Source: an uncultured Chloroflexia bacterium | GTDB taxonomy: Bacteria; Chloroflexota; Limnocylindria; Limnocylindrales; CSP1-4 | Assembly (NCBI GenBank): GCA_963813535.1 | Contig: CAWEZH010000003.1 | Location: 864,001 to 928,000, forward strand | Direction: 5' to 3' | Length of the DNA: 64,000 nt | In this document: one piece after another, positions 1-64,000 of the stretch | Position numbering within the stretch: the first letter of the stretch is position 1 | Layout: each line of letters starts with the position of its first letter | Notes under the pieces: model-generated | What the model was told of the DNA's origin: nothing | The model's database searches: none | The model's input: only the letters and a program-made list of their open reading frames with translations | Position numbers and translations under genes: made by a program

Positions 1-2
1 CG

Positions 3-962
3 GGGACCGACCCCGCGATCCGCGACACGCTGACGTACCGGCCGGTCCAGCCCGACGAGCTGGGGGCGTGCGCCGATGTCTGGCGACTGTCGATCAACGA
101 CTACATCAGCCGCTTGAACCAGCCGCAGGTCGAACCCGAGAGCGGACCGCTGGTTCGCTTGTACGCGCACTTGCACTCGACCGACCCTGACCGGTTCATC
201 GTCGCGACGCGGCCCGACCCGGACGCGCCCGGCGGGGCGCGGATCGTGGCATTCGCCACGGCCGTCGTGCGGGAGCGCCTGTGGTACCTGTCGATGTGCT
301 TCGTGCTGCCCGAGGTGCAGGGCAACGGAGTCGGCCGGGCCCTCCTCGATCAGACCGCCCCGCCCGACGACGCTGACACGGTCCGGGCGACCGGCACCGA
401 CAGTGCCCAGCCGATCAGCAATGCGCTGTATGCCTCGCTCGGGATCGTCCCCCGCGTCCCGCTGCTGAACCTGATCGGGCTCCCGAGCCGGCCCGAGGCG
501 TTCGGGTCGCTCCCCAGTGGCGTTCGGGCCGTGGCGTTCGATCGGATCGCGACCGACGGCCACGAGCGGCTCGTCGGCATCGTCGACGCCCTCGACCAGG
601 AGACACTCGGGGTGCGCCACCCGGTCGACCACCGCTACCTGCGCTCCGAGGGGCGCCGCGGCTGGGTCTACCAGGCACCCGATGGCGCGCCACTCGGCTA
701 CGGCTATGCGACCGAGGCGGGTCGCGTGGGGCCGGTCGCGAGTCGCGATCCCGACCTACTCGCCCCGATCGTCGGACACCTCACGCAGGAGGTCATCCCC
801 CGCGGGGCGTTCGCCGTGTGGGTGCCAGGGAACGCCGACCGTGTCGTGATCGGTGCGCTCCAGGCGGGCTTCCGGCTCGAACCGTTCCCGGTCCTGCTGT
901 GCTGGGACCGACCGATGATCGACCTGTCGCGCTACCTTCCGATCTCCCCCGGACTCCTCTAG
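3..962 (+). CDS. GNAT-family N-acetyltransferase, 5' end outside window
   Basis: Frame is open from the window start (…LTYRPVQPDELGACADVW…). Acetyl-CoA motif A-like FVLPEVQGNGVGRALL and LYASLG are present. Confidence 0.75.
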   Translation, partial: GTDPAIRDTLTYRPVQPDELGACADVWRLSINDYISRLNQPQVEPESGPLVRLYAHLHSTDPDRFIVATRPDPDAPGGARIVAFATAVVRERLWYLSMCFVLPEVQGNGVGRALLDQTAPPDDADTVRATGTDSAQPISNALYASLGIVPRVPLLNLIGLPSRPEAFGSLPSGVRAVAFDRIATDGHERLVGIVDALDQETLGVRHPVDHRYLRSEGRRGWVYQAPDGAPLGYGYATEAGRVGPVASRDPDLLAPIVGHLTQEVIPRGAFAVWVPGNADRVVIGALQAGFRLEPFPVLLCWDRPMIDLSRYLPISPGLL

Positions 963-1140
963 ACCCGCCCGGACCGGACCATCGTCCGGGGGTCGGTAGT
1001 CCCCCGGTCACGTTTGCCCACCCGGGGGGCCGGTGATAGCCTCGGGCCCGACGTGGTTCCCGCTGCAGTGCCCGCGGTCGGACCGGACCGAAGAACGTGG
1101 CGAGCGTGATCGCCACCTGCTCCCGCCCGCGGAGACGCCC

Positions 1141-1917
1141 GTGACCATCGCCCCAGCGCCGTCGGCGGCGCGCTCGCTCCGCCGTCGCATCCTCGAACGC
1201 GGCCGCGATCAGGCCATCCCGGATCGGGCCGTGCTCATCCTGCACGACGTCACCAAGCAGTACCCCAACGGCAAGATCGCCCTGCGCGACGTCGACCTCG
1301 TCATCCCCGAGGGCGACTTCGTGTTCCTGGTCGGGCCGTCTGGCGCGGGCAAGTCGACACTGATCAAGCTGCTGATCCGCGACGAGGTGGCCAGTCGCGG
1401 CGAGGTCGTGCTCGATGGCCAGGATCTGGCGCGCCTGCCGCGCCGCCAGGTGCCCCGGATGCGACGCAAGATCGGGATCATCTTCCAGGACTTCAAGCTC
1501 CTGCCAACCAAGACGGTCTGGGAGAACGTGGCGTTCGCGCTCGAGGTCACCGGCTACCCTCGACGGCTCATCCGGCCCGCCGTGGACCGCGTCCTGGCCA
1601 TCGTCGGGCTCACCGCGCAGGCCAGGCAGACGCCGGCCCAGCTGTCGGGTGGCGAGCAGCAGCGCACGGCCATCGCCCGCGCGCTCGTCCACGACCCACG
1701 GCTGATCATCGCCGACGAGCCGACCGGCAACCTCGATCCGCTCATCAGCTGGGAGATCCTGCAGCTGCTGCTGCGTATCAACGAGCTGGGCGTCACGGTG
1801 CTGATGGCGACCCACAACGCCGAGGTCGTCACGGCCCTCCGCAAGCGTGTCGTCGCGCTGGAGGAGGGTCGGATCATCCGCGACGAGGTCGGTGGCGCAT
1901 ACCACCGCGAGGACTGA
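1141..1917 (+). CDS. ftsE: Cell division ATP-binding protein FtsE
   Basis: Walker A GPSGAGKS, IFQDFKLL, LSGGEQQR, ADEPTGNLD, ATH. GTG start after GGAGA; lies upstream of ftsX. Confidence 0.92.
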   Translation: MTIAPAPSAARSLRRRILERGRDQAIPDRAVLILHDVTKQYPNGKIALRDVDLVIPEGDFVFLVGPSGAGKSTLIKLLIRDEVASRGEVVLDGQDLARLPRRQVPRMRRKIGIIFQDFKLLPTKTVWENVAFALEVTGYPRRLIRPAVDRVLAIVGLTAQARQTPAQLSGGEQQRTAIARALVHDPRLIIADEPTGNLDPLISWEILQLLLRINELGVTVLMATHNAEVVTALRKRVVALEEGRIIRDEVGGAYHRED

Positions 1918-1923
1918 CCGACC

Positions 1924-2814
1924 GTGCCGGCCTTTCTGTACTTCAGCCTCAAGCGCGCCTGGCAGGGCTTCTGGCGCAACGCCGTCATGAGCCTCGCGGC
2001 GACCGCGACGATGGTGCTGATGCTGCTCCTGCTGGCCGGGTTCTGGATCATCCAGACGGGACTGCTGGCCGGCCTCGAGTTCACCGAGCAGAAGGTCGAG
2101 GTCGTGGCCTACCTCCAGCCCAACGCCACGCAGTCGCAGATCGACGCCCTGGCCGCCGAGATCGGCCGGCGCTCCGACGTTGCGTCGGTCGAGGTCGTCA
2201 CTCGCGACCGGGCGCTCGAGCGGTTCCGCGAGCAGATGGAGGCGCAAGGGCGGTCCGACCTGACCCAGCAGCTCGAAAGCAACCCGCTCTACGCCAGCGT
2301 CGAGGTGAAGCTGAAGGACCCGTCCGCCCTCAAGAAGGTCGGCGACGCACTCGCTCCGTCCGAGCATCCGATCGTGCGCAACGTCATCAACATCGAGGAC
2401 CTGGTCGACCGGCTGTTGACGGTCACCGAGGTCCTGCGCACGGTCGGCACCGCGATCCTCATCGGCGTCGGGCTGATCGCGCTCTTCATCATCATCAATG
2501 CGATCCGCCTCGCCGTCGTCGCCCGGGCCGAGGAGATCGAGATCATGCGCCTGGTCGGCGCGTCCGACGCGTTCATCCGCTGGCCGTTCGTCTTCGAGGG
2601 CGCGTTCGTCGGTTTCCTCGGCGCAGCGGTCACGCTGGCCATCCTGTTCGCGGCGGCCGAGCCACTCAATGGCTTCATGGTCGAGTTCTTCCGGGTGCTG
2701 CCGCTGCAGATCGGATCGTTGACTCGCGACCTCGTGACGCTGGTGATGGGCGCGGGGGTGGGGCTCGGCATCCTGGGCTCGTGGGTGTCGGTCCGAACCT
2801 ACCTGATCCGCTAG
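1924..2814 (+). CDS. ftsX: Cell division permease FtsX
   Basis: Four TM segments with a large extracellular loop; EEIEIMRLVGASDAFIRWPF motif. Confidence 0.93.
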   Translation: MPAFLYFSLKRAWQGFWRNAVMSLAATATMVLMLLLLAGFWIIQTGLLAGLEFTEQKVEVVAYLQPNATQSQIDALAAEIGRRSDVASVEVVTRDRALERFREQMEAQGRSDLTQQLESNPLYASVEVKLKDPSALKKVGDALAPSEHPIVRNVINIEDLVDRLLTVTEVLRTVGTAILIGVGLIALFIIINAIRLAVVARAEEIEIMRLVGASDAFIRWPFVFEGAFVGFLGAAVTLAILFAAAEPLNGFMVEFFRVLPLQIGSLTRDLVTLVMGAGVGLGILGSWVSVRTYLIR

Positions 2815-2965
2815 CCCCAGGTGGCCGTCGACCCGCCGTGGGTCGCCCCCTTCGGCCGTACCTTCGGACACTGGGACCCGTTTCGCGACCCGGTGTACAT
2901 TCACCTCCTCAGTCGCGCCCGTCATCCATCATCTGCTCGACTCGAGGGGGAATCCGCATACCGCC

Positions 2966-4297
2966 ATGCACGCTACGGAGCTCGATCCACCAGATCGGCA
3001 GGCGGTCTCCGTCGCGCCGGTCGAGGGCACGCTGACCACCTCTCGCCGGTCGCGCGCACCGATCATCACGGTCGCCGTGTCCGTGATCGCGCTGCTGTCG
3101 GGCAGCGCGTTGTTCCTGAGCGGCTATTCCATGGGCCGTCAGAGCGCCGTCGAACCGGGCACGCCGGGCGACGAGGGGATGGCATTCCAGCCGTTCTGGG
3201 ACACCTACCACACCATCCAGGACCGCTACGCCGGTAGCGAGGTCGACCGCGGCGTCGTCGTCCAGGGCGCCATCCGCGGGATGATCGACTCGCTCGAGGA
3301 CCCGTACTCGTCCTACCTGACCTCCGACCAGTACCGCTCCAGCCTGCAGGGCATCAGTGGTCGGTTCGAGGGGATCGGCGCCGAGATCGCCACGCAGGCG
3401 TCCGACGGGACGCAGGGCTGCGCGACACTCGGCCCGACATGCCGGCTGGTGATCATCGCGCCGATCGGCGGCTCGCCGGCGGAGAAGGCCGGGATCCTGC
3501 CGGGCGACCTCGTCCTCGCCACCGACGGCGTCCCGCTCGATGGCCTGACCGTCGATGCGGCCCGTGAACGGATGCGCGGCCCCAAGGACACATCGGTCGA
3601 GCTATCCATCAAGCGCGGGGGAGACGACCCGTTCAAGCTCCGCGTCGTCCGCGACGTCATCCAAGAGCGCGAAGTCGAATTGCGCGAGCTGGTCGACGGG
3701 CGGGTCGGCTATCTCCACCTGGAAGGCTTCTCGGACCAGGCCGCCGCGGACCTCGCCACCGCCGTCAAGGCGCATGTGGACGCCGGCCGGCGGATGCTCA
3801 TCCTCGACCTGCGCGGCAACCCTGGCGGCTACGTGACCGCGGCACGCGCCGTCGCCAGCCAGTTCATCGCCTCCGGGCCGATCTTCTGGGAGCAGGACGC
3901 GAAGGGCGGCCGGATCGCGACCGAGGCGATCCCCGGCGGCTACGCGACGGATCCGGCGATCCGCGTCGTCTGCCTGATCGACCGTGGCAGCGCCTCGGCG
4001 AGTGAGATCGTCGCGGCGGCACTCCAGGACAGCGGCCGGGCGACGCTCGTCGGGCAGCGCTCGTTCGGGAAGGGCACCGTCCAGCAGTGGCAGGAGCTCG
4101 CCGGCGAAGGCGGGGCATTCCGGTTGACCATCGCGAAATGGCTGACCCCGGACACGCGCTGGATCCACAACATCGGGATCGAGCCGGACGTCACCGTCGA
4201 GGTGCCGGCGACGCTCGGTCCGGGCGAGGATCCGATCCTCGCCGAGGCGCTCGACGTGGTCGGCGCCGGCGAGCGACTGCCGGTCGGGGGGCCGTGA
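2966..4297 (+). CDS. ctpA: S41 family C-terminal processing protease with PDZ domain
   Basis: N-terminal TM, DPYSSY, FEGIGA, ILDLRGNPGG, SASASE (catalytic Ser), SFGKGTVQ (catalytic Lys). Confidence 0.9.
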   Translation: MHATELDPPDRQAVSVAPVEGTLTTSRRSRAPIITVAVSVIALLSGSALFLSGYSMGRQSAVEPGTPGDEGMAFQPFWDTYHTIQDRYAGSEVDRGVVVQGAIRGMIDSLEDPYSSYLTSDQYRSSLQGISGRFEGIGAEIATQASDGTQGCATLGPTCRLVIIAPIGGSPAEKAGILPGDLVLATDGVPLDGLTVDAARERMRGPKDTSVELSIKRGGDDPFKLRVVRDVIQEREVELRELVDGRVGYLHLEGFSDQAAADLATAVKAHVDAGRRMLILDLRGNPGGYVTAARAVASQFIASGPIFWEQDAKGGRIATEAIPGGYATDPAIRVVCLIDRGSASASEIVAAALQDSGRATLVGQRSFGKGTVQQWQELAGEGGAFRLTIAKWLTPDTRWIHNIGIEPDVTVEVPATLGPGEDPILAEALDVVGAGERLPVGGP

Positions 4298-4339
4298 CCC
4301 ACGGCGTCACATGGCGTTCGTCCCGCCTTGACGGTGTCC

Positions 4340-4368
4340 TTGCACTCACGACATGGTTCGGGTACGGT
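4340..4368 (+). promoter_or_regulatory. Putative housekeeping sigma promoter TTGCAC-N17-TACGGT
   Basis: 17 bp spacer, directly upstream of an unusually strong SD. Confidence 0.55.
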
Positions 4369-4396
4369 TTCTTCGAACGAAAGGAGGTGATGTGCA

Positions 4397-4447
4397 GTGA
4401 TCGACAGTACGCGTAGCTGCACCACCTCGCAGGAGATGGCCGTCTAG
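4397..4447 (+). CDS. Putative 16-aa small ORF MIDSTRSCTTSQEMAV, or a structured small RNA
   Basis: GAAAGGAGGTGAT SD upstream of GTG 4397; TAG at 4445; flanked by a promoter and a hairpin. Confidence 0.45.
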   Translation: MIDSTRSCTTSQEMAV

Positions 4448-4476
4448 TCGGACACCCTGTGGGTGGGTAAGCAACT

Positions 4477-4507
4477 CGAGCGCCGGTCCGCATAGGACCG
4501 GCGTTCG
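4477..4507 (+). terminator. GC-rich 13-bp stem-loop (possible terminator)
   Basis: CGAGCGCCGGTCC-GCATA-GGACCGGCGTTCG; no clear U tract. Confidence 0.5.
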
Positions 4508-4552
4508 TGCGCACGGGACCTATCCTTCCGCCACGTCCGACAGGAGCCATCC

Positions 4553-5017
4553 ATGCGCGACGATTCGACCGTCGCCCTCAACCGAAAAGCGCGCCACGAG
4601 TTCACCATCGACGAGACGTTCGAGGCCGGGCTCGTGCTGACCGGCACCGAGATCAAGTCGGTCCGTGCGGGCAAGGTGAACATCGCCGGCGCATACGCCC
4701 GCATCGAGAAGGGTGAGGCGTGGCTGATCGGCGCCGACATCGCGCCGTTCGAGCAGGGCAATCGCTACAACCACGAGCCGAAGCGCAACCGGAAGCTGCT
4801 CCTGCATCGGCGCGAGATCGACGAGCTCCTGGGCCGCGCCCAGCAGAAGGGCCAGACGATCGTGCCGTTGCGGCTCTACCTGAGCCGAGGCAAGGCCAAG
4901 ATCGAGCTCGGTCTCGCGCGCGGGAAGCAGCTCCACGACCGGCGTCGCGACATCGCCGACCGTGACGCGAAGCGCGACATCGCCCGGGAGCTCGCCGACG
5001 TCCAGCGCGGTCGCTGA
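4553..5017 (+). CDS. smpB: SsrA-binding protein SmpB
   Basis: NRKARHEF, EAGLVLTGTEIKSVR, RKLLLH, GKQLHDRR. Confidence 0.97.
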   Translation: MRDDSTVALNRKARHEFTIDETFEAGLVLTGTEIKSVRAGKVNIAGAYARIEKGEAWLIGADIAPFEQGNRYNHEPKRNRKLLLHRREIDELLGRAQQKGQTIVPLRLYLSRGKAKIELGLARGKQLHDRRRDIADRDAKRDIARELADVQRGR

Positions 5018-5023
5018 ACCCGC

Positions 5024-6688
5024 TCAGCGGAGCAGGTAGCGACGACTCAGCGGGACCTCGGCGACCGGGGCCACCGCGAGCGGTCGCCCGTCCAGCGTGA
5101 CCGCGCCGTCGGTCGTGTCCACATCGATCGCCGCGGTCGCCCGATTGCGGACGAGCGACGCCCGCGTCAACCCACGCGTGTCTCGAACGGGGATCAGGGC
5201 ACGTCCGTGACGACGCAGCTCGGGTGAGCCGGTCGCCGAGCGCGACACGAAGGTCGCGGAGAGGGACGCGGCAGCCCGCGGCCGACCGCCCCAGTCCGGT
5301 CGATAGCGCGTCGGTTCCGACCGTTCGACCGTCGCGTTTCCCTCGCCGAGCGGCGCCCACGCGACCATACCGCCCTTGAGTACGAGGGCGGGTTTCACGC
5401 CGACGTAGGCGGGCTCCCACAGGGCGATGTCGGCCATCCGGCCCGCCTGGAGGGAGCCGACGTGGTCGGCGATCCCGTGCGTGATGGCCGGCTCGACCGT
5501 CACCTTGGCCAGGTAGCGCAGCACGCGCTCGGTAGCGTCGAACGGATCCGCCGCCGGCACCGTGCCTGACCATCCGCCCATCACGTGCGCAAGCTGGAGC
5601 GTCCGCCGGACCGTCTCCATCATCCGGCCCATGCCCTGCGAGTCGGAGTTGACGATGGCGATCGCGCCGAGCTCGTGGAGCGGGCCCTCGGCAGCCATGG
5701 TCGCCGGGTGGACGCGCTCGCGGACGAGCGCGACGTCCTCGGCGACACCATAGGACGCGCCATGGTTGAGCACGATCATCGGGACCTGTTCGGCGGCGGC
5801 ACTCACGCCGAACGGCACGGTCGGGGTCGTCGACGAGCAGATCACGTTCGGCTCGCGGACCAGGCCGATGACGTCGGGCACGTGGCCGCCCCCGCTTCCC
5901 TCGACATGGTAGGCATGGACGGTCCGTCCCGCGATCGCCGCCACCGTGTCCTCGAGCTCGGCGCTCTCGTGCAACCCGTCCGTGTGGAGCGACACGGACA
6001 CGTCGTGGGCGTCGGCGAATCGTAGGACATGATCGATGAGCTCCGGGTAGGCGCCGTAGTCCTCGTGGATCTTGAAACCGCAGGCGCCGGCGTCGAGCAG
6101 CGCCTCGAGCGGCCCGTCGTCCTCGGCGCGAGCGCATGCCTGGAGTCCGAGGTTGACCGGCCAGTCGCTGACCCCGGCCAAGGTCCGCGCCATCGCCCAC
6201 GGCGGTTCCTCGAAGCCCGCCGTGATCAACGTCGTCACGCCGGCGGACAGGGCGGCAGGCAGCAGTTCCGGCGAGATGAGGTGGACGTGGCTGTCGATGG
6301 CGCCCGGCGTGGCGATGAGCCCGTAGCCCATGATCGGCATGGTGTGCGGCCCGATCCGCAGGTCGATACCCTCGCTCAGCGTGTCGCTACCGGCCCGGCC
6401 CACGCCGACGATGCGCCCGTCCTTGATGCCGATGTCCGCCTTCACGACGCCGATGACCGGGTCGACGACGACGACACCCGCGACCAGCACGTCGAGCTCC
6501 GAATCGGACGCCCTGCCCTGGGTCGCGCGCGGGCGGATGGTCTTGGCGTACCCCCAGATCGGCTCATCGCCGTGGGCCTGGCGGTCCTCCGCCACGCGGA
6601 CCCAGAGGTCGGTGTCGCCGATACGGATCCGGTCGTCGACCGTCGGACCGTAGCGCGCGAGGCGCTCGGCTGGCGAGAGCGAGGTCAA
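5024..6688 (-). CDS. ureC: Divergent urease alpha subunit-like amidohydrolase
   Basis: YGPTVDDRIRIGDTDL, DSHVH, GFKIHED, LHTD, YHVEGSGGGH, SDSQGMGR. TTG start overlaps the upstream stop (TTGA). Confidence 0.82.
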   Translation of the reverse strand: MTSLSPAERLARYGPTVDDRIRIGDTDLWVRVAEDRQAHGDEPIWGYAKTIRPRATQGRASDSELDVLVAGVVVVDPVIGVVKADIGIKDGRIVGVGRAGSDTLSEGIDLRIGPHTMPIMGYGLIATPGAIDSHVHLISPELLPAALSAGVTTLITAGFEEPPWAMARTLAGVSDWPVNLGLQACARAEDDGPLEALLDAGACGFKIHEDYGAYPELIDHVLRFADAHDVSVSLHTDGLHESAELEDTVAAIAGRTVHAYHVEGSGGGHVPDVIGLVREPNVICSSTTPTVPFGVSAAAEQVPMIVLNHGASYGVAEDVALVRERVHPATMAAEGPLHELGAIAIVNSDSQGMGRMMETVRRTLQLAHVMGGWSGTVPAADPFDATERVLRYLAKVTVEPAITHGIADHVGSLQAGRMADIALWEPAYVGVKPALVLKGGMVAWAPLGEGNATVERSEPTRYRPDWGGRPRAAASLSATFVSRSATGSPELRRHGRALIPVRDTRGLTRASLVRNRATAAIDVDTTDGAVTLDGRPLAVAPVAEVPLSRRYLLR

Positions 6689-7251
6689 CGGGTGCGCACC
6701 AGGCGAACGGTCCGCGTTTCGCCGGGTGCCCAACGCTCGGTCGAGCCAGCGTCGATGTCGAGGTGGCAGCCCATCGCCCTGACGCGATCGAACTCCAACC
6801 GTGGATTCACGCGTTCGAATGGGTAGTGGCTCGAGACGCGCACGACCCGTCGCGACGCATTCCGGACCTCGAGGTCGAGCCGCTCGCGGCCATCGGCGTC
6901 GTCGGTCCCGGGAGCTTGGCGGATGGCACCCGGGGCATCATCGTCGGATGGACCGAGCGGTGCGAGCAGATGCACGAGCCTGCTGCCGTCATCCATCAGC
7001 ACTTCGAGGCGGACCTCCGAAATCAGGGCGGCCACGCCCGGAAGGACTTGCTCGTGGCCCACGGCGCCATACCCGGCCGCCTCGACCTCCTCGTAGGTCG
7101 CGCCCGCACGCGCCGCCTCGAGCATCGCGTCGCAGATCAGCGCGATCGCCTCCGGGGCGTTGAGGAGGAGGCCACGATCCCTGTGGCGCCGCGCGAGTTC
7201 CGCCGCCGTGAAGATGAGGAGCCGCTCCTCCTCCCACGCCGTCAGTCTCAC
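6685..7251 (-). CDS. ureAB: Fused urease gamma/beta subunit-like protein
   Basis: VRLTAWEEERLLIFTAAELA (gamma) and VSSHYPFERVNPRLEFDR…LDIDAGSTERWAPG (beta). GTG start overlaps the upstream stop (GTGA). Confidence 0.82.
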   Translation of the reverse strand: MRLTAWEEERLLIFTAAELARRHRDRGLLLNAPEAIALICDAMLEAARAGATYEEVEAAGYGAVGHEQVLPGVAALISEVRLEVLMDDGSRLVHLLAPLGPSDDDAPGAIRQAPGTDDADGRERLDLEVRNASRRVVRVSSHYPFERVNPRLEFDRVRAMGCHLDIDAGSTERWAPGETRTVRLVRTR

Positions 7252-8039
7252 GAGCCGGGTGTCGCCTCCGGTGTCGCGGGATCGCTCGCGATCGCCGGCC
7301 CGTCGTCCGGCCGGCGTCGAGCCAGCCAGAGGATCAGCAGGTTGAGCAGCGCGACGTAGCCCACGATGGCCAGCAGGGCGCCCGCCCCGAGCCACAGGAT
7401 GCCATCGACGCGCCCGTGCACGTCGGCGATGCGAAGCCGAAGATCGTCGACCGCGGCGCGCAGCGAGCGCGCCGTCTCGACCGACCGCGTCGCCGCGTCG
7501 CGCAGCGTCGTCGCCGCCGCGGTGACGTCTCCGGCCGTCGCGCGGGCAGCGCCACGCAGGGCCGTCAGTGCCCCATCGATGGCGACGAGCCGTTCGTTCG
7601 CCGTCGCGAGAGCGTCTGGTACCCCGGTGGGGGCCTCCATGCCGGGTATCAACCGCGCAGCGCCCTGCACGCTTTCCAGGGCCGACGATGCCCGCTCGCG
7701 TGCCGCGACGAACCGATCGCGAGCGATCGCGTAGGCGTCGACGACCGTCGAGATGCGGGCCGCCACCGCTGCCGGGATGGGCTGTGCCGCCGCCAGGACG
7801 CCCGACTCCGCGACCAGCTCGTCGAGCCGGCCGACGCCTTCGGACAGACGCGCGGATGCGTCGTCGACCGTGGCGAGTCCGTTGCCGATCGAGGTGTCGG
7901 CGGCCACGAACACGTCACCGACCGCGACCGCCACGAACGATCGTCCGAGGAGGATGGCGATGGCGAGCGCCAGGGACACGAGCAGCCCGGCGATCCCGAG
8001 CACCTGCAGCGATCTCGAGGTCCATCGTCCGAGCGCCAT
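7248..8039 (-). CDS. Hypothetical membrane protein (N- and C-terminal TM, Ala-rich helical middle)
   Basis: GGAGG RBS before ATG 8039; two hydrophobic stretches; stop overlaps the ureAB start. Confidence 0.6.
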   Translation of the reverse strand: MALGRWTSRSLQVLGIAGLLVSLALAIAILLGRSFVAVAVGDVFVAADTSIGNGLATVDDASARLSEGVGRLDELVAESGVLAAAQPIPAAVAARISTVVDAYAIARDRFVAARERASSALESVQGAARLIPGMEAPTGVPDALATANERLVAIDGALTALRGAARATAGDVTAAATTLRDAATRSVETARSLRAAVDDLRLRIADVHGRVDGILWLGAGALLAIVGYVALLNLLILWLARRRPDDGPAIASDPATPEATPGS

Positions 8040-8167
8040 CAGCCAACCCTCCGCCCCCGCGTCCATGGGAGGGTACCCCGGCGGACGCCCGAGCATGTCG
8101 TTGCCCCGGACCGACGGCACGGATCGGCCGTTGGTCCGGGGCAAGAGCGTTCGGCCCGTGCTAGTCG

Positions 8168-8737
8168 TCAGCCCGGCGTGTCGAGACCCTCCTGGAGGTA
8201 CGCCTCGACGTCGGCGGCCGAGATGTCACGATCGAAGGTCAGCTCCAGGATCCGATCCTCGCCCATGGCATCGGCCGGTCCGGTGGGTGCGGGCTGGATG
8301 AGCAGGAATCGATAGCCGGCACCAGCCGGATCGACGTACAGCGCGAGCCCGTTGTCGATCGGGAAATCCGACCAGCTGAGGCGCAGCGTGTGCGGGTCGA
8401 GGTTCTCGACCTGGACGCTCCCGGCGGACACCGAGACGCCCTCGCCCGGGCGACCGGACGCTGCCCGCTCGATGGTCGCAGACCGATCGACGATGTCGAC
8501 ATACACGTCCTGCCCGGACGTGCTGTCGAGCTCGACGCGGATCGGCATCGCGTCCGTGCCCGGATCCTCGATCTCCGGGCTGGGCACGGGCGTGGCCGGC
8601 GGCGGCGTCGCGGGTGCCGGGACGGACGTCGGGGCGGACGCGCCGACGCCGGCGCTGCATGCCGCGATGAGGGCGGCGATGACGACGGCGCCGACGACCG
8701 GTGCGAACCGGCGGCGGGCCGTGGCGGTGGTGGACAT
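8168..8737 (-). CDS. Hypothetical lipoprotein
   Basis: Signal peptide with lipobox LIAAC, followed by a Pro/Thr-rich linker; AAAGGG RBS. Confidence 0.65.
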   Translation of the reverse strand: MSTTATARRRFAPVVGAVVIAALIAACSAGVGASAPTSVPAPATPPPATPVPSPEIEDPGTDAMPIRVELDSTSGQDVYVDIVDRSATIERAASGRPGEGVSVSAGSVQVENLDPHTLRLSWSDFPIDNGLALYVDPAGAGYRFLLIQPAPTGPADAMGEDRILELTFDRDISAADVEAYLQEGLDTPG

Positions 8738-8890
8738 GGCGGATGGTCCCTTTCGTGGTCCTGGTGGCGGCCGTCTCGACCGCCTGCACACGGGATGAGG
8801 GACCACGAGCCCGATCCCTTCGAAGATCCTCCGGGGAACCATCTCTTCAGGACGTCCGTCCATCCGCCCCTACGTCATCCGACGCAGCCA

Positions 8891-8919
8891 TTGGCCTTCG
8901 AGGCCGCTCGTGCTAGGAT
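8891..8919 (+). promoter_or_regulatory. Putative ssrA promoter TTGGCC-N17-TAGGAT (extended -10)
   Basis: Canonical spacing, upstream of the tmRNA 5' end. Confidence 0.6.
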
Positions 8920-8952
8920 TGACGTTCAAACCGAACCGACGTTCGGTCCTGT

Positions 8953-9328
8953 GGGGATGCGTGGTTTCGACAGGGCTTGGTTGTCGGAGAGTGCGAGCCG
9001 AGGATGCTGCTCAGGCCTCGTTAATCAGGCAGCAAAACGAAGTACCTGGCAACCGCCAGTCGACTCTCGCCCTCGCCGCTTAGGCGGTAAGGTGAGCGTG
9101 GAAGCGACCTCCGTCCCGCGGGTCGTGGAAGCGTCATGCAGCGGGGCTGCGATCCGGATGAGCGTCGCGTAGTCCGGAGTCAAGCCCGATCTAGGGGCAC
9201 GTGACTGGACCGTCCGGCAGGGTGCCGATGTCCGTCCGGGCGGTCGACGACAAACCATCGGACACGCTCGTAGTGGTCTCCGACGAAGGGTCTTGGACGG
9301 GGAGTTCGACTCTCCCCCATCTCCACCA
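8953..9328 (+). ncRNA. ssrA: tmRNA; tag (A)GNRQSTLALAA at 9048-9083
   Basis: GGGGATG…CATCTCC-ACCA acceptor stem with G3:U, 5' TTCGAC, T-loop TTCGACT, and a tag ORF ending LAA-stop. Confidence 0.96.
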
Positions 9329-9335
9329 ATCTTCC

Positions 9336-9358
9336 GGCGTGATCTCAGGAATCACGCC
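9336..9358. terminator. Hairpin between convergent ssrA and MFS gene
   Basis: GGCGTGAT-CTCAGGA-ATCACGCC perfect 8-bp stem. Confidence 0.45.
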
Positions 9359-10551
9359 ATCCCGGCACCGTGGACGTCGGTGGCCGGATCCTTCGTCCGC
9401 CCGAACGCCACCAGCGCCGCAGCGCTGATCAGACAGAGCAGCGCGTTGCCGGCCATCGCGATCGGGAGTCCGACGGTGACCGACAGGAAGCCGATAGCCG
9501 GCGGATAGATGATCGATCCGACGACGGCGAACCCGACGAGGGTGCCGCCGACCGCGGCGGACCGTGCCGGGTAGCGCTCGCCGCCCAGGGCCACGATCAT
9601 CGGGAACACCGGACCCGACGCGACACCGGCGAGGCCGAACAGCGCGATCGAGAGCGGCAGCGTTGGAGCGGCGACGGCCAGCCCGGTGGCCAGTCCCATC
9701 AGCACGGCACACACGATCGTGAACCGCAGGTGGTCGAACCGGTCCGCGATCACGGAGGACAGCAGGCGACCGACCGTCGCTCCGGCCCAGATCAGAGAAA
9801 GCGCCAGCGTCGCGGTCGCGAGCGGTGCGGGCTCCAGGAACCGGACGACCCAGTTCGAGACGCCGATCTCGGCCGCGACATAGCTCGCGATCGCCAGGCC
9901 GAGGAGGACCAGGGGGACGGACAGCAACCGTCGGCCGATCGTCAGGCCGGTGGGGGACGGGACACCGGCCGGGTCACGTCGCCCGCTCGGCATCGGCACG
10001 ATCGCGTAGGCGATCGCCAGCCCCGCGAGTGGCGCGGCGGACAGCAGCATGATCGCTTCCCAGGTGACACCGGCCTCGACGGCGCGACCGACGACCAGCG
10101 GCGCGAGCAACGCGCCGACACTGAATGACACGTGCAGGAGATTCATCGCCCTGCCACGACCCTCGCGATAGACGTCCAGGACAAGACCGTTCGATCCCCC
10201 GTCCAGACAGCCGGCCCCGAGTCCAGCGGGGAGCATCGCCGCGACGAACAGCGGCCAGCTCGGGGCGAGCCCGAGGCCGGCGATGCCCACGCCGTGCAGG
10301 ACAGCCGCGCCCGCCAGGACCGTTCGTCGGCCGACCCGCTCCATGATCTGGCCACCCAGGATCGAGCCGGCGGCATAGGCGACCGCATACGCGAAGTACA
10401 CGACGCCGATGCCCGCGTCGTTCTGGTCGAACGCGTCCTTGATCGACCGGATCAGCGACGGGACCAGGAGACCCGTCCACCCGATGACCAGGAGGGTCAG
10501 GCTGCCGACGATGCCGGCCGCGAGTCGACGGTCGGGGGTCGTCAGGGTCAC
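9352..10551 (-). CDS. MFS transporter (fucose permease-like)
   Basis: About 12 TM segments; GQIMERVGRR motif A; MNLLHVSFSVG; YVAAEIG. Confidence 0.85.
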   Translation of the reverse strand: MTLTTPDRRLAAGIVGSLTLLVIGWTGLLVPSLIRSIKDAFDQNDAGIGVVYFAYAVAYAAGSILGGQIMERVGRRTVLAGAAVLHGVGIAGLGLAPSWPLFVAAMLPAGLGAGCLDGGSNGLVLDVYREGRGRAMNLLHVSFSVGALLAPLVVGRAVEAGVTWEAIMLLSAAPLAGLAIAYAIVPMPSGRRDPAGVPSPTGLTIGRRLLSVPLVLLGLAIASYVAAEIGVSNWVVRFLEPAPLATATLALSLIWAGATVGRLLSSVIADRFDHLRFTIVCAVLMGLATGLAVAAPTLPLSIALFGLAGVASGPVFPMIVALGGERYPARSAAVGGTLVGFAVVGSIIYPPAIGFLSVTVGLPIAMAGNALLCLISAAALVAFGRTKDPATDVHGAGMA

Positions 10552-10647
10552 CCGACGATGCTATCGATGGCAGCCGGGCGATGGAGTCTCGTCCCGCACG
10601 ACGTACGCGGGTGGTGCTCTGCCGCGCCTTGGCCGACCGCAGTTCGA

Positions 10648-11790
10648 CTACCCGCGACCCGCGAGCACGCGCTCCATCACCGCCCGCGTCGGCGGCAGGC
10701 GGCTCATGATCGGTAGCCCGAGATCGCGAGCCGGGCCGAGCCAGCCACGACTCGACTGGAAGAACGGGCTCAGGGCGCGGCTGAGCAACGCATAGCGGAC
10801 GTTCTGGAACCACCGGCTCCGATCCCAGTGCGCGAGGGCGCTCGCCAGGTCGGGTGAGGCGCGCAACGACGCTGCGAGCGCGGCCGCGTCGAGCAGTGCG
10901 AGGTTGGCACCCTGGCCGAGGTGGGGCGGCGACGCGTGCGCCGCATCGCCGATGAGCACGATCCGGGACGTGTGGGTCCGTCGAACGGTGGCGTGGCCAT
11001 ACCGCGCCAGCAGGAGTCGGTCGAAGCTGCCGATGGCCTCGAACACCTCACCGGCTTCGGGCAGCACCGCACCGACGCGCCCGACCAGGTGCGGGAAGCC
11101 GGCCGTCCGCCACGACTCCAGGTCGCTCGCCCGGAGACCCCAGAACACGGCGGCCTCCCGAGGGCCGACGGGCAGGTGACCCGCAAGGAGACCCACGCCA
11201 CGCGCCTGCTGGTGGAGGACGTGCGCGCACGCGTCGGACGTCGGACCGATCCCCCACAGCGCCGCGAACGGTGACAGGACGAGTCGGGCGTCGGGGTCGA
11301 CGGACCGCCGTACGGCTGAGCGCATGCCGTCGGCTCCCACAAGCAGATCGCATGTGTCGAGCTCGGCGCCGCCGAACGCGACCGGTACGACGGCGTCGGG
11401 ACGCTCGCGGCCGCTGGCGATCCGGATGCCGGTCCCGATGCGAACGCCGGCGTCCAGGGCGGTCGCCTGCAGAGCCGTGAACAGTCGGCCGCGCGAGACC
11501 CCGAGGGCATGGGCCGCCGGGTCGCCTCGATCGTAGCGGAACTCCGACAGGATCCGCCCCGGAGCGGACTCGGCGCGGAAGCGCCGGATCGGCCAGGCCG
11601 ACGCCCTGACCTCGTCCAGGAGCCCGATCCCGGCCAGCACATCCTGGCCGGATGGCTGCAGCAGGAAGCCCGCACCGACCGGGCCGAGCGCCGCAGCCTG
11701 CTCGTAGACCGTCACCTCGTGGCCATCGCGTGCAAGGGCGATCGACAGGGCAGCGCCACCGATCCCGAACCCAGCGATCGCCACGCGCAT
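10648..11790 (-). CDS. FAD-dependent monooxygenase
   Basis: GFGIGG, LVGADG, LIGDAAH…PHLGQGANLA. Confidence 0.88.
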   Translation of the reverse strand: MRVAIAGFGIGGAALSIALARDGHEVTVYEQAAALGPVGAGFLLQPSGQDVLAGIGLLDEVRASAWPIRRFRAESAPGRILSEFRYDRGDPAAHALGVSRGRLFTALQATALDAGVRIGTGIRIASGRERPDAVVPVAFGGAELDTCDLLVGADGMRSAVRRSVDPDARLVLSPFAALWGIGPTSDACAHVLHQQARGVGLLAGHLPVGPREAAVFWGLRASDLESWRTAGFPHLVGRVGAVLPEAGEVFEAIGSFDRLLLARYGHATVRRTHTSRIVLIGDAAHASPPHLGQGANLALLDAAALAASLRASPDLASALAHWDRSRWFQNVRYALLSRALSPFFQSSRGWLGPARDLGLPIMSRLPPTRAVMERVLAGRG

Positions 11791-11940
11791 GGACGCGAAT
11801 CCTCATGTCGATTACCTGTTACTGAACGGTAGCACGATATCTGGTGAGCAGTGTCGGGTATCGTGAGGGAAGCCCACACGTCGTTCTGGCACGGACCCGC
11901 GCCAGTCCTGCGCACCACCCCCGTCCGACCGGGAAGAGCC

Positions 11941-13761
11941 ATGGACCACGAGCCCGTACTCATCTCGACCATCGCCATCGGCCTGACCGCCGCGTTCATC
12001 GGCGGCTTCGTCGCGCGCCGGTTGGGACTGCCCACGATCGTCGGCTACATCGCTGCCGGCGTGGTGATCGGACCATTCACGCCGGGGCTCGTTGCCGATC
12101 CCGCCATCGCGACCGAGCTCGCCGAGGTCGGCGTGATCCTGCTGATGTTCGGGGTGGGCATCCAGTTCTCGTTCCGGGAGCTGCTCGCGGTCCGCTGGAT
12201 CGCCATCCCGGGGGCGCTGATCCAGACCGTCGTCGCCACTGCCCTGGGCGTGTGGTTGGGGTCCGCGCTCGGATGGGGTATGGGCGGCGGTCTCGTCCTC
12301 GGCCTGGCGCTGTCGATCGCGAGCACGGTCGTGCTCCTGCGTGCGTTGGCCGACCGGAACGAGGAGGACACCACCCAGGGTCACATCGCGGTGGGCTGGT
12401 TGATCGTGGAGGACCTGCTGGCCGTGCTGGTCCTCGTCCTGCTACCGGCGCTGGCTCCCGCGCTCGGCGGCACGTCCGGTGCCGGCGGTGCTCCGCCCGA
12501 CCCGGCGGTCGAGGTCGCGCTGGCGCTCGGCAAGGCCGCCGTGTTCGCGATCCTCATGGCCGTCGCCGGGGCGCGGATCGTGCCGTGGCTGATGCTCGCG
12601 GTCGCGCGGCAAGGCTCGCGCGAGCTCTTCTCGCTCGCGGTGCTCGCCATCGCGCTGGGACTCGCCTACGTGTCCTCGAGCGTCTTCGGCGTGTCCTTCG
12701 CGCTGGGTGCGTTCCTGGCAGGTGCGGTCGTCGGCCAATCGGACATGAGCCACCAGGCCGCGGCCGATGCCCTGCCCCTGCGCGACGCCTTCGCCGTCCT
12801 CTTCTTCGTATCGGTGGGCATGCTGCTCGATCCCACCTACCTGCTGGCCAACCCGCTGGCCGTGCTGGCCGTACTTGCCCTCGTGATCGGCGCGAAGGCG
12901 ATCACGAAGTTCGTCATCGTCGCCGTAGCCGGCTATCCACCGCGTGTCGCCCTGACGGTGGGGGCGGGCTTGGCGCAGATCGGCGAGTTCTCCTTCATCG
13001 TCGGGACGATGGGCCGCAACCTCGGGCTGCTGCCCGAGGACGGCTATCAGCTGATCGTCGCCGGTGCCCTGCTGTCGATCACCATCAACCCGTTCCTGTT
13101 CCGGCTCATCCCACCCCTGGAGCACAGTCTCCGGGACACCCGCGTCATCAAGGCCCTCATGGAGCGGCGGGCCGGCGAGCTCGCCCGCCTGCCGTCCGAG
13201 GAACAGGAGGGCCTTCGGCAACACGCCATCATCTGCGGCTATGGCCGCGTCGGACGGCTCATCGGGCCGGCGCTGGAGCGACGGGGCTTCCGGTATGTGG
13301 TCATCACCCAGCAACGGGACGAGGTGGATCGCCTGCGCTCGCGGGGAGTCCCCGCGATCTACGGCGACGCGTCCAATCCCGACGTGCTGGAGATGGCCGC
13401 GATCCACACCGCGCGGCTGGTCGTGGTGGCGACCTCGGAGCCGAACGAGACGCGGCTCATCGTCGAACGCGTCCGGGAACGCAATGACAACGTCGACATC
13501 GTCGTCCGGACGCACAACGACTTCGAGGCGGCGCAACTCCGTTCACTCGGGGCCAAGGTCCAGGTAGTGCATGGCGAGCGCGAGCTGGCGGTGCAGATGG
13601 CGCGCTATGCGCTGCGCAGGTTCGGTGTCAGCGCGACAGAGGCGGAGGCGATCGCCCAGGGGCTGCGTGGCCGCTCCGTGGCCCCGGCCACGTCGCGTCC
13701 GGGCTATGCGTCAGGGCTCCTCGAGCGACTTCGGCAGCGGTTCAGCGGCCGACGAGCGTGA
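11941..13761 (+). CDS. CPA2 cation:proton antiporter with TrkA-N domain (YbaL/Kef-like)
   Basis: LAEVGVILLMFGVG, GWLIVED, LAQIGEFSF, C-terminal ICGYGRVG. Confidence 0.9.
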   Translation: MDHEPVLISTIAIGLTAAFIGGFVARRLGLPTIVGYIAAGVVIGPFTPGLVADPAIATELAEVGVILLMFGVGIQFSFRELLAVRWIAIPGALIQTVVATALGVWLGSALGWGMGGGLVLGLALSIASTVVLLRALADRNEEDTTQGHIAVGWLIVEDLLAVLVLVLLPALAPALGGTSGAGGAPPDPAVEVALALGKAAVFAILMAVAGARIVPWLMLAVARQGSRELFSLAVLAIALGLAYVSSSVFGVSFALGAFLAGAVVGQSDMSHQAAADALPLRDAFAVLFFVSVGMLLDPTYLLANPLAVLAVLALVIGAKAITKFVIVAVAGYPPRVALTVGAGLAQIGEFSFIVGTMGRNLGLLPEDGYQLIVAGALLSITINPFLFRLIPPLEHSLRDTRVIKALMERRAGELARLPSEEQEGLRQHAIICGYGRVGRLIGPALERRGFRYVVITQQRDEVDRLRSRGVPAIYGDASNPDVLEMAAIHTARLVVVATSEPNETRLIVERVRERNDNVDIVVRTHNDFEAAQLRSLGAKVQVVHGERELAVQMARYALRRFGVSATEAEAIAQGLRGRSVAPATSRPGYASGLLERLRQRFSGRRA

Positions 13762-15580
13762 TCCCGGTGATGCGCGCGTAGTTCGAGAACCACGTGTCGC
13801 GGTGGATCAGCTTGCCTGACCGATCGCGGACCGATCGCGTGACCGAGACCTGGAACCCGGCGACGGGGTACTCGATCCGCTTGGCGGACCCGCTCGGCAG
13901 GCTCGAGGTGTACTCGATCGTGTCGGTCGCACTCCGGAAGTTGCGTTTCGGACCCGTGGCGAACTTGACCGAGCGACCGTTCGGGACGCTGAAGATCTCG
14001 AACTTGACGTAGCCGGCGCCGCCCTTCCGGTAGCCCAGGCCACGGATGAGCAGCGGGTAGTTCGTGTCATTGGTGAACGACATCGTCTGTTTCGAGCCCG
14101 AGGCGCTGATGAAGACCGTGGCGTCGAGCCCGACCGGGTAGCGGTCGATGTAGTAGTAGTGGTTGCGCCGGGCGCCCATCTCGTACCCCGCCCGGGCGGC
14201 AGCGTTGAACAGCGTCGTCGAGCAGGAGCAGATCCCGCCGGCGAGCGCGCCCTGCGGCTCCGTGCGGCCGTTGATGATGGCACCACCCGACCGATAGCCC
14301 TTGGCGCGGTTGACCGTGCCGACCGCATTCCAGAAGTCGAACGTGGCACCCGGAGCGACGACGTAGCCGTTGATCAGGCGAGCGGGGATCCAGATATTGG
14401 CGCCGAAGCCATTCTTCTCGCTGATCGGGAAGAAGGTCGTCCACTCGGAGATCTTGCGCATCTTCGAGCGCGCCTTCGCCGCCTCGGCGGTGGTGAGGGC
14501 CGGCTGGAGGACCTTGAGCGTCGGGGCGAGTGCGGTCGTCGCCGCGCCACCGGCGCGCGCCTGCAGCAGGTCCTCGACCTGCTTGTGGGTGGCAGCCAGA
14601 TCGAGCTTGTAACCCGTCCGGCTTTCGGTCACGCCGGTGATGCGCGCCCCGCTGGTGGTGTACGACGCATTCACCGGCGAGCGGTTCACCTTCTTGGCGA
14701 TGCTCTTGAGGACGGTGTCCAGGGCCTTCGTGTCGACGTCGACCCCGTAGCCGCCGTCGGCGGTCGGCGCGAAGCTCAGCCACGTGCGAAGGCGAGACGC
14801 GCCGATGAGCTGCTCGTTGCCCTTGATCGAGAGCTTGATCGGCGAGGCGATACGGTCGGCGTCGGTCTTGGCGGTGGTCGCCTCGTCGGTGGAGACGGCC
14901 GGCTCGATGACCTCGACCGGGAGGTCATAGGTCAAGTCGGTCGGCGCCGTGAGCTCGCCCAGATCGCCGAGGGCCGCCTCGATCGACGTGGCGGGATCGG
15001 GGACGCGTCCCTCGATGGCCGGCACGACCGAGAACGTCCGGCCCACGAGCGACACCCATGCATTCTTCGGCTCGCGCGCGATCGAATCGGAGAAGCCGAG
15101 GACGCGCTCGGCCAGCAGGTCGGCGTCGAACGTCACCTTCGGCGACAGCGACACGCCGCGGAGCGCCGTCTGGGCGTCGGCGACGACCCGTTCGACCGGG
15201 TTGCCTTCGCGACCGACCGAGAGTGCCTCGGCGACCATCGCCTCGACGTCCGGCCCGCGCCCGATCTCCTCGAACGTCACGGTCGTCTGCTTGCCCTGGC
15301 TGCGGAAGGTGACGGAGCCGTCGCCGAGGTAGCCGTACACCTGGCGGATGGCGGCACCGGCCGCCACGGCGTCAAGGCCGGATAGGTTCAGCGAACCGAC
15401 CGACACACCCGGCAGGACTCGCCCGACGTACTGCTGGTCGTAGGCGTAGAGGGCACCGGACCCGATCGCCATCGATGCGAGCAGCCCGACGAGGAACGCG
15501 ACGCCGAACCGGAGACGCGTCGAGGGACGCGGCGTGTCGGGCGCCGGGATCAGGACCGTATCGGGCGTGGTCGTGGTCAT
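13742..15580 (-). CDS. VanW family protein with N-terminal anchor and putative peptidoglycan-binding repeats
   Basis: INGYVVAPGATFDF, AGGICSCSTTLFNAA, RRNH, YPVGLDATV. Confidence 0.82.
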   Translation of the reverse strand: MTTTTPDTVLIPAPDTPRPSTRLRFGVAFLVGLLASMAIGSGALYAYDQQYVGRVLPGVSVGSLNLSGLDAVAAGAAIRQVYGYLGDGSVTFRSQGKQTTVTFEEIGRGPDVEAMVAEALSVGREGNPVERVVADAQTALRGVSLSPKVTFDADLLAERVLGFSDSIAREPKNAWVSLVGRTFSVVPAIEGRVPDPATSIEAALGDLGELTAPTDLTYDLPVEVIEPAVSTDEATTAKTDADRIASPIKLSIKGNEQLIGASRLRTWLSFAPTADGGYGVDVDTKALDTVLKSIAKKVNRSPVNASYTTSGARITGVTESRTGYKLDLAATHKQVEDLLQARAGGAATTALAPTLKVLQPALTTAEAAKARSKMRKISEWTTFFPISEKNGFGANIWIPARLINGYVVAPGATFDFWNAVGTVNRAKGYRSGGAIINGRTEPQGALAGGICSCSTTLFNAAARAGYEMGARRNHYYYIDRYPVGLDATVFISASGSKQTMSFTNDTNYPLLIRGLGYRKGGAGYVKFEIFSVPNGRSVKFATGPKRNFRSATDTIEYTSSLPSGSAKRIEYPVAGFQVSVTRSVRDRSGKLIHRDTWFSNYARITGITLVGR

Positions 15581-15718
15581 GGAGGCGCCATCCTAGCAGC
15601 CGAACGCAATCGCTCCGCGTGGTCCGAAGCGCTCTGAAGACGCCCGATCATGGTCAAAGGTGACGCTCCGCGCTGGTGGTTGCGGTGCGGCGATCCGCCG
15701 CGACCGGATCGTGTGGCG

Positions 15719-16726
15719 TCAGCCGCCGCGGGGCACGAGCACGACGCGCCGGTTCGGCTCCTCACCGATCGACTGCGTCGCGACACCCGTGTGGTCGCGC
15801 AGGGTGAGGTGGATCCAGCGACGCTCGAGCGCCGGCATCGGCTCAAGCTGGAGCATCTTGCCGGTCTCCATGACACGCGCCGCGGCGCGGTCGGCGAGCT
15901 CGCGGAGCTGGCGCTCGCGCCGTCCGCGGTAATCCTCGACGTCCACCAGGACGCGTGTCCACGAGCCCATCTCCTTCGACAGCATCAGGTTCACGAGATG
16001 CTGGAGTGCAGACAGACGCTCGCCCTTGCGCCCGATGAGTGCGCCGAGCGAGTCGCGATCGTCGCCCTGGGCGACGACGTTGAGCCGACTCGTCTCCCCG
16101 GCGGCGACCTCGACGGTCGCTGCGAACCCGAGATGGCCCATCAGGGTCTCGAGGATCCGCTGCCCCGCGGCGAGCGCCTCGGGCGAGGCCTCTGCGGCCT
16201 CGAGATCGGCTCGTTCGGATGCCAGCGAGCCTCTGGCTGCGGCGACCTCCGCCGCCTCCGACGCGGATACGTCGCTGCCACCGCGGCTCGGGCGGGCTCC
16301 GCGGTCGTCGCGGCTGGGAGCGCGATCGTCACGCGGTCGATCGTCACGACCCGGGGCGACGTCGGCGGTCTCTCGAGGTCGGTCGTCGCGCCGGGGTGGG
16401 CGGTCGGGCCGGTCGCGTCGCGGTCCGCGGTCGTCGCGTGGACGGTCGTCCCGCCGGGGTGGGCGCTCTCGATCGTCGTACTCACGAGGCGGCGCGGGCG
16501 GCAGCGGCTGGGCTGCCGCGGCGTCACGCTTCGGCGCGGCGCCACCGAGGGCCGTGCGTGGCGCGGCCACGATCCTGGCGGGCTCCGCGCCCATGCCCAG
16601 CACGCCCCGGCTACCCGGGGTGAGGATCTCGAAGTCGAGGTCGTTGAGCTCGGCTCCGAACTCATCGCGGGCCGTCTTGAGGGCCTCCTCGACGGTCTTG
16701 CCGGTGAACTCCTTGTACGCACTCAT
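15719..16726 (-). CDS. khpB: RNA-binding protein KhpB/Jag/EloR
   Basis: Jag_N FTGKTVEEAL, KH LIGRKGERL, R3H ERRWIH; next to yidC. Confidence 0.93.
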   Translation of the reverse strand: MSAYKEFTGKTVEEALKTARDEFGAELNDLDFEILTPGSRGVLGMGAEPARIVAAPRTALGGAAPKRDAAAAQPLPPAPPREYDDRERPPRRDDRPRDDRGPRRDRPDRPPRRDDRPRETADVAPGRDDRPRDDRAPSRDDRGARPSRGGSDVSASEAAEVAAARGSLASERADLEAAEASPEALAAGQRILETLMGHLGFAATVEVAAGETSRLNVVAQGDDRDSLGALIGRKGERLSALQHLVNLMLSKEMGSWTRVLVDVEDYRGRRERQLRELADRAAARVMETGKMLQLEPMPALERRWIHLTLRDHTGVATQSIGEEPNRRVVLVPRGG

Positions 16727-16728
16727 GG

Positions 16729-17895
16729 TCAGCGTCGTCTCCCTCGTCGGCCCTGGCGTCCGCGTTCGCGTCGGCGGATCGTCTTTTCGGCCGTGGTCTT
16801 CTTGTCAGCGTCGGTCAGGATGGCCGCTCGCTTGCTCGGGTCAGGGGGTGGTGGCATGGCCACCGGGAAGCGCGGGGTGTGGTCAGCCGCGAACGCAGGA
16901 GTACGGCCGAAGAGCGGGAACATGGAGCCCCAGCCCACGATGAGGTACTGCTGCGCGATCGAGAAGATCGTCGCCACGATCCAGTAGATGAACAGGCCCG
17001 CCGGCAGGAAGCCGCCGTACACGACCGAGATGAGCGGCAGGAACAGCATCATCTGGCGCTGGATGCGGGTGTTCGGGTCGTCGTTGGTCGGGTCGGCCGC
17101 CGGCAGCATCATCCGCGACTGCACGAGCTGCAGGAGCGCGGACACGATGGCGAGGATGCTGATGCCGAACCCGGCGACCGCGAAGATCGTCGATGGCTTG
17201 CTCACATCGATCGACGTACCGAAGAACGGGATGACCGTCTCGATGCACGGACCGAGCGCCGCGCTCGGCATGCCCGTGGCCGGGTCGATGTTCGTACAGG
17301 TCAGGGGAACGACCTGGACGCCGCCGATCGTGAGCATGGCGGTCGGGTCGACGTTGGTCAGCCCGTTCTGGATGACCGAATACATGATGAACAGCAGCGG
17401 GAGCTGGAGCAGCAGCGGAAGGCACCCGGCCAGGACATTGACGCCCCGTTCCCGCATGAGCTCCTGTTGGGCGAGGCGGGCCTTCATGGCGTCGCCCTTG
17501 AACCGCTTCTGGATCTCGCGCAGCTCCGGCTGGAGGAGCTGCATCCGCCGCTGCGAGACCAGTTGCTTGCGGTACAGCGGGATGAGCACCGCCCGGACGA
17601 CGAGCGTCAGCGCGACGATCGCCCAGGCGATCGCGCCCGGGAATCCCAGGTTGTAGAGGAATTCGTAGACCGCGACCATGACGATGAACATCGCCTGGAA
17701 GATCGGCGTGAACAGCCAGGCGAGGAGGCTGACCGGATCGGCACCGGGCGTGGCTGGGGCCAGGGGCGGCGCGGGTGGGGTCGGCGATGCGCCCGGTCCT
17801 CCCGGGACGCCGGGAACGCACGCGACGACGAGCGGGATGATCACGGCGATCGCGAGCGCCGGCAGCATCCGGCGCACGGCGGGGGACAGGGTCAC
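16729..17895 (-). CDS. yidC: Membrane protein insertase YidC
   Basis: MQLLQPEL, AGCLPLLLQLP, PAGLFIYW; origin-region synteny. Confidence 0.93.
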   Translation of the reverse strand: MTLSPAVRRMLPALAIAVIIPLVVACVPGVPGGPGASPTPPAPPLAPATPGADPVSLLAWLFTPIFQAMFIVMVAVYEFLYNLGFPGAIAWAIVALTLVVRAVLIPLYRKQLVSQRRMQLLQPELREIQKRFKGDAMKARLAQQELMRERGVNVLAGCLPLLLQLPLLFIMYSVIQNGLTNVDPTAMLTIGGVQVVPLTCTNIDPATGMPSAALGPCIETVIPFFGTSIDVSKPSTIFAVAGFGISILAIVSALLQLVQSRMMLPAADPTNDDPNTRIQRQMMLFLPLISVVYGGFLPAGLFIYWIVATIFSIAQQYLIVGWGSMFPLFGRTPAFAADHTPRFPVAMPPPPDPSKRAAILTDADKKTTAEKTIRRRERGRQGRRGRRR

Positions 17896-17910
17896 GGGCG
17901 GGCGGCCTCG

Positions 17911-18117
17911 CTAGCGGACCGGGTCATACCCACCCGGGTTCCATGGATGACATCGGGCGATCCTCTTGGCCCCCATCCAGCTCCCCTTCAACAAGCCGTA
18001 CTTCATGATGGCCTGCTCCGTGTAGTGCGAGCACGTCGGCTCGAACCGGCACGACGGCGGGAGCCACGCGAAGACGATCCGGTAGAGCTTGATGGCCCCG
18101 ATCCCGATCTGCTTCAT
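17911..18117 (-). CDS. yidD: Membrane protein insertion efficiency factor YidD
   Basis: CRFEPTCS…[13 protein letters not shown]. Confidence 0.95.
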
Positions 18118-18449
18118 CGCGCGATCCCTCCGAGCACGCCGCCCCGGACGAGCGTCCGCTGCAACGCTCCGACCAGCGCGTCATGGTCGGCGCCGACGAT
18201 CGCAGGCCGGGCGATGATGAGGACGTCCCAGCCGGGCTGGAACGAGGGCGCCATCACCCTGAGCGCCTCTCGGAGTCGTCGGCGGACCCGGTTCCGGACC
18301 ACCGCACTACCCAGCCGGCGTCCGGTCGAGATCCCGAAGCGGGTCGTCGTGAGATCGGTCCGAAGGAACCGGGCGGAGAGCAGGGCGTGGGACCGTGTCG
18401 TTCCCTTCTCCTGGATCGCCGCGAAGTCCTTCGGTCTGGAGAGCATCAC
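18114..18449 (-). CDS. rnpA: Ribonuclease P protein component
   Basis: [25 protein letters not shown] (RNR motif); start uncertain. Confidence 0.92.
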
Positions 18450-18481
18450 GAGTCGCGGCGACGGAATGCCGCGATCGCCTG

Positions 18482-18616
18482 TCAGGCCGTCAGTCGCTTC
18501 CGACCCCGAGCTCGCCGCGCAGCCAGGATCCGGCGGCCCGCCGTGGTCTTCATGCGGGCACGAAAGCCGTGTTCCTTGGCACGATGGCGCTTCTTGGGCT
18601 GGTAGGTCTGCTTCAT
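18482..18616 (-). CDS. rpmH: 50S ribosomal protein L34 (absent from ORF track)
   Basis: Manual translation: [44 protein letters not shown]. Confidence 0.97.
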
Positions 18617-18733
18617 CCGGGCGGTCCTGCGATCCTCTCGATCCGACCTCGGGGACGGTCGCTCCGACTTCCCCTAGAGGCACGCAAACGCGCCGGTGCC
18701 ACACAGGACACATGGCGCGTCGTCGTCCGGCGG

Positions 18734-18763
18734 ATGATAGGTCGGCCCCAGATCGGGTGTCAA
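18734..18763 (-). promoter_or_regulatory. rpmH promoter TTGACA-N18-TATCAT
   Basis: Near-consensus -35 and -10 elements. Confidence 0.7.
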
Positions 18764-18880
18764 ACGCCTCCGTGGGGTGATGACGGGGCGTCCGGGCGAG
18801 TCCGGGAGCTCGTCGGGCCGATCCGGACGAGTCGTCGACGGCTTCGCACGTATACCCCTAGGGAGTATGCGCGAATCGCC

Positions 18881-18910
18881 TTGCGACTCCGTCTTGGCCG
18901 GTGCTATCCT
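18881..18910 (+). promoter_or_regulatory. Putative dnaA promoter TTGCGA-N18-TATCCT (extended -10)
   Basis: Spacing and TGn motif upstream of dnaA. Confidence 0.55.
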
Positions 18911-19102
18911 CTCCGGGCCCTCGGCGCCGGAGACGTTCGCGGGAGACGCCAGCAGGCCTCGTGGAGGGGCGCAGGCAGCGGTCGTCCGGCCTCGTCGGAT
19001 GGATGTCGATCGGACGTCCCACCGCCCGCGCGCCACGACCGAGACCCCTGGCCGCCGCTCATCATCAATGCCGTCAACCCCGAAGCAGGTCCTATCGAAC
19101 GA

Positions 19103-20500
19103 ATGGACGCCAAGCAGGTCTGGCGAGCTGCCCTGGGTGAACTCCAGGTCTCGCTGTCGCCCGCGAACTACGAGACGTGGCTGCGCGACACCCAGCTCGT
19201 CGACGTCGACGAACAGCGCTTCCGGATCGCCGTCCCGAACGGCTTCGCGAAGGATTGGCTGGAGACCCGCTACCGCTCCCTGATCAGCCAGACGCTCGCC
19301 CGGATCGTGGGGTACAGCGTCCAGGTCGAATTCGTCGTCGGCCCCGCGCCGACCGATGGCACGCCTCCCGTCGCCGCCGACACCACCGACGACGCACCAC
19401 CCGCCGCTACGCCGTCGCGACTCAACGGCCAGGAGGTTCGCGTCGAGGCCACGAGGATCGGGGGCGAGGGCGGTGCCACCAACCTCAACCCGCGCTACAC
19501 GTTCGCGAACTTCATCGTCGGGTCGGCCAATCGCCTCGGCCATGCGGCGAGCCTGTCGGTCGCGGAACGTCCGGGCCACGCCTACAACCCGCTGTTCCTG
19601 TACGGCGGCGTCGGCCTCGGCAAGACCCACCTGATGCACGCCATCGGCAACCAGGTCATCGCGCGCTTCCCACGCAAGCGGGTGGTCTACGCGACCTCCG
19701 AGAAGTTCACGAACGAGTTCATCACGAGCATCCAGCAGGGCAAGATCGACGAATTCCGATCGCGCTACCGACGGATCGACCTCCTCCTGATCGACGACAT
19801 CCAGTTCATCGCCGACAAGGAGCGGACGCAGGAGGAGTTCTTCCACACGTTCAATGCCATCCACGAGGACGGCAAACAGATCGTCCTCTCGAGCGACCGA
19901 CCGCCCAAGGCGATCCTGACGCTCGAGGAGCGTCTCCGGTCGCGGTTCGAGTGGGGACTCATCGCCGATCTCACGGCGCCGGACCTCGAGACCCGCATCG
20001 CGATCCTCCGTGCCAAGGCCGAGGAGGGGGCGGTCCCGATCACCTCCGATGTGGTCGAATTCATCGCCCGCAAGGTGGTGTCCAACGTGCGCGAGCTCGA
20101 GGGCGCGCTGAACCGCATCGTGGCCTTCGCCAGCATGGGTGCGACCCCGATCAGCATCGAGCTCGCCCAGGCCGTGCTCTCGAACGTGCTGTACAACCCG
20201 AAGAAGCGCCAGGTCACGCCCGAGCGCATCGCCAAGGCCGTGTCCGACTACTACAGCGTGCCGATGGAGGCGCTGCAGGGCCAGAAGCGCGACAAGGCGA
20301 TCGTCATGCCCCGCCAGATCGCCATGTTCCTGATGCGCGAGGAGACGGACGTCTCGTTGCTGCGCATCGGCGCCGAGCTCGGCAACCGCGACCACTCCAC
20401 GGTCCTCCACGCCTGCGACAAGATCACGCGCGAGATCGCCAACAACGACGAGCTCCGCCGCGAGATCGCCGCGGTCCGCGAGCTGATCTACGCCGAGTAG
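19103..20500 (+). CDS. dnaA: Chromosomal replication initiator DnaA
   Basis: YNPLFLYGGVGLGKTHL, LLIDDIQF, RSRFEWG, RDHSTVLHA. Confidence 0.98.
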   Translation: MDAKQVWRAALGELQVSLSPANYETWLRDTQLVDVDEQRFRIAVPNGFAKDWLETRYRSLISQTLARIVGYSVQVEFVVGPAPTDGTPPVAADTTDDAPPAATPSRLNGQEVRVEATRIGGEGGATNLNPRYTFANFIVGSANRLGHAASLSVAERPGHAYNPLFLYGGVGLGKTHLMHAIGNQVIARFPRKRVVYATSEKFTNEFITSIQQGKIDEFRSRYRRIDLLLIDDIQFIADKERTQEEFFHTFNAIHEDGKQIVLSSDRPPKAILTLEERLRSRFEWGLIADLTAPDLETRIAILRAKAEEGAVPITSDVVEFIARKVVSNVRELEGALNRIVAFASMGATPISIELAQAVLSNVLYNPKKRQVTPERIAKAVSDYYSVPMEALQGQKRDKAIVMPRQIAMFLMREETDVSLLRIGAELGNRDHSTVLHACDKITREIANNDELRREIAAVRELIYAE

Positions 20501-20849
20501 CCGCTCACCCCGCACAGGGCGGCCGGGACGGCGTCAGCCTCTGGCACCCCATCACGGGACGGACCGGCTGATAAGTGCCCGACCGACGTGGACACCGTGG
20601 CCCACGGGACGCCCCGGTGAGTCGATGGACGTCGGCTATCCCCAGTCCATCGACGGTCGCCTCCGCCGTCAGGGCATCGTTGTCCACGTTGCGACCACCT
20701 TCGTCAACGTCGAGAGGATGCACGCTGACGCAGCGCCGTCCACGCGGTCCACAGCGTTATTACTGTGATGACGGAGGTAGTAGAAAGAGGGAAGATACCC
20801 ACCACATCCCCGGCGGTCCCGCCCGACTTCGAAACGGAGTGATGCCCAC
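20501..20849. other. oriC: Probable replication origin oriC
   Basis: dnaA-dnaN intergenic region with repeated GTCCA(C/T) 9-mers; tandem boxes at 20736-20753 are followed by GCG-TTATTACTG. Confidence 0.65.
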
Positions 20850-21968
20850 GTGAAACTCTCGGTCATGCAGGAGAACCTGGCGCGTGGGCTATCCATCGTC
20901 AGCCGGGCCGTGTCGAGCCGGAGCACCCTGCCGGTCCTCGCCAATGTCCTGCTCAAGACCGAGGACGCCGGTCTGAAGCTGACGGCCACCAACCTCGAGA
21001 TCGGCATCACCTACTGGGTCCCGGGCAAGGTCGACGAGGACGGTGCGACCACCGTGCCGGCCAGGCTCCTGACGGATCTCGTCAACTCGCTGCCGGCCGG
21101 CGACAAGGTGGAGCTGGAGGTGACCGCCGGCGACACCCTGCACGTCAAGGCGGGTCGCTTCCAGACGCACATCAAGGGCATCAGCGACGAGGAGTTCCCG
21201 GCGATCCAGACCGCCGGCGACCGACCCACGACACGGATCGCCCAGAACGTGCTTCGCCGGGCCCTGGCCGAGACGGCGTTCGCCGCGGCAAGCGACGAGG
21301 CCCGTCCCATCCTGACCGGTGTCCTCGCACGATTCGAGGGAGACCAGCTCACGCTCGCGGCGGCCGACAACTACCGGATCGCCGTCAAGACCGTGCCGAT
21401 CCTCGACCCGGTCCCGGAGACGAGCGTGGTCATCCCGGCCCGGGCGCTCAATGAGCTCGCCCGCGTGCTCGCGGATATCGACGACCCCGTCGACGTCGTC
21501 CTGGCGGGTGCCCGCAACCAGGTGCTGTTCCACCTCGACGGTATCGATCTGGTCAGCCGGCTGATCGATGGTCAGTTCCCGAACTACCAGCAGGTCATGC
21601 CCCAGGCGCATGCGACGCGCGCGGTGCTCGATCGTGAGGAGCTCCTCCGGGCGGTCCGACCCGCAGCCCTGATCGCGCATGAGTCGGCCAACATCGTGAA
21701 GCTCCAGATCGGCGGGGACGGCGATCCCGGGGTGACCGTCAGCGCCAACGCCGAGGTCGGCGACCATGTCGGCCAGGTCGAGGCGGCGGTCGAGGGCGAC
21801 GGCACGACGATCGCGTTCAACGCCAGGTACCTCGCCGATGTCCTGACAAATGTCTCGGCCGAGCAGTTCGCTCTCGAGCTGAACGGCCCACTGTCCCCCG
21901 GCGTATTCAAGCCGGTCGGCGACGACCGCTACGTGCACGTCGTGATGCCGGTCCGGACGACGTCCTAG
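20850..21968 (+). CDS. dnaN: DNA polymerase III beta clamp
   Basis: TLPVLANVL, ATNLE, SRLIDGQFPNY, VVMPVR. Confidence 0.97.
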   Translation: MKLSVMQENLARGLSIVSRAVSSRSTLPVLANVLLKTEDAGLKLTATNLEIGITYWVPGKVDEDGATTVPARLLTDLVNSLPAGDKVELEVTAGDTLHVKAGRFQTHIKGISDEEFPAIQTAGDRPTTRIAQNVLRRALAETAFAAASDEARPILTGVLARFEGDQLTLAAADNYRIAVKTVPILDPVPETSVVIPARALNELARVLADIDDPVDVVLAGARNQVLFHLDGIDLVSRLIDGQFPNYQQVMPQAHATRAVLDREELLRAVRPAALIAHESANIVKLQIGGDGDPGVTVSANAEVGDHVGQVEAAVEGDGTTIAFNARYLADVLTNVSAEQFALELNGPLSPGVFKPVGDDRYVHVVMPVRTTS

Positions 21969-21969
21969 C

Positions 21970-23136
21970 ATCGCCTCGCTCGACGCGCTCACGGCCCTCG
22001 ACCTGCGCGGCTATGCGTCGGTCGAGGCGTCCTTCGGACCCGGCGCTCACCTGATCTGGGGCCCGAACGCGGCCGGCAAGACCAGTCTTCTCGAGGCGAT
22101 CGCGCTGCTCGGCTGGGGTCGATCGCACCGCACCAGCTCCGATGGGGAGCTCATCCGGTGGGGCCACGATCTCGCAAGGATCGAGGGCCGGGTCGGGAAC
22201 GACGTGCTCGAGGTCGCCATCCAGCGGTCCGGCGCCGACGGGTCGGGCGGCCGCAAGCGGATCCGGGTCAATGGCGTGGGGCGGCGAGCGAGCGGACTCG
22301 GTCGATATCTCCGCATCGTGCTGTTCGCGCCCGAGGAGATGCTGCTCGTCGTCGGCTCGCCATCGCTCCGGCGTGCAGCGCTCGACACGCTGGCTGCCGC
22401 GCGCTTCCCCACCTACGCCGACGACCTGGGCACGTACGGCCGGACGCTCCAGCAGCGCAACAGCCTGCTGCGCGCGATCCGCGAGGAGCAGGCGACGCGC
22501 GATCAGCTGCGGTTCTGGGACGAGACCTTCCTCGACACGGGCGGTTCGGTCGTGGCGGCTCGGACCGCGCTGCTCGAGCAGCTCGCGGCACCGCTGGCGG
22601 CGGCGCACAGCGAGATCGCACCCGACGAGGCGTCGTCCGGCGCGCTCACGCTCCGCTACGTGACGAACGCGCCCACGCTCGGCGACGAAACGCCGCGCGA
22701 CGCCCTGGCACGGCGCCTCGTGGAGACCGCCGAAAAGGAGATCTGGAACGGTTCGACCGTGATCGGCCCGCACCGCGACGACCTGGCGTTCGACCTGGCC
22801 GGCCGTGACCTGACGGGCTTCGCGTCCAGGGGCCAGCAGCGCACCGCGATCCTGGCCTTCAAGCTGGCGGAGCTCGACCTGCTCAGCGAGCTCGACGGGC
22901 ACCCGCCGCTGCTCCTCCTGGACGACGTGTTCAGCGAGCTCGACCCGGAGCGTCGGTCGCACCTGGTGCGACGCATCGCCGAACTGCCACAGGCGTTCGT
23001 CACCACGACCACGCCCGACGACCTCGACCCCGCCCTGCTCGCGATCGCCCACGGCTGGGAGGTCCGGCCGGCCGAGGCGGGCGCCGAGCTGCGAGCGGCC
23101 GACGCACGCGCCCATCGATCCGCGAGCCCGGCGTGA
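21970..23136 (+). CDS. recF: DNA replication/repair protein RecF (no canonical start codon visible)
   Basis: Walker A GPNAAGKTS lies upstream of the ORF-track start; GPHRDDL, SRGQQR, LLLDDVFSELD. Confidence 0.92.
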   Translation: MASLDALTALDLRGYASVEASFGPGAHLIWGPNAAGKTSLLEAIALLGWGRSHRTSSDGELIRWGHDLARIEGRVGNDVLEVAIQRSGADGSGGRKRIRVNGVGRRASGLGRYLRIVLFAPEEMLLVVGSPSLRRAALDTLAAARFPTYADDLGTYGRTLQQRNSLLRAIREEQATRDQLRFWDETFLDTGGSVVAARTALLEQLAAPLAAAHSEIAPDEASSGALTLRYVTNAPTLGDETPRDALARRLVETAEKEIWNGSTVIGPHRDDLAFDLAGRDLTGFASRGQQRTAILAFKLAELDLLSELDGHPPLLLLDDVFSELDPERRSHLVRRIAELPQAFVTTTTPDDLDPALLAIAHGWEVRPAEAGAELRAADARAHRSASPA

Positions 23137-23465
23137 CCACCCCGCGCCGCCGGCCGATGCGGCGGATCGGCGACTTGATCCCGGATGCCGCGCGGGCGCT
23201 CGGGCTCGAGGACGAGCTCCGGCTGGCGCGTGCCATCGCGACGTTCGAGGCGATCGTCGCCGAGCGCGTGCCGGCCGCCGTCGGCGCGTGCCGGGTCGTC
23301 CGGCTGGAGGGTTTCGCGATCGACGTCGAGGCCGACGCGCCCATCGTCGCCCAGGAGCTCCGCCTCCGGTCCAGCGAGCTCCTGACCGCCTTCGCGGCGG
23401 CCCCAGGAGGCATCGGGATCCGGGACCTTCGGGTCCACGTTCGTCGAGCGGGTCCCCGCGTATAA
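23133..23465 (+). CDS. DciA/DUF721-family protein
   Basis: MRRIGDLI start, AQELRL motif, position directly after recF. Confidence 0.65.
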   Translation: MTTPRRRPMRRIGDLIPDAARALGLEDELRLARAIATFEAIVAERVPAAVGACRVVRLEGFAIDVEADAPIVAQELRLRSSELLTAFAAAPGGIGIRDLRVHVRRAGPRV

Positions 23466-23557
23466 TCCAGCGGACCTGCCTGCCATCTCCGGGGCGTCAA
23501 GCCGATCCGGCCATGGATCGTCCCGTCGCCTGACCACCCCCTATTCGAGAGGCCCGC

Positions 23558-25801
23558 ATGGCCGCCCGACTCCAACTGAAGCTAGGGATCGTCGCCGAGC
23601 ATGACCGGCTCGACAATTCGCCCGACACCTTGGTCGTCGTGGAGCCGAGCGTCGGTTCCGTCGCTCGGTCCAAGGGCAACCTGTATCTCCTCGTCACGTC
23701 GCGGACGAGCTCGCGCCATGCCCTGGAAGCTACCCGGTTGGCGGCCGAGACGATCAGGAACGAGTACTACTACGACGAATCGGCCGGGATCCGCGTCTGT
23801 CTGCAGAAGGCGATCGCGACCGCCAACAAGCGCCTCCTGCACCAGGCCGATCGCCTCGGCCTGAAATCGCCCGGCGACAACGGCCCGATCGGCGTCGGTG
23901 TCGGCGTCGTCCGCGGCAACGAGATGTACGTGGCAACGGTCGGTCCGGCCGAGGCGTACCTCATCCGTCAGGCCCGACTCTCGACACTGCCCGACCCGCA
24001 TCGTGAACGAGGCCTGCCGTCCAGCGGGCTCGAGCCGGAGGTGTGGCGCGGCGAGGTGACGGTCGGCGACTCGCTCGTGCTCATCTCCCCGAACATCGTG
24101 GCCAAGCTCGGCCCGGACGAGCTCAAGGACGCGATGGTCACGCTCCATCCGCAGTCGGCCATGGAGCACCTCCACCAGCGCTTCAAGACCGCCGACGGCT
24201 CCGGCAGCGACGGGGCGATCGCGTTCGAGGCGACCGAGGTCGCGCCGACGACCCGCGGCCGGACACTCGTGCCGGTGCGACCCGCGGAGCCGCTCGCTGG
24301 TGCCCCAGACCGCTCGCCGATCCCACTCGCCGACAATGTCCAGGCCGCCGGCGCCGCCATGTCCGCCGCGGCCGACAGCGCACGGGTCGTGGCCGGGACG
24401 GCGTTCGACCGCACGATCGCGCGTCTGCACGACCTGCTGCCGCGGCGCAGGCCGGCCTACCGCCGCGTGACCCCGCTCGCCTCTCGGCGCGAGACGCAAC
24501 GACGCGCGGCGATCGCCCTGATCGCGCTCCTCGTCGTGGTCGGCAGCCTGGCGATGTCCGTGTGGGCGTTCGGCGGGCAGCGCCCGCAGGGTGCCATCAG
24601 CTCGTTGAACGCGGGCCAGGATGCACTGGACAAGGCCGAGGAGAACCTCGCGCTCGTGGCGGGGCCGGGCATCGACCTCATCGAGAGCGATCGCGAGGAG
24701 GCCCTCCGGCTCCTCACCGATGCGTACGCCCAGCTCGAGACGGCGGAGAACGCCAGCGTGAGCCCCCGCGCCGTCGATCCGGTCCGGGAGGAGGTCGTGG
24801 CCCAGCTCGATCGGGCGTACGGCGTGATCGACGTGGCGTCGACCCCGATCTTCACGTTCAAGCCCGGAGAGGGCGCGCCGCCATTCGACCTTCGCGTGCT
24901 CGTGCGCGGGTACGACGACGCACCGTACGTGCTCGACGCGGCGAACAAGGCGGTCTACCGCGTCGACCTCAAGCGGAAGCGCGCCACCAACATCGCCCGC
25001 AACGGGCGGGCCATCGGCAACACCCGGATGTCCACGCCGCGGTTCCTCGCCGTGGGCGGTCGCGACCTGCTGATCCTGGACGCCAAGAACGCGCTGTGGC
25101 GCTGGCGCGCCTCGAACGACGCGGGCAAGGGCACCACCAGCCGCATCACGGTGAACGGATCCAGCCAGTGGGGCAACGACATCCTGGGTATCGGCACCTA
25201 TGTGAGGGACACGAGCCGGGGGCTCTACAACCTGTACGTCATCGACCCCTCGGAGCAGCAGATCCGCGCCTATCCCCCGTCCGCGGATGGCAATGGCTTC
25301 CCGGCCAAGTCATCGGCCTGGCTCGCTACCGCCCGCTCGGTCGATCAGATGACGGCCATGTATATCGACGGCGACATCTACGTCACCGAGAACGGCGTCC
25401 TCGACCGGTACACGTCGGGCAAGAGCGACGCCTGGGAGCCCGGCTCGCCCGGCGACGAGCTGCTCCGCCCGACGTCGAGCGACGTGCTCGTGACGGGCTC
25501 GGGCGGGCGGAACGAGGGCCGCGTGTACACGTTCGACCGCTCCAACGACCGTGTCGTGGCCTACGACAAGCGCAGCGGCGACTTCGTCGCGCAATACCGG
25601 CTGGCGGATGGCGACGGGTGGGCCGACCTGCGCTCCATGTACATCATCCCCGGCGTCGAGGACCAGCCCGACAAGTTGGTGTGGCTGTCGAAGACGGCCG
25701 TCAACCAAGCCGTGCTGCAGGCGATCCCGGAGACGGACGGCGCCTCGCCGTCGCCATCGGGTGGGTCGAGCGGATCGCCTTCGGGCTCGACGACCCCCTA
25801 G
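23558..25801 (+). CDS. Single-pass membrane protein: PP2C-like N-terminal domain, TM, probable extracellular beta-propeller
   Basis: PP2C-like pattern (LQKAIATAN, MYVATVGPAEAYLIR, GDSLVLIS), one TM, repeated YVLD/LILD/YVID/IYVT strands. Confidence 0.6.
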   Translation: MAARLQLKLGIVAEHDRLDNSPDTLVVVEPSVGSVARSKGNLYLLVTSRTSSRHALEATRLAAETIRNEYYYDESAGIRVCLQKAIATANKRLLHQADRLGLKSPGDNGPIGVGVGVVRGNEMYVATVGPAEAYLIRQARLSTLPDPHRERGLPSSGLEPEVWRGEVTVGDSLVLISPNIVAKLGPDELKDAMVTLHPQSAMEHLHQRFKTADGSGSDGAIAFEATEVAPTTRGRTLVPVRPAEPLAGAPDRSPIPLADNVQAAGAAMSAAADSARVVAGTAFDRTIARLHDLLPRRRPAYRRVTPLASRRETQRRAAIALIALLVVVGSLAMSVWAFGGQRPQGAISSLNAGQDALDKAEENLALVAGPGIDLIESDREEALRLLTDAYAQLETAENASVSPRAVDPVREEVVAQLDRAYGVIDVASTPIFTFKPGEGAPPFDLRVLVRGYDDAPYVLDAANKAVYRVDLKRKRATNIARNGRAIGNTRMSTPRFLAVGGRDLLILDAKNALWRWRASNDAGKGTTSRITVNGSSQWGNDILGIGTYVRDTSRGLYNLYVIDPSEQQIRAYPPSADGNGFPAKSSAWLATARSVDQMTAMYIDGDIYVTENGVLDRYTSGKSDAWEPGSPGDELLRPTSSDVLVTGSGGRNEGRVYTFDRSNDRVVAYDKRSGDFVAQYRLADGDGWADLRSMYIIPGVEDQPDKLVWLSKTAVNQAVLQAIPETDGASPSPSGGSSGSPSGSTTP

Positions 25802-25816
25802 CGGGGGGCGACCGCG

Positions 25817-26539
25817 GTGATCCCGCTCCACGACACGAATCCCACCCGGCGGACGCCGGTGATGACCCTCGCGCTCATCGCCACGTGCGCGCTCGTCTAC
25901 GGGTACCAGGTGCTCCTCATGGCGCAGGGCGGCGACCAAGCCCTTGAGGCGTTCTTCACGCGCTGGGGCGTGGTCCCCGAGGAGCTCGTCGCCGCCCTCG
26001 GGTCGGGCCAGATCGTCTCGATGGAGACGGCAACGCTCGTCACCAGCCAGTTCCTGCACGGCAGCCTCATCCACATCGCCGGGAACCTGCTGTTCCTGTG
26101 GATCTTCGGCAACAACGTCGAGGACCGCTTCGGCCGGTTCCAATTCCTCGTGTTCTACCTCGTCGGCGGGATCGTGGCCGGTCTCGCACAGGTCGCCATC
26201 GACCCCGCGTCGACGATCCCGACGATCGGAGCCTCCGGCGCCATCGCGGCGACGCTCGGCGCCTACCTCGTCCTGTTCCCGCGGGCGCGGGTCACGACGG
26301 CGATCTTCCTCGTCTTCTTCTATCAGCTGATCGACGTGCCGGCCGTGATCGTCCTGGCGTTCTGGTTCGTCCTCCAGTTGCTCGACGGGCTCGCTTCGCT
26401 CGGCCCGATGAGCGACGTGGCGAGCGGCGGGATCGCGTTCTTCGCCCATATCGGCGGGTTCGTCTTCGGCGCGGCGATCGCGCTGCTGGTCAAGGTGGGC
26501 GGCGGGGTCGGGGGTCGGGTCGGACGCACCGTGGGATAA
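25817..26539 (+). CDS. Rhomboid intramembrane serine protease
   Basis: FLHGSLIHIAGN, IGASG, AHIGG. Confidence 0.92.
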   Translation: MIPLHDTNPTRRTPVMTLALIATCALVYGYQVLLMAQGGDQALEAFFTRWGVVPEELVAALGSGQIVSMETATLVTSQFLHGSLIHIAGNLLFLWIFGNNVEDRFGRFQFLVFYLVGGIVAGLAQVAIDPASTIPTIGASGAIAATLGAYLVLFPRARVTTAIFLVFFYQLIDVPAVIVLAFWFVLQLLDGLASLGPMSDVASGGIAFFAHIGGFVFGAAIALLVKVGGGVGGRVGRTVG

Positions 26540-26546
26540 TCGCGCG

Positions 26547-27095
26547 ATGGACGACGGGTTGGTCGAGATGGTCGTCGAGAGCGTCCGCGTCCACATGCTC
26601 TCGAGCCGTCACGTCGTGATCCTCAAGGAGACGGGTCGCGAACGCTACCTGCCCATCTGGATCGGTCCGTGGGAGGCCAGCGCGATCGCCATGCGCCTCC
26701 AGGGCCTGACCCCCGAGCGGCCACTGACCCACGATCTCTTCGCCAGCACGCTCGAGGCGGTCGACGCACGGGTGGCGCGCGTGATCATCTCCGACCTCTC
26801 CGAGGAGACGTTCCACGCGCGGCTCTTCGTCGAACGGGACGGTCACATCGGCGAGATCGACGCGCGGCCCTCCGATGCGCTGGCGCTTGCGGTGCGGGTC
26901 GGCGCGCCCATCTTCGCGGTGCCGTCCGTGCTCGACCAGGCGGGTCTCGGGGCCGATGGAGGTCTCGGCGACGAGGGCGAGGGCGGCATGCTCGAATCGA
27001 CCGGCGAGCAGATCGTCGACCCCCGTCTGGACGTCTTCCGCGAGTTCGTCAACTCACTCGACGTCGAGCCCGACACCGAGGATCGCCAGAGCTGA
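26547..27095 (+). CDS. Bifunctional nuclease family protein (DUF151)
   Basis: LPIWIGPWEA, RPLTHDL, IDARPSDALALA. Confidence 0.92.
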   Translation: MDDGLVEMVVESVRVHMLSSRHVVILKETGRERYLPIWIGPWEASAIAMRLQGLTPERPLTHDLFASTLEAVDARVARVIISDLSEETFHARLFVERDGHIGEIDARPSDALALAVRVGAPIFAVPSVLDQAGLGADGGLGDEGEGGMLESTGEQIVDPRLDVFREFVNSLDVEPDTEDRQS

Positions 27096-27109
27096 CGTCC
27101 TGCCGGCGG

Positions 27110-27886
27110 TCAGCCGTCGGCGACCTCGATGATCGGACGGCCACGGCGCAGGGCCCTCGTCCGGTTCACCCACATCGCGATCCGCAGCCGCCAGAAGTCA
27201 CGGATCGCCCGGAAGACCACGCGTGGGTTCGCGCCAGTGGCAGAACCCGCGGTCCGAGGATAGTGCGGCACCCCGACCTCGACCACCGTGCGGCCGGCGG
27301 CTTCCATCTTGATGAGGAGCTCGGCCGAGAAGAACGCCCCGTCGGACTCGACCGCGATGCCATCCAGGGCCTCGCGCCGGAACAGCTTGCAGGCGCAATC
27401 GACATCCGTGACCCGCAATCCGAAGAACAGGCGGTTGGCCAGGCGATAGGTGCGGGCATAGAGGGTCCTGATGATGGGGTCGGCGCGCTGGATCCGGTAG
27501 CCGACGACCACGTCCGGCGCATCCTCCGCGGCCAGGCGTTCGGTCAACCGGCCGATGTCCTCCACGCGGAACTGACGGTCGCCGTCGGTGAACGCGACGA
27601 GCTCGTGACGCGCCGCTCCGAAGCCCGATCGGAGGGCCGCCCCATAGCCGAGGTTCGTGGGGTGGTGGACGGCTCGTACGACGCCCGGGTTGGCCGCCGT
27701 CAGTTCGTCGGCGAGCACCGGGGTGCGGTCCCGCGACCCGTCGTCGACGGCGATGATCTCGAACGTGTCCGCGATCACGGGCAGGCTGTCCAGGGCGTCC
27801 TGCACGAGCCCCTCGATGTTGGCTTCCTCGTCGTGCGCCGGGAAGAAGAAGGAGAGGCGTGCGACCCGACCCGGCTCGGCCGTCAC
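27110..27886 (-). CDS. GT2 glycosyltransferase (polyprenol-phosphate sugar synthase-like)
   Basis: FPAHDE, VDDGSRD, NLGYG, TDGD, DVDCACKLF. Confidence 0.88.
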   Translation of the reverse strand: MTAEPGRVARLSFFFPAHDEEANIEGLVQDALDSLPVIADTFEIIAVDDGSRDRTPVLADELTAANPGVVRAVHHPTNLGYGAALRSGFGAARHELVAFTDGDRQFRVEDIGRLTERLAAEDAPDVVVGYRIQRADPIIRTLYARTYRLANRLFFGLRVTDVDCACKLFRREALDGIAVESDGAFFSAELLIKMEAAGRTVVEVGVPHYPRTAGSATGANPRVVFRAIRDFWRLRIAMWVNRTRALRRGRPIIEVADG

Positions 27887-29379
27887 TGCGTGGCCTCACG
27901 CCGGCTCACGACCCGCGCGAGCATGCTCGCGTCGAAGCCGTCCATCAGCTCCAGGACGTAGCGGTCGGCGACCCCGGCGACCTCTGGCGGCTCGATACGG
28001 ATCACGTACACGGGCCGGCTTGGCAGGTAACGATCGATCACGTCGTAGACATCTCCAAGGTCGCGGTCGAGTCGGGTGCGGTCGTCGATGATATCGATGT
28101 CGGGCCGACGTCCCTCGACAGCCTGCGCGTACCAGAGAGGCGTCGAGTAGCTCCACCAGCTGATGATGACGGCGTCCTCCTCCATCATCTCGAGGGCGCG
28201 ATCCACCCACCGCCGCGCGGCCACGTCGTGGCTCCGGTCGACCGTGGAGTGGCGATCCTGGAGCTCGATCGCCGTCGGGACGAGGATGGCAACGGCCAGT
28301 ACGACCGCGATCACGGGCTGGAGCTGTCGCCGACCGTCCAATTCGGTGCCCGCCATCCGGGCGACGGACTCGGCGAGGATGGCCAGCCAGGTCCAGGCGA
28401 TGAGGGCGGGCACGAGGTAGTAGCGGTCGATCATCGCGTTGACGTACGACGCCGCGAAGAAGCAGGTGATCGCGACCGCGGAGCCGGTCAGGAGCGCGTA
28501 ATGCGGCCGGCGGAGGGCGGTCGCCACGAAGGCGAGCGGCAGGAACACCGCGAGGGGCCCGAACGCGTCCACGGTCCGGGTGATGAGGTCGGCGGCTTTG
28601 CCGGGCAGGCCGTCGAACGGCCCGACGAGGCTGCCCCGGAACTGCTCCGCGAGGGCGATGTACCAGAAGCCGTCCCAGGTGTCCGGGCGGCCGTAGACCA
28701 ACGGGGCGCGGAAGGGGCCTGCACGCAGGGGCAGCTCGAGGTAGACGATCGCGACGGTCAACACGGCCGCCCCGATGCACGCCGCGATGAACCGGGGCCG
28801 CGCCAGGACGTCCCGATCGACCGCCAGGACGTACAGGCCGATCGGCAGGCCGAGCAAGAGCGTCAGCGAATGATTTGCCGCGGCGAGCCCGAACACGATC
28901 GCAGCGGCGATGAGGGTGCGATCGCGTCCACTGTCGGCCCAGGCGACCAGAAGCCGCAGCAGGATCGCCACCAGCGCGAGGTGGAGGGCGTGGGCCTCGG
29001 CGTGCGTGCCGACCTTCCAGACGATCCCGGTCAGGGCCAACCCGACGCCCGCCATCACGCCGAGGAGCGTGGACCGGGTCAGCGCCCGCACCAGGTCGAC
29101 CGTCACGGCCGCTGCGACCGCGACGGACAGACCAGCGAACAGGTTCATGCGGAAGGCCGGCTCGCCGAACGGGCTCAACAGCACATTCGCCACCCAGCCA
29201 AGGACCACGTACGTGGGGAAGCCCGTCGGGTGGGCGACGCCCATCACCGGGGCGACGGCCTGGAGCTCGGCCGTGTCCCAGAACCCGAGCCCGGGCATCA
29301 TCGCGAGGCGTGCGGCGACGAACGCGACGAGTCCGACGAGGATCGGTGGCAGCCACGTCACGGTGGCCCGGGTCACCAT
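27883..29379 (-). CDS. DUF2723/TMEM260-like GT-C (putative protein O-mannosyltransferase)
   Basis: WDTAELQ…GVAHPTGFPTY motif, RMNLF, multi-TM. Confidence 0.72.
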   Translation of the reverse strand: MVTRATVTWLPPILVGLVAFVAARLAMMPGLGFWDTAELQAVAPVMGVAHPTGFPTYVVLGWVANVLLSPFGEPAFRMNLFAGLSVAVAAAVTVDLVRALTRSTLLGVMAGVGLALTGIVWKVGTHAEAHALHLALVAILLRLLVAWADSGRDRTLIAAAIVFGLAAANHSLTLLLGLPIGLYVLAVDRDVLARPRFIAACIGAAVLTVAIVYLELPLRAGPFRAPLVYGRPDTWDGFWYIALAEQFRGSLVGPFDGLPGKAADLITRTVDAFGPLAVFLPLAFVATALRRPHYALLTGSAVAITCFFAASYVNAMIDRYYLVPALIAWTWLAILAESVARMAGTELDGRRQLQPVIAVVLAVAILVPTAIELQDRHSTVDRSHDVAARRWVDRALEMMEEDAVIISWWSYSTPLWYAQAVEGRRPDIDIIDDRTRLDRDLGDVYDVIDRYLPSRPVYVIRIEPPEVAGVADRYVLELMDGFDASMLARVVSRREATQ

Positions 29380-30764
29380 CCGAGGATGCGGCCCCACATG
29401 ACGCCCCAGGCGTTGACCGCGATCGAGACGACCACCAGCCCGATCACCAGAGGCATCGCCCAGACGCGGCGGCGAGCGCGATCCACGAGCCACGAGGATC
29501 CGATCGCCATGAGGACGAGCGCGAACGGCACGACATCGTTGCTGAACCGGTAGCCGAACTGGACCCAGCCCTGGCTGAAGTGCATCAGGTTGGCGATCGA
29601 CACGAGGGCGATCGCGAGCAGCGCGGCCACGACGATCCGGCGGCGGCGGCGATCGAACCAGGCAGGGATGGCGAGGAGGAATGCAGGGCTCGTCAGGAGC
29701 ACGCTCATCCCCGTGTCGCGCGGGAGCGCGAGCGGACAGTCAGCGGTGAACAGGCCGCGCGCGGCACTCGGAGCCGTGCACAACGGCCGATCCAGCGTGC
29801 CGAGTGTGTCGCGCTGGCGCTGCGGGAGGATCTCGGGCGTGCCGAGCACCATGATCCCGAGGTTCTGGGGCACGTAGCGGGGGTCCTCGGCGGCCCAGTC
29901 GAGGTGGTAGCCGAGCCCGGTGTATGCGCGTGCCTCGAGCTGATACAGGTGGTCGTAGGCGGGATGGAACACCTGCCCGGTGGTGACGACGTTGTAGGCC
30001 AGGAGGGCACCGACCGGGATCGCCGCGCCAAGAGCGACCAACAGCCCGCGTCGTCGCCAGTCCCGACCCGGGCCGACCAGGATGAAGAACGGCAGCGCGA
30101 GGATGATCGTCAGGCGCGCGGTCGCCGCCAGACCGACGGTGGCGCCGATCAGGAATGCCCGTGGCCCGCCGCTCCCGCGCTGCGTGCCGGGGCGGGGATC
30201 GTCGGTGTCGGCACGCGCGTCAGCGTCGGCACCGAGCGCCAGACCGACGGCGAGCATCGTCAGCCCGACCGCGACGATGTGCGCCTGATACCAGGTCGTG
30301 GTGTTCTGGGCCGTGTACCAGAACACCGTCCCGAACGCGAAGAACATAGTGGTCGCCGCCCGGACGACCGTCGATACGCCGAGCCGCCCGATCATCCACC
30401 AGCAGATCGCGACGTCGACCCCGGCCAGGACGGTGAAGACCAGCTGGTCATCGGCGTCGAGCCCCGACATCGCCACGAACGGCACCAGGACGAGCGCCGG
30501 CAGCGGTGGGAACGGGATCAGACCGCGCTCGATACCGTCGACGCGGCCGATCGGCAGGACGTCCTGGAAGAACCAGTTGCCGAAGCGCTCGGCCGTGCTG
30601 GCGATCGGGTAACGGATCCCGGCCTGCCCCTCGAGGAAGGCGGACGCCTGCCAGACGAAGTGGTCGTAGTACCGGTCCACGAACGTGATCCGGTAGACCG
30701 CGAACGCGGCGACGGCCAGCAGGACGCCGCCGACCGCCAGGAGGGCGGACGTCGACCGTGACAC
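29373..30764 (-). CDS. Multi-TM GT-C-like membrane protein
   Basis: N-terminal loop YDHFVWQA, PFPPLPA, QFGYRF; many TMs; glycosyltransferase context. Start uncertain. Confidence 0.55.
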   Translation of the reverse strand: MSRSTSALLAVGGVLLAVAAFAVYRITFVDRYYDHFVWQASAFLEGQAGIRYPIASTAERFGNWFFQDVLPIGRVDGIERGLIPFPPLPALVLVPFVAMSGLDADDQLVFTVLAGVDVAICWWMIGRLGVSTVVRAATTMFFAFGTVFWYTAQNTTTWYQAHIVAVGLTMLAVGLALGADADARADTDDPRPGTQRGSGGPRAFLIGATVGLAATARLTIILALPFFILVGPGRDWRRRGLLVALGAAIPVGALLAYNVVTTGQVFHPAYDHLYQLEARAYTGLGYHLDWAAEDPRYVPQNLGIMVLGTPEILPQRQRDTLGTLDRPLCTAPSAARGLFTADCPLALPRDTGMSVLLTSPAFLLAIPAWFDRRRRRIVVAALLAIALVSIANLMHFSQGWVQFGYRFSNDVVPFALVLMAIGSSWLVDRARRRVWAMPLVIGLVVVSIAVNAWGVMWGRILGW

Positions 30765-30850
30765 AACCAGACGCTGTCGGGAGTCTCTGGGGTGACCCTG
30801 TGCTACGCTCAGATCCACCTTCCACGCTCGTGCAGGAGCCGTTCTCCCCG

Positions 30851-33800
30851 GTGACTGGCCCCGATCCCGGTGTGTACGAGCGAGGCACGGGAGCGCCGCC
30901 TCGGTCGACCGGGATACAGGGGGCCGTCGGCGCGGTCCTGATCGCCCTCGCTCTCGGACTCGCCATCCGGCTCATCCTTTTATACCTGCTTCCCGGTTCA
31001 GGCTTCGCCGTCGACCTCGCCTCGTTCAAGTTCTGGGCCGACGATCTGGCGAAGAACGGCCTGTCCGGGTTCTACGAACGCGACTTCTTCCACGACTACA
31101 CGCCCGGTTACCTGTACGTCCTGTGGGTCGTCGGGACGATCGGCCGGGCGGCCGGAGACATCGGTGACCTGATCAAGGTCCCGCCGATCCTGGCCGACCT
31201 CGGGATCGCCTACCTGGTCTGGTCGATGATCAGGGAGCTCGGCGCGCGGGACCGGCTGGCGCTGCTCGGCGCGGTCGTCGTGATGGTCAACCCGATCCTC
31301 TGGTTCGACAGCGTCGTGTGGGGCCAGGTCGACTCGGTCGGCGTCCTGTTCCTCATGCTCGGGCTCCGCGCGCTCTGGCACGACCGCCCGGAACGGGCCG
31401 CGATCTTCGCGGTCATCGCCGCGATCGTGAAGCCGCAGCTGGGCATCCTCATCCCGATCGTGGCCGTCGTGACCATCCGGCGCGCGCTGCGCCCGGTCCC
31501 GCACGATCCCGACGGCGCGGCCTCCGCGAGCCGGTGGCGGCAACTCGAGGCGCGGACCGGGCATCCGCTCCGGATCGTGACGACGGGGATCGCCGGTTAC
31601 CTGACTGCGCTCGTGCTCTGCCTGCCGTTCGGGTTGAGCGTGATCGAGCTGTCTCCGGCGGCGCCATTCTTCGCGTCCGGGCTGCTGGACCAGATCGCGC
31701 TCGCGGGCGGCGGCTACCCGTATCTCACGGTCAACGCGTACAACGCCTGGGCCATCGTTCCCGGCGACCTCGGGGTCAGTCTCGCCGCCGGAGGCCAATG
31801 GGTATGCGACGCGGCGAGCCTGCCGGCAGACAGATGCGGAGCCGGCATCGCCCAGTTCGGCGGCGTGCCGGCCGTCGCGATCGGTGCGGCATTGCTGGTC
31901 GTGGTCATCCTGACCGTCCTGTTGGCCGTGTGGCGCCACCCGGACCGCCTCACGATCACCGTCGGACTGGCCGTCATCGCCCTGGCCTTCTTCGCAGCCC
32001 CGACCCGCGTCCACGAGCGCTACGGGTTCCCGTTCTTCGCGCTGGGGGCGATCCTCTTCGCGGTGTCGTGGCGGTGGCGGATCGCCTACGTGATCCTGAC
32101 CGTCGCGACGTTCGCCAACATGTACGTCGTCCTCACGACGATCTATCCGCCCGCCGACCCGTCGACCAGCCCGATCCGCGACTGGCTTGCGGTGGGTCCA
32201 TTGATCCGCTCCCAGATCGGCGTGACCGTCGTGGCGGTGATGCATACGGCAGCGGCGGCATGGGCGTGGACGCAGCTACGACCGGCGGCTCGGGAACGGC
32301 TCGAGGAGGAGCTCTACGCGGCTGCCCGCATGGAGCCGCGCGGGGAAGGGACGGACGTGGATCCCGTCCGCGAGGTCGCGCCACGAGCCGGCCTGCTGTC
32401 GCTCGCCACCGCGGGCGGGCTCGGGAGCTCGGGAGCATCGTCCGTGGCGGCGTCGCCGACGACCCTGCCGACGTGGTCCGAGCCGGCGCGCTTCGAGGAC
32501 GTCGGCGTGACCGGCTGGATCGCCGACCGCTTGCGGGCCACACCGTTCCGTGCGGATCGCAGCCGAACGCTCAGCACGGAGGGCGGCGGCCGCTTCGACC
32601 GCCTCGATGCCTGGATCATGGTCGTGCTCATCCTCGCGACCCTGGGGATCCGCACGTTCCGGCTCGCCGAGCCGTACCAGATGCACTTCGACGAGGTCTA
32701 TCACGCGCGGACCGCGACCGAGTTCCTGCAGGGCTGGCGATACGACGAGTCACACGACATCTACGAATGGACCCATCCGCACCTCGCCAAGTACGCGATG
32801 GCTGGCGGTATCGCGCTGTGGGGCGGCGACCACGTCAGGGCGACTGCCGAGCTTGGCGTCCCGGTCCGCGCGGTCGAGATCGAGCCACGCCGCGACGATG
32901 GGGCGGGGCGCGCCGGCGAAAGATTGCACCTCGCGACGGGCACCGAGATCCGAACCGAGGACCTGCGCACGCGTCAGACGGTCGGGACCGTGCCGGCCCC
33001 GGGTGTCGGCGCCCTGGCGCTCGACCCGACGCAGGAACGACTCGTCCTGGGCTCCGACGACGGCGTCATCTCGACCCTGGACCTGACCACCGTCGCGGCC
33101 GACGGCAGCGCGGTGCTCGACGAGCTGGTCACCCTTCCGCACCCCGTCGACCATCTCCTCGTCGCCGACGATGGGACGATCGTCGCGGCGTCCGAGCTGG
33201 ACGTGACGACCCTCGACGGCACGACGGGCGATGTCCTTGGCACCGCCGAGTTCGAGGGCGTGGCCGACCTCGCCCCCGGAGGTTCCGGCCCGGTCCTCCA
33301 GGGCGACCCGGCGGCGATGGAGGATCCGCGGGCGGTCGCCGAAGCCGTCGCGGGGCTGATCGGCGGTGACGCCCTCGACTACGAGTCGCGCATCGAGCTG
33401 GCGTCGCCCGGTGCCAGGGTCCTCTTCGGCAGCCCTGGCAGCGGCGAGACGCGGACCGCCGTCGACGAGGCGATCACCGACGGGCGCCTGCCCGGCGTCG
33501 AGGTCGTCGAGCTGCCGCGCATCGCGGTCGCGACCAGCACCGGGGTCGCGTTCATCGACGGCGCGTCGGGCGACACGACCACCACCCTGCCGATCGATAG
33601 GGGCGCGCATGGCCTCGGGCTCGTCACCGGCGTCGGGGACAGCCAGCTGTACGTCTCGAGCGGGTCGGCCGACGATCCGACCTACCACGTGCTCCAGGTC
33701 GCCGGCAAGGACGCGGAGAACGGGCCGGTCGACCGAGGCAGCCACCCACTGCCCGGGCTGGGGTCGAAGGTCGCGTATGACGCCGCGACCCAGCAGGTCC

Positions 33801-36229
33801 ACATCCTCGGGCTGGAACCACCCGCTCGGGCGGCCGCCAGCAGCCAGGACTGGACCGTCTACGTCGTCGAGCCGCACGCGAACGCCGTGTATGCCGACGC
33901 GGCCCTGCCAGAGGGTTTCACGCCCGTCGATTGGGCGATGGACGTCGAGCCCGACTACCAGGCCGACGACCGTCAGGACCTCCTCGTGTTCGACGGCGAG
34001 GGGGCGGTCGCCGCCATCGATGTCGGGTCGCACGCCTTCGCATGGCGCCTGCCGGGGGTCATCGCCGGCGTCCTCATGGCCGTCTGCCTGTATGCGCTGG
34101 CGCGCATCCTCTTCGCGCGTCGCAGCGTCGCCGTCGCCGTCGCCGGGCTCGCCGTGGTCGAGGGGATGTTCTTCGTCCAATCGCGGATCGGCATGAACGA
34201 TGCGTACGTGGGCCTGTTCATCGTGGCCGCCTACACGCTCTTCGCCGCGATCTGGACCGGCTGGTGGCGGAGTCGCCTCGCGTTCTGGGTCGCGATGCCT
34301 GTGATCGGTGTCCTGCTCGGGCTCGCGCTCGCGTCGAAATGGGTCGCCGCCTACGCGATCGGGGCGCTGGTGCTGTTGCTGCTGGTCCGCAGCGCGCTCG
34401 GTCGCGTCGTGGCCATCCTCGGGTTGATCGCGATCACCGGGGCGCTCGGGTATCTCGCGATGGCCGGTGACGGGTTCGGCAACCTGCCGTTCCTCGTGAT
34501 CATGATCGGCCTGACCCTCCTCGCCGTCGTCGTCGCGATCTTCCATCCGATCCGCTGGACGGACGAGGAGATGTGGCTGGCGTTGATCGCGCCGGCTGCC
34601 ATCGGGGCGGCCCTGTTCTTCGGCGCACTCGGTCTCGGACGCCTCGACATGACGATCGCGCTCGGGCCGGTGTCGGTCACGCCGTTGCTCGCCGCGATCG
34701 CGGCGTCCCTGGGCTCGGTGGTCGTCTACGTCGCGTTCCGCGCCGGTGGGGCCATGGGCTACGGACCGCTGGCCCCGCCACCCGCCCGGGGCGATCCCGC
34801 ACGATCGCTCGACCCACCCGGCGATGCCCCGACAGGCTGGCTGCGCCCCGGCTGGGCGTACGGCATCCCCATCGTGTGGACGGCGGTCTCGCTGGTCGCC
34901 ATCCCGCTCGGCGTGTATCTCGTGAGCTACCTGCCGTGGGCCGCGATCGGCAACCATCGCCTGTGGGACGGCTACCCGGCCGGGCACACCGGGCAGACGC
35001 TCGTCGAGCTCACGCGACAGATGTACGACTACCACAACGGCCTGACGTCACCGCACCCGGCGTCGTCGCCGTGGTGGGCCTTCCCGTTCGACCTCAAACC
35101 CGTGTGGTTCTTCCAGGAGGGGTTCGCCGGCGGGACGAGCGGCGCGATCTACGACTCCGGCAACCTGGTGATCTGGTGGCTCGGTGTCGCCGCGCTCGTG
35201 TTCGTCTCGATCATGGCCTACCGACGGCGGTCACCCGCCCTGACGCTCATCGCCATCGGCTTCGCCGGCCAGTGGGTGCCCTGGGCCCGCATCGACCGCG
35301 CGGCTTTCCAGTACCACTACTACACGGCGCTGCCGTTCGTGATCCTGGCGCTGGCCTATCTCATCGCCGAGCTGTGGCACGGGCCGTCGCGCCGGACATG
35401 GATGTGGGTCCGGATCAGCGCCGCTGTGGCGGTGATCGGTCCGGCCGCGATGTGGCTCCTGTCGCGACCGCTGTGCGCGCTGGTGGGCGTGACGATCGCC
35501 AACCCGGGTTCGCAGGCCTGCCCCGCCGTGATCCCCGACTTCGTGCTGACCATTCGGACGGTGGCCATGCTCGCGGTGCTCCTCGTCGGGGGCATCGCGC
35601 TCTGGCTGTGGCTGAACAGGATGCGCTCGGGATCCGGCGATGACGACGCACGGTCGTCGACCCTGCCGCTGGTAGCGACGGCCGTCGGGCTGGCCGTGGG
35701 TATCGGTGTCGCCTCCTTGCTCCCTGATACGGCGATCCTCACGTGGCGCGGGATCCCGGTCGAGCCGGTCGCACTGCTCGTCCTGCTCCCGCTGCTGTAT
35801 CTGGCGGGTCAGGTGCTGGCGGCGCGCGATGCCCGCCGCTTCGTCGTCGGCATCGGCGCGGCGGTCGCCGTCTGGTTCGTGGTCTGGTATCCGAACCTCT
35901 CCGCGCTCCCGCTGCCGTCGACCGTCGTGAACGCGTACCAGGGCTTCCTGCCGACATACCTGTACGCGTTCCAGTTCCCGGTGAACACGGCCACCCGACC
36001 CGCGGCTCCGCTGCTCAGCCCGATCCCGATCGCGCTGACGTTGGCGCTGGCCGTGACGTGCCTCGTGGTGGCTTACTCCGCGTCGGTCTGGCGGCTGGCG
36101 CTGGCGGGATCGCGGACCGATGCCGGCTCCGGCGGACCCGGAGCGTCGTCGGGACCGGCGGGAGGCGAAACGGGCGCCAAGGCGGACGGCGGGGTCGATG
36201 GTCTGGCCCGGACCGGCGGCGGCGCCTGA
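30851..36229 (+). CDS. Giant double GT-C fusion: ALG6/GT87-like domain plus PMT (GT39) domain with a large inserted beta-rich domain
   Basis: N-half: DYTPGY, WGQVDS, KPQ, HERY. C-half: HFDEVYH, SRIGMND, LASKW, HPASSPWW, FQYHYY. GTG after AGGAG. Confidence 0.78.
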   Translation: MTGPDPGVYERGTGAPPRSTGIQGAVGAVLIALALGLAIRLILLYLLPGSGFAVDLASFKFWADDLAKNGLSGFYERDFFHDYTPGYLYVLWVVGTIGRAAGDIGDLIKVPPILADLGIAYLVWSMIRELGARDRLALLGAVVVMVNPILWFDSVVWGQVDSVGVLFLMLGLRALWHDRPERAAIFAVIAAIVKPQLGILIPIVAVVTIRRALRPVPHDPDGAASASRWRQLEARTGHPLRIVTTGIAGYLTALVLCLPFGLSVIELSPAAPFFASGLLDQIALAGGGYPYLTVNAYNAWAIVPGDLGVSLAAGGQWVCDAASLPADRCGAGIAQFGGVPAVAIGAALLVVVILTVLLAVWRHPDRLTITVGLAVIALAFFAAPTRVHERYGFPFFALGAILFAVSWRWRIAYVILTVATFANMYVVLTTIYPPADPSTSPIRDWLAVGPLIRSQIGVTVVAVMHTAAAAWAWTQLRPAARERLEEELYAAARMEPRGEGTDVDPVREVAPRAGLLSLATAGGLGSSGASSVAASPTTLPTWSEPARFEDVGVTGWIADRLRATPFRADRSRTLSTEGGGRFDRLDAWIMVVLILATLGIRTFRLAEPYQMHFDEVYHARTATEFLQGWRYDESHDIYEWTHPHLAKYAMAGGIALWGGDHVRATAELGVPVRAVEIEPRRDDGAGRAGERLHLATGTEIRTEDLRTRQTVGTVPAPGVGALALDPTQERLVLGSDDGVISTLDLTTVAADGSAVLDELVTLPHPVDHLLVADDGTIVAASELDVTTLDGTTGDVLGTAEFEGVADLAPGGSGPVLQGDPAAMEDPRAVAEAVAGLIGGDALDYESRIELASPGARVLFGSPGSGETRTAVDEAITDGRLPGVEVVELPRIAVATSTGVAFIDGASGDTTTTLPIDRGAHGLGLVTGVGDSQLYVSSGSADDPTYHVLQVAGKDAENGPVDRGSHPLPGLGSKVAYDAATQQVHILGLEPPARAAASSQDWTVYVVEPHANAVYADAALPEGFTPVDWAMDVEPDYQADDRQDLLVFDGEGAVAAIDVGSHAFAWRLPGVIAGVLMAVCLYALARILFARRSVAVAVAGLAVVEGMFFVQSRIGMNDAYVGLFIVAAYTLFAAIWTGWWRSRLAFWVAMPVIGVLLGLALASKWVAAYAIGALVLLLLVRSALGRVVAILGLIAITGALGYLAMAGDGFGNLPFLVIMIGLTLLAVVVAIFHPIRWTDEEMWLALIAPAAIGAALFFGALGLGRLDMTIALGPVSVTPLLAAIAASLGSVVVYVAFRAGGAMGYGPLAPPPARGDPARSLDPPGDAPTGWLRPGWAYGIPIVWTAVSLVAIPLGVYLVSYLPWAAIGNHRLWDGYPAGHTGQTLVELTRQMYDYHNGLTSPHPASSPWWAFPFDLKPVWFFQEGFAGGTSGAIYDSGNLVIWWLGVAALVFVSIMAYRRRSPALTLIAIGFAGQWVPWARIDRAAFQYHYYTALPFVILALAYLIAELWHGPSRRTWMWVRISAAVAVIGPAAMWLLSRPLCALVGVTIANPGSQACPAVIPDFVLTIRTVAMLAVLLVGGIALWLWLNRMRSGSGDDDARSSTLPLVATAVGLAVGIGVASLLPDTAILTWRGIPVEPVALLVLLPLLYLAGQVLAARDARRFVVGIGAAVAVWFVVWYPNLSALPLPSTVVNAYQGFLPTYLYAFQFPVNTATRPAAPLLSPIPIALTLALAVTCLVVAYSASVWRLALAGSRTDAGSGGPGASSGPAGGETGAKADGGVDGLARTGGGA

Positions 36230-37380
36230 GGGATCGCGGCGCGGAACCCTTCCGGCAGCGAGCCGGACGCCGCAAGCCGGCGGATGACGAAGCCGTAGTA
36301 GTCCTCTACCTTGGCCGTCACGCGTGGCCAGGAGAACTCCTCGGCCCGGGCCCGGCCGGCGGCGCCCATCTGCTCGCGTAGCGCCGGGTCGCTCAGCAGC
36401 GTGTCGAGCGCGATGGCGAGCTCGCGTGGCTGGCGCGGTGGCACCAGCAGTCCCTCACGCCCGCGCCGGACGACGCCCTTGTAGCCGTGGATGTCCGAGG
36501 CCACGATCGGGGTGCCGGCGGCCATCGCCTCGAGCAGGACGATGCCGAAGGACTCGCCGCCCGTCGCGGGTGAGGCGTAGACGTCGGCGGTCCTGTACAG
36601 CTGCGCCTTCTCGTCGTCCGAAACGCGGCCGAGGAACTCCACGCCGTTGAGCCCGCGCGTCGCGACGTAGCGCCTGGCCTCACGCTCCTGCGGGCCGGAC
36701 CCCACGATCAGCAGCCGCGATTCGCTCCCGGTCCGGCGCAGGATCCGATGCGCCTTGAGGAGGTCGAGCAGCCCCTTGCGCGGCTCGTGTCGGCCGACGA
36801 AGAGCACGTTCGGTGTGCCGTCCTGCCAGCGCGCGATGGGGACGGCGCCGGCGAACCTGCCGACGTCGACCCCGTTGGGGATGACCTTGTAGTCGCCCGG
36901 GAAGAACCGGTCGATGAAATGGCGCGCCGCGGCACTGACCGCGATCCGGCCGTGGAGCCGTTGCGCATGGCCACGCAGCGCACGGCTGCCGAACTCATAG
37001 GAGGGCGAGAAGCCGGCATACGCATGGAACGTGGCGACGTTGACGCTGGTCGATTCACGCAGCAGGAACAGCGACAGGAACGGCACGAACGGCTCGTGGA
37101 GATGGAGCACGTCGAACCGCTCGCGCTCGAGCATCGCGCCGATCTGACCGAGGTAGCGGGGCGAGAACGTGAGCGTGCCGACGGAGGCGTTGATCGGCAC
37201 CGAGAACCCGACCCCGAGCCGGATGATGTCGCCCTCCGACGAGCGCTGCGGTCCATGGCTCGCCGTCAGGATGCGGACGTCGTGGCCGCGTTGTCGCAGG
37301 TTCTGGTAGAGGTACTGGACGTGCTGGGCGACGCCGCCGCTGGCCGGGTAGATGTACGGGCAGACGAGGCCGATCTTCAC
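36073..37380 (-). CDS. pimA: GT4 phosphatidyl-myo-inositol mannosyltransferase-like protein
   Basis: KIGLVCPY…GGV, DVLHLHEP, VATFH, GRIAVS, EPRKG, GGESFGIVLLEAMAAG; pgsA/patA context. Confidence 0.78.
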   Translation of the reverse strand: MKIGLVCPYIYPASGGVAQHVQYLYQNLRQRGHDVRILTASHGPQRSSEGDIIRLGVGFSVPINASVGTLTFSPRYLGQIGAMLERERFDVLHLHEPFVPFLSLFLLRESTSVNVATFHAYAGFSPSYEFGSRALRGHAQRLHGRIAVSAAARHFIDRFFPGDYKVIPNGVDVGRFAGAVPIARWQDGTPNVLFVGRHEPRKGLLDLLKAHRILRRTGSESRLLIVGSGPQEREARRYVATRGLNGVEFLGRVSDDEKAQLYRTADVYASPATGGESFGIVLLEAMAAGTPIVASDIHGYKGVVRRGREGLLVPPRQPRELAIALDTLLSDPALREQMGAAGRARAEEFSWPRVTAKVEDYYGFVIRRLAASGSLPEGFRAAIPQAPPPVRARPSTPPSALAPVSPPAGPDDAPGPPEPASVRDPASASRQTDAE

Positions 37381-38180
37381 GACGCTGCCGGCGGTTCGTA
37401 GCGTGGTGGGCGCGCCCGGCCGCCCGGATAGCCATGATCCCGCCCCGTTCCCGAGCGGCGGACGCGCCCGGCCACCTCGTCCCGCGCGTCGACGGCACGC
37501 TTGCGGAGCTGTCGGCCGAAGACCCCGACCTGGCCCGCGGCGCCATGGAACGAGCCGCCATGGTCGGTCTGATGGGCGAGGATCGCGGCCCGGAGCTCGT
37601 CGGCGGTCGAGCCCGGGAAGGATGTCCATCCGGCCCCGACCGCCTCGAGCGCGTGCGCGTCACTGTTGCCGATGCGGGCGAGTCCGTGGTCGTCGGCGAA
37701 ACGCACGACACGATCGTGCCATGGCCGTCCCAGCGCCGTCGGGTTGAACGTCTCCAGCGCATCGGGCCGGACGGCCACATCGGGGTCGTCAAGGAGCCGT
37801 CGCAGGACGAAGCCCTGGGCACACAGCGGGTAGGGCACGAGCGGGTGCGCGGGGATCGCCAGGCCACCTGCCTCGTGGACGTCGGCGATCGTCCGCCCGA
37901 GCGTCCGGTACGGCGCGATCCGCCGCTCGATGAACAGCGCGAGGAGGTGCCCGCCAAGGGTCGTCACCTCCTCGCCGACGACGACCTCGACCGGCAGCCC
38001 CCGGTCCCGCGCCATCGCCCGACCCGCGACAGCGGCGTCGATGCGCTCGTGGTCGGTGATGGCGATGACGTCGAGCTCGCCACGGGCGGCGACGTGCTCG
38101 ATGATCGACATGACGTCGGCGATGCCGTCCGACGCGACGGTGTGGATGTGCAGGTCGGCGCGCCCGGCTCGCTCGCTCAC
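37377..38180 (-). CDS. PHP-domain metallophosphoesterase
   Basis: DLHIHT, AITDH, GEEV, GHLL, AHP, NSDAH. Confidence 0.88.
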   Translation of the reverse strand: MSERAGRADLHIHTVASDGIADVMSIIEHVAARGELDVIAITDHERIDAAVAGRAMARDRGLPVEVVVGEEVTTLGGHLLALFIERRIAPYRTLGRTIADVHEAGGLAIPAHPLVPYPLCAQGFVLRRLLDDPDVAVRPDALETFNPTALGRPWHDRVVRFADDHGLARIGNSDAHALEAVGAGWTSFPGSTADELRAAILAHQTDHGGSFHGAAGQVGVFGRQLRKRAVDARDEVAGRVRRSGTGRDHGYPGGRARPPRYEPPAAS

Positions 38181-39142
38181 GGGGCCGCCGTCGTCGGACC
38201 GTGCTCGTGGGTGTCGCCCGCGAGATCGGGCCAGATCGGGAAGAAGACCGCCCACCATTGTTCGGGCGCATCCTCGATGACCCGCTCGAATGCGCGGGCG
38301 ATCGACGCCGTCGCGGCGGTCGCACGCTCCCGGCGCGAACCGTCGGCCGGTACATCGATCCGCTCAAGCCGTCCGATGTAGCGCCCCGGTGTGGTGCGCC
38401 GGACGGCCGTGACGTAGGCGGGTGCCCCGGTCTCGATCGCGAGCAGGGCCGGGCCCAGCGGCAGCCGGGCCGGCGCCCCGAACAGCTCGGTGAGCGTGCC
38501 ACCGCCCGTCAGGTCCCGGTCCCCGACCAGGCCGACGTACGTCCCCGCACGCAGCGCCGCCGTCAGCTCGCGACGCGCCTCGCGGAGTCCGACGATGCGC
38601 ACCCCGGCCGCCCCGCGGGTGCGCACGAACCACTCCTGCAGCTCCGGGTCGTCGAGCGTCTCCATCGGCCCGACCGCCTGACCGACGCGCGACGCCATGA
38701 ACAGCGCAGGCAGTTCGATCGCGCCGAAGTGGAGCCCGATGAACATCGCCGGACGGCCGGGCGTGAACGCCTCCTCGACCGTCTCCGGCGTCTCGACGGC
38801 CATCAGCTCGAGGATCTCGGAACCGGTGATGGCCGGCGTCCGCGCGACCTCGAGGTAATAGCGGGCCGCGTGGCGGTACGCGAGACGGACGAGGCGCTCG
38901 AGAGCGCGGGGATCGCGCGCGGCTGCTCGGGCAAGCGGGGTGCCGCGGTCGTTGGCGGCCAGCCAGGCCACGACCCGAGCCAGGTTCCGGCGCGCCTGTG
39001 CCGCGCGCTTGGGGGTCACCCGGTACCACACGTCGCCGGCGAACTCGGCGAGCGCGATCAGCGGCCGTTCTGGCAGGTGGCAGGCCAGCCACGACGCACC
39101 TCGGAGCGCGCGACCGCGAAGCCGGCGGCCGAGCTTGCGCAT
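38177..39142 (-). CDS. PatA/LpxL-family acyltransferase (copy 2)
   Basis: LHFGAIE, LVGDRDL, LFG…LPLGPA, PEQWW. Confidence 0.82.
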   Translation of the reverse strand: MRKLGRRLRGRALRGASWLACHLPERPLIALAEFAGDVWYRVTPKRAAQARRNLARVVAWLAANDRGTPLARAAARDPRALERLVRLAYRHAARYYLEVARTPAITGSEILELMAVETPETVEEAFTPGRPAMFIGLHFGAIELPALFMASRVGQAVGPMETLDDPELQEWFVRTRGAAGVRIVGLREARRELTAALRAGTYVGLVGDRDLTGGGTLTELFGAPARLPLGPALLAIETGAPAYVTAVRRTTPGRYIGRLERIDVPADGSRRERATAATASIARAFERVIEDAPEQWWAVFFPIWPDLAGDTHEHGPTTAAP

Positions 39143-39144
39143 GG

Positions 39145-40200
39145 TCAGGCGAACTCCGGTGCCGGACCCGGGTCGGCGACGCCCGCCTGCATCAGGCCGG
39201 CGCGCCGCTCGAGGTCGGCCGCCTCCTCTGGCGACGAGGGCCAGATCGGCTTGAAGCTGTACCACTGGTCCGGTGCCGCGGCGATCGTCGCTGCCAGGGC
39301 GTCGGCCATGGCCTGTGTCGCCCGCTGGAGCTCTGCGGGATCGGACGACGAGACATCGATCGGCTCGGGCCACGAGACGAGGAACGTGTCGTCGGGCTGG
39401 CGTCGGATGGTGATCGGCAGGATGCGCGAGCCGGTCTTGGCAGCGAGCGTCGCCGGGCCCGCCGGCAGGGCCGTCCACTCCCCGAAGAGTCGCACGGGGA
39501 TCCCGTCCGCCCGGTAGCCCCAGTCGACCAGCAGGCCGAGCATCTCGCGCCGGCGCAGCACCCCGAAGATCTCGCGCAGGTTGCGCCAGGCGATGATCTT
39601 CACGCCCCAGTTCTCGCGCTGACGACGGAGGATGTCGAAGATCTCCGGGAACGACGAATCGTCGGCGACCACGCTGATCGGCATCCCGTGGTGGGCGATC
39701 GCCGCGGCCACGGCCTCGTTGTTGCCCACGTGGCCCACGGCGAAGATCAGCCCGCCGCCGGGCGCCCCACGCCAGATCCGGCGGACGCCCTCGGCATCGA
39801 GATGGGGTACGAGCCGGACGACCTGATCGGTCGGCAGGGTCGGCAGCCGCATGAGCTCGACGAGATAGCGGCCGTAGCCCATGTAGGCACGCATCGCCTC
39901 GTCGCGCACCCGTGGGTGATCGGGCGGCAGGCCGAGCACGTGGCCGAAGTTCCGGTTCGACCAGCGCCGCTTCGTAGGCCAGGCGAGGTACGAGACCTGG
40001 GACAGCCGGCCGATGACGGTCGCGGCCGGGCCGGGCGGGAGCGAGGCGATCAGCCACGCTGTCGCCCGGTAGCCGAGGACCGCCAGCCGCTCGACCACGC
40101 GCGGGCTTGCCCCGCCGCGTCGGTGGGGCGCCTCGAGTCGCCGGTCGATGCCGGCCGGCTTGGCCGCCGGCTGGGGCGGTGGGCCGTCGCCCGCGGTCAT
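39145..40200 (-). CDS. PatA/LpxL-family acyltransferase (copy 1)
   Basis: YGRYLVE, GHVGNNE, LFG…LPAGPA, PDQWY. Confidence 0.82.
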
Positions 40201-41444
40201 CGACCCGCTGTTGACGCGACCTTCGCCGAGCGACCGGCCAGGCGACGAAGCGTGCGTGCCTGCGGCTTCTCCGTGCCGACAAGCGTCTCGGAGTCGTCGC
40301 CGCGGATGAAGGCCTCGACCCGCTCCCGCCCGACATCGTCCGGGATCTGGTGGGGCGGGCTCTTCATGAAGTACGCCGACGGCGCGACGAGCGTGCCCTT
40401 GAGCCCGCGGTCGAGCCCCAGCTTGAGGCAGCGGATCGCATCCGTGATGACGCCGGCCGAGTTGGGCGAGTCCCACACCTCGAGCTTCAGCTCGGCGTTG
40501 AGCGGCACATCACCGTAGGTCGTGCCCTCCATCCGGATGTAGCACCACTTGCGGTCCTGCAGCCAGGGCACGTGGTCTGATGGCCCGACGTGGATGTCGT
40601 CGGGATCGAGCTCGTAGTCGAGCATGCTCGTGACGGCGTTCGTCTTCGAGATCTTCTTGGACTCGAGCCGCTCGCGCTCGAGCATGTTCAGGAAGTCGGT
40701 GTTGCCGCCGAAGTTGAGCTGGTAGGTCCGGTCGAGGCGGACGCCACGGTCCATGAACAGACGGGTCAGCACGCGGTGGCTGATCGTGGCGCCGACCTGG
40801 CTCTTGATGTCGTCGCCGATGACCGGCAGGCCTTCCGCGGCGAACCGGCGCTGCCAGTACGGCTCGCGACCGATGAATACCGGGATCGCGTTGATGAAGC
40901 CGACGCCTGCTCGCAATGCCTGCTCGGCGTACCACTTCGTGGCTTCCTCGCTGCCGACCGGGAGGTACGACACCATGACGTCGACTTCGCGCTCCTTGAG
41001 GACGCCGACGATGTCGGCCGTCTCGCCGGGGGCCTTCTCGATGATCTGGCTGAGGTACTTGCCGAGACCGTCGTGGACCATCCCGCGCTCGACGGTCACG
41101 CCGAGCTTGCCGACCTGCTGGAACACGATGGTGTTGTTCGGCTTGACGTAGATCGCCTCGCCGAGGTCCTTGCCGACCTTGTTCTTGTCGATATCGAATG
41201 CAGCGACGAAGTCGATGTCGCTGATGCGGTAGCCGCCCAGGTTCACGTGCATGAGCCCCGGGACGAAGTCGTCGTCGTCGGCGTTCTCGTAGTAGTAGCG
41301 ACCCTGGACGAGACTGCTCGCGCAATTGCCGACACCGACGATCGCGACGCGGATCCGGCCGTCACCGCGGCGGCCGGCGCCTGCCCACGTGTTGGTGGGC
41401 GTCGCGCCACCCGTCCCGTTGCCGTTGGTTCCGTTCTTGGCCAC
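40197..41444 (-). CDS. ino1: Inositol-3-phosphate synthase
   Basis: [49 protein letters not shown]; GTG after GGAGA. Confidence 0.95.
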
Positions 41445-41455
41445 TGTTTTCTCCG

Positions 41456-42094
41456 CTACGTGATCTGGGGGTCGACTGGTGGGTGCTTGGCTTGGGCGCG
41501 GACATGGAGGATCCGCTGGATGACCGTGAGGGTCCCGCCGACGGCGATGATGCCAAGAGCGAGCTCGAGGGCCTTGATTCCCGGGGCGTCGGTCAGGATC
41601 AGCCCGATCGACAGGATCACCAGCCGGATCTCGCGCGGCATGAGGCCGACCGCCGCCATGCCCGTCCCCGGCGTGAAGCCGAGGCCCTCGGACTTGGCGC
41701 GCGCATAGCTGACCATGAAGGCGGCCCCCATCGCCGCGGCGGCGAGGATCGGCACCCGCTGGTGGCCGCCGAGCACGGCGCCCGCGACGATGCCGAGATA
41801 GACGATCGCCTCGCCCCAGCGGTCGAAGACGGAGTCCATGAACGCCCCGAGCTTGCTGACCTTGCCGGTGGCCCGGGCGAGCGTGCCGTCGAACATGTCG
41901 AAGGCACCCCCGATGAACACCACGATCCCGCCGATCGTCCAATACTGGAGGCCGACGAGGATCGCCCCGGCCGCGGTGATCGCGAATCCGATGAGCGTGA
42001 GCGCGTCCGGCGTCAGGCCGGCTCGTCCCATGGCCAGGGCGATGGGCTCGAAGATCGCCTTGATGCGGGACCTGGACTCATTGGAGATGCTCAA
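41456..42094 (-). CDS. pgsA: CDP-alcohol phosphatidyltransferase (phosphatidylinositol-phosphate synthase-like)
   Basis: [15 protein letters not shown]…[19 protein letters not shown]; adjacent to ino1. Confidence 0.88.
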
Positions 42095-42423
42095 CTCGCG
42101 ATCCCCAGGATCTCGCGCTCGCGCGCGGCGACCTCGCCGAAGGCCTCTGGGCGAAGCGTGCAGATCGTCTCGCGGCCGACGCGCCGGGATACGACAAGCC
42201 CGGCCGTCCGGAGTCGCTTGAGGTGATGGCTGACGAGGGGCTGTGACAGGCCGACATGGGCGATGAGCTCGGCGACGCTTGCTTCACCCTCGGCGAGACG
42301 ACGAACGATGCGCAGTCGGTTCACGTCGGCCAGCGCCTTGTGGAACGCGCGCAGCTCCCGCAGGTCCTCGGGCTGGAGGACGATCGAGGCGAGGGTCGAA
42401 CGGAACCGGGCGGGGGTCGGCAC
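42091..42423 (-). CDS. ArsR/SmtB family transcriptional regulator
   Basis: KALADVNRLRI…SQPLVSHHLKRLRTAGLV. Confidence 0.9.
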   Translation of the reverse strand: MPTPARFRSTLASIVLQPEDLRELRAFHKALADVNRLRIVRRLAEGEASVAELIAHVGLSQPLVSHHLKRLRTAGLVVSRRVGRETICTLRPEAFGEVAAREREILGIAS

Positions 42424-42474
42424 GGGCGGGGGATGTCTCCGACGATGGACGCGACGGTCGCGACGCAGGAGGTC

Positions 42475-42510
42475 GCATCAACGACCGTTGATATCAACGG
42501 ATGTTGATGC
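42475..42510. promoter_or_regulatory. Tandem ArsR-type operator: two ATCAAC-N4-GTTGAT sites in a 36-bp palindrome
   Basis: GCATCAACGACCGTTGATATCAACGGATGTTGATGC, overlapping the -10 and start site of the arsR promoter. Confidence 0.75.
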
Positions 42511-42535
42511 TATGAGCCCGCCCCGAGCCTGTCAA
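42507..42535 (-). promoter_or_regulatory. Promoter TTGACA-N17-TAGCAT for the arsR-pgsA-ino1 operon
   Basis: Consensus -35 with 17 bp spacer. Confidence 0.75.
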
Positions 42536-42564
42536 GGTCGGCTCGGGGCCCTCGGGCGTGCCGG

Positions 42565-44235
42565 ATGATCGACCCGACTACACTCGCCGCGATGCATCGC
42601 GGGACCCGGCTCACGCTCCTCGCCGTCTTCGGCGTTGGCGTGTTCCTGGCCGGCCTCGAGCTGATGATCACGGCCGTCGCGCTGCCCTCGATCCTGGCCG
42701 ATCTCGTCACCCCGAACGGCACGTCGGCGTGGATCGAGCTCAGGAAAGCCAGTTGGATCATCAACGGCTACCTGCTCGTGTACATCCTGATGATGCCCCT
42801 TGCCGGCCGTCTCGCGGACCTGTGGGGTGCACGACGGCTGTCCATGGGGGCGCTCGTGGTGTTCACCGTCGGCTCGATCCTCGCGGGCATGGCGCAGGAC
42901 CTGGATCAACTGATCGCCGCTCGGGTCGTCCAGGCGGTCGGTGGCGGCGTGCTCGTCCCGGTCGGTACCGCCGCCGCAGCGCATCTGTACGAGGCCCACG
43001 GGCGGCCGCGAGCGTTGGGCGTCATCGGCGCATTGACATTCCTCGGGATGGCCGCAGGGCCGTTCCTCGGCGCGGCTGTCCTGTCGACGATCCACCCGGA
43101 GACGGCGCTGGCGGCCATGGGCCTCGATGACGGCGCGCTCGGCGCAGTGCTGGCCCCTGCCTGGCGCTGGATCTTCTACATCAACGTGCCGATCGCGCTC
43201 GCCGCACTCGTCCTCGCCTGGGCCGCGGCGCCCGGCTGGGAGACGCCTCGCCGTTCAGGCCGAGTGGACGTTGTGGGCGCCGCGATCTTCGGTCTCGCTC
43301 TGGCCGCCGGTCTGGTCGCGCTTACGCTGGTCGGCGCGACCGGCGACCCATCCGCCCCGATCTCGCCCGAGCAGCTCTCGATCGCCCTGGCGTCGATCGC
43401 GGTCGTCGCAACGGTCGCGACCATCGCGCGGGGCGCACGGAGCCGCGACCCGTTCCTCGATGTCCGTCTGTTCCGGAACGTCGGGTTCAGTGCCGCGGCA
43501 CTCGTCTCCGTGCTCACCGGATACGCGTTCGCGACGGCGATCATCGGTGGCGCCGTGTTCGTCGATCGCGTGCTGTACGGCGGCCCCGATGAGCAGCGGT
43601 TGGCGCTTGGCGCCCTCGCCGGAGCGACGGCCCTCGGGGCGCTGCTGTCCGGCTTCGCGGTGCGTGTCGCGAGCTACCGCGTCGTGACATTGGTCGGCCT
43701 GGCCGCCTCGGTCGTCGGCCTTGTCGCGATGTCGCGCTGGACGCCGGCGACGACGGTCGGCGAGGCGGCCGCATCGCTGGGGTTGTTCGGCCTCGGCTTC
43801 GGGCTGTCGGTCACGCCCCGCTCGAGCGCGGCGGTCGAGGCGGCCGGCCAGGCAGCGTTCGGCGCCGCATCCTCGGTCGTGACCGTCGCACGCATGATCG
43901 GGATGGCGGTCGGCCTTGCCGTCCTCACCGCCTACGGCTCGACGACCATCGACCGTCTGTCCGCCCAGATCTACGCGACGCCCGACGCCTACCTCGCGTA
44001 CATCCCCGAGAACCTCCAGGACCGCCCCCTGAGGGATCCACTTGTCGTCGAGGCGCTCGAATCGTGGGCGTCACGTGAGGCCGCCTCGATCATGGTCGGT
44101 CTGTACCTCGTCGCGGCACTCGTGACGGTCGCAGCCGTGCCGCCCGCCCTCGCGCTCGGCGGGACTACTCGACGCCGCTCCGCCGCGCGTATGCTGGCCA
44201 CCGATGGCGCCCAGGACCCCGGCCTCATCCTCTGA
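42565..44235 (+). CDS. MFS transporter, DHA2 family
   Basis: WIINGYLL, GRLADLWGARR, WRWIFYINVP. Confidence 0.87.
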   Translation: MIDPTTLAAMHRGTRLTLLAVFGVGVFLAGLELMITAVALPSILADLVTPNGTSAWIELRKASWIINGYLLVYILMMPLAGRLADLWGARRLSMGALVVFTVGSILAGMAQDLDQLIAARVVQAVGGGVLVPVGTAAAAHLYEAHGRPRALGVIGALTFLGMAAGPFLGAAVLSTIHPETALAAMGLDDGALGAVLAPAWRWIFYINVPIALAALVLAWAAAPGWETPRRSGRVDVVGAAIFGLALAAGLVALTLVGATGDPSAPISPEQLSIALASIAVVATVATIARGARSRDPFLDVRLFRNVGFSAAALVSVLTGYAFATAIIGGAVFVDRVLYGGPDEQRLALGALAGATALGALLSGFAVRVASYRVVTLVGLAASVVGLVAMSRWTPATTVGEAAASLGLFGLGFGLSVTPRSSAAVEAAGQAAFGAASSVVTVARMIGMAVGLAVLTAYGSTTIDRLSAQIYATPDAYLAYIPENLQDRPLRDPLVVEALESWASREAASIMVGLYLVAALVTVAAVPPALALGGTTRRRSAARMLATDGAQDPGLIL

Positions 44236-45271
44236 CCCGACGACGGGGCGTGCCGGCGAGCCGGTCGCTCGTCGTCGTATGCCCACCTCGTCCGGTGGCC
44301 CGGGCCGGATCCGCGTCGCCGCCATGGTCGACGGAGTCCTGCGGGAGCTGGAGGGCGACACCGCGCTCGACGCCTTGCCGGGCCTGCTCGGTCGCCCCGA
44401 CGCGTCGGTCTGGGTCGATCTGGCGGCACCGTCAGCGGAGCAGGTACAGGCCGTCGGGCCGATCCTCGGGCTCCACCCGCTGATCATCGAGGACGTCCTC
44501 GAGGGCAATCAGCGCGCCAAGATCGAAACGACCGACGGGGTCGTCCACATCGTGCTGTTCGCGCTCACTCGGGCTGCGACCGTCGTGGTCAACGAGGTCG
44601 ATCTCGTGCTCGGCCTCGGGTACCTGCTCAGTGTCCACGATGCGAGCTGGGAACCGCGCGAGTCGCATCACCTGCGGAACGGCGTCGGCCCGATCCTCGC
44701 CGACGGTCCGGATCACCTGCTGTGGGCCATCGGCGACGACATCGTCGATGGGTACTTCCCGTACGCGGACCAACTCGGTGACGCGATCGACGAGGTCCAG
44801 GACGCCGTGATCCGACAGGCCAAGCCGGAGACGCTGGAGAAGCTGTTCGCGCTCAAGCGGGAGCTCATCGAGGTGCGCCGTGCCGCGAGCCCGACCCGCG
44901 AGGTATTCAATCAATTGACGAACCGCGAGATGACCCTCGTCGATCCCGAGGAGATCATCTATTTCCGGGATATCTACGACCACGTCATCCGATTGACCGA
45001 CGAGATGGACAACTACCGCGAGCTCGCCTCGTCCACGCTCGACGTGTACCTGACCCAGGTCAACAACAACCTGTCCGTGATCATGAAACGGTTGACCGGT
45101 GTGACGGTGATCCTCGCCGGCATCGGCGCCGTGGCCGGCATCTTCGGGATGAGCGAGGCCGGCAGCGCGATCGGAGGCCGCGAGCAGGCGGGCTTCTGGG
45201 CGATCACGGCTCTGACTGTGGCGATCGCCGGTGGAGCAGCCTTCGTCCTCCGTCGCATCGGCTGGATATAG
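44204..45271 (+). CDS. corA: CorA family Mg2+ transporter
   Basis: LHPLIIED, YFRDIYDH, MKRLT, GIFGMS (variant of GMN). Confidence 0.85.
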   Translation: MAPRTPASSSDPTTGRAGEPVARRRMPTSSGGPGRIRVAAMVDGVLRELEGDTALDALPGLLGRPDASVWVDLAAPSAEQVQAVGPILGLHPLIIEDVLEGNQRAKIETTDGVVHIVLFALTRAATVVVNEVDLVLGLGYLLSVHDASWEPRESHHLRNGVGPILADGPDHLLWAIGDDIVDGYFPYADQLGDAIDEVQDAVIRQAKPETLEKLFALKRELIEVRRAASPTREVFNQLTNREMTLVDPEEIIYFRDIYDHVIRLTDEMDNYRELASSTLDVYLTQVNNNLSVIMKRLTGVTVILAGIGAVAGIFGMSEAGSAIGGREQAGFWAITALTVAIAGGAAFVLRRIGWI

Positions 45272-45281
45272 GGCACGTCCA

Positions 45282-45380
45282 GGGGCGGCCGATGGCGGCG
45301 TTGCCGGCTGCGCCGCTGCGCTCACGTAGGTTCGACTACGCTCGCTTGCGGCTCGCTCGGCGCCTTGCCCTCGACCGCCC
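45282..45380 (+). repeat. ~100 bp structured intergenic repeat, copy 1
   Basis: Closely matches the reverse complement of 59943-60043. Confidence 0.8.
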
Positions 45381-45405
45381 AGCGAACGCGCTGAGGAGCC
45401 CGTGC

Positions 45406-46137
45406 CTAGCCGCAGTCGACCGGTTTGGCGGTCGGGTGTGACGAGTCGTGGCTGGCCGGACGAGCGTCGATCGGCTTCGCGATGACCTGCGTGTAGCCGA
45501 ACTGGCGGCCGGGCCCCTGCGATGTCTGAAGCCAGAGCTGCTCGCTCTTCGCAGCCGCCGGATCGTTCAGACCGGTCGTGTAGGGCTGATCGCGTCTGAC
45601 CCGCGTGATCTCGTACTTGTAGAGCCAGTCATCGCTGGTCCAGACCTCGACCGTCATGCCGCGCTGGTCGAAGCCGCGGGTCTCCAGGAGCGGCAGGAAC
45701 ATGCCGTCGCGGGCGTGGGCATAGAGGTACGTCGCCTTGCCGAAGCCCGGCTGTGAGAGCTGGGGCAGGTACATCGCGACGTTGCAGTAGGGATAGCCGT
45801 TGTTGCCGCGGACCACCGCGAGATCGATGTCGAGGTCCCGGATCCGGACCCGGGTCGCGACGCGGTCGGCGGGCGGTGGCGTCGGCGTGGGTGCCGCGCT
45901 CGGTACCACGGAGGGCTTCGGCGTCGCGGTGCCGATCGGCGGCAGGGTGATGAGCGGGCTCGGCGTCGGGACGACGGCCTCCGATGGCTCGGGTGAGCTC
46001 GACGGCGAGGCCGCTGCCGATCCGGCGGGGACCGGCACCGTGTACGTCAGCAGGCCGGCGGACAGGATGGTCACCCCGAACGCCGTCAGCAGCGCCGGGA
46101 GCACGCGTGTTCGGATCTCTTCGGTCGGTCCAGCCAT
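45406..46137 (-). CDS. Sortase-fold protein with Ser in place of the catalytic Cys
   Basis: TM, Pro/Ser linker, RVRIRDLDIDLAVV, YLYAHAR, YKYEIT, LWLQTS. Confidence 0.65.
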   Translation of the reverse strand: MAGPTEEIRTRVLPALLTAFGVTILSAGLLTYTVPVPAGSAAASPSSSPEPSEAVVPTPSPLITLPPIGTATPKPSVVPSAAPTPTPPPADRVATRVRIRDLDIDLAVVRGNNGYPYCNVAMYLPQLSQPGFGKATYLYAHARDGMFLPLLETRGFDQRGMTVEVWTSDDWLYKYEITRVRRDQPYTTGLNDPAAAKSEQLWLQTSQGPGRQFGYTQVIAKPIDARPASHDSSHPTAKPVDCG

Positions 46138-46209
46138 CGGAACCGGCATCGTAGCGTGGGGCGACCGGACGCGCCGCCGGGCGTCGGTACTGGTACCCTC
46201 CGCGCCAGC

Positions 46210-46884
46210 ATGTGGCCCCGACTCTCGATCGTCGCCGGTCTGCTGACCGGTGTCGTGGCCGCTGCGCTGGTCATCGGGGGACTCCTCCTGCTCGCCCCGG
46301 TGCCCGGTGCCGCGCCGACGCCCGCCCCGCAGCCGTCCGCCTCGCTCGGGCTGTTGCCGTCCCCGGCGCCGAACGCGCCGGCGTCGGCCGCGATCTCGCC
46401 ATCCCCGTCGGGCAGCGGTACATCCTCGGACGGACCGGCCGCGGCGTTCCACATCGGCGAGCCCGCCCCGGCGCTCGTCGTGCCGCAGGTCGGCGGCGGG
46501 ACCATCGACCTGACGAACCTGAAGGGCAGCCCGGTCTGGGTGAACTTCATGGGCACGTACTGCCCGCCGTGTGTCGACGAATTCCCCTTGATGAACCGCT
46601 TCTCGGCACGCCACGCGGACGACGGCCTGGTCGTCATCGCGGTCGACGTCAAGGAGGACGAGGGAGCGGTCGCCGCATTCGCCGAACAGCTCGCCGCCAC
46701 GTTCCCGCTTGGTCTCGATAGCGACGGCACGGCCGCCGCCCGATGGGACGCCGTGGCCCTGCCGGTGCATTTCTGGATCGACAAGGACGGGGTCATCCGC
46801 GACGGCGCCCTGGGCGGCATCGGCCCCGACATCATGGCCCGCGGCCTGCGCACGATCATGCCGGGGGTCGACGTCCAGCCGTGA
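46210..46884 (+). CDS. TlpA/ResA-like thiol:disulfide oxidoreductase
   Basis: N-terminal TM, VWVNFMGTYCPPC, LPVHFWID. Confidence 0.88.
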   Translation: MWPRLSIVAGLLTGVVAAALVIGGLLLLAPVPGAAPTPAPQPSASLGLLPSPAPNAPASAAISPSPSGSGTSSDGPAAAFHIGEPAPALVVPQVGGGTIDLTNLKGSPVWVNFMGTYCPPCVDEFPLMNRFSARHADDGLVVIAVDVKEDEGAVAAFAEQLAATFPLGLDSDGTAAARWDAVALPVHFWIDKDGVIRDGALGGIGPDIMARGLRTIMPGVDVQP

Positions 46885-47807
46885 CGCCGGCCGGCGGACC
46901 GACGCCGGACAGCTCGGTCTCGACGCCCGCCGAGATCGATGCCGCCCTCGACGCACTCGTCGGGGCTCGACCGCCCCTGCTCCTCGTCATCGATTTCGAT
47001 GGCACGCTGGCGGTCGGGTCGCGCGACCCCGCGGTCGCGCGGATCGAGCCACTCGCCCAGCGGGCGCTTCGCCGGCTGGGCGGCCGAGCGACCGGCCATC
47101 AGAACAGGCTCCACGTCGCCGTGCTGACCGGACGGGTCGTCGCCGACGTCGCGGCACGGGTGCGGGTCGGCGGGGTCGAGTACCTCGGCGACCACGGTCT
47201 CGAACACGGCCGGCTTGCGCGTGGCGCGCGGGCGGAGCGGCTGGTCGTCACGACCGACCCGGCGTTCGACGTCCATCGCGATCCGGCGGAGACCCTGGCC
47301 GACGGCGTCGCCGGGGAGCTCGGCTCGCCGGCCTGGCTGTTCGTGGAGCGCAAAGGGCCGTCCGTCGCCTTCCACGTCCGCCAGGCCGACGACGTCCAGG
47401 CCGCGCGGAGTGCGGTCGTCGCGGCGATCGACGCCGTGGAGCGCCGGATGGGGCTCGTCCACGGGCTGGCGCACTACCGCGGTCGATCCGTCGTCGACCT
47501 TCGACCGCGCGAGGCGGGCGGGAAGCGCGAGGCCGTCGATCGGCTGGTCGACCGCCACCGCCCCGGCGCGATCGCCGTCCTCGGCGACGAGATGAGCGAC
47601 ATCGATGCGTTCGAGGCGGTCGTGGCTGCCCGCACGGCGTCGACGGGTGGGGATCCGGTCGTGGGCGTCACGATCGCGGTCCACGGCGCCACGCGGCCGG
47701 CACCGTCCGAGCTGCTGGCCGTTGCCGACCTGCGGCTGTCTGGCGCCCACTTGGTCGGACGCTGGCTGGCCGCACTCGCGCGCCGATTGGACGCGGACGA
47801 CCGCTAG
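46881..47807 (+). CDS. otsB: Trehalose-6-phosphate phosphatase-like HAD protein
   Basis: DFDGTL, LTGR, GDHGLE, ERKG…FHVR, GKREAV, GDEMSDIDAF. Confidence 0.82.
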   Translation: MTPAGGPTPDSSVSTPAEIDAALDALVGARPPLLLVIDFDGTLAVGSRDPAVARIEPLAQRALRRLGGRATGHQNRLHVAVLTGRVVADVAARVRVGGVEYLGDHGLEHGRLARGARAERLVVTTDPAFDVHRDPAETLADGVAGELGSPAWLFVERKGPSVAFHVRQADDVQAARSAVVAAIDAVERRMGLVHGLAHYRGRSVVDLRPREAGGKREAVDRLVDRHRPGAIAVLGDEMSDIDAFEAVVAARTASTGGDPVVGVTIAVHGATRPAPSELLAVADLRLSGAHLVGRWLAALARRLDADDR

Positions 47808-47810
47808 CGG

Positions 47811-49307
47811 CTATCCGGGGAGGGTGGAGATCGCGGCCGCGGCGCCCTTCACGATGTCGAGCAGTGGCGTGGGGACGAGACCGAAAAGGATCGTGAGCGC
47901 GGTCGCCGCCGCGAGCCCGCCCCACAGCAGCGCGCCATGACTGGGGGCCGGAGCGTCGCTCTCCGGGTCGCGCATGTACATGTACACCGCCACGCGGAGG
48001 TAGTAGAAGGCGGCGGCCGCCGCATTCAGCACGACCAGGACGGCGAGCGCGGTGAGCCAGCCGCCCGCCTGCACGGCAGCCAGGATCACGTAGGCCTTCG
48101 CCCAGAACCCGGCCAGCGGCGGGATCCCGGTGAGCGACAGCAGGAAGAGCAGCATCAGCGCGCCGAGCAGCGGCTCGCGGCGCCCGAGCCCGGAGAACGT
48201 CGCGAGCCCGGACGTGACACCGGTCCGCTTCTGGAGCGCAGCCACCACGGCGAACGCGCCGAGGTTCATGAACGTGTACGCCGCGCCATAGAACAGCAGC
48301 CCCTGCAGCCCGAGCACCTGGCCACCGGCATAGGCGGCCAGCCCGACCAGCATGTAGCCGGTGTGGGCGATCGAGCTGTACGCCAGCATCCGCTTCACGT
48401 TGTCCTGGGTCAGTGCCACGAGGTTGCCGACGGTCATCGTGAGGGCGGCCAGCACCATGATCACGGGCAGCCACCAATCGGACAGCGGTCCGAGCGCCTC
48501 GACGAACAGTCGCAGGATCAACGCGAACGCGCCGACCTTGGGGCCGACCGACAGGTAGCCGGTGATCGGCGTCGGCGAGCCCTGGTACGCGTCGGGTGTC
48601 CAGTAGTGGAACGGGACTGCCGCGATCTTGAAGGCGACGCCGGTCGTCAGGAACGCGAGGCCGATCGCCAGCCCCGGCTGGAGCGGTGCGGCACCGGCGA
48701 CGATGGCCTGCAGCCACTGCGCGATGCCCGGACTCGCCGGGTCGTTGCTGTTGATCAGCGTGGTGCCGGTCAGGCCCCACACGAAGGCGAGGCCGAAGAG
48801 GAAGATGGCCGAGCTGAACGAGCCGAGCAGGAAGTACTTGATGGCGCCCTCGGTCGAGTAGGCGTCGGTCTTGTGGTAGCCGGCGAGCAGGTAGCCGGGC
48901 AACACCATGAGCTCGAGTCCGAGGAACATCAGCAGCAGGTCGGCCGCGCCGGCGATCAGCATCGCGCCGGTCATCGCGAAGACGAGCACGATGGCGAACT
49001 CGGCGATCGGCAGATTGCGTGGTAGCAGGTAGTCCGGTGCGAATACGATCGTCATCGCCACGATCGAGATGAACAGCACGTCGAGGAACGTCGTCAGCGC
49101 ATCGACCTTGTACGAGCCGCCGAACGCGGTGGCCGTCTCCGCCCCGACCGAGATCGTGACCAGGGTCGTGATGGCGAGCCCGATCAGCGCGGTCGCGATG
49201 GCCGGCCCGTCGCGTCCCGGCCATACGAGGTCGACGATCAGGATCGCTGCCGCGGTCAGCACCGCGGCGATGAGCGGCGAGATCGTGACGAGATCGGCGA
49301 AGTTCAA
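47811..49307 (-). CDS. nuoN: NADH-quinone oxidoreductase subunit N
   Basis: EGAIKYF, FKIAAVPFHYWTPDAYQG, KRMLAYSSIAH. Confidence 0.96.
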   Translation of the reverse strand: MNFADLVTISPLIAAVLTAAAILIVDLVWPGRDGPAIATALIGLAITTLVTISVGAETATAFGGSYKVDALTTFLDVLFISIVAMTIVFAPDYLLPRNLPIAEFAIVLVFAMTGAMLIAGAADLLLMFLGLELMVLPGYLLAGYHKTDAYSTEGAIKYFLLGSFSSAIFLFGLAFVWGLTGTTLINSNDPASPGIAQWLQAIVAGAAPLQPGLAIGLAFLTTGVAFKIAAVPFHYWTPDAYQGSPTPITGYLSVGPKVGAFALILRLFVEALGPLSDWWLPVIMVLAALTMTVGNLVALTQDNVKRMLAYSSIAHTGYMLVGLAAYAGGQVLGLQGLLFYGAAYTFMNLGAFAVVAALQKRTGVTSGLATFSGLGRREPLLGALMLLFLLSLTGIPPLAGFWAKAYVILAAVQAGGWLTALAVLVVLNAAAAAFYYLRVAVYMYMRDPESDAPAPSHGALLWGGLAAATALTILFGLVPTPLLDIVKGAAAAISTLPG

Positions 49308-50959
49308 TGCGCGCCTCCGCCCTCGACGACGGCAACGCCGGATTCGCGGCGACGGGCCGTCGCGACCACGATGGTCCTCCCCAGCACCAGCAGGATGACG
49401 AGACCGAGAGCGCCGACGACGACCTCCGGCCCGACCGCGATGGCCTGGCCGCCCCGAGCCGCCGCCAGCACCTCGATGACCGAGCCCTGGACAAGCGTCA
49501 ACAGCAGTCCGGGCTGGACGCCGAACACGACGATGAGGGTCGCGAGCGGCACCAGCGTGAGCAACTCGATCGGCGTGATGTCGGTCAGGCGACCGCCCAG
49601 ATCGGCCAGGAACTCGGACAGCTCACCGAAGACCACCCGCTGGTACATGAACAGCAGATAGCCAGCCGCGAGGATCATGCAGAACGTGGCGATCGCCGCC
49701 GCCGCGGGGCTCACGAGGAACGTCCCGACGAGACTCAGGAACTCGCCCACGAACCCCGACAGGCCGGGCAGGCCCGCCGACGCGAACACGAAGAAGCCCA
49801 TCACCGCGGCCCACACCGGGGTTCGCGCCGCAAGCCCACCCATCTTGGCGATCGTCCGGTCGTGGGTGCGCTCGTAGATGACCCCGACCAGCAGGAAGAG
49901 CCCGCCCGTGATGAGGCCGTGGTTGATCATCTGGAGGATGGCGCCCTGGACGCCCTGCTCGGTGAACACGAAGATGCCGAGCGTCACGAAGCCCATGTGG
50001 CTGACCGACGAGTACGCGACGAGTCGCTTCAGGTCGGGCTGGACGAGCGCCACGATCGCGCCGTAGATGATCGCGATCAGCGAGAGCACGATGATCGTCG
50101 GCGCGAACGTCACCGCCGCGTCCGGGAACAGCGGGAGCGCGAAGCGCAGGAACCCGTACGCCCCGAGCTTGAGCAGGATGCCGGCCAGGATGACCGAGCC
50201 CGCCGTCGGCGCGTCGGTGTGCGCGTCGGGCAACCAGGTATGGAACGGGAACATCGGGACCTTGATCGCGAATGCGAGGAAGAACGCCAGGAATGCCCCG
50301 ACCTGGAGCGCCGGCGCGAACCCGGCCCCCGCGGCGAAATCGCGGAGCGCCACGAAGTCGAAGGCGTTCGTCCAGGTCCCGGTCGTGGACTGGTAGGCGA
50401 ACGCCGTGGCCAGGATCGCCACCAGCATCAGCAACGACCCGACGAGCGTGTACAGCACGAACTTGATCGTCGAGTAGATGCGGTTCGCGCCACCCCAGAT
50501 CCCGATGATCAGGTACATCGGGACAAGCACGATCTCCCAGAAGATGTAGAAGAGGAACAGATCCAGGGCGAGGAAGACGCCGATCATCCCGACCTCGAGG
50601 ACGAGGAACGAGATCATGTATTCCTTGATGCGGGTCTGGATCGGGACCCACGACGCGAGGATGCAGATCCATGTCAGCGTCGTGGTCAGCACGACCAGCG
50701 CCGCCGACAGGCCGTCGGCGCCCAGCTTGTACTGGATGCCGAACACGGGGATCCAGTCGTAGGCCTCGACGAACTGGAACTGGCTGCCCGCGCGGCCCGG
50801 CAGGTAGTCGACCAGCATGACCAGCGACACGACCCAGGCCGCCAGCGCGAACCCGAGCGCCACCGGTCTCGTCCAGCGACTGGGCAGGATCGCCACGACG
50901 AGCGCGCCGATCAGCGGCAGGAAGGTGATGAGCGTCAGGATCCCGAACGGCAGGGTCAT
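49304..50959 (-). CDS. nuoM: NADH-quinone oxidoreductase subunit M
   Basis: FYIFWE, KVPMFPFHTWLPDAH, KRLVAYSSVSHMG. Confidence 0.96.
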   Translation of the reverse strand: MTLPFGILTLITFLPLIGALVVAILPSRWTRPVALGFALAAWVVSLVMLVDYLPGRAGSQFQFVEAYDWIPVFGIQYKLGADGLSAALVVLTTTLTWICILASWVPIQTRIKEYMISFLVLEVGMIGVFLALDLFLFYIFWEIVLVPMYLIIGIWGGANRIYSTIKFVLYTLVGSLLMLVAILATAFAYQSTTGTWTNAFDFVALRDFAAGAGFAPALQVGAFLAFFLAFAIKVPMFPFHTWLPDAHTDAPTAGSVILAGILLKLGAYGFLRFALPLFPDAAVTFAPTIIVLSLIAIIYGAIVALVQPDLKRLVAYSSVSHMGFVTLGIFVFTEQGVQGAILQMINHGLITGGLFLLVGVIYERTHDRTIAKMGGLAARTPVWAAVMGFFVFASAGLPGLSGFVGEFLSLVGTFLVSPAAAAIATFCMILAAGYLLFMYQRVVFGELSEFLADLGGRLTDITPIELLTLVPLATLIVVFGVQPGLLLTLVQGSVIEVLAAARGGQAIAVGPEVVVGALGLVILLVLGRTIVVATARRRESGVAVVEGGGAH

Positions 50960-52947
50960 CCGCGGTTCCCGGCGAGCAGCAGGTAGGAGCCGGCCATGAC
51001 CAGCAGACCGATGGCGATGCCAAGCGCGTAGTTCTGGACATGGCCCGTCTGGACGCGTCGGATACCGCGGCCCGCGCCGACCGTCGAGCTGCCGATGGCG
51101 TTGACGGTGCCATCGACGACCTCACGGTCGAACCACCAGATCGCCTGGGCGAGCCGTCCGCCGATGACGATGAACAGCAGGTGGTAGAGCTCGTCGAACC
51201 ACCACTTGTTGAGGGACGCGCGGTACAGGAACGCCAGACCCGGCCGCGCGCTGACTTCGCGCACGACCTCGGGCCGCGCGGGCAGGTGGATCCCGCCGAT
51301 GTCGAGGCCGAACAGCCGCCATGCGAGGACGAGGCCGATGACCGCGACGGTCACGCTGGCCAGGATCAGCCCACCGTCGACGCCGAACAGCTGGTACTCC
51401 TCGTGGGGCAGGTGGAGCAGCTCGGTCGCCTCATGGAAGACCGGCTCGAGCCACTCGTGCAGCCGGCTGTCGCCCAGCGGGGTGCCGAGCAGCAGCCCCA
51501 GGAGCACCGACGGGATAGCCAGCAGGATCAGCGGCACGGTCATGACCGCCGGCGACTCGTGGATGCGATCCCAGATCTCCTTGGGGCCGCGGAAGACGCC
51601 CCAGAACGTCAGGCCCATGAGCCGGAACATGTAGAACGCGGTCAGCAGGGCGACGAACAGGCCGATCCCCCAGACCCAGTAGAAGCCGAACTTGAACGCC
51701 TCGCCGAGGATCTCGTCCTTCGAGAAGAAGCCTGCCAGGGGCGGGATGCCCGAGATGGCGATCGAGCCGATCAGCATCGTCACGTAGGTGATCGCGATCT
51801 TCGGCGCCAGTCCACCCATCCGGCGCATGTCCTGCTCCTCGTGGACCGCGTGGATGACCGAGCCGGAACCGAGGAACAGCAGGCCCTTGAAGAAGCCGTG
51901 GGTCATGAGGTGGAAGATCGCGGCCGTGAATGCTCCGACCCCAAGGGCCGCGAACATGTACCCGAGCTGTGACAGCGTCGAGTAGGCGAGGACCCGCTTG
52001 ATGTCGGTCTGGGTCATCGCGATCGAGGCGGCCAGGATGGCCGTGAATATCCCGATCGCCGCGACCACGACCATCGCCGACGGCGCGGCCGCGAACAGCG
52101 GATTGGCGCGGGCGACCAGGTACACGCCGGCGTTGACCATCGTCGCGGCGTGGATCAGCGCCGACACCGGCGTCGGGCCTTCCATCGCATCGGGCAGCCA
52201 CACGTGGAGTGGGAACTGGGCGCTCTTGCCCATCGCCCCGGCGAACACGAGCAGGGCGACGATCGGCACGGGGATCGGGAAGGCGACGAGCGTCGGGTCG
52301 AGCATGATCTCGATCGAGTGGCGCACGTCCAGGGTCCCGGTGTTCAGGAAGATGGCCATGATGCCGAGCGCGAAGCCGACGTCACCGACGCGGTTGACGA
52401 TGAACGCCTTCTTGGCGGCAAGCGCCGCGGATCGCTTCCGGTACCAGAAGCCGATGAGCAGGTAGCTCGACAGTCCGACCAGCTCCCAGGCGACGAACAC
52501 GACCAGCCAGTTGTCGGCCAGGACGAGCAGCAGCATCGAGAACATGAACAGGTTCAGGTACGCGAAGAACCGCCAGTAGCCCGGGTCGTGGGCCATGTAC
52601 CCGATCGAATAGACGTGAACGAGCAGGCCGATCGTCGTCACGACGATCAGGAGGCAGGCCGTGAGCGGGTCGACGAACAGGCCGAGGGTCACCTGGAAGC
52701 CACCGGCCGGGATCCACGTCCACGGCCCGACGGCGTAACCGTGGAGATCCTCGGTGCCCTCGATCAGCGGGGCCGTACCGGTCAGGACGTTGACCACGGC
52801 GACCATCGCGATGATCCAGGCGATGAAGATGACGCCGACGGGGACCCAGTGGGCCTGCTTCCCGAGCCGCCGCCCGACGAGCGCGGTGAACAGGAAACCC
52901 GCCATCGGCAAGACGAGCAGCAGCGGCAGCAGCCCTTCGATCGTCAC
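50956..52947 (-). CDS. nuoL: NADH-quinone oxidoreductase subunit L
   Basis: GKSAQFPLHVWLPDAMEGPTPVSALIHAATMV. Confidence 0.97.
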   Translation of the reverse strand: MTIEGLLPLLLVLPMAGFLFTALVGRRLGKQAHWVPVGVIFIAWIIAMVAVVNVLTGTAPLIEGTEDLHGYAVGPWTWIPAGGFQVTLGLFVDPLTACLLIVVTTIGLLVHVYSIGYMAHDPGYWRFFAYLNLFMFSMLLLVLADNWLVVFVAWELVGLSSYLLIGFWYRKRSAALAAKKAFIVNRVGDVGFALGIMAIFLNTGTLDVRHSIEIMLDPTLVAFPIPVPIVALLVFAGAMGKSAQFPLHVWLPDAMEGPTPVSALIHAATMVNAGVYLVARANPLFAAAPSAMVVVAAIGIFTAILAASIAMTQTDIKRVLAYSTLSQLGYMFAALGVGAFTAAIFHLMTHGFFKGLLFLGSGSVIHAVHEEQDMRRMGGLAPKIAITYVTMLIGSIAISGIPPLAGFFSKDEILGEAFKFGFYWVWGIGLFVALLTAFYMFRLMGLTFWGVFRGPKEIWDRIHESPAVMTVPLILLAIPSVLLGLLLGTPLGDSRLHEWLEPVFHEATELLHLPHEEYQLFGVDGGLILASVTVAVIGLVLAWRLFGLDIGGIHLPARPEVVREVSARPGLAFLYRASLNKWWFDELYHLLFIVIGGRLAQAIWWFDREVVDGTVNAIGSSTVGAGRGIRRVQTGHVQNYALGIAIGLLVMAGSYLLLAGNRG

Positions 52948-53035
52948 GCCGAACGACCCTGCACGCCGCCCGAACTACCCTGCGTGCTGGCGGACGGCCG
53001 TTCGGCGGCACGCCTTTCTGACCACAGCGGCTCGT

Positions 53036-53353
53036 TCACTGGCGCATCGAGTCGTATTCGTCGACTAGCGGGGTCTTCTTGTTGCGATAGATCGCGATGA
53101 CGATCGCCAGGCCGACGGTCGCCTCGGCGGCTGCGACGGCCATGACCATCAGCGCGAAGACCGCGCCCTGGGCTGTCGCGTCGGCGCGTGGCCCGAACAA
53201 TCCGAACGCCACGATGCTCAGGTTGACCGCGTTCAGCATCAGCTCGATCGACATGAGCATGCTGATGGCGTTGCGCCGCGCCAGGAACCCGAACGAGCCG
53301 ATGGCGAACAGGATCCCGGACAGGATCAGGTAGGTGTCGAGACTGTCGCTCAC
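53036..53353 (-). CDS. nuoK: NADH-quinone oxidoreductase subunit K
   Basis: [22 protein letters not shown]. Confidence 0.96.
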
Positions 53354-53943
53354 GACGGCCCGCCAGGCTCGCGCTTCGCCAGGAAGATGCCGCCGATCAC
53401 CGCGGCGAGTAGCAGCACGCTCACGATCTCGAACGGGAACACGAACTGCTGGAACAGGACGCGCGACATGATCGACGTGCCGAGTCGAGCGTGGCGCGCG
53501 GCCTCACCCCAATCGGTCGCGCTGACCGCCAGGGCGATGACCACGGCGATGACGATCGCCGCGATCGATGCGGGCCCGGCCTGGGTCTGGAACACCAGCC
53601 GGCTCGGGGCGTCCTTCGTCTGCGTGAGCATGATCGCGAACAGGATCAGGACACTGATCGCGCCGATATAGATGATGACCTGGGCCGCGCCGAGGAGCGC
53701 GACGCCCATCAGGACGTAGATCCCGGCCAGGGCCATGAAGCAGACGATCATCGCCAGACCGCAGCGGATGATGTCGCGCATCGTCACGACCAGCAGACCG
53801 CTGAAGATCATCACCGCCGCCAGGATCCAGAGCAGGACGTCCTCCCAGTCCTGGTGTAGGGCGATGAGCATCAAGGCGGCGACCCCGAAGACCGCGCCCA
53901 TGAGCAGGAGCGCGAGGATGATCTGGGGGAGCTTCGCGAGCAC
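53350..53943 (-). CDS. nuoJ: NADH-quinone oxidoreductase subunit J
   Basis: [31 protein letters not shown]. Confidence 0.94.
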
Positions 53944-53945
53944 GG

Positions 53946-56900
53946 CTACTCGTGATGGCCGGGCCCGAGCGCGGCGACCGCGCCGTGCCCGTCATGGCCG
54001 TGTCCGTCGTGGCCATTGCCGTTCGGGCGGCCCGGCGGGAGCCCAGTTATCGTCGGTGGGAGGACCGGCAAAAGGCGAGCCGGGTCGTATACCCGGCCCT
54101 CGGCCTGCGCCCTGCTCAGCCAGTCGCGTTCGCGGCGGATATAGGTGACCTCGGTCTCCTTGTCGATCTCGGCGAGGGCTATCAGGTCGATGATCGGCTC
54201 GGACCGGCCGGTGTGGGCGAGCTCGAAGTCGGCGCCGTCGCGCAGGGCGTCGTACGGGCACGCATCCACGCAGATCCCGCAGAGGATGCAGCGGCTCTCA
54301 TCGACCTCGTACTTCTCGAGGATGCGCGGCTTCGGCATCAGCGCGCCGGTCGGACACGTCTCCGCGCAACGCCCGCACGACACGCACGGTGTGTCGTTGA
54401 GGCTCATGTCGAGCGGGGTCGTGACCAGCGTGTCGAAGCCGATCCGCATGAAGTCGTAGCACGCGGCGCCGACGACCTCTGCGCACACGTTGGCGCAGCG
54501 CCCGCAGTCGATGCAGCGCGACGGCTCGCGCAGGATGAAGGCGTGGGAGTCGTCGCGGATGTAGTCGTGGTTGATGCCGGTGAACCGGTTCTCGGTGACC
54601 GAGCGGTAGCCGGCCCCCTGGTGGTGCTGCGGCTCGAGCGTGGCAAGCGTCGTCGAGTACTCGATGCCAAGGCGTCGGAGGTCGCAGAAGCCGATGGCCT
54701 CGCAGGTGCACTGCAGGCAGCGGGTCGACTCGGCCATCGCGGCTTCGCGGGTGTACGGGAGCTCGTATTCGATGTAGCTGTGATTGCGCTCCTCGGCCGG
54801 TAGTGGCGTCAGCCGATAGCGGGGTTCCTTGATCTCCGCGGTGAACGGCACGATCGACAGGAACTCGGGCTGCGGCTCGGCGAGCGTCTGGCGGGTCCTG
54901 ATCGCGTCCAGGTCCATGCCCTTGAGGTAGGCGTCGACGGCGTACGCCGCGCGGCGGCCCTCGGCCACGGCCTCGACCACGGTCGCGGCGCCGATGCGGA
55001 CGTCGCCCGTACCGAAGACGCCGGGCCGACCGGTCGAGAACGTGACGGCGTCGGCCTTGAGCCGACAATTCTTGGTCGGCTCGACACCCTCGTTACCCGG
55101 CGCGCCGACCCAGTCGAGCTCCGGGCCCTGGCCGATGGCAAGCAGCACGCGATCGCAGGGGATCGTGAACTCGGTGCCCGACGCAGGCTCGGGTCGCCGC
55201 CGGCCGGACGCGTCCGGTTCGCCGAGCTGCATCCGGATGAACTCGACACCCGTGACCTTGCCCGTCTTCTCGTCGACCAGGACCCTCGTGGGACCGGCCT
55301 GGAAGATCGCCGTCACGCCCTCCTCGATCGCCTCGTGCACCTCGTCGGCCGCCGGCATGTCCTTCATGTCGCGCCGATAGACGAGGGTCACCTCGCTGGC
55401 GCCCTGGCGGACCGACGTCCGCGAGCAGTCCATCGAGGTGAACCCGCCGCCGATGACCACGACGCGCTTCCCGGCGTGGCCCGGATAGGGCAAGCCGAGC
55501 GTGGCCGTGCGCAGGTACTCGAGACCGTCGATGACGCCGTCGGCGTCCTCGTTCGGGATGCCGAGCTCATTGGTGTCGTAGCAGCCGATCGCGATGACGA
55601 CCGAATCGAAGCCCTGGTTGGTCAGGTCGTCGAGCGTGAAATCGCGACCCAGACCGGCGTCACACACCATCTTCGCGCCGAGCCGGACGACCGACTCGTA
55701 TTCCGCCTCGAGCACCTCGACCTTCGGCAGCCGGTACTGGGGGATGCCGTAGCGGAGCATGCCGCCCGGCGCCGGGTCACGCTCGAAGACGGTGACCTCG
55801 TGGCCGGCGATGAGCAGGTAGTAGGCGGCGGCCATGCCGGCCGGTCCGGAACCGATGACCGCGGCCCGCCGGCCGGAGCCGACCTGCTGCTCGAACGGGA
55901 CCGGCGGATCGACGCCGTCGTCGAGCATCGACTTGAGGACCTGGTCGCCGGCATAGCGGTGCGTGTCGCGGATGGCGATCGCCTCGTCGACCTCGTCGCG
56001 CCGGCAGTGCTCCTCGCACGGCGCCGGGCAGACCCGCCCGAGGACCGACGGGAACGGGATCGTCCGCTTGAAGATCCGTGTGCTCTCGCGCCAGTTCCCC
56101 TCGGCGTTGGCCTTGAGGAAGCCCGGGATATCGATGTGACTCGGGCACTTGTTCTGGCACGGCGGGAGGCAGTACGCGTTGTGGTCCGAGAAGATCAGCT
56201 CGAGGTTGGTGCGCCGCAGCCGACGGACCTCCTCGGTCTGGGTCTGGACCTTCATCCCGTCCTCGCAGGAGCGCGAGCACGAGATCGGCGGGTGCTCCTC
56301 GCCCTCGACCTCGACGACGCACATCCGGCACGCGCCGAAGCCCGGCAGCTTCGGCTCGTAACACAGGGTCGGGATCTCGATGCCGTTGTCGCGGCAGACC
56401 TCGAGGATCGTCTGACCCTCGAAGCCCTCGACGACGCGGCCATCGACCTCGATCCGGATGCGCGGCGTCGACTGTGGTCGCTGCGGCGACTGCGTGTCGA
56501 GCAGGCGTTCCGCGAGCGATGCGCGGGTCGTCGCCGGTGTCGATGCCTCGATCTCGGCGGGTCGGCCCTCGGGGCGGGCGAGGGTATCGGTCATCGAGGC
56601 GGCCTCGGGGGCGACCGGTGTGGGTCGGCTGGCAGGGTCGAAGGCGGACTCGAAGTATCGCATCCCACTCGTGAGCGGGAGCGTCGCCAGCCGCTCGTGG
56701 TCGCATAGCGCCGACGCGACGATGTCGTGGCTGAGGTCCGCGGCGAGCTGGCCGTCGGCCGGCCGGAGCAGACCGGCTTCGCGCCGATCGACGATCTCGG
56801 CGAGTCGCTTGGTCCCGATCCGACACGGGATCGACTTGCCGCACGCCTCGTTCGCGCAGAACCGGGTCAGCACCCCGACGAGCTCGAGGAGGTCTGTGCG

Positions 56901-57887
56901 GTCGTCGACGACCACGAGCGACCCGGATCCGAGATGGGCACCGGCCGAGCGCAGGCTGTCGAACTCATACGGCGTGTCGAGGGCATCGGGTGGCAACAGC
57001 CCGCCCGATGGCCCGCCGATGAGCACCGCCTGCATCGAGCGCCCGTCCGGCAGCTTCCCGCCGAGCTTGAGCACCTCGCGCAGCGGCGTGCCGAGCGGGA
57101 CCTCGGCCACGCCGTCCTTGCCCGGCGTGCGGATCTGGACCAGCACCGTGCCGGGCGCGTGGGTCGAGCCGGTGGCGCGGAACGCGTCGGGTCCCTGCCG
57201 CAGGATCCACGGCACGGCGGCGAGGGTCTGGACGTTGTTGACGACGGTCGGTCGATCGAACAGGCCGACCTCGGCCGGGTGCGGCGGTCGCTGCTCGGGC
57301 TGGCCCCGCTTGCCCTCGAGCGCCTTCAGGAGGACCGTCTCCTCGCCGAGCATGTAGGCGCCCTGCACGGGGCGGACCGAGAGCCACAGCTCTCGGCCGG
57401 AGGCGAGGATGTCATCGCCGAGGAACCCGGCGTCGGTGGCGTGGCCGATGGCGGTCGAGAGGGCGGCGATGACCTCGGCATCCTCACCGCGGACGGCGAT
57501 GAAGGCTTCTGTCGCGCCGATCGCGGTGGCGGCGATGGCCGTGCCCTCGATGACGGCGTACGGGTCCCGGAGCATCAGGGCACGGTCCGTGTGCGAGGCG
57601 GGATCGGCGCCGTAGCCGTTGGCGACGACGTAGCGCCTGTCCGCCTCGGTCGAGGCGGCCGTCCGCCACTTGTCGCCGGTCGGATAGCCGGCACCACCGC
57701 GACCGCGAAGTCCGGACGCGCTGATGACCGCGATGGTCCCTGCGCCGCCGAGGTCCCGCACGGCCCGTTGGAGCCCCTCGAAGGCGCCATCGGCGACGGC
57801 GGCATCGAGATCCGTGGGGTCCCTGACGTCGGCCCTCGCCAGCAGGATGCGCGGCCAGGCGGCCGGCGTCCGCAGGATCGTCACCAT
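53946..57887 (-). CDS. Fusion: NuoF-like, NuoG N-terminal FeS with inserted GltD/NfnB FAD domain, 2[4Fe-4S], C-terminal half of NuoI (possibly two genes split at ATG 56594)
   Basis: GLRGRGGAG, GEET; CYEP…GACRMC; PCQNKCP, GSGPAG, LRYGIP, GGGFTSMD, VYRR; CIDCGRC, CVSCGRC; YEVDESRCILCGICVDACPYDAL…DFEL. Confidence 0.85.
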   Translation of the reverse strand: MVTILRTPAAWPRILLARADVRDPTDLDAAVADGAFEGLQRAVRDLGGAGTIAVISASGLRGRGGAGYPTGDKWRTAASTEADRRYVVANGYGADPASHTDRALMLRDPYAVIEGTAIAATAIGATEAFIAVRGEDAEVIAALSTAIGHATDAGFLGDDILASGRELWLSVRPVQGAYMLGEETVLLKALEGKRGQPEQRPPHPAEVGLFDRPTVVNNVQTLAAVPWILRQGPDAFRATGSTHAPGTVLVQIRTPGKDGVAEVPLGTPLREVLKLGGKLPDGRSMQAVLIGGPSGGLLPPDALDTPYEFDSLRSAGAHLGSGSLVVVDDRTDLLELVGVLTRFCANEACGKSIPCRIGTKRLAEIVDRREAGLLRPADGQLAADLSHDIVASALCDHERLATLPLTSGMRYFESAFDPASRPTPVAPEAASMTDTLARPEGRPAEIEASTPATTRASLAERLLDTQSPQRPQSTPRIRIEVDGRVVEGFEGQTILEVCRDNGIEIPTLCYEPKLPGFGACRMCVVEVEGEEHPPISCSRSCEDGMKVQTQTEEVRRLRRTNLELIFSDHNAYCLPPCQNKCPSHIDIPGFLKANAEGNWRESTRIFKRTIPFPSVLGRVCPAPCEEHCRRDEVDEAIAIRDTHRYAGDQVLKSMLDDGVDPPVPFEQQVGSGRRAAVIGSGPAGMAAAYYLLIAGHEVTVFERDPAPGGMLRYGIPQYRLPKVEVLEAEYESVVRLGAKMVCDAGLGRDFTLDDLTNQGFDSVVIAIGCYDTNELGIPNEDADGVIDGLEYLRTATLGLPYPGHAGKRVVVIGGGFTSMDCSRTSVRQGASEVTLVYRRDMKDMPAADEVHEAIEEGVTAIFQAGPTRVLVDEKTGKVTGVEFIRMQLGEPDASGRRRPEPASGTEFTIPCDRVLLAIGQGPELDWVGAPGNEGVEPTKNCRLKADAVTFSTGRPGVFGTGDVRIGAATVVEAVAEGRRAAYAVDAYLKGMDLDAIRTRQTLAEPQPEFLSIVPFTAEIKEPRYRLTPLPAEERNHSYIEYELPYTREAAMAESTRCLQCTCEAIGFCDLRRLGIEYSTTLATLEPQHHQGAGYRSVTENRFTGINHDYIRDDSHAFILREPSRCIDCGRCANVCAEVVGAACYDFMRIGFDTLVTTPLDMSLNDTPCVSCGRCAETCPTGALMPKPRILEKYEVDESRCILCGICVDACPYDALRDGADFELAHTGRSEPIIDLIALAEIDKETEVTYIRRERDWLSRAQAEGRVYDPARLLPVLPPTITGLPPGRPNGNGHDGHGHDGHGAVAALGPGHHE

Positions 57888-57888
57888 G

Positions 57889-58566
57889 TCAGGCGCGGGC
57901 CGGCGCGCCCGGGCGACCGCCTCCCTCGAGCGCGGCGCCGAGCGCCTCCACGTAACTCGATTCCGATGGCCGGTGCCGCTCGACCGCGGCGGCCTGGTCG
58001 GTGGCCGTCGGCGGCTCGAAGCGCAAGTGCGCGTAGTAGGTCGCCGTCCCGTAGATCATCGCGTACCACGCACCCGTGGCGTGACTGATGCGCTTGAGCG
58101 CCGCGACCGGCAGGTAGCCGTACGCCGTCTGGGTCGCCTCGAGGATCTCCAGCATGCGCGCGGGGTCGTGGTCGAAGTCCACGAGGATCCGGTCCACCTC
58201 GGCCATGTCGATCGGGTGGTACGGGCTGAATGCCGGGTCGGGTACCGGTCGGCCCGATCGGCGCAGGGCCAATTCCTCGCGCCGCTCGCCATACGTCTCG
58301 GGGGCGCCCCAGTGGACGTGGTAGCGGCCGCGGGTATCGATGCCGCCCATGTCGATGCACTCGATCGGGCAGGCCTGGGCGCACTGGAAACACGTCTCGC
58401 ATTTGAGCGTGCCCCATTCGTCGTAGAGCAGCTGGAGCCGCCCGCGGAACTTGCTCGCGACCTCGGCGGGCACCTCCGGGTACATCACGGTGGCCTTGGG
58501 CTCGAAGAAGCGCCGAAGCGTCAGCGCCATGCCCTTGGCGATGCCGAGACCGGGGATGAAGGTCAT
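57889..58566 (-). CDS. Fusion of NuoI N-terminal half and NuoE N-terminal helical domain (no 2Fe-2S domain)
   Basis: GMALTLRRFF…TVMYPE…FRGR…KCETCFQCAQACP, then ILEATQTAYGYLP…IYGTATYY. Confidence 0.85.
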   Translation of the reverse strand: MTFIPGLGIAKGMALTLRRFFEPKATVMYPEVPAEVASKFRGRLQLLYDEWGTLKCETCFQCAQACPIECIDMGGIDTRGRYHVHWGAPETYGERREELALRRSGRPVPDPAFSPYHPIDMAEVDRILVDFDHDPARMLEILEATQTAYGYLPVAALKRISHATGAWYAMIYGTATYYAHLRFEPPTATDQAAAVERHRPSESSYVEALGAALEGGGRPGAPARA

Positions 58567-58569
58567 CGC

Positions 58570-59917
58570 CTACCGACCGATCACGACGATCGCCGCCGCC
58601 GTCACGAACAGGTTGAGCAGCGATGCCGGCAGCAGCCACTTCCAGGCGAAGCTCATCAGCTGGTCGATGCGGACTCGCGGCAAGCGTGCCGCGCATCCAG
58701 ACGAACGTGAACACGAGGGCGTACGTCTTGAGCATGAACCAGAGGATACCGGCGACCCACGGCAGCCCGATGAACGCCCACGCGCCGACCAGCGCGACGA
58801 TGAACAGGTTGGCCAGCACGAACCCGGCGAGCAGCGCCTGCCACCACTTGATGCTCGAGCGCAGCAGCCAGAACGGGGCCCCGAACAGGAGCGTCAACAC
58901 GACTGGCGCGATGCCCACGATGAACAGCAGCCCGATGTTGAACGACGCCGGGTCGAGGCTCAGCTGGACCTGCCATGCCTCGGGCAACGCGAACGGCGCA
59001 TTCCATCCGCCGAGGAACAACGTCACGAAGAGCGCCGACACGATGAACACGTTCACGTACTCGGCGAAGAAGAAGAACCCGAAACGCATGCCCGAGTACT
59101 CGGTCGCGAAGCCGGCGACGATCTCGGAGTCGGCCTCGGTCAGGTCGAATGGGGTCCGGTTCGCCTCCGCGGTCGCCGCGATGAAGAAGATGAGTGCGCC
59201 CAGTGGTTGCTGGAAGATGTACCAGTCGGTGAACCAGCCTTGCTGGTTCTCGACCAGCGTGTTCAAGCTCATCGTCCCGGCCAGCAGCAGCAGTCCCACG
59301 ACCGACAACGCGAGCGGGATCTCGTAGCTCACAACCTGCGCCGCGGCTCGCAGGCCGCCCAGCAGCGAGTACTTGTTGTAGCTCGACCAGCCGGCCATCA
59401 ACAGGCCGACGACGGACAGGCCGCCGATCGCGAAGAAGTACAGCAGTGCGAGGTTGAGGTCGTAGCCGAACAGGCCCGGCGCGAACGGGATGACCAGCAG
59501 CGTCAGGACGCTGGCCAGGTACACGACCACCGGCGCCCAGGTGAAGACGACCGAATCGGCGCCGGTCGGGGTGAAGTCCTCCTTCATCAGGACCTTCAGC
59601 CCGTGCACCACCGAGAGCAGCGAACCGTACGGTCCGACCCGGTCGGGCCCGATCCGAAGATTCATCAGCGCGATGATCTTCATCTCCATATAGATGATCA
59701 GGAACGCGGTCGGGATGGTCATCAGCAGGATCACCGTCACCGCGACGACGAACCGGACGATCGGCAGATTGGCCACCAGGACGTCGATCACTGCCTGGCC
59801 GAACAGCTGGATCACCAGGATCAGCCCGACCGTGAGCAGGATGAGCAGCGGGACGGCGATGAAGACGACCTTGCCCGGCAGCGTCAGCCGACTCCACCCG
59901 CGACCGATGACCGTCAT
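58570..59917 (-). CDS. nuoH: NADH-quinone oxidoreductase subunit H (one extra base near 58683, probable sequencing error)
   Basis: RIGPDRVGP, NKYSLLGGLR, RTPFDLTE, EYSG. Removing one base restores LPRVRIDQLMSFAWKWLLP…TAG at 58570. Confidence 0.92.
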
Positions 59918-59942
59918 GCGTCCGAACTACCTTGCGCGTCGC

Positions 59943-60043
59943 GGGGCGAGTCGAGGCCAAGGCGCCGGCGAGCAGGGGAGCGAGCGTAGCCCGAGCTACG
60001 TGAGCGACCCAGCGCAGCCGGCAACGCCGGCATCGGCCGTCCC
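59943..60043 (-). repeat. ~100 bp structured intergenic repeat, copy 2
   Basis: Reverse complement matches 45282-45380. Confidence 0.8.
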
Positions 60044-60062
60044 GTGGCGCGCCGGGCGACCG

Positions 60063-61315
60063 TCACTTATCCACTCCGCCCATGATCGGGTCGAGGACGC
60101 CATGACCGCCATCGTGTCCGCGACCAAGTGCCCGGGCATGAGGACGCCGACCGACTGAAGGTGCAGGAACGACGGGTCGTGGATGCGCATCCGGAACGGC
60201 TGGTCGGTCCCGTCGCTGATGGCGTATGTCCCGTACTGGCCGCGCGGCGCCTCGATGCCGACGTACGCGCGTCCCGGACGCGGCCGGAGGAGCCGCGGCA
60301 GCTTGGCCATGATCGGACCGTCCGGCATCTGGTGGAGACACTGGTCGATGATCCGCAGGCTCTGCTTGATCTCGTCCATCCGCAGTAGATAGCGGGCCAG
60401 GCAGTCGCCCTCCGTCCGCGTCGGGATGTCGAAGTCCAGCTCCGGATAGATCGAATACGGGTGCGCGCGGCGCATGTCGAACGGCACGCCCGTCGCCCGC
60501 AGGTTCGGCCCACTCATGGTCATCCGGAGCGCCGTCTTCGAGTCGATCGTGCCCAGGCCCCGCATCCGGCGGACGAAGATCTCGTTCTCGTTGAGCAGCG
60601 CGTTACCGGCCTCGATCTGCTCGGTCGCGTGACCCATCCAGTCGCCGAGCCGGCTCATGAACTCGTGGTTCAGGTCGCCGTTGACGCCGCCGATGCGGAA
60701 GTAGTTGAAGAGCATCCGCTGACCGGTCAGCGAGGCGAGCATCTCGACGATCTCGTCGCGTTCGATGAACGACCACAGGATCGGTGTGAGTCCGCCGAGG
60801 TCGAGTGCCATCCAGCCCAGGAACAGGGCGTGGCTGGCGACCCGGTTCAGCTCGCCAGACAGCACGCGGATGTACTCCGCGCGCCGGGGCACCTCGACGT
60901 CGAGCAGCTTCTCGAACGCCATGACGCCGGGCCATTCGCAGAAGAGGGAGCTGACGTATTCGAGGGGGTCGAGGTAGCAGATCGCCTGGTGGTAATCGGC
61001 GTTCTCGCACAGCTTCTCGACGCCGCGATGGAGGTAGCCGAGGACCGGATCGAGGTCGACGACCTTCTCGCCGTCGAGCTTGAGCACGACGCGCAGCACG
61101 CCGTGGGTCGAGGGATGCTGCGGTCCCATGTTGAGGAACATCTCGCCATCGCGGAGCGTGTAGAACTCGGCCTCGCGCTCGGTCCGCGGCGGGTACGGCG
61201 GGATGGGCTCGAAGACACCCGCGTCCTGGTCGAGCTTGATGCGCGGGTCGTCCGGCGAGCCGGCGAAGAACTCGTCGTGCTGCTGGGCACCGGGCCGGGG
61301 CGTGGTCGTGGTCAT
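60063..61315 (-). CDS. nuoD: NADH-quinone oxidoreductase subunit D (one base missing near 60095, probable sequencing error)
   Basis: NMGPQHPSTHGVLR, GYLHRGVEK, EAPRG. Adding one C restores SLDPIMGGVDK-stop. Confidence 0.93.
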
Positions 61316-61334
61316 CGCAGGTCCTTCATACCCG

Positions 61335-61883
61335 TCACGCGCCGATGCGCCGGACGGTTCCGGCCTTCGGGGTCACGCGTGGCTGTTGGGTGCGCTCCAT
61401 GGGCCGGACGCCGGCACCGGGCGATCGGGCGGCGTCGTCGGCGAGGTAGAAGTCCTTCCGAAGCGGGAAGCTCTGGTAGTCGGGTGGCATGTAGATGCGG
61501 CGCAGGTCGCGGTTGCCCTCGAACGTGATACCGAACATGTCGTACGCCTCGCGCTCCATCCACTCGGCGCCCTTCCACATGAAGGTCACCGATGGGACTC
61601 GCGGATCCTCGCGCGACAGGCCGTCGGCGATGACCCGCAGCCAGTCGGGCGTCGTCGGGCTCCAGAGGTGGTAGACGACCTGCATGACCTCGCCGGTGTC
61701 GACGCCGCACAGGTCGGCGAGGAACTCGAACGCGAATTCGGGTTCGTCGTGCAGCGACGTGATCACGGGCACGACGTCGCCGGCGCCGATCCTGATCTCG
61801 GTCTCGTCATGTCGCTGTCGGACCGGCCCCGTCAGCTGCTCACCGAAGCGCCGCTCGAGGCGTGCCTTGAATGCGCGATCCAT
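61335..61883 (-). CDS. nuoC: NADH-quinone oxidoreductase subunit C
   Basis: LADLCGVD, EREAYDMFGI, FPLRKDF. Confidence 0.94.
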   Translation of the reverse strand: MDRAFKARLERRFGEQLTGPVRQRHDETEIRIGAGDVVPVITSLHDEPEFAFEFLADLCGVDTGEVMQVVYHLWSPTTPDWLRVIADGLSREDPRVPSVTFMWKGAEWMEREAYDMFGITFEGNRDLRRIYMPPDYQSFPLRKDFYLADDAARSPGAGVRPMERTQQPRVTPKAGTVRRIGA

Positions 61884-61885
61884 GA

Positions 61886-62638
61886 TCAGACTTCGGCGGG
61901 GACGGTCGGCCCGATCGGCCGCTCGGGCCAGTGGCCGCGCCGATCCTTGATGAGTTGCTGCAGCTTCATCATCCCGAAGATGAGCCCCTCGGGCCGCGGC
62001 GGGCAGCCGGGCACGTAGACATCGACGGGCATGACCCGGTCGATTCCCTCGACTGTCGAGTAGCTCCGCTTGTAGCGGCCCCCCGAGCACGTACAGTCGC
62101 CCATCGCGACGCACCACTTCGGCTCGGGCATCTGCTCCCAGAGACGGACCAGCGGGCCGGCCATCTTGGTGGTGAGCGTGCCGGCGACGATGAGCACGTC
62201 CGCCTGCCGGGGACTCGCCCGGAACGGGAACATGCCCCAGCGGTCCATGTCGTTCTTCGACGTCGCCGCGGACATCATCTCGATCGCGCAGCAGGCCAGA
62301 CCGGACAGCAGGGGCCACAGGCTGTTCATCCGGATCAGGTCCAGGACATAGTCAGCCTTGGTCGGGATGACCTCGAGCGGCCCGCTCCACCGGGCATTGT
62401 CCCGACGGGACTCAGCGCTCGCCTCGAGCTCGGCGAGGTGGGTGATGTCGGTCGGCCGGCCACCGTCATAGGCAGCCGGGTCGGCAGCCTGCCACAGCAT
62501 GTTGGGCACGACGATCGGCGAGATGACGTCGTCGGCCGGCCGCTTTGCGGGCACCGGCGGCTGCGACGGGACGTCCGAGGAGATCTGGGTCGCGTCGGAC
62601 GATCCAGCACCGAGCCCGTCGCGGTTGGCCCTTCTCAC
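61886..62638 (-). CDS. nuoB: NADH-quinone oxidoreductase subunit B
   Basis: [33 protein letters not shown]; GTG overlaps the nuoA stop. Confidence 0.94.
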
Positions 62639-63000
62639 CGCCACGTCAGGGCTCCCTTCCGCCAGGCATACGCGAGGCCAAGCAGGAGGATCACGACGAA
62701 CACGACCATGCTGATGAACAGCCCGGCCGGGTTGAGGCTCGGGTCCTTGAACACGATGGCCCAGAGGTAGATGAAGATCACCTCGATGTCGAACGCGACG
62801 AACAGCAGCGCGTAGATGTAGAACGACAGCCCGAACCGTCCGTGGGTATCGCCGTACGTGTCGATGCCCGACTCGTACGGGAGGCCCTTGTGCACGTCGC
62901 CTTTGTTCCGATGGGAGACGAGCCACGCCGCGGCGATCGTCCCGAACACGAACGTCACGCCGGCGAAGGCGAAGCCCACGACGTACCAGAGCTGTTCCAA
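62635..63000 (-). CDS. nuoA: NADH-quinone oxidoreductase subunit A
   Basis: [23 protein letters not shown]. Confidence 0.95.
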
Positions 63001-63071
63001 TCGAACTCCCTTCGGGGACCGTTCAAGAGGCGGCGGGCAGGGTCGGCTCTGCGGAGCCTCCTCGCACGCTC

Positions 63072-63080
63072 ATTCTATCA
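63072..63080 (-). promoter_or_regulatory. Putative extended -10 (TGATAGAAT) for the nuo operon
   Basis: TGn-TAGAAT about 70 bp upstream of nuoA; no clear -35. Confidence 0.45.
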
Positions 63081-63364
63081 GCGGGCACGGTCTGACCGGG
63101 CTCGTGACGGGTCCCGGCGGAACGGCGCACGGCGACCGCGCGACCGCGGCCGGGCGTGCACGGATCGACAGAGGAGGGAGTCGATCCGGATCGGTCGCGC
63201 GGGAGGGCGGTACCGGCGTCCGGCACCGCGAGCACCGCTGCGGGGAGCGCGACGCGCCGAGCGCGCGTGCAGGTTCACGTCGCGCTCCCCGTCGCGATGC
63301 GGTCGTGCGACGACCATGGTCAGCGTGACGGTCCGCCGTGTCCGGGAGCAATACGGCATTCGCC

Positions 63365-64000
63365 CTAGTCGGCAGCGCCTCGCGTGCCTCGCGGGAGACG
63401 ATACGCGAGGACCCTGAGCGGGGCATCGGGCGGCCACGCGCGACCGAACACCATGACCCGGAACCGACCCATCGCGGCAGGGTCGAGCAGACGCATGAGG
63501 GCCGATCGAAGAAGGGTGTAGTCCTCCAACGTCGTGGCCGGGTCCGCCTGGATCTCGCGCAGCCGATCCTCGACGCCGAGACCCATCAGCGCCTCGGCCT
63601 GGGTCGTGATCCCGAGGGTGGTCAGGCCGGCTGCCTCGGCCGCCCGCCGGACCGCGGTCACGTCCACGTGCGCAGTGAGGTCCTGCCGACCGACGAGCCG
63701 GTACGGGTCGTCGCTGACCTGGTGGCGGACATACGCGCGCAGCGTGCCATCCCGGCGACGAAGCGGGTCGTACAACTCCTGGGCGATGGCGCCGTAGTCG
63801 ATCAGGAGCGCGAGTCCGCGGCGCAGTGGCGCGACCGCCGATGCCACCCAGTCGTCGATCGCGAGGCAGATCTCCGCCGTCTGGCCGGTCGCGAGCTCGA
63901 TGCCCTCCGCGTCCAGCCGTGCCGCGAGGTCCGGCGTCGTCGGTTCGACCTCGACCTCGACGAATGCACCGTCCGCCGCGACATCGACGGCGAGCTCGCG
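63365..64000 (-). CDS. MidA/NDUFAF7-family SAM-dependent methyltransferase, 5' end outside window
   Basis: LLIDYG, GTLRAY, GRQDLTAHVD, TTQAEAL, LLDPAAMGRFRV; frame open to the window end. Confidence 0.8.
   Translation of the reverse strand, partial: RELAVDVAADGAFVEVEVEPTTPDLAARLDAEGIELATGQTAEICLAIDDWVASAVAPLRRGLALLIDYGAIAQELYDPLRRRDGTLRAYVRHQVSDDPYRLVGRQDLTAHVDVTAVRRAAEAAGLTTLGITTQAEALMGLGVEDRLREIQADPATTLEDYTLLRSALMRLLDPAAMGRFRVMVFGRAWPPDAPLRVLAYRLPRGTRGAAD

Follow-up and report, generated by a model that had tools for sequence, protein, structure and literature searches.

A split NuoI carrying an NfnABC/Stn-like module in the complex I operon of an uncultured Chloroflexota bacterium

Complex I is a reversible enzyme that receives electrons from NADH through NuoEFG, and from ferredoxin or F420 in its 11- and 12-subunit forms. 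The NfnABC/Stn (Nfn-Bfu) enzymes, represented by the structures of C. saccharolyticus (9BOV/9BP5), S. ovata (8OH5) and an archaeal complex (9N5U), are electron-bifurcating transhydrogenases; they form soluble tetramers and have an FdhF-like domain at the C-terminus. Their three-part module is encoded in the order NuoE-like protein, NuoF-like protein and NuoG-N with an inserted GltD FAD/NADPH domain. According to the part of the report consulted, bifurcation needs B1-FMN-C1 plus B3/B4 (PMC11829005). In its published text, Nuo-Bfu was predicted to be a 14-subunit A-N complex with BfuABC replacing NuoEFG, and was reported for Deferribacteres, Proteobacteria, Planctomycetes and Nitrospirae (Schut et al., 2022; PMC9304861). 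In mbx-like operons, as described in the text consulted, a GltD-related flavoprotein was present in place of NuoI (Degli Esposti, 2015; PMC4758237).

In our study, the window (the whole 64,000-nucleotide stretch of soil-bacterium DNA that was analysed) was found to contain a nuo operon in which a module of the NfnABC/Stn type, with the same gene order, was located inside NuoI. We consider it likely that the operon encodes a proton-pumping complex I whose input is not NuoEFG but a cut-down NfnABC/Stn-type (Bfu-family) module spliced into the inter-motif loop of NuoI, acting as a non-bifurcating NAD(P)H:quinone enzyme. The original prediction knew of no described example. A literature search covering open main texts likewise found neither a split NuoI nor a nuo operon with an Nfn-type module, although loci of this kind could be present in the supplements and figures of PMC9304861. 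The closest described system was the predicted Nuo-Bfu, which also has a Bfu-type module inside a nuo cluster, proposed to feed a proton-pumping quinone-reducing complex, whereas here, judged against the published description, the module is of the Nfn type, lies at the nuoI position and is fused to the NuoI halves. The consulted text of PMC9304861 has no mention of a split NuoI, a GltD-type (Nfn) BfuA or Actinobacteria, and mentions Chloroflexi for the Mbh/Por types only. The mbx-like operons, as far as described in PMC4758237, similarly tie a GltD-type NAD(P)H flavoprotein to a complex-I-like membrane complex, but there NuoI is substituted in an Mrp/Mbx-type complex, whereas the present operon encodes a full nuoA-N complex I that retains the two halves of NuoI.

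Profile searches within the window gave the order nuoA-B-C-D-H-X-Y-nuoJ-K-L-M-N on the minus strand (Table 1), and every element of the predicted layout, nuoABCDH-[X-Y]-JKLMN without an intact nuoI, was recovered in its place. All seven membrane subunits (NuoA, H, J, K, L, M, N) were present. The Q-module (NuoB, NuoC, NuoD) was complete and looks functional, judging from the retained N2 cysteines of NuoB (CCAIE...GCPP) and the QHPSTHG motif of NuoD. The nuoC ORF as listed has its domain in the C-terminal half, and its true start must be below 61886. An ORF of 434 aa (58656-59960) had no family match, nor had several further long ORFs that overlap the operon, and all of these were treated as high-GC chance frames. 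The membrane arm and the Q-module are those of an ordinary complex I (Nuo/Nqo), and all NuoI sequence features are present. Unlike in the canonical enzyme, NuoI is distributed over two polypeptides whose coding regions are separated by those of about 1,300 residues of other proteins, and the module lies between H and J (the nuoI position) and not between D and H. The molybdopterin-like domain of NuoG is missing, as is the N1a site in this genus.

Table 1. Features of the operon in the window; domains of Y are given in residues of Y.
Feature	Coordinates	Strand	Match or remark
nuoA	62635..63000	-	Pfam Oxidored_q4, E 3e-30
nuoB (ORF as listed)	61886..62926	-	TIGR01957, E 3e-64; NuoB domain about 61886-62374
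nuoC (ORF as listed)	61335..62318	-	TIGR01961, E 8e-32; domain in C-terminal half
nuoD	59996..61315	-	NF008974, E 3e-132, profile positions 2-356/366
nuoH	58570..59917	-	Pfam NADHdh, E 5e-90
X, 225 aa: NuoI N-half + NuoE N-terminal helical domain	57889..58566	-	TIGR01971, PF01257
NuoI N-half in X, aa 1-80: amphipathic N-terminus, YPE, first CxxCxxCxxxCP	58327..58566	-	
NuoE/BfuC-like helical domain in X, aa 118-186	58009..58215	-	PF01257, 9bov_C
Y, 1313-aa ORF as read in the window	53946..57887	-	
F: NuoF/BfuB-like FMN protein, Y aa 1-~431	56592..57887	-	stop codon present in relative
G: NfnA/StnC-like protein, Y aa 432-1313, C-terminal NuoI C-half	53946..56594	-	
NuoI C-half in G, Y aa ~1190-1245: second CxxCxxCxxxCP, then DFEL segment	54153..54320	-	TIGR01971
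nuoJ	53350..53943	-	NF005168, E 3e-32
nuoK	53036..53353	-	NF004322, E 1e-34
nuoL	50956..52947	-	NF005141, E 5e-217, above cut-off
nuoM	49304..50959	-	TIGR01972, E 3e-174
nuoN	47811..49307	-	TIGR01770, E 9e-122
Complex1_51K	Y residues 55-226		
NADH_4Fe-4S	Y residues 340-417		
Fer2_4	Y residues 476-551		
Fer4_20	Y residues 573-652		
Pyr_redox_2	Y residues 675-977		
Fer4_Nqo3	Y residues 1118-1183		
Fer4	Y residues 1193-1216		

The canonical single-chain NuoI with two CxxCxxCxxxCP motifs was absent, and the two motifs were found split between X and the end of Y (G). X matched the NuoI family TIGR01971 at positions 1-63 of 121 (E 8e-13, 48.0 bits), and the best NCBIfam match of the last 151 residues of Y was NuoI at positions 71-117 of 121 (E 1.5e-15, 56.8 bits); neither reached the family cut-off of 113 bits, which applies to the whole protein. 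On the solved NuoI 8e9g_I the halves were complementary, with X covering 8-79 and the Y tail 89-131. The NuoI part of X also aligned to 2fug_9 (6-68), and the Y tail to 2fug_9 (87-127) and 7ar7_I (99-151). Further on, X matched NuoE (PF01257, positions 2-63 of 145, E 5e-8), and the best solved relatives of its residues 118-185 were the NuoE-like C/A subunits of the NfnABC/Stn complexes (9bov_C, 20-87). These matches bear out the proposal that X starts as NuoI and continues as the helical part of NuoE and that Y ends in the second half of NuoI. X contained only five Cys (56, 59, 62, 66, 70), and as these all belong to its NuoI part, a [2Fe-2S] site of the NuoE type is absent; the thioredoxin-like [2Fe-2S] domain was missing. 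Three CxxCxxCxxxC motifs were counted in Y and one in X, and the odd motif in G requires the motif in X. All 16 motif Cys were invariant in relatives (13 X-type sequences and 14 G C-termini). A scan of the same genome found no other intact NuoI, only six weak matches below the cut-off, the two strongest being the halves themselves, and no other NuoI was found in four of four further genomes of the class.

We infer that the two NuoI halves fold together as one 2[4Fe-4S] ferredoxin domain, in which N6a and N6b would each be ligated by both polypeptides and assembled in trans. Complex prediction gave an ipSAE of 0.34, the best of three controls giving 0.00, and the contacts agreed between the runs to at least 75%. 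In the calibration, 58 of 80 solved complexes reached the mark, as did 2 of 110 mismatched pairs; with scores of 0.60 or under, it was reached by only 7 of the 80 solved complexes and by both passing mismatches. Custom alignments and riding ligands were used here, so these counts apply only approximately. The prediction slightly favours the assembly in trans; the fold confidence was low (pLDDT 49-60, partner at least 49). Solved NuoI structures exist, and the pass may reflect likeness to them.

Three isolated single-nucleotide indels were found within 3.5 kb, in comparison with a relative of 93% DNA identity, and they raise the question of whether the split is a misassembly or frameshift artefact, or the operon a pseudogene cluster or dead locus. 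Near 60095, at the end of nuoD, one base is missing and the last ~10 codons are shifted. An extra T near 58683, at the end of nuoH, leads to loss of the frame after VWMRGTL, leaving the last 36 codons in another frame. At the F/G junction the window has one extra G, whereas in the relative the NuoF-like gene stops at an ATGA shared with the gene that follows. If the nuoD and nuoH frameshifts were real rather than assembly errors, the operon of the window would be defective. However, the indels were missing from the close relative, and two of the three were absent from contigs of public runs, which represent related strains at 90% likeness or more, with no run containing more than 0.28 of the words. 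At 58681/58682 in nuoH, seven contigs in three runs were without the extra base, and the F/G junction was covered by one public-run contig only. The junction of X and the next gene was bridged gap-free by independent contigs in two runs. The stop codon of X is kept in relatives, and together with the start of the next gene it was conserved across many genomes in short-read and long-read assemblies. Moreover, the halves are separated by ~4 kb and three conserved domains, an arrangement that cannot arise from a frameshift, and the codon-position GC was 0.67/0.52/0.91 in X and 0.70/0.50/0.91 in Y. The reading as an artefact or dead locus is therefore already largely refuted, and we regard it as extremely improbable. 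The single 1313-aa polypeptide Y is probably an assembly artefact of two genes, F and G; the earlier description of Y as one chain probably falls, whereas its domain order (NuoF-like, NuoG-FeS, GltD/NfnB, ferredoxin) stands.

The best solved relatives of Y residues 476-1211 were C. saccharolyticus NfnA (9bov_A, E 7e-160) and S. ovata StnC (8oh5_C, E 3e-141), and those of residues 12-421 were the B subunits of the same two complexes. The Stn/Nfn-like nature that had been proposed for the insert was thereby supported, the C/A subunits matching as well. In the alignment of G with NfnA, all cluster Cys and both dinucleotide motifs were aligned, with GSGPAG, GGGFTSMD and VYRR matching. G contained a [2Fe-2S] cluster site, the GltD-type insert with 2x[4Fe-4S] and sites for FAD and NADPH, and a ferredoxin domain with 2[4Fe-4S], which are features of an Nfn-type BfuA; a CxxCxCx5C cluster was present as well. 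The join is clean: the similarity to NfnA and StnC stops just past the second ferredoxin motif, beyond which they go on to the FdhF-like domain and Y to the second NuoI motif. The NuoI C-half thus takes the place of the FdhF-like domain, and the NuoE-like protein, unlike its NfnABC/Stn counterpart, carries the NuoI N-half. A Pfam domain search found no molybdopterin domain in Y, as had been predicted. The set also differs from a regular N-module, X being without [2Fe-2S] Cys, F having three of the four N3 Cys, the molybdopterin domain being absent and the scores being below the family cut-offs.

The layout was shared by each of the four families sampled from the class, whose members are labelled Candidatus Limnocylindria/Limnocylindrales. 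X was present in 41/41 genomes of two families. In the phylum sample it was found in 23/23, 4/4 and 16/16 genomes of the families f1, f2 and f3, and with the same query in 0/2 genomes of f4, where both NuoI halves were nonetheless found in 2/2 genomes. The order B-C-D-H-X-F/G-J-K was present in 14/14 fetched loci, including those of ~1.1-Mb genomes. The split is shared by all sampled relatives in the class. The layout was not found among 355 other genomes of the phylum. The query P0177 gave almost only ordinary NuoE matches (query ~90-245) in the 401 genomes of the phylum, and among the matches listed for these genomes the full-length ones (2-246) came from class members only.

Compared with NfnABC/Stn, the class of the window was found to have neither the C1 [2Fe-2S] nor the domains B2-B5, and one Cys of B1 was missing. 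F aligned to the core of NfnB only (residues 104-509 of 584), the Fe-S domains at the two ends of BfuB (N-terminal Trx-like and C-terminal 2x[4Fe-4S]) being absent, and the N3/B1 motif reads EACGK[S/T/A]xPC, with three of four Cys, in 11/11 class sequences. The features of Stn bifurcation have been lost in the class, so the module is expected to work simply as an NAD(P)H dehydrogenase. F itself may be impaired or have other properties, given the lost Cys and the NGYGADP found in place of the acidic NADEGDPG motif. An enzyme using NADPH only, in which F is a structural relic without a working FMN/NADH site and the GltD-type FAD site of G is the sole feed, would agree with these replacements and with the identity values, which make F the fastest-evolving part (43-62% against 58-88% for G). 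The NuoE-like partner has also decayed stepwise, its Trx-like domain being reduced to CxCxxC in f2, f3 and some of f1, and deleted in the genus of the window. We consider such an enzyme unlikely, as the GRGGAG[F/Y]P, GEET and RPP[H/Y]P segments of F were kept in 11/11 class sequences and F was full-length in 14/14 loci, even in the streamlined 1.1-Mb genomes.

A distant second lineage, found in metagenome contigs, contained the same NuoI split in 8/8 examined loci. Its insert was a complete bifurcating-type NfnABC core: its F protein (F2) has the full BfuB set with the N-terminal Trx-like [2Fe-2S], ESCGKCVPCR with four B1 Cys and the C-terminal 2x[4Fe-4S], and its X protein (X2) contains a complete NuoE with four Cys, which has the C1 [2Fe-2S] absent from the window. 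Between the lineages, X was 26-30% identical, F and G were 38-46% identical and NuoB was ~51% identical, values that do not decide on a shared origin. Among the 120 homologues listed, one was labelled 'Thermoleophilia bacterium' (69% identity), and a cluster look-up labelled P0232 'Chloroflexi bacterium'. It is possible, though doubtful, that a complete bifurcating NfnABC core was spliced into NuoI once and that the resulting complex I then reached two or more lineages distant from each other. The product of the second lineage would then be a four-substrate proton-pumping machine (NADH, NADPH, ferredoxin, quinone/pmf), i.e., a membrane-bound bifurcating/confurcating transhydrogenase, and the class of the window an aerobic, stripped-down descendant with an NADPH-accepting complex I and a N6a/N6b ferredoxin domain from two polypeptides. 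The second lineage is a testable candidate for a membrane-bound Bfu enzyme.

The genome of the window encodes a PntB transhydrogenase, so an NADPH-oxidising complex I is not needed for balancing the pools, and its role as a stand-in for a missing transhydrogenase was ruled out in this genome. The genome also has a second NuoE/F/G-like cluster at another site, next to the gene of a molybdopterin protein and outside any nuo operon.

The full F2 and X2 proteins also speak for the reading that the complex is a membrane-bound, energy-coupled transhydrogenase or NADP+ reductase, which makes NADPH or exchanges hydride between NAD(H) and NADP(H) instead of burning NADPH, with quinol/pmf as the third partner, or ferredoxin in the second lineage, as in the confurcating Stn/Nfn. 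Both nucleotide sites are retained, complex I can run in reverse, and the module derives, according to the consulted parts of two reports, from NADPH:NAD+/ferredoxin exchange enzymes (PMC10482914, PMC11829005). On the other hand, the parts that define bifurcation are missing in the class of the window, PntB is already present, and reverse electron flow to NADP+ costs pmf; we think this reading rather improbable.

In the preferred reading, the non-bifurcating NAD(P)H:quinone complex I, X, F and G would replace NuoI, E, F and G, and the NuoI halves, folded as one ferredoxin domain, would anchor the module on NuoB/D/H. NADPH would deliver electrons to the FAD of G, NADH would probably deliver them to the FMN of F, and the electrons would pass through the Fe-S chain of G to N6a/N6b, to N2 in NuoB and to quinone. 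The use of NADPH is suggested by the conserved GltD motifs only, and the assembly in trans, the nucleotide specificity and the direction of electron flow are likewise proposed, whereas the anatomy, conservation and distribution of the genes were observed directly.

The locus suggests an undescribed way of feeding electrons into a proton pump and provides an example of new input modules grafted onto it. The complex I input appears to be a different one throughout a bacterial class known from MAGs of soil and freshwater; it derives from an NADPH enzyme of the bifurcating type and has become part of a core subunit. A 2[4Fe-4S] domain built in trans from two proteins would be a natural experiment on Fe-S folding and cluster loading. 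If NADPH is a direct respiratory donor, the redox balance and the energy yield of these organisms will have to be modelled anew.

The complex I operon was found at 47.8–63.0 kb of the window on the minus strand, where two reading frames, X and Y, were present between nuoH and nuoJ. The codon-position GC was 0.67/0.52/0.91 in X and 0.70/0.50/0.91 in Y, which fits real coding frames in DNA of ~68% GC overall. The N2 cysteines of NuoB and the QHPSTHG motif of NuoD were conserved.

Complex I operon, its components and its flanking genes in the window
Feature	Position	Strand	Remark
Methyltransf_28-family gene	63365–64000		upstream flank, open at the window end
nuoA	62635–63000	minus	
nuoB, nuoC, nuoD, then nuoH		minus	downstream of nuoA
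X	57889–58566	minus	225 aa, after nuoH
Y	53946–57887	minus	1313 aa, after X
C-terminal tail of Y	53946–54080		low-complexity, Gly/Asn/His-rich
nuoJ, K, L, M, N		minus	operon end, after Y
Sortase-domain protein	45406–46956		downstream flank

X residues 12–75 matched positions 1–63 of 121 of the NuoI model TIGR01971 (E 8e-13), followed by residues 125–186, which matched positions 2–63 of 145 of the NuoE family PF01257. Among the solved chains, X 10–81 aligned with mycobacterial NuoI 8–79, and X 118–185 with the NuoE-like subunits of the soluble electron-bifurcating enzymes NfnABC (9bov_C) and Stn (8oh5_A). X contained five Cys residues, all within or directly after its single CxxCxxCxxxCP motif, and therefore the NuoE [2Fe-2S] site is missing. 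In Y, residues 1–417 were NuoF-like, with the B subunits of the same NfnABC/Stn enzymes as the nearest solved relatives. Residues 476–1183 contained a [2Fe-2S] domain, a GltD-type 2x[4Fe-4S] + FAD + NADPH domain, a CxxCxCx5C site and a 2[4Fe-4S] ferredoxin domain. The closest solved relatives of Y 476–1211 were NfnA of C. saccharolyticus (9bov_A, E 7e-160; the identity of 9BOV follows Table 1 of PMC11829005), StnC of S. ovata (8oh5_C, E 3e-141) and archaeal NfnA (9n5u_A). The similarity to NfnA stopped directly after the second ferredoxin motif; beyond this point NfnA/StnC have their FdhF-like domain, which contains a CxxCxxxC site, and Y instead has a third CxxCxxCxxxCP motif. The top NCBIfam match of the last 151 residues was NuoI, positions 71–117 of 121 (E 1.5e-15). 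A 78-residue piece of Y aligned in one stretch to the NuoI chains 8e9g_I (89–131), 2fug_9 (87–127) and 7ar7_I (99–151); polyferredoxins outranked NuoI for this piece only because many weak repeats were summed, none of their stretches being significant by itself. These matches bear out the original prediction, made from the sequence alone, that X joins the start of NuoI to the helical part of NuoE, that the insert is Stn/Nfn-like and that the C-terminus of Y is the second half of NuoI. The C-terminal tail (GNGHDGHGHDGHG...) was variable in length in the f1 family and missing in f3, and may bind metal.

The DNA of a relative with 93% identity (97% across X) served as the reference, and against it the window showed three isolated 1-nt indels in conserved coding sequence. 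At the 3' end of nuoD one base was absent near 60095 and the last ~10 codons were shifted. At the 3' end of nuoH one extra T was present near 58683; the frame changed after VWMRGTL, and the canonical PRVRIDQLM... resumed in another frame. One extra G near 56595 destroyed the TGA of an ATGA overlap, which in the relative is the end of the NuoF-like gene and the start of the next gene. The extra base of nuoH was absent from 7 contigs in 3 public runs of related strains, and the base at 56597 was absent from one such contig. The pattern points to assembly consensus errors rather than biology; if the three indels were real, the operon copy of the window would be defective. Since the relative has the ATGA overlap and the contigs lack the extra bases, Y most likely comprises two genes, F (~431 aa, NuoF-like) and G (~882 aa, NfnA/StnC-like with the C-terminal half of NuoI). 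Y had been read as one polypeptide, and this reading is probably an artefact of the assembly, as the extra G fuses two genes that are separate in the relative. In a motif screen of 14 fetched relatives, 9 had the NuoF-type and GltD-type motifs in separate frames and one (L033) had them in the same frame; 4 were unscored. The X/F boundary was bridged gap-free by independent contigs in two runs.

The proposed scan for another intact nuoI found none in the window's own genome (3.28 Mb, 92.9% complete); six weak matches were obtained, none reaching the cut-off, and the two best of these were the X and Y halves. A second NuoE/NuoF fusion (655-aa frame) with a NuoG-N gene was present ~500 kb away (G000:C3:418619-424333). 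It adjoined a molybdopterin protein with an in-frame TGA, outside any nuo operon, and is probably a selenocysteine formate-dehydrogenase-type cluster.

X-type proteins were found in 41/41 genomes of two families of the class, one of them only as a fragment. In a phylum sample of 401 genomes (E <= 1e-20), X was matched in 23/23 genomes of f1, 4/4 of f2, 16/16 of f3 and 0/2 of f4, the four sampled families of the class, and no match was found in the other 355; outside the class, these negative counts are drawn from samples, six unpublished genomes included. The f4 genomes did each carry both NuoI halves, in frames of 239/298 aa and 834 aa, and an intact NuoI was found in neither. The search of related genomes for the same split, suggested at the outset, gave the gene order B-C-D-H-X-F/G-J-K in 14/14 loci, including ~1.1-Mb genomes where this operon was the only complex I found. 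The related records were labelled Candidatus Limnocylindrales/Limnocylindria or unclassified Chloroflexota, plus a few odd ones. The NuoE-like part showed a stepwise decay: a thioredoxin-like domain with only CxCxxC was present in f3, f2 and some f1, and it was gone in the window's genus. In f3, genes for a PAS-domain protein and an MBL-fold hydrolase lay between G and nuoJ (L021:12297-13543, with an equivalent gap in L022-L025); the gap in L025 was ~5 kb.

The NuoI coverage of X and of the Y tail was complementary, without overlap, and the break point was the segment that separates the two cluster motifs. Y contained three ferredoxin motifs and X one, and two 2[4Fe-4S] domains require four. 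All 16 of 16 Cys residues and both CP prolines were invariant across 13 X-type sequences and 14 of the G type, with identities down to ~35% and ~61%, respectively. Sazanov and Hinchliffe reportedly described in 2006 that each motif of such ferredoxin domains ligates one cluster with three of its Cys and the other cluster with the fourth; by this rule, N6a and N6b would each be ligated by both polypeptides. The suggested multimer check, run on two chains, gave an ipSAE of 0.34 (the highest-scoring of three controls reached 0.00), with at least 75% contact agreement between runs and a partner pLDDT of at least 49. The ipSAE mark was reached by 58/80 solved complexes and 2/110 mismatched pairs, counts which hold only roughly here, as four clusters rode along and the prediction had its own alignments and ligands. 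With an ipSAE of 0.60 or under, only 7 of the 80 solved complexes reached the mark, as did both passing mismatches. The score exceeded the controls and lends weak support, and the pass may reflect likeness to solved NuoI structures. Complementarity, invariance and co-occurrence, along with this weak model score, suggest that the NuoI domain would be assembled in trans.

When 1.84 billion representatives were searched with a profile, 76 clusters were obtained at E <= 1e-30; divergent full-length forms (P0177, P0196, P0202, P0210 and P0232) were found in addition. P0196, P0210, P0232 and P0202 were further divergent NuoI-N::NuoE fusions, and P0202 combined a divergent N-terminus with a complete [2Fe-2S] site. 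One of the 'YPYEKRE' type fusions was labelled 'Chloroflexi bacterium'. A scan of metagenomes with P0177 found 110 relatives. The contigs of this second lineage (L129-L208, e.g., L148:9001-14148) were distant from the window's class, and the order B-C-D-H-X2-F2-G2-J-K-L-M, in which X2, F2 and G2 are the counterparts of X, F and G, was found in all 8 loci that were examined among the 80 kept. Of 120 homologues listed for this lineage, a single one carried an organism name, 'Thermoleophilia bacterium'. In L148, X2 contained NuoI 3–66/121 and a complete NuoE (146 bits, cut-off 141) with four cluster Cys. F2 was a full BfuB, in which a Trx-like [2Fe-2S] domain at the N-terminus and a 2x[4Fe-4S] domain at the C-terminus accompany ESCGKCVPCR, and G2 was NfnA-like, its C-terminal end being NuoI 69–114/121. 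By its domains and motifs, the split operon of this lineage is predicted to carry a complete bifurcating-type NfnABC core.

The available text of PMC9304861 predicts a 14-subunit complex I, 'Nuo-Bfu', with BfuABC in the place of NuoEFG, in Deferribacteres, Proteobacteria, Planctomycetes and Nitrospirae; among the sources at hand, this is the nearest published idea found. Degli Esposti describes mbx-like operons with a GltD-like flavoprotein in place of NuoI (PMC4758237, available text). No description of a split NuoI, or of an Nfn-type module fused to NuoI halves, was found in the accessible literature, supplements and subscription journals aside. We therefore rate this arrangement as new within alternative-input complex I and Bfu/Nfn modules, both already known.

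According to the accessible parts of PMC10482914 and PMC11829005, electrons in NfnABC/Stn pass from NADPH/FAD through the clusters of A (or StnC) to the B1-FMN-C1 site, where bifurcation to ferredoxin requires C1 and B3/B4. In the window's class C1, B2, B3 and B4 were missing, and one B1 Cys was substituted by S, T or A in 11/11 sequences, whereas the glycines of the FMN site, GEET and every FAD/NADPH motif of the GltD domain, VYRR among them, were retained. The soluble enzymes carry off-pathway FdhF-like clusters at the position where G enters the C-terminal half of NuoI. A membrane transhydrogenase, PntB, was also present in the window's genome (G000:C2:1840987-1842372), and thus the complex I variant is not needed as the sole link between the NAD(H) and NADP(H) pools. 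NADPH would enter at the FAD of G and NADH probably at the FMN of F, and the electrons would pass from the Fe-S chain of G through N6a/N6b and N2 to quinone. From these motifs we infer that the complex I variant of the class would be a non-bifurcating NAD(P)H:quinone oxidoreductase.
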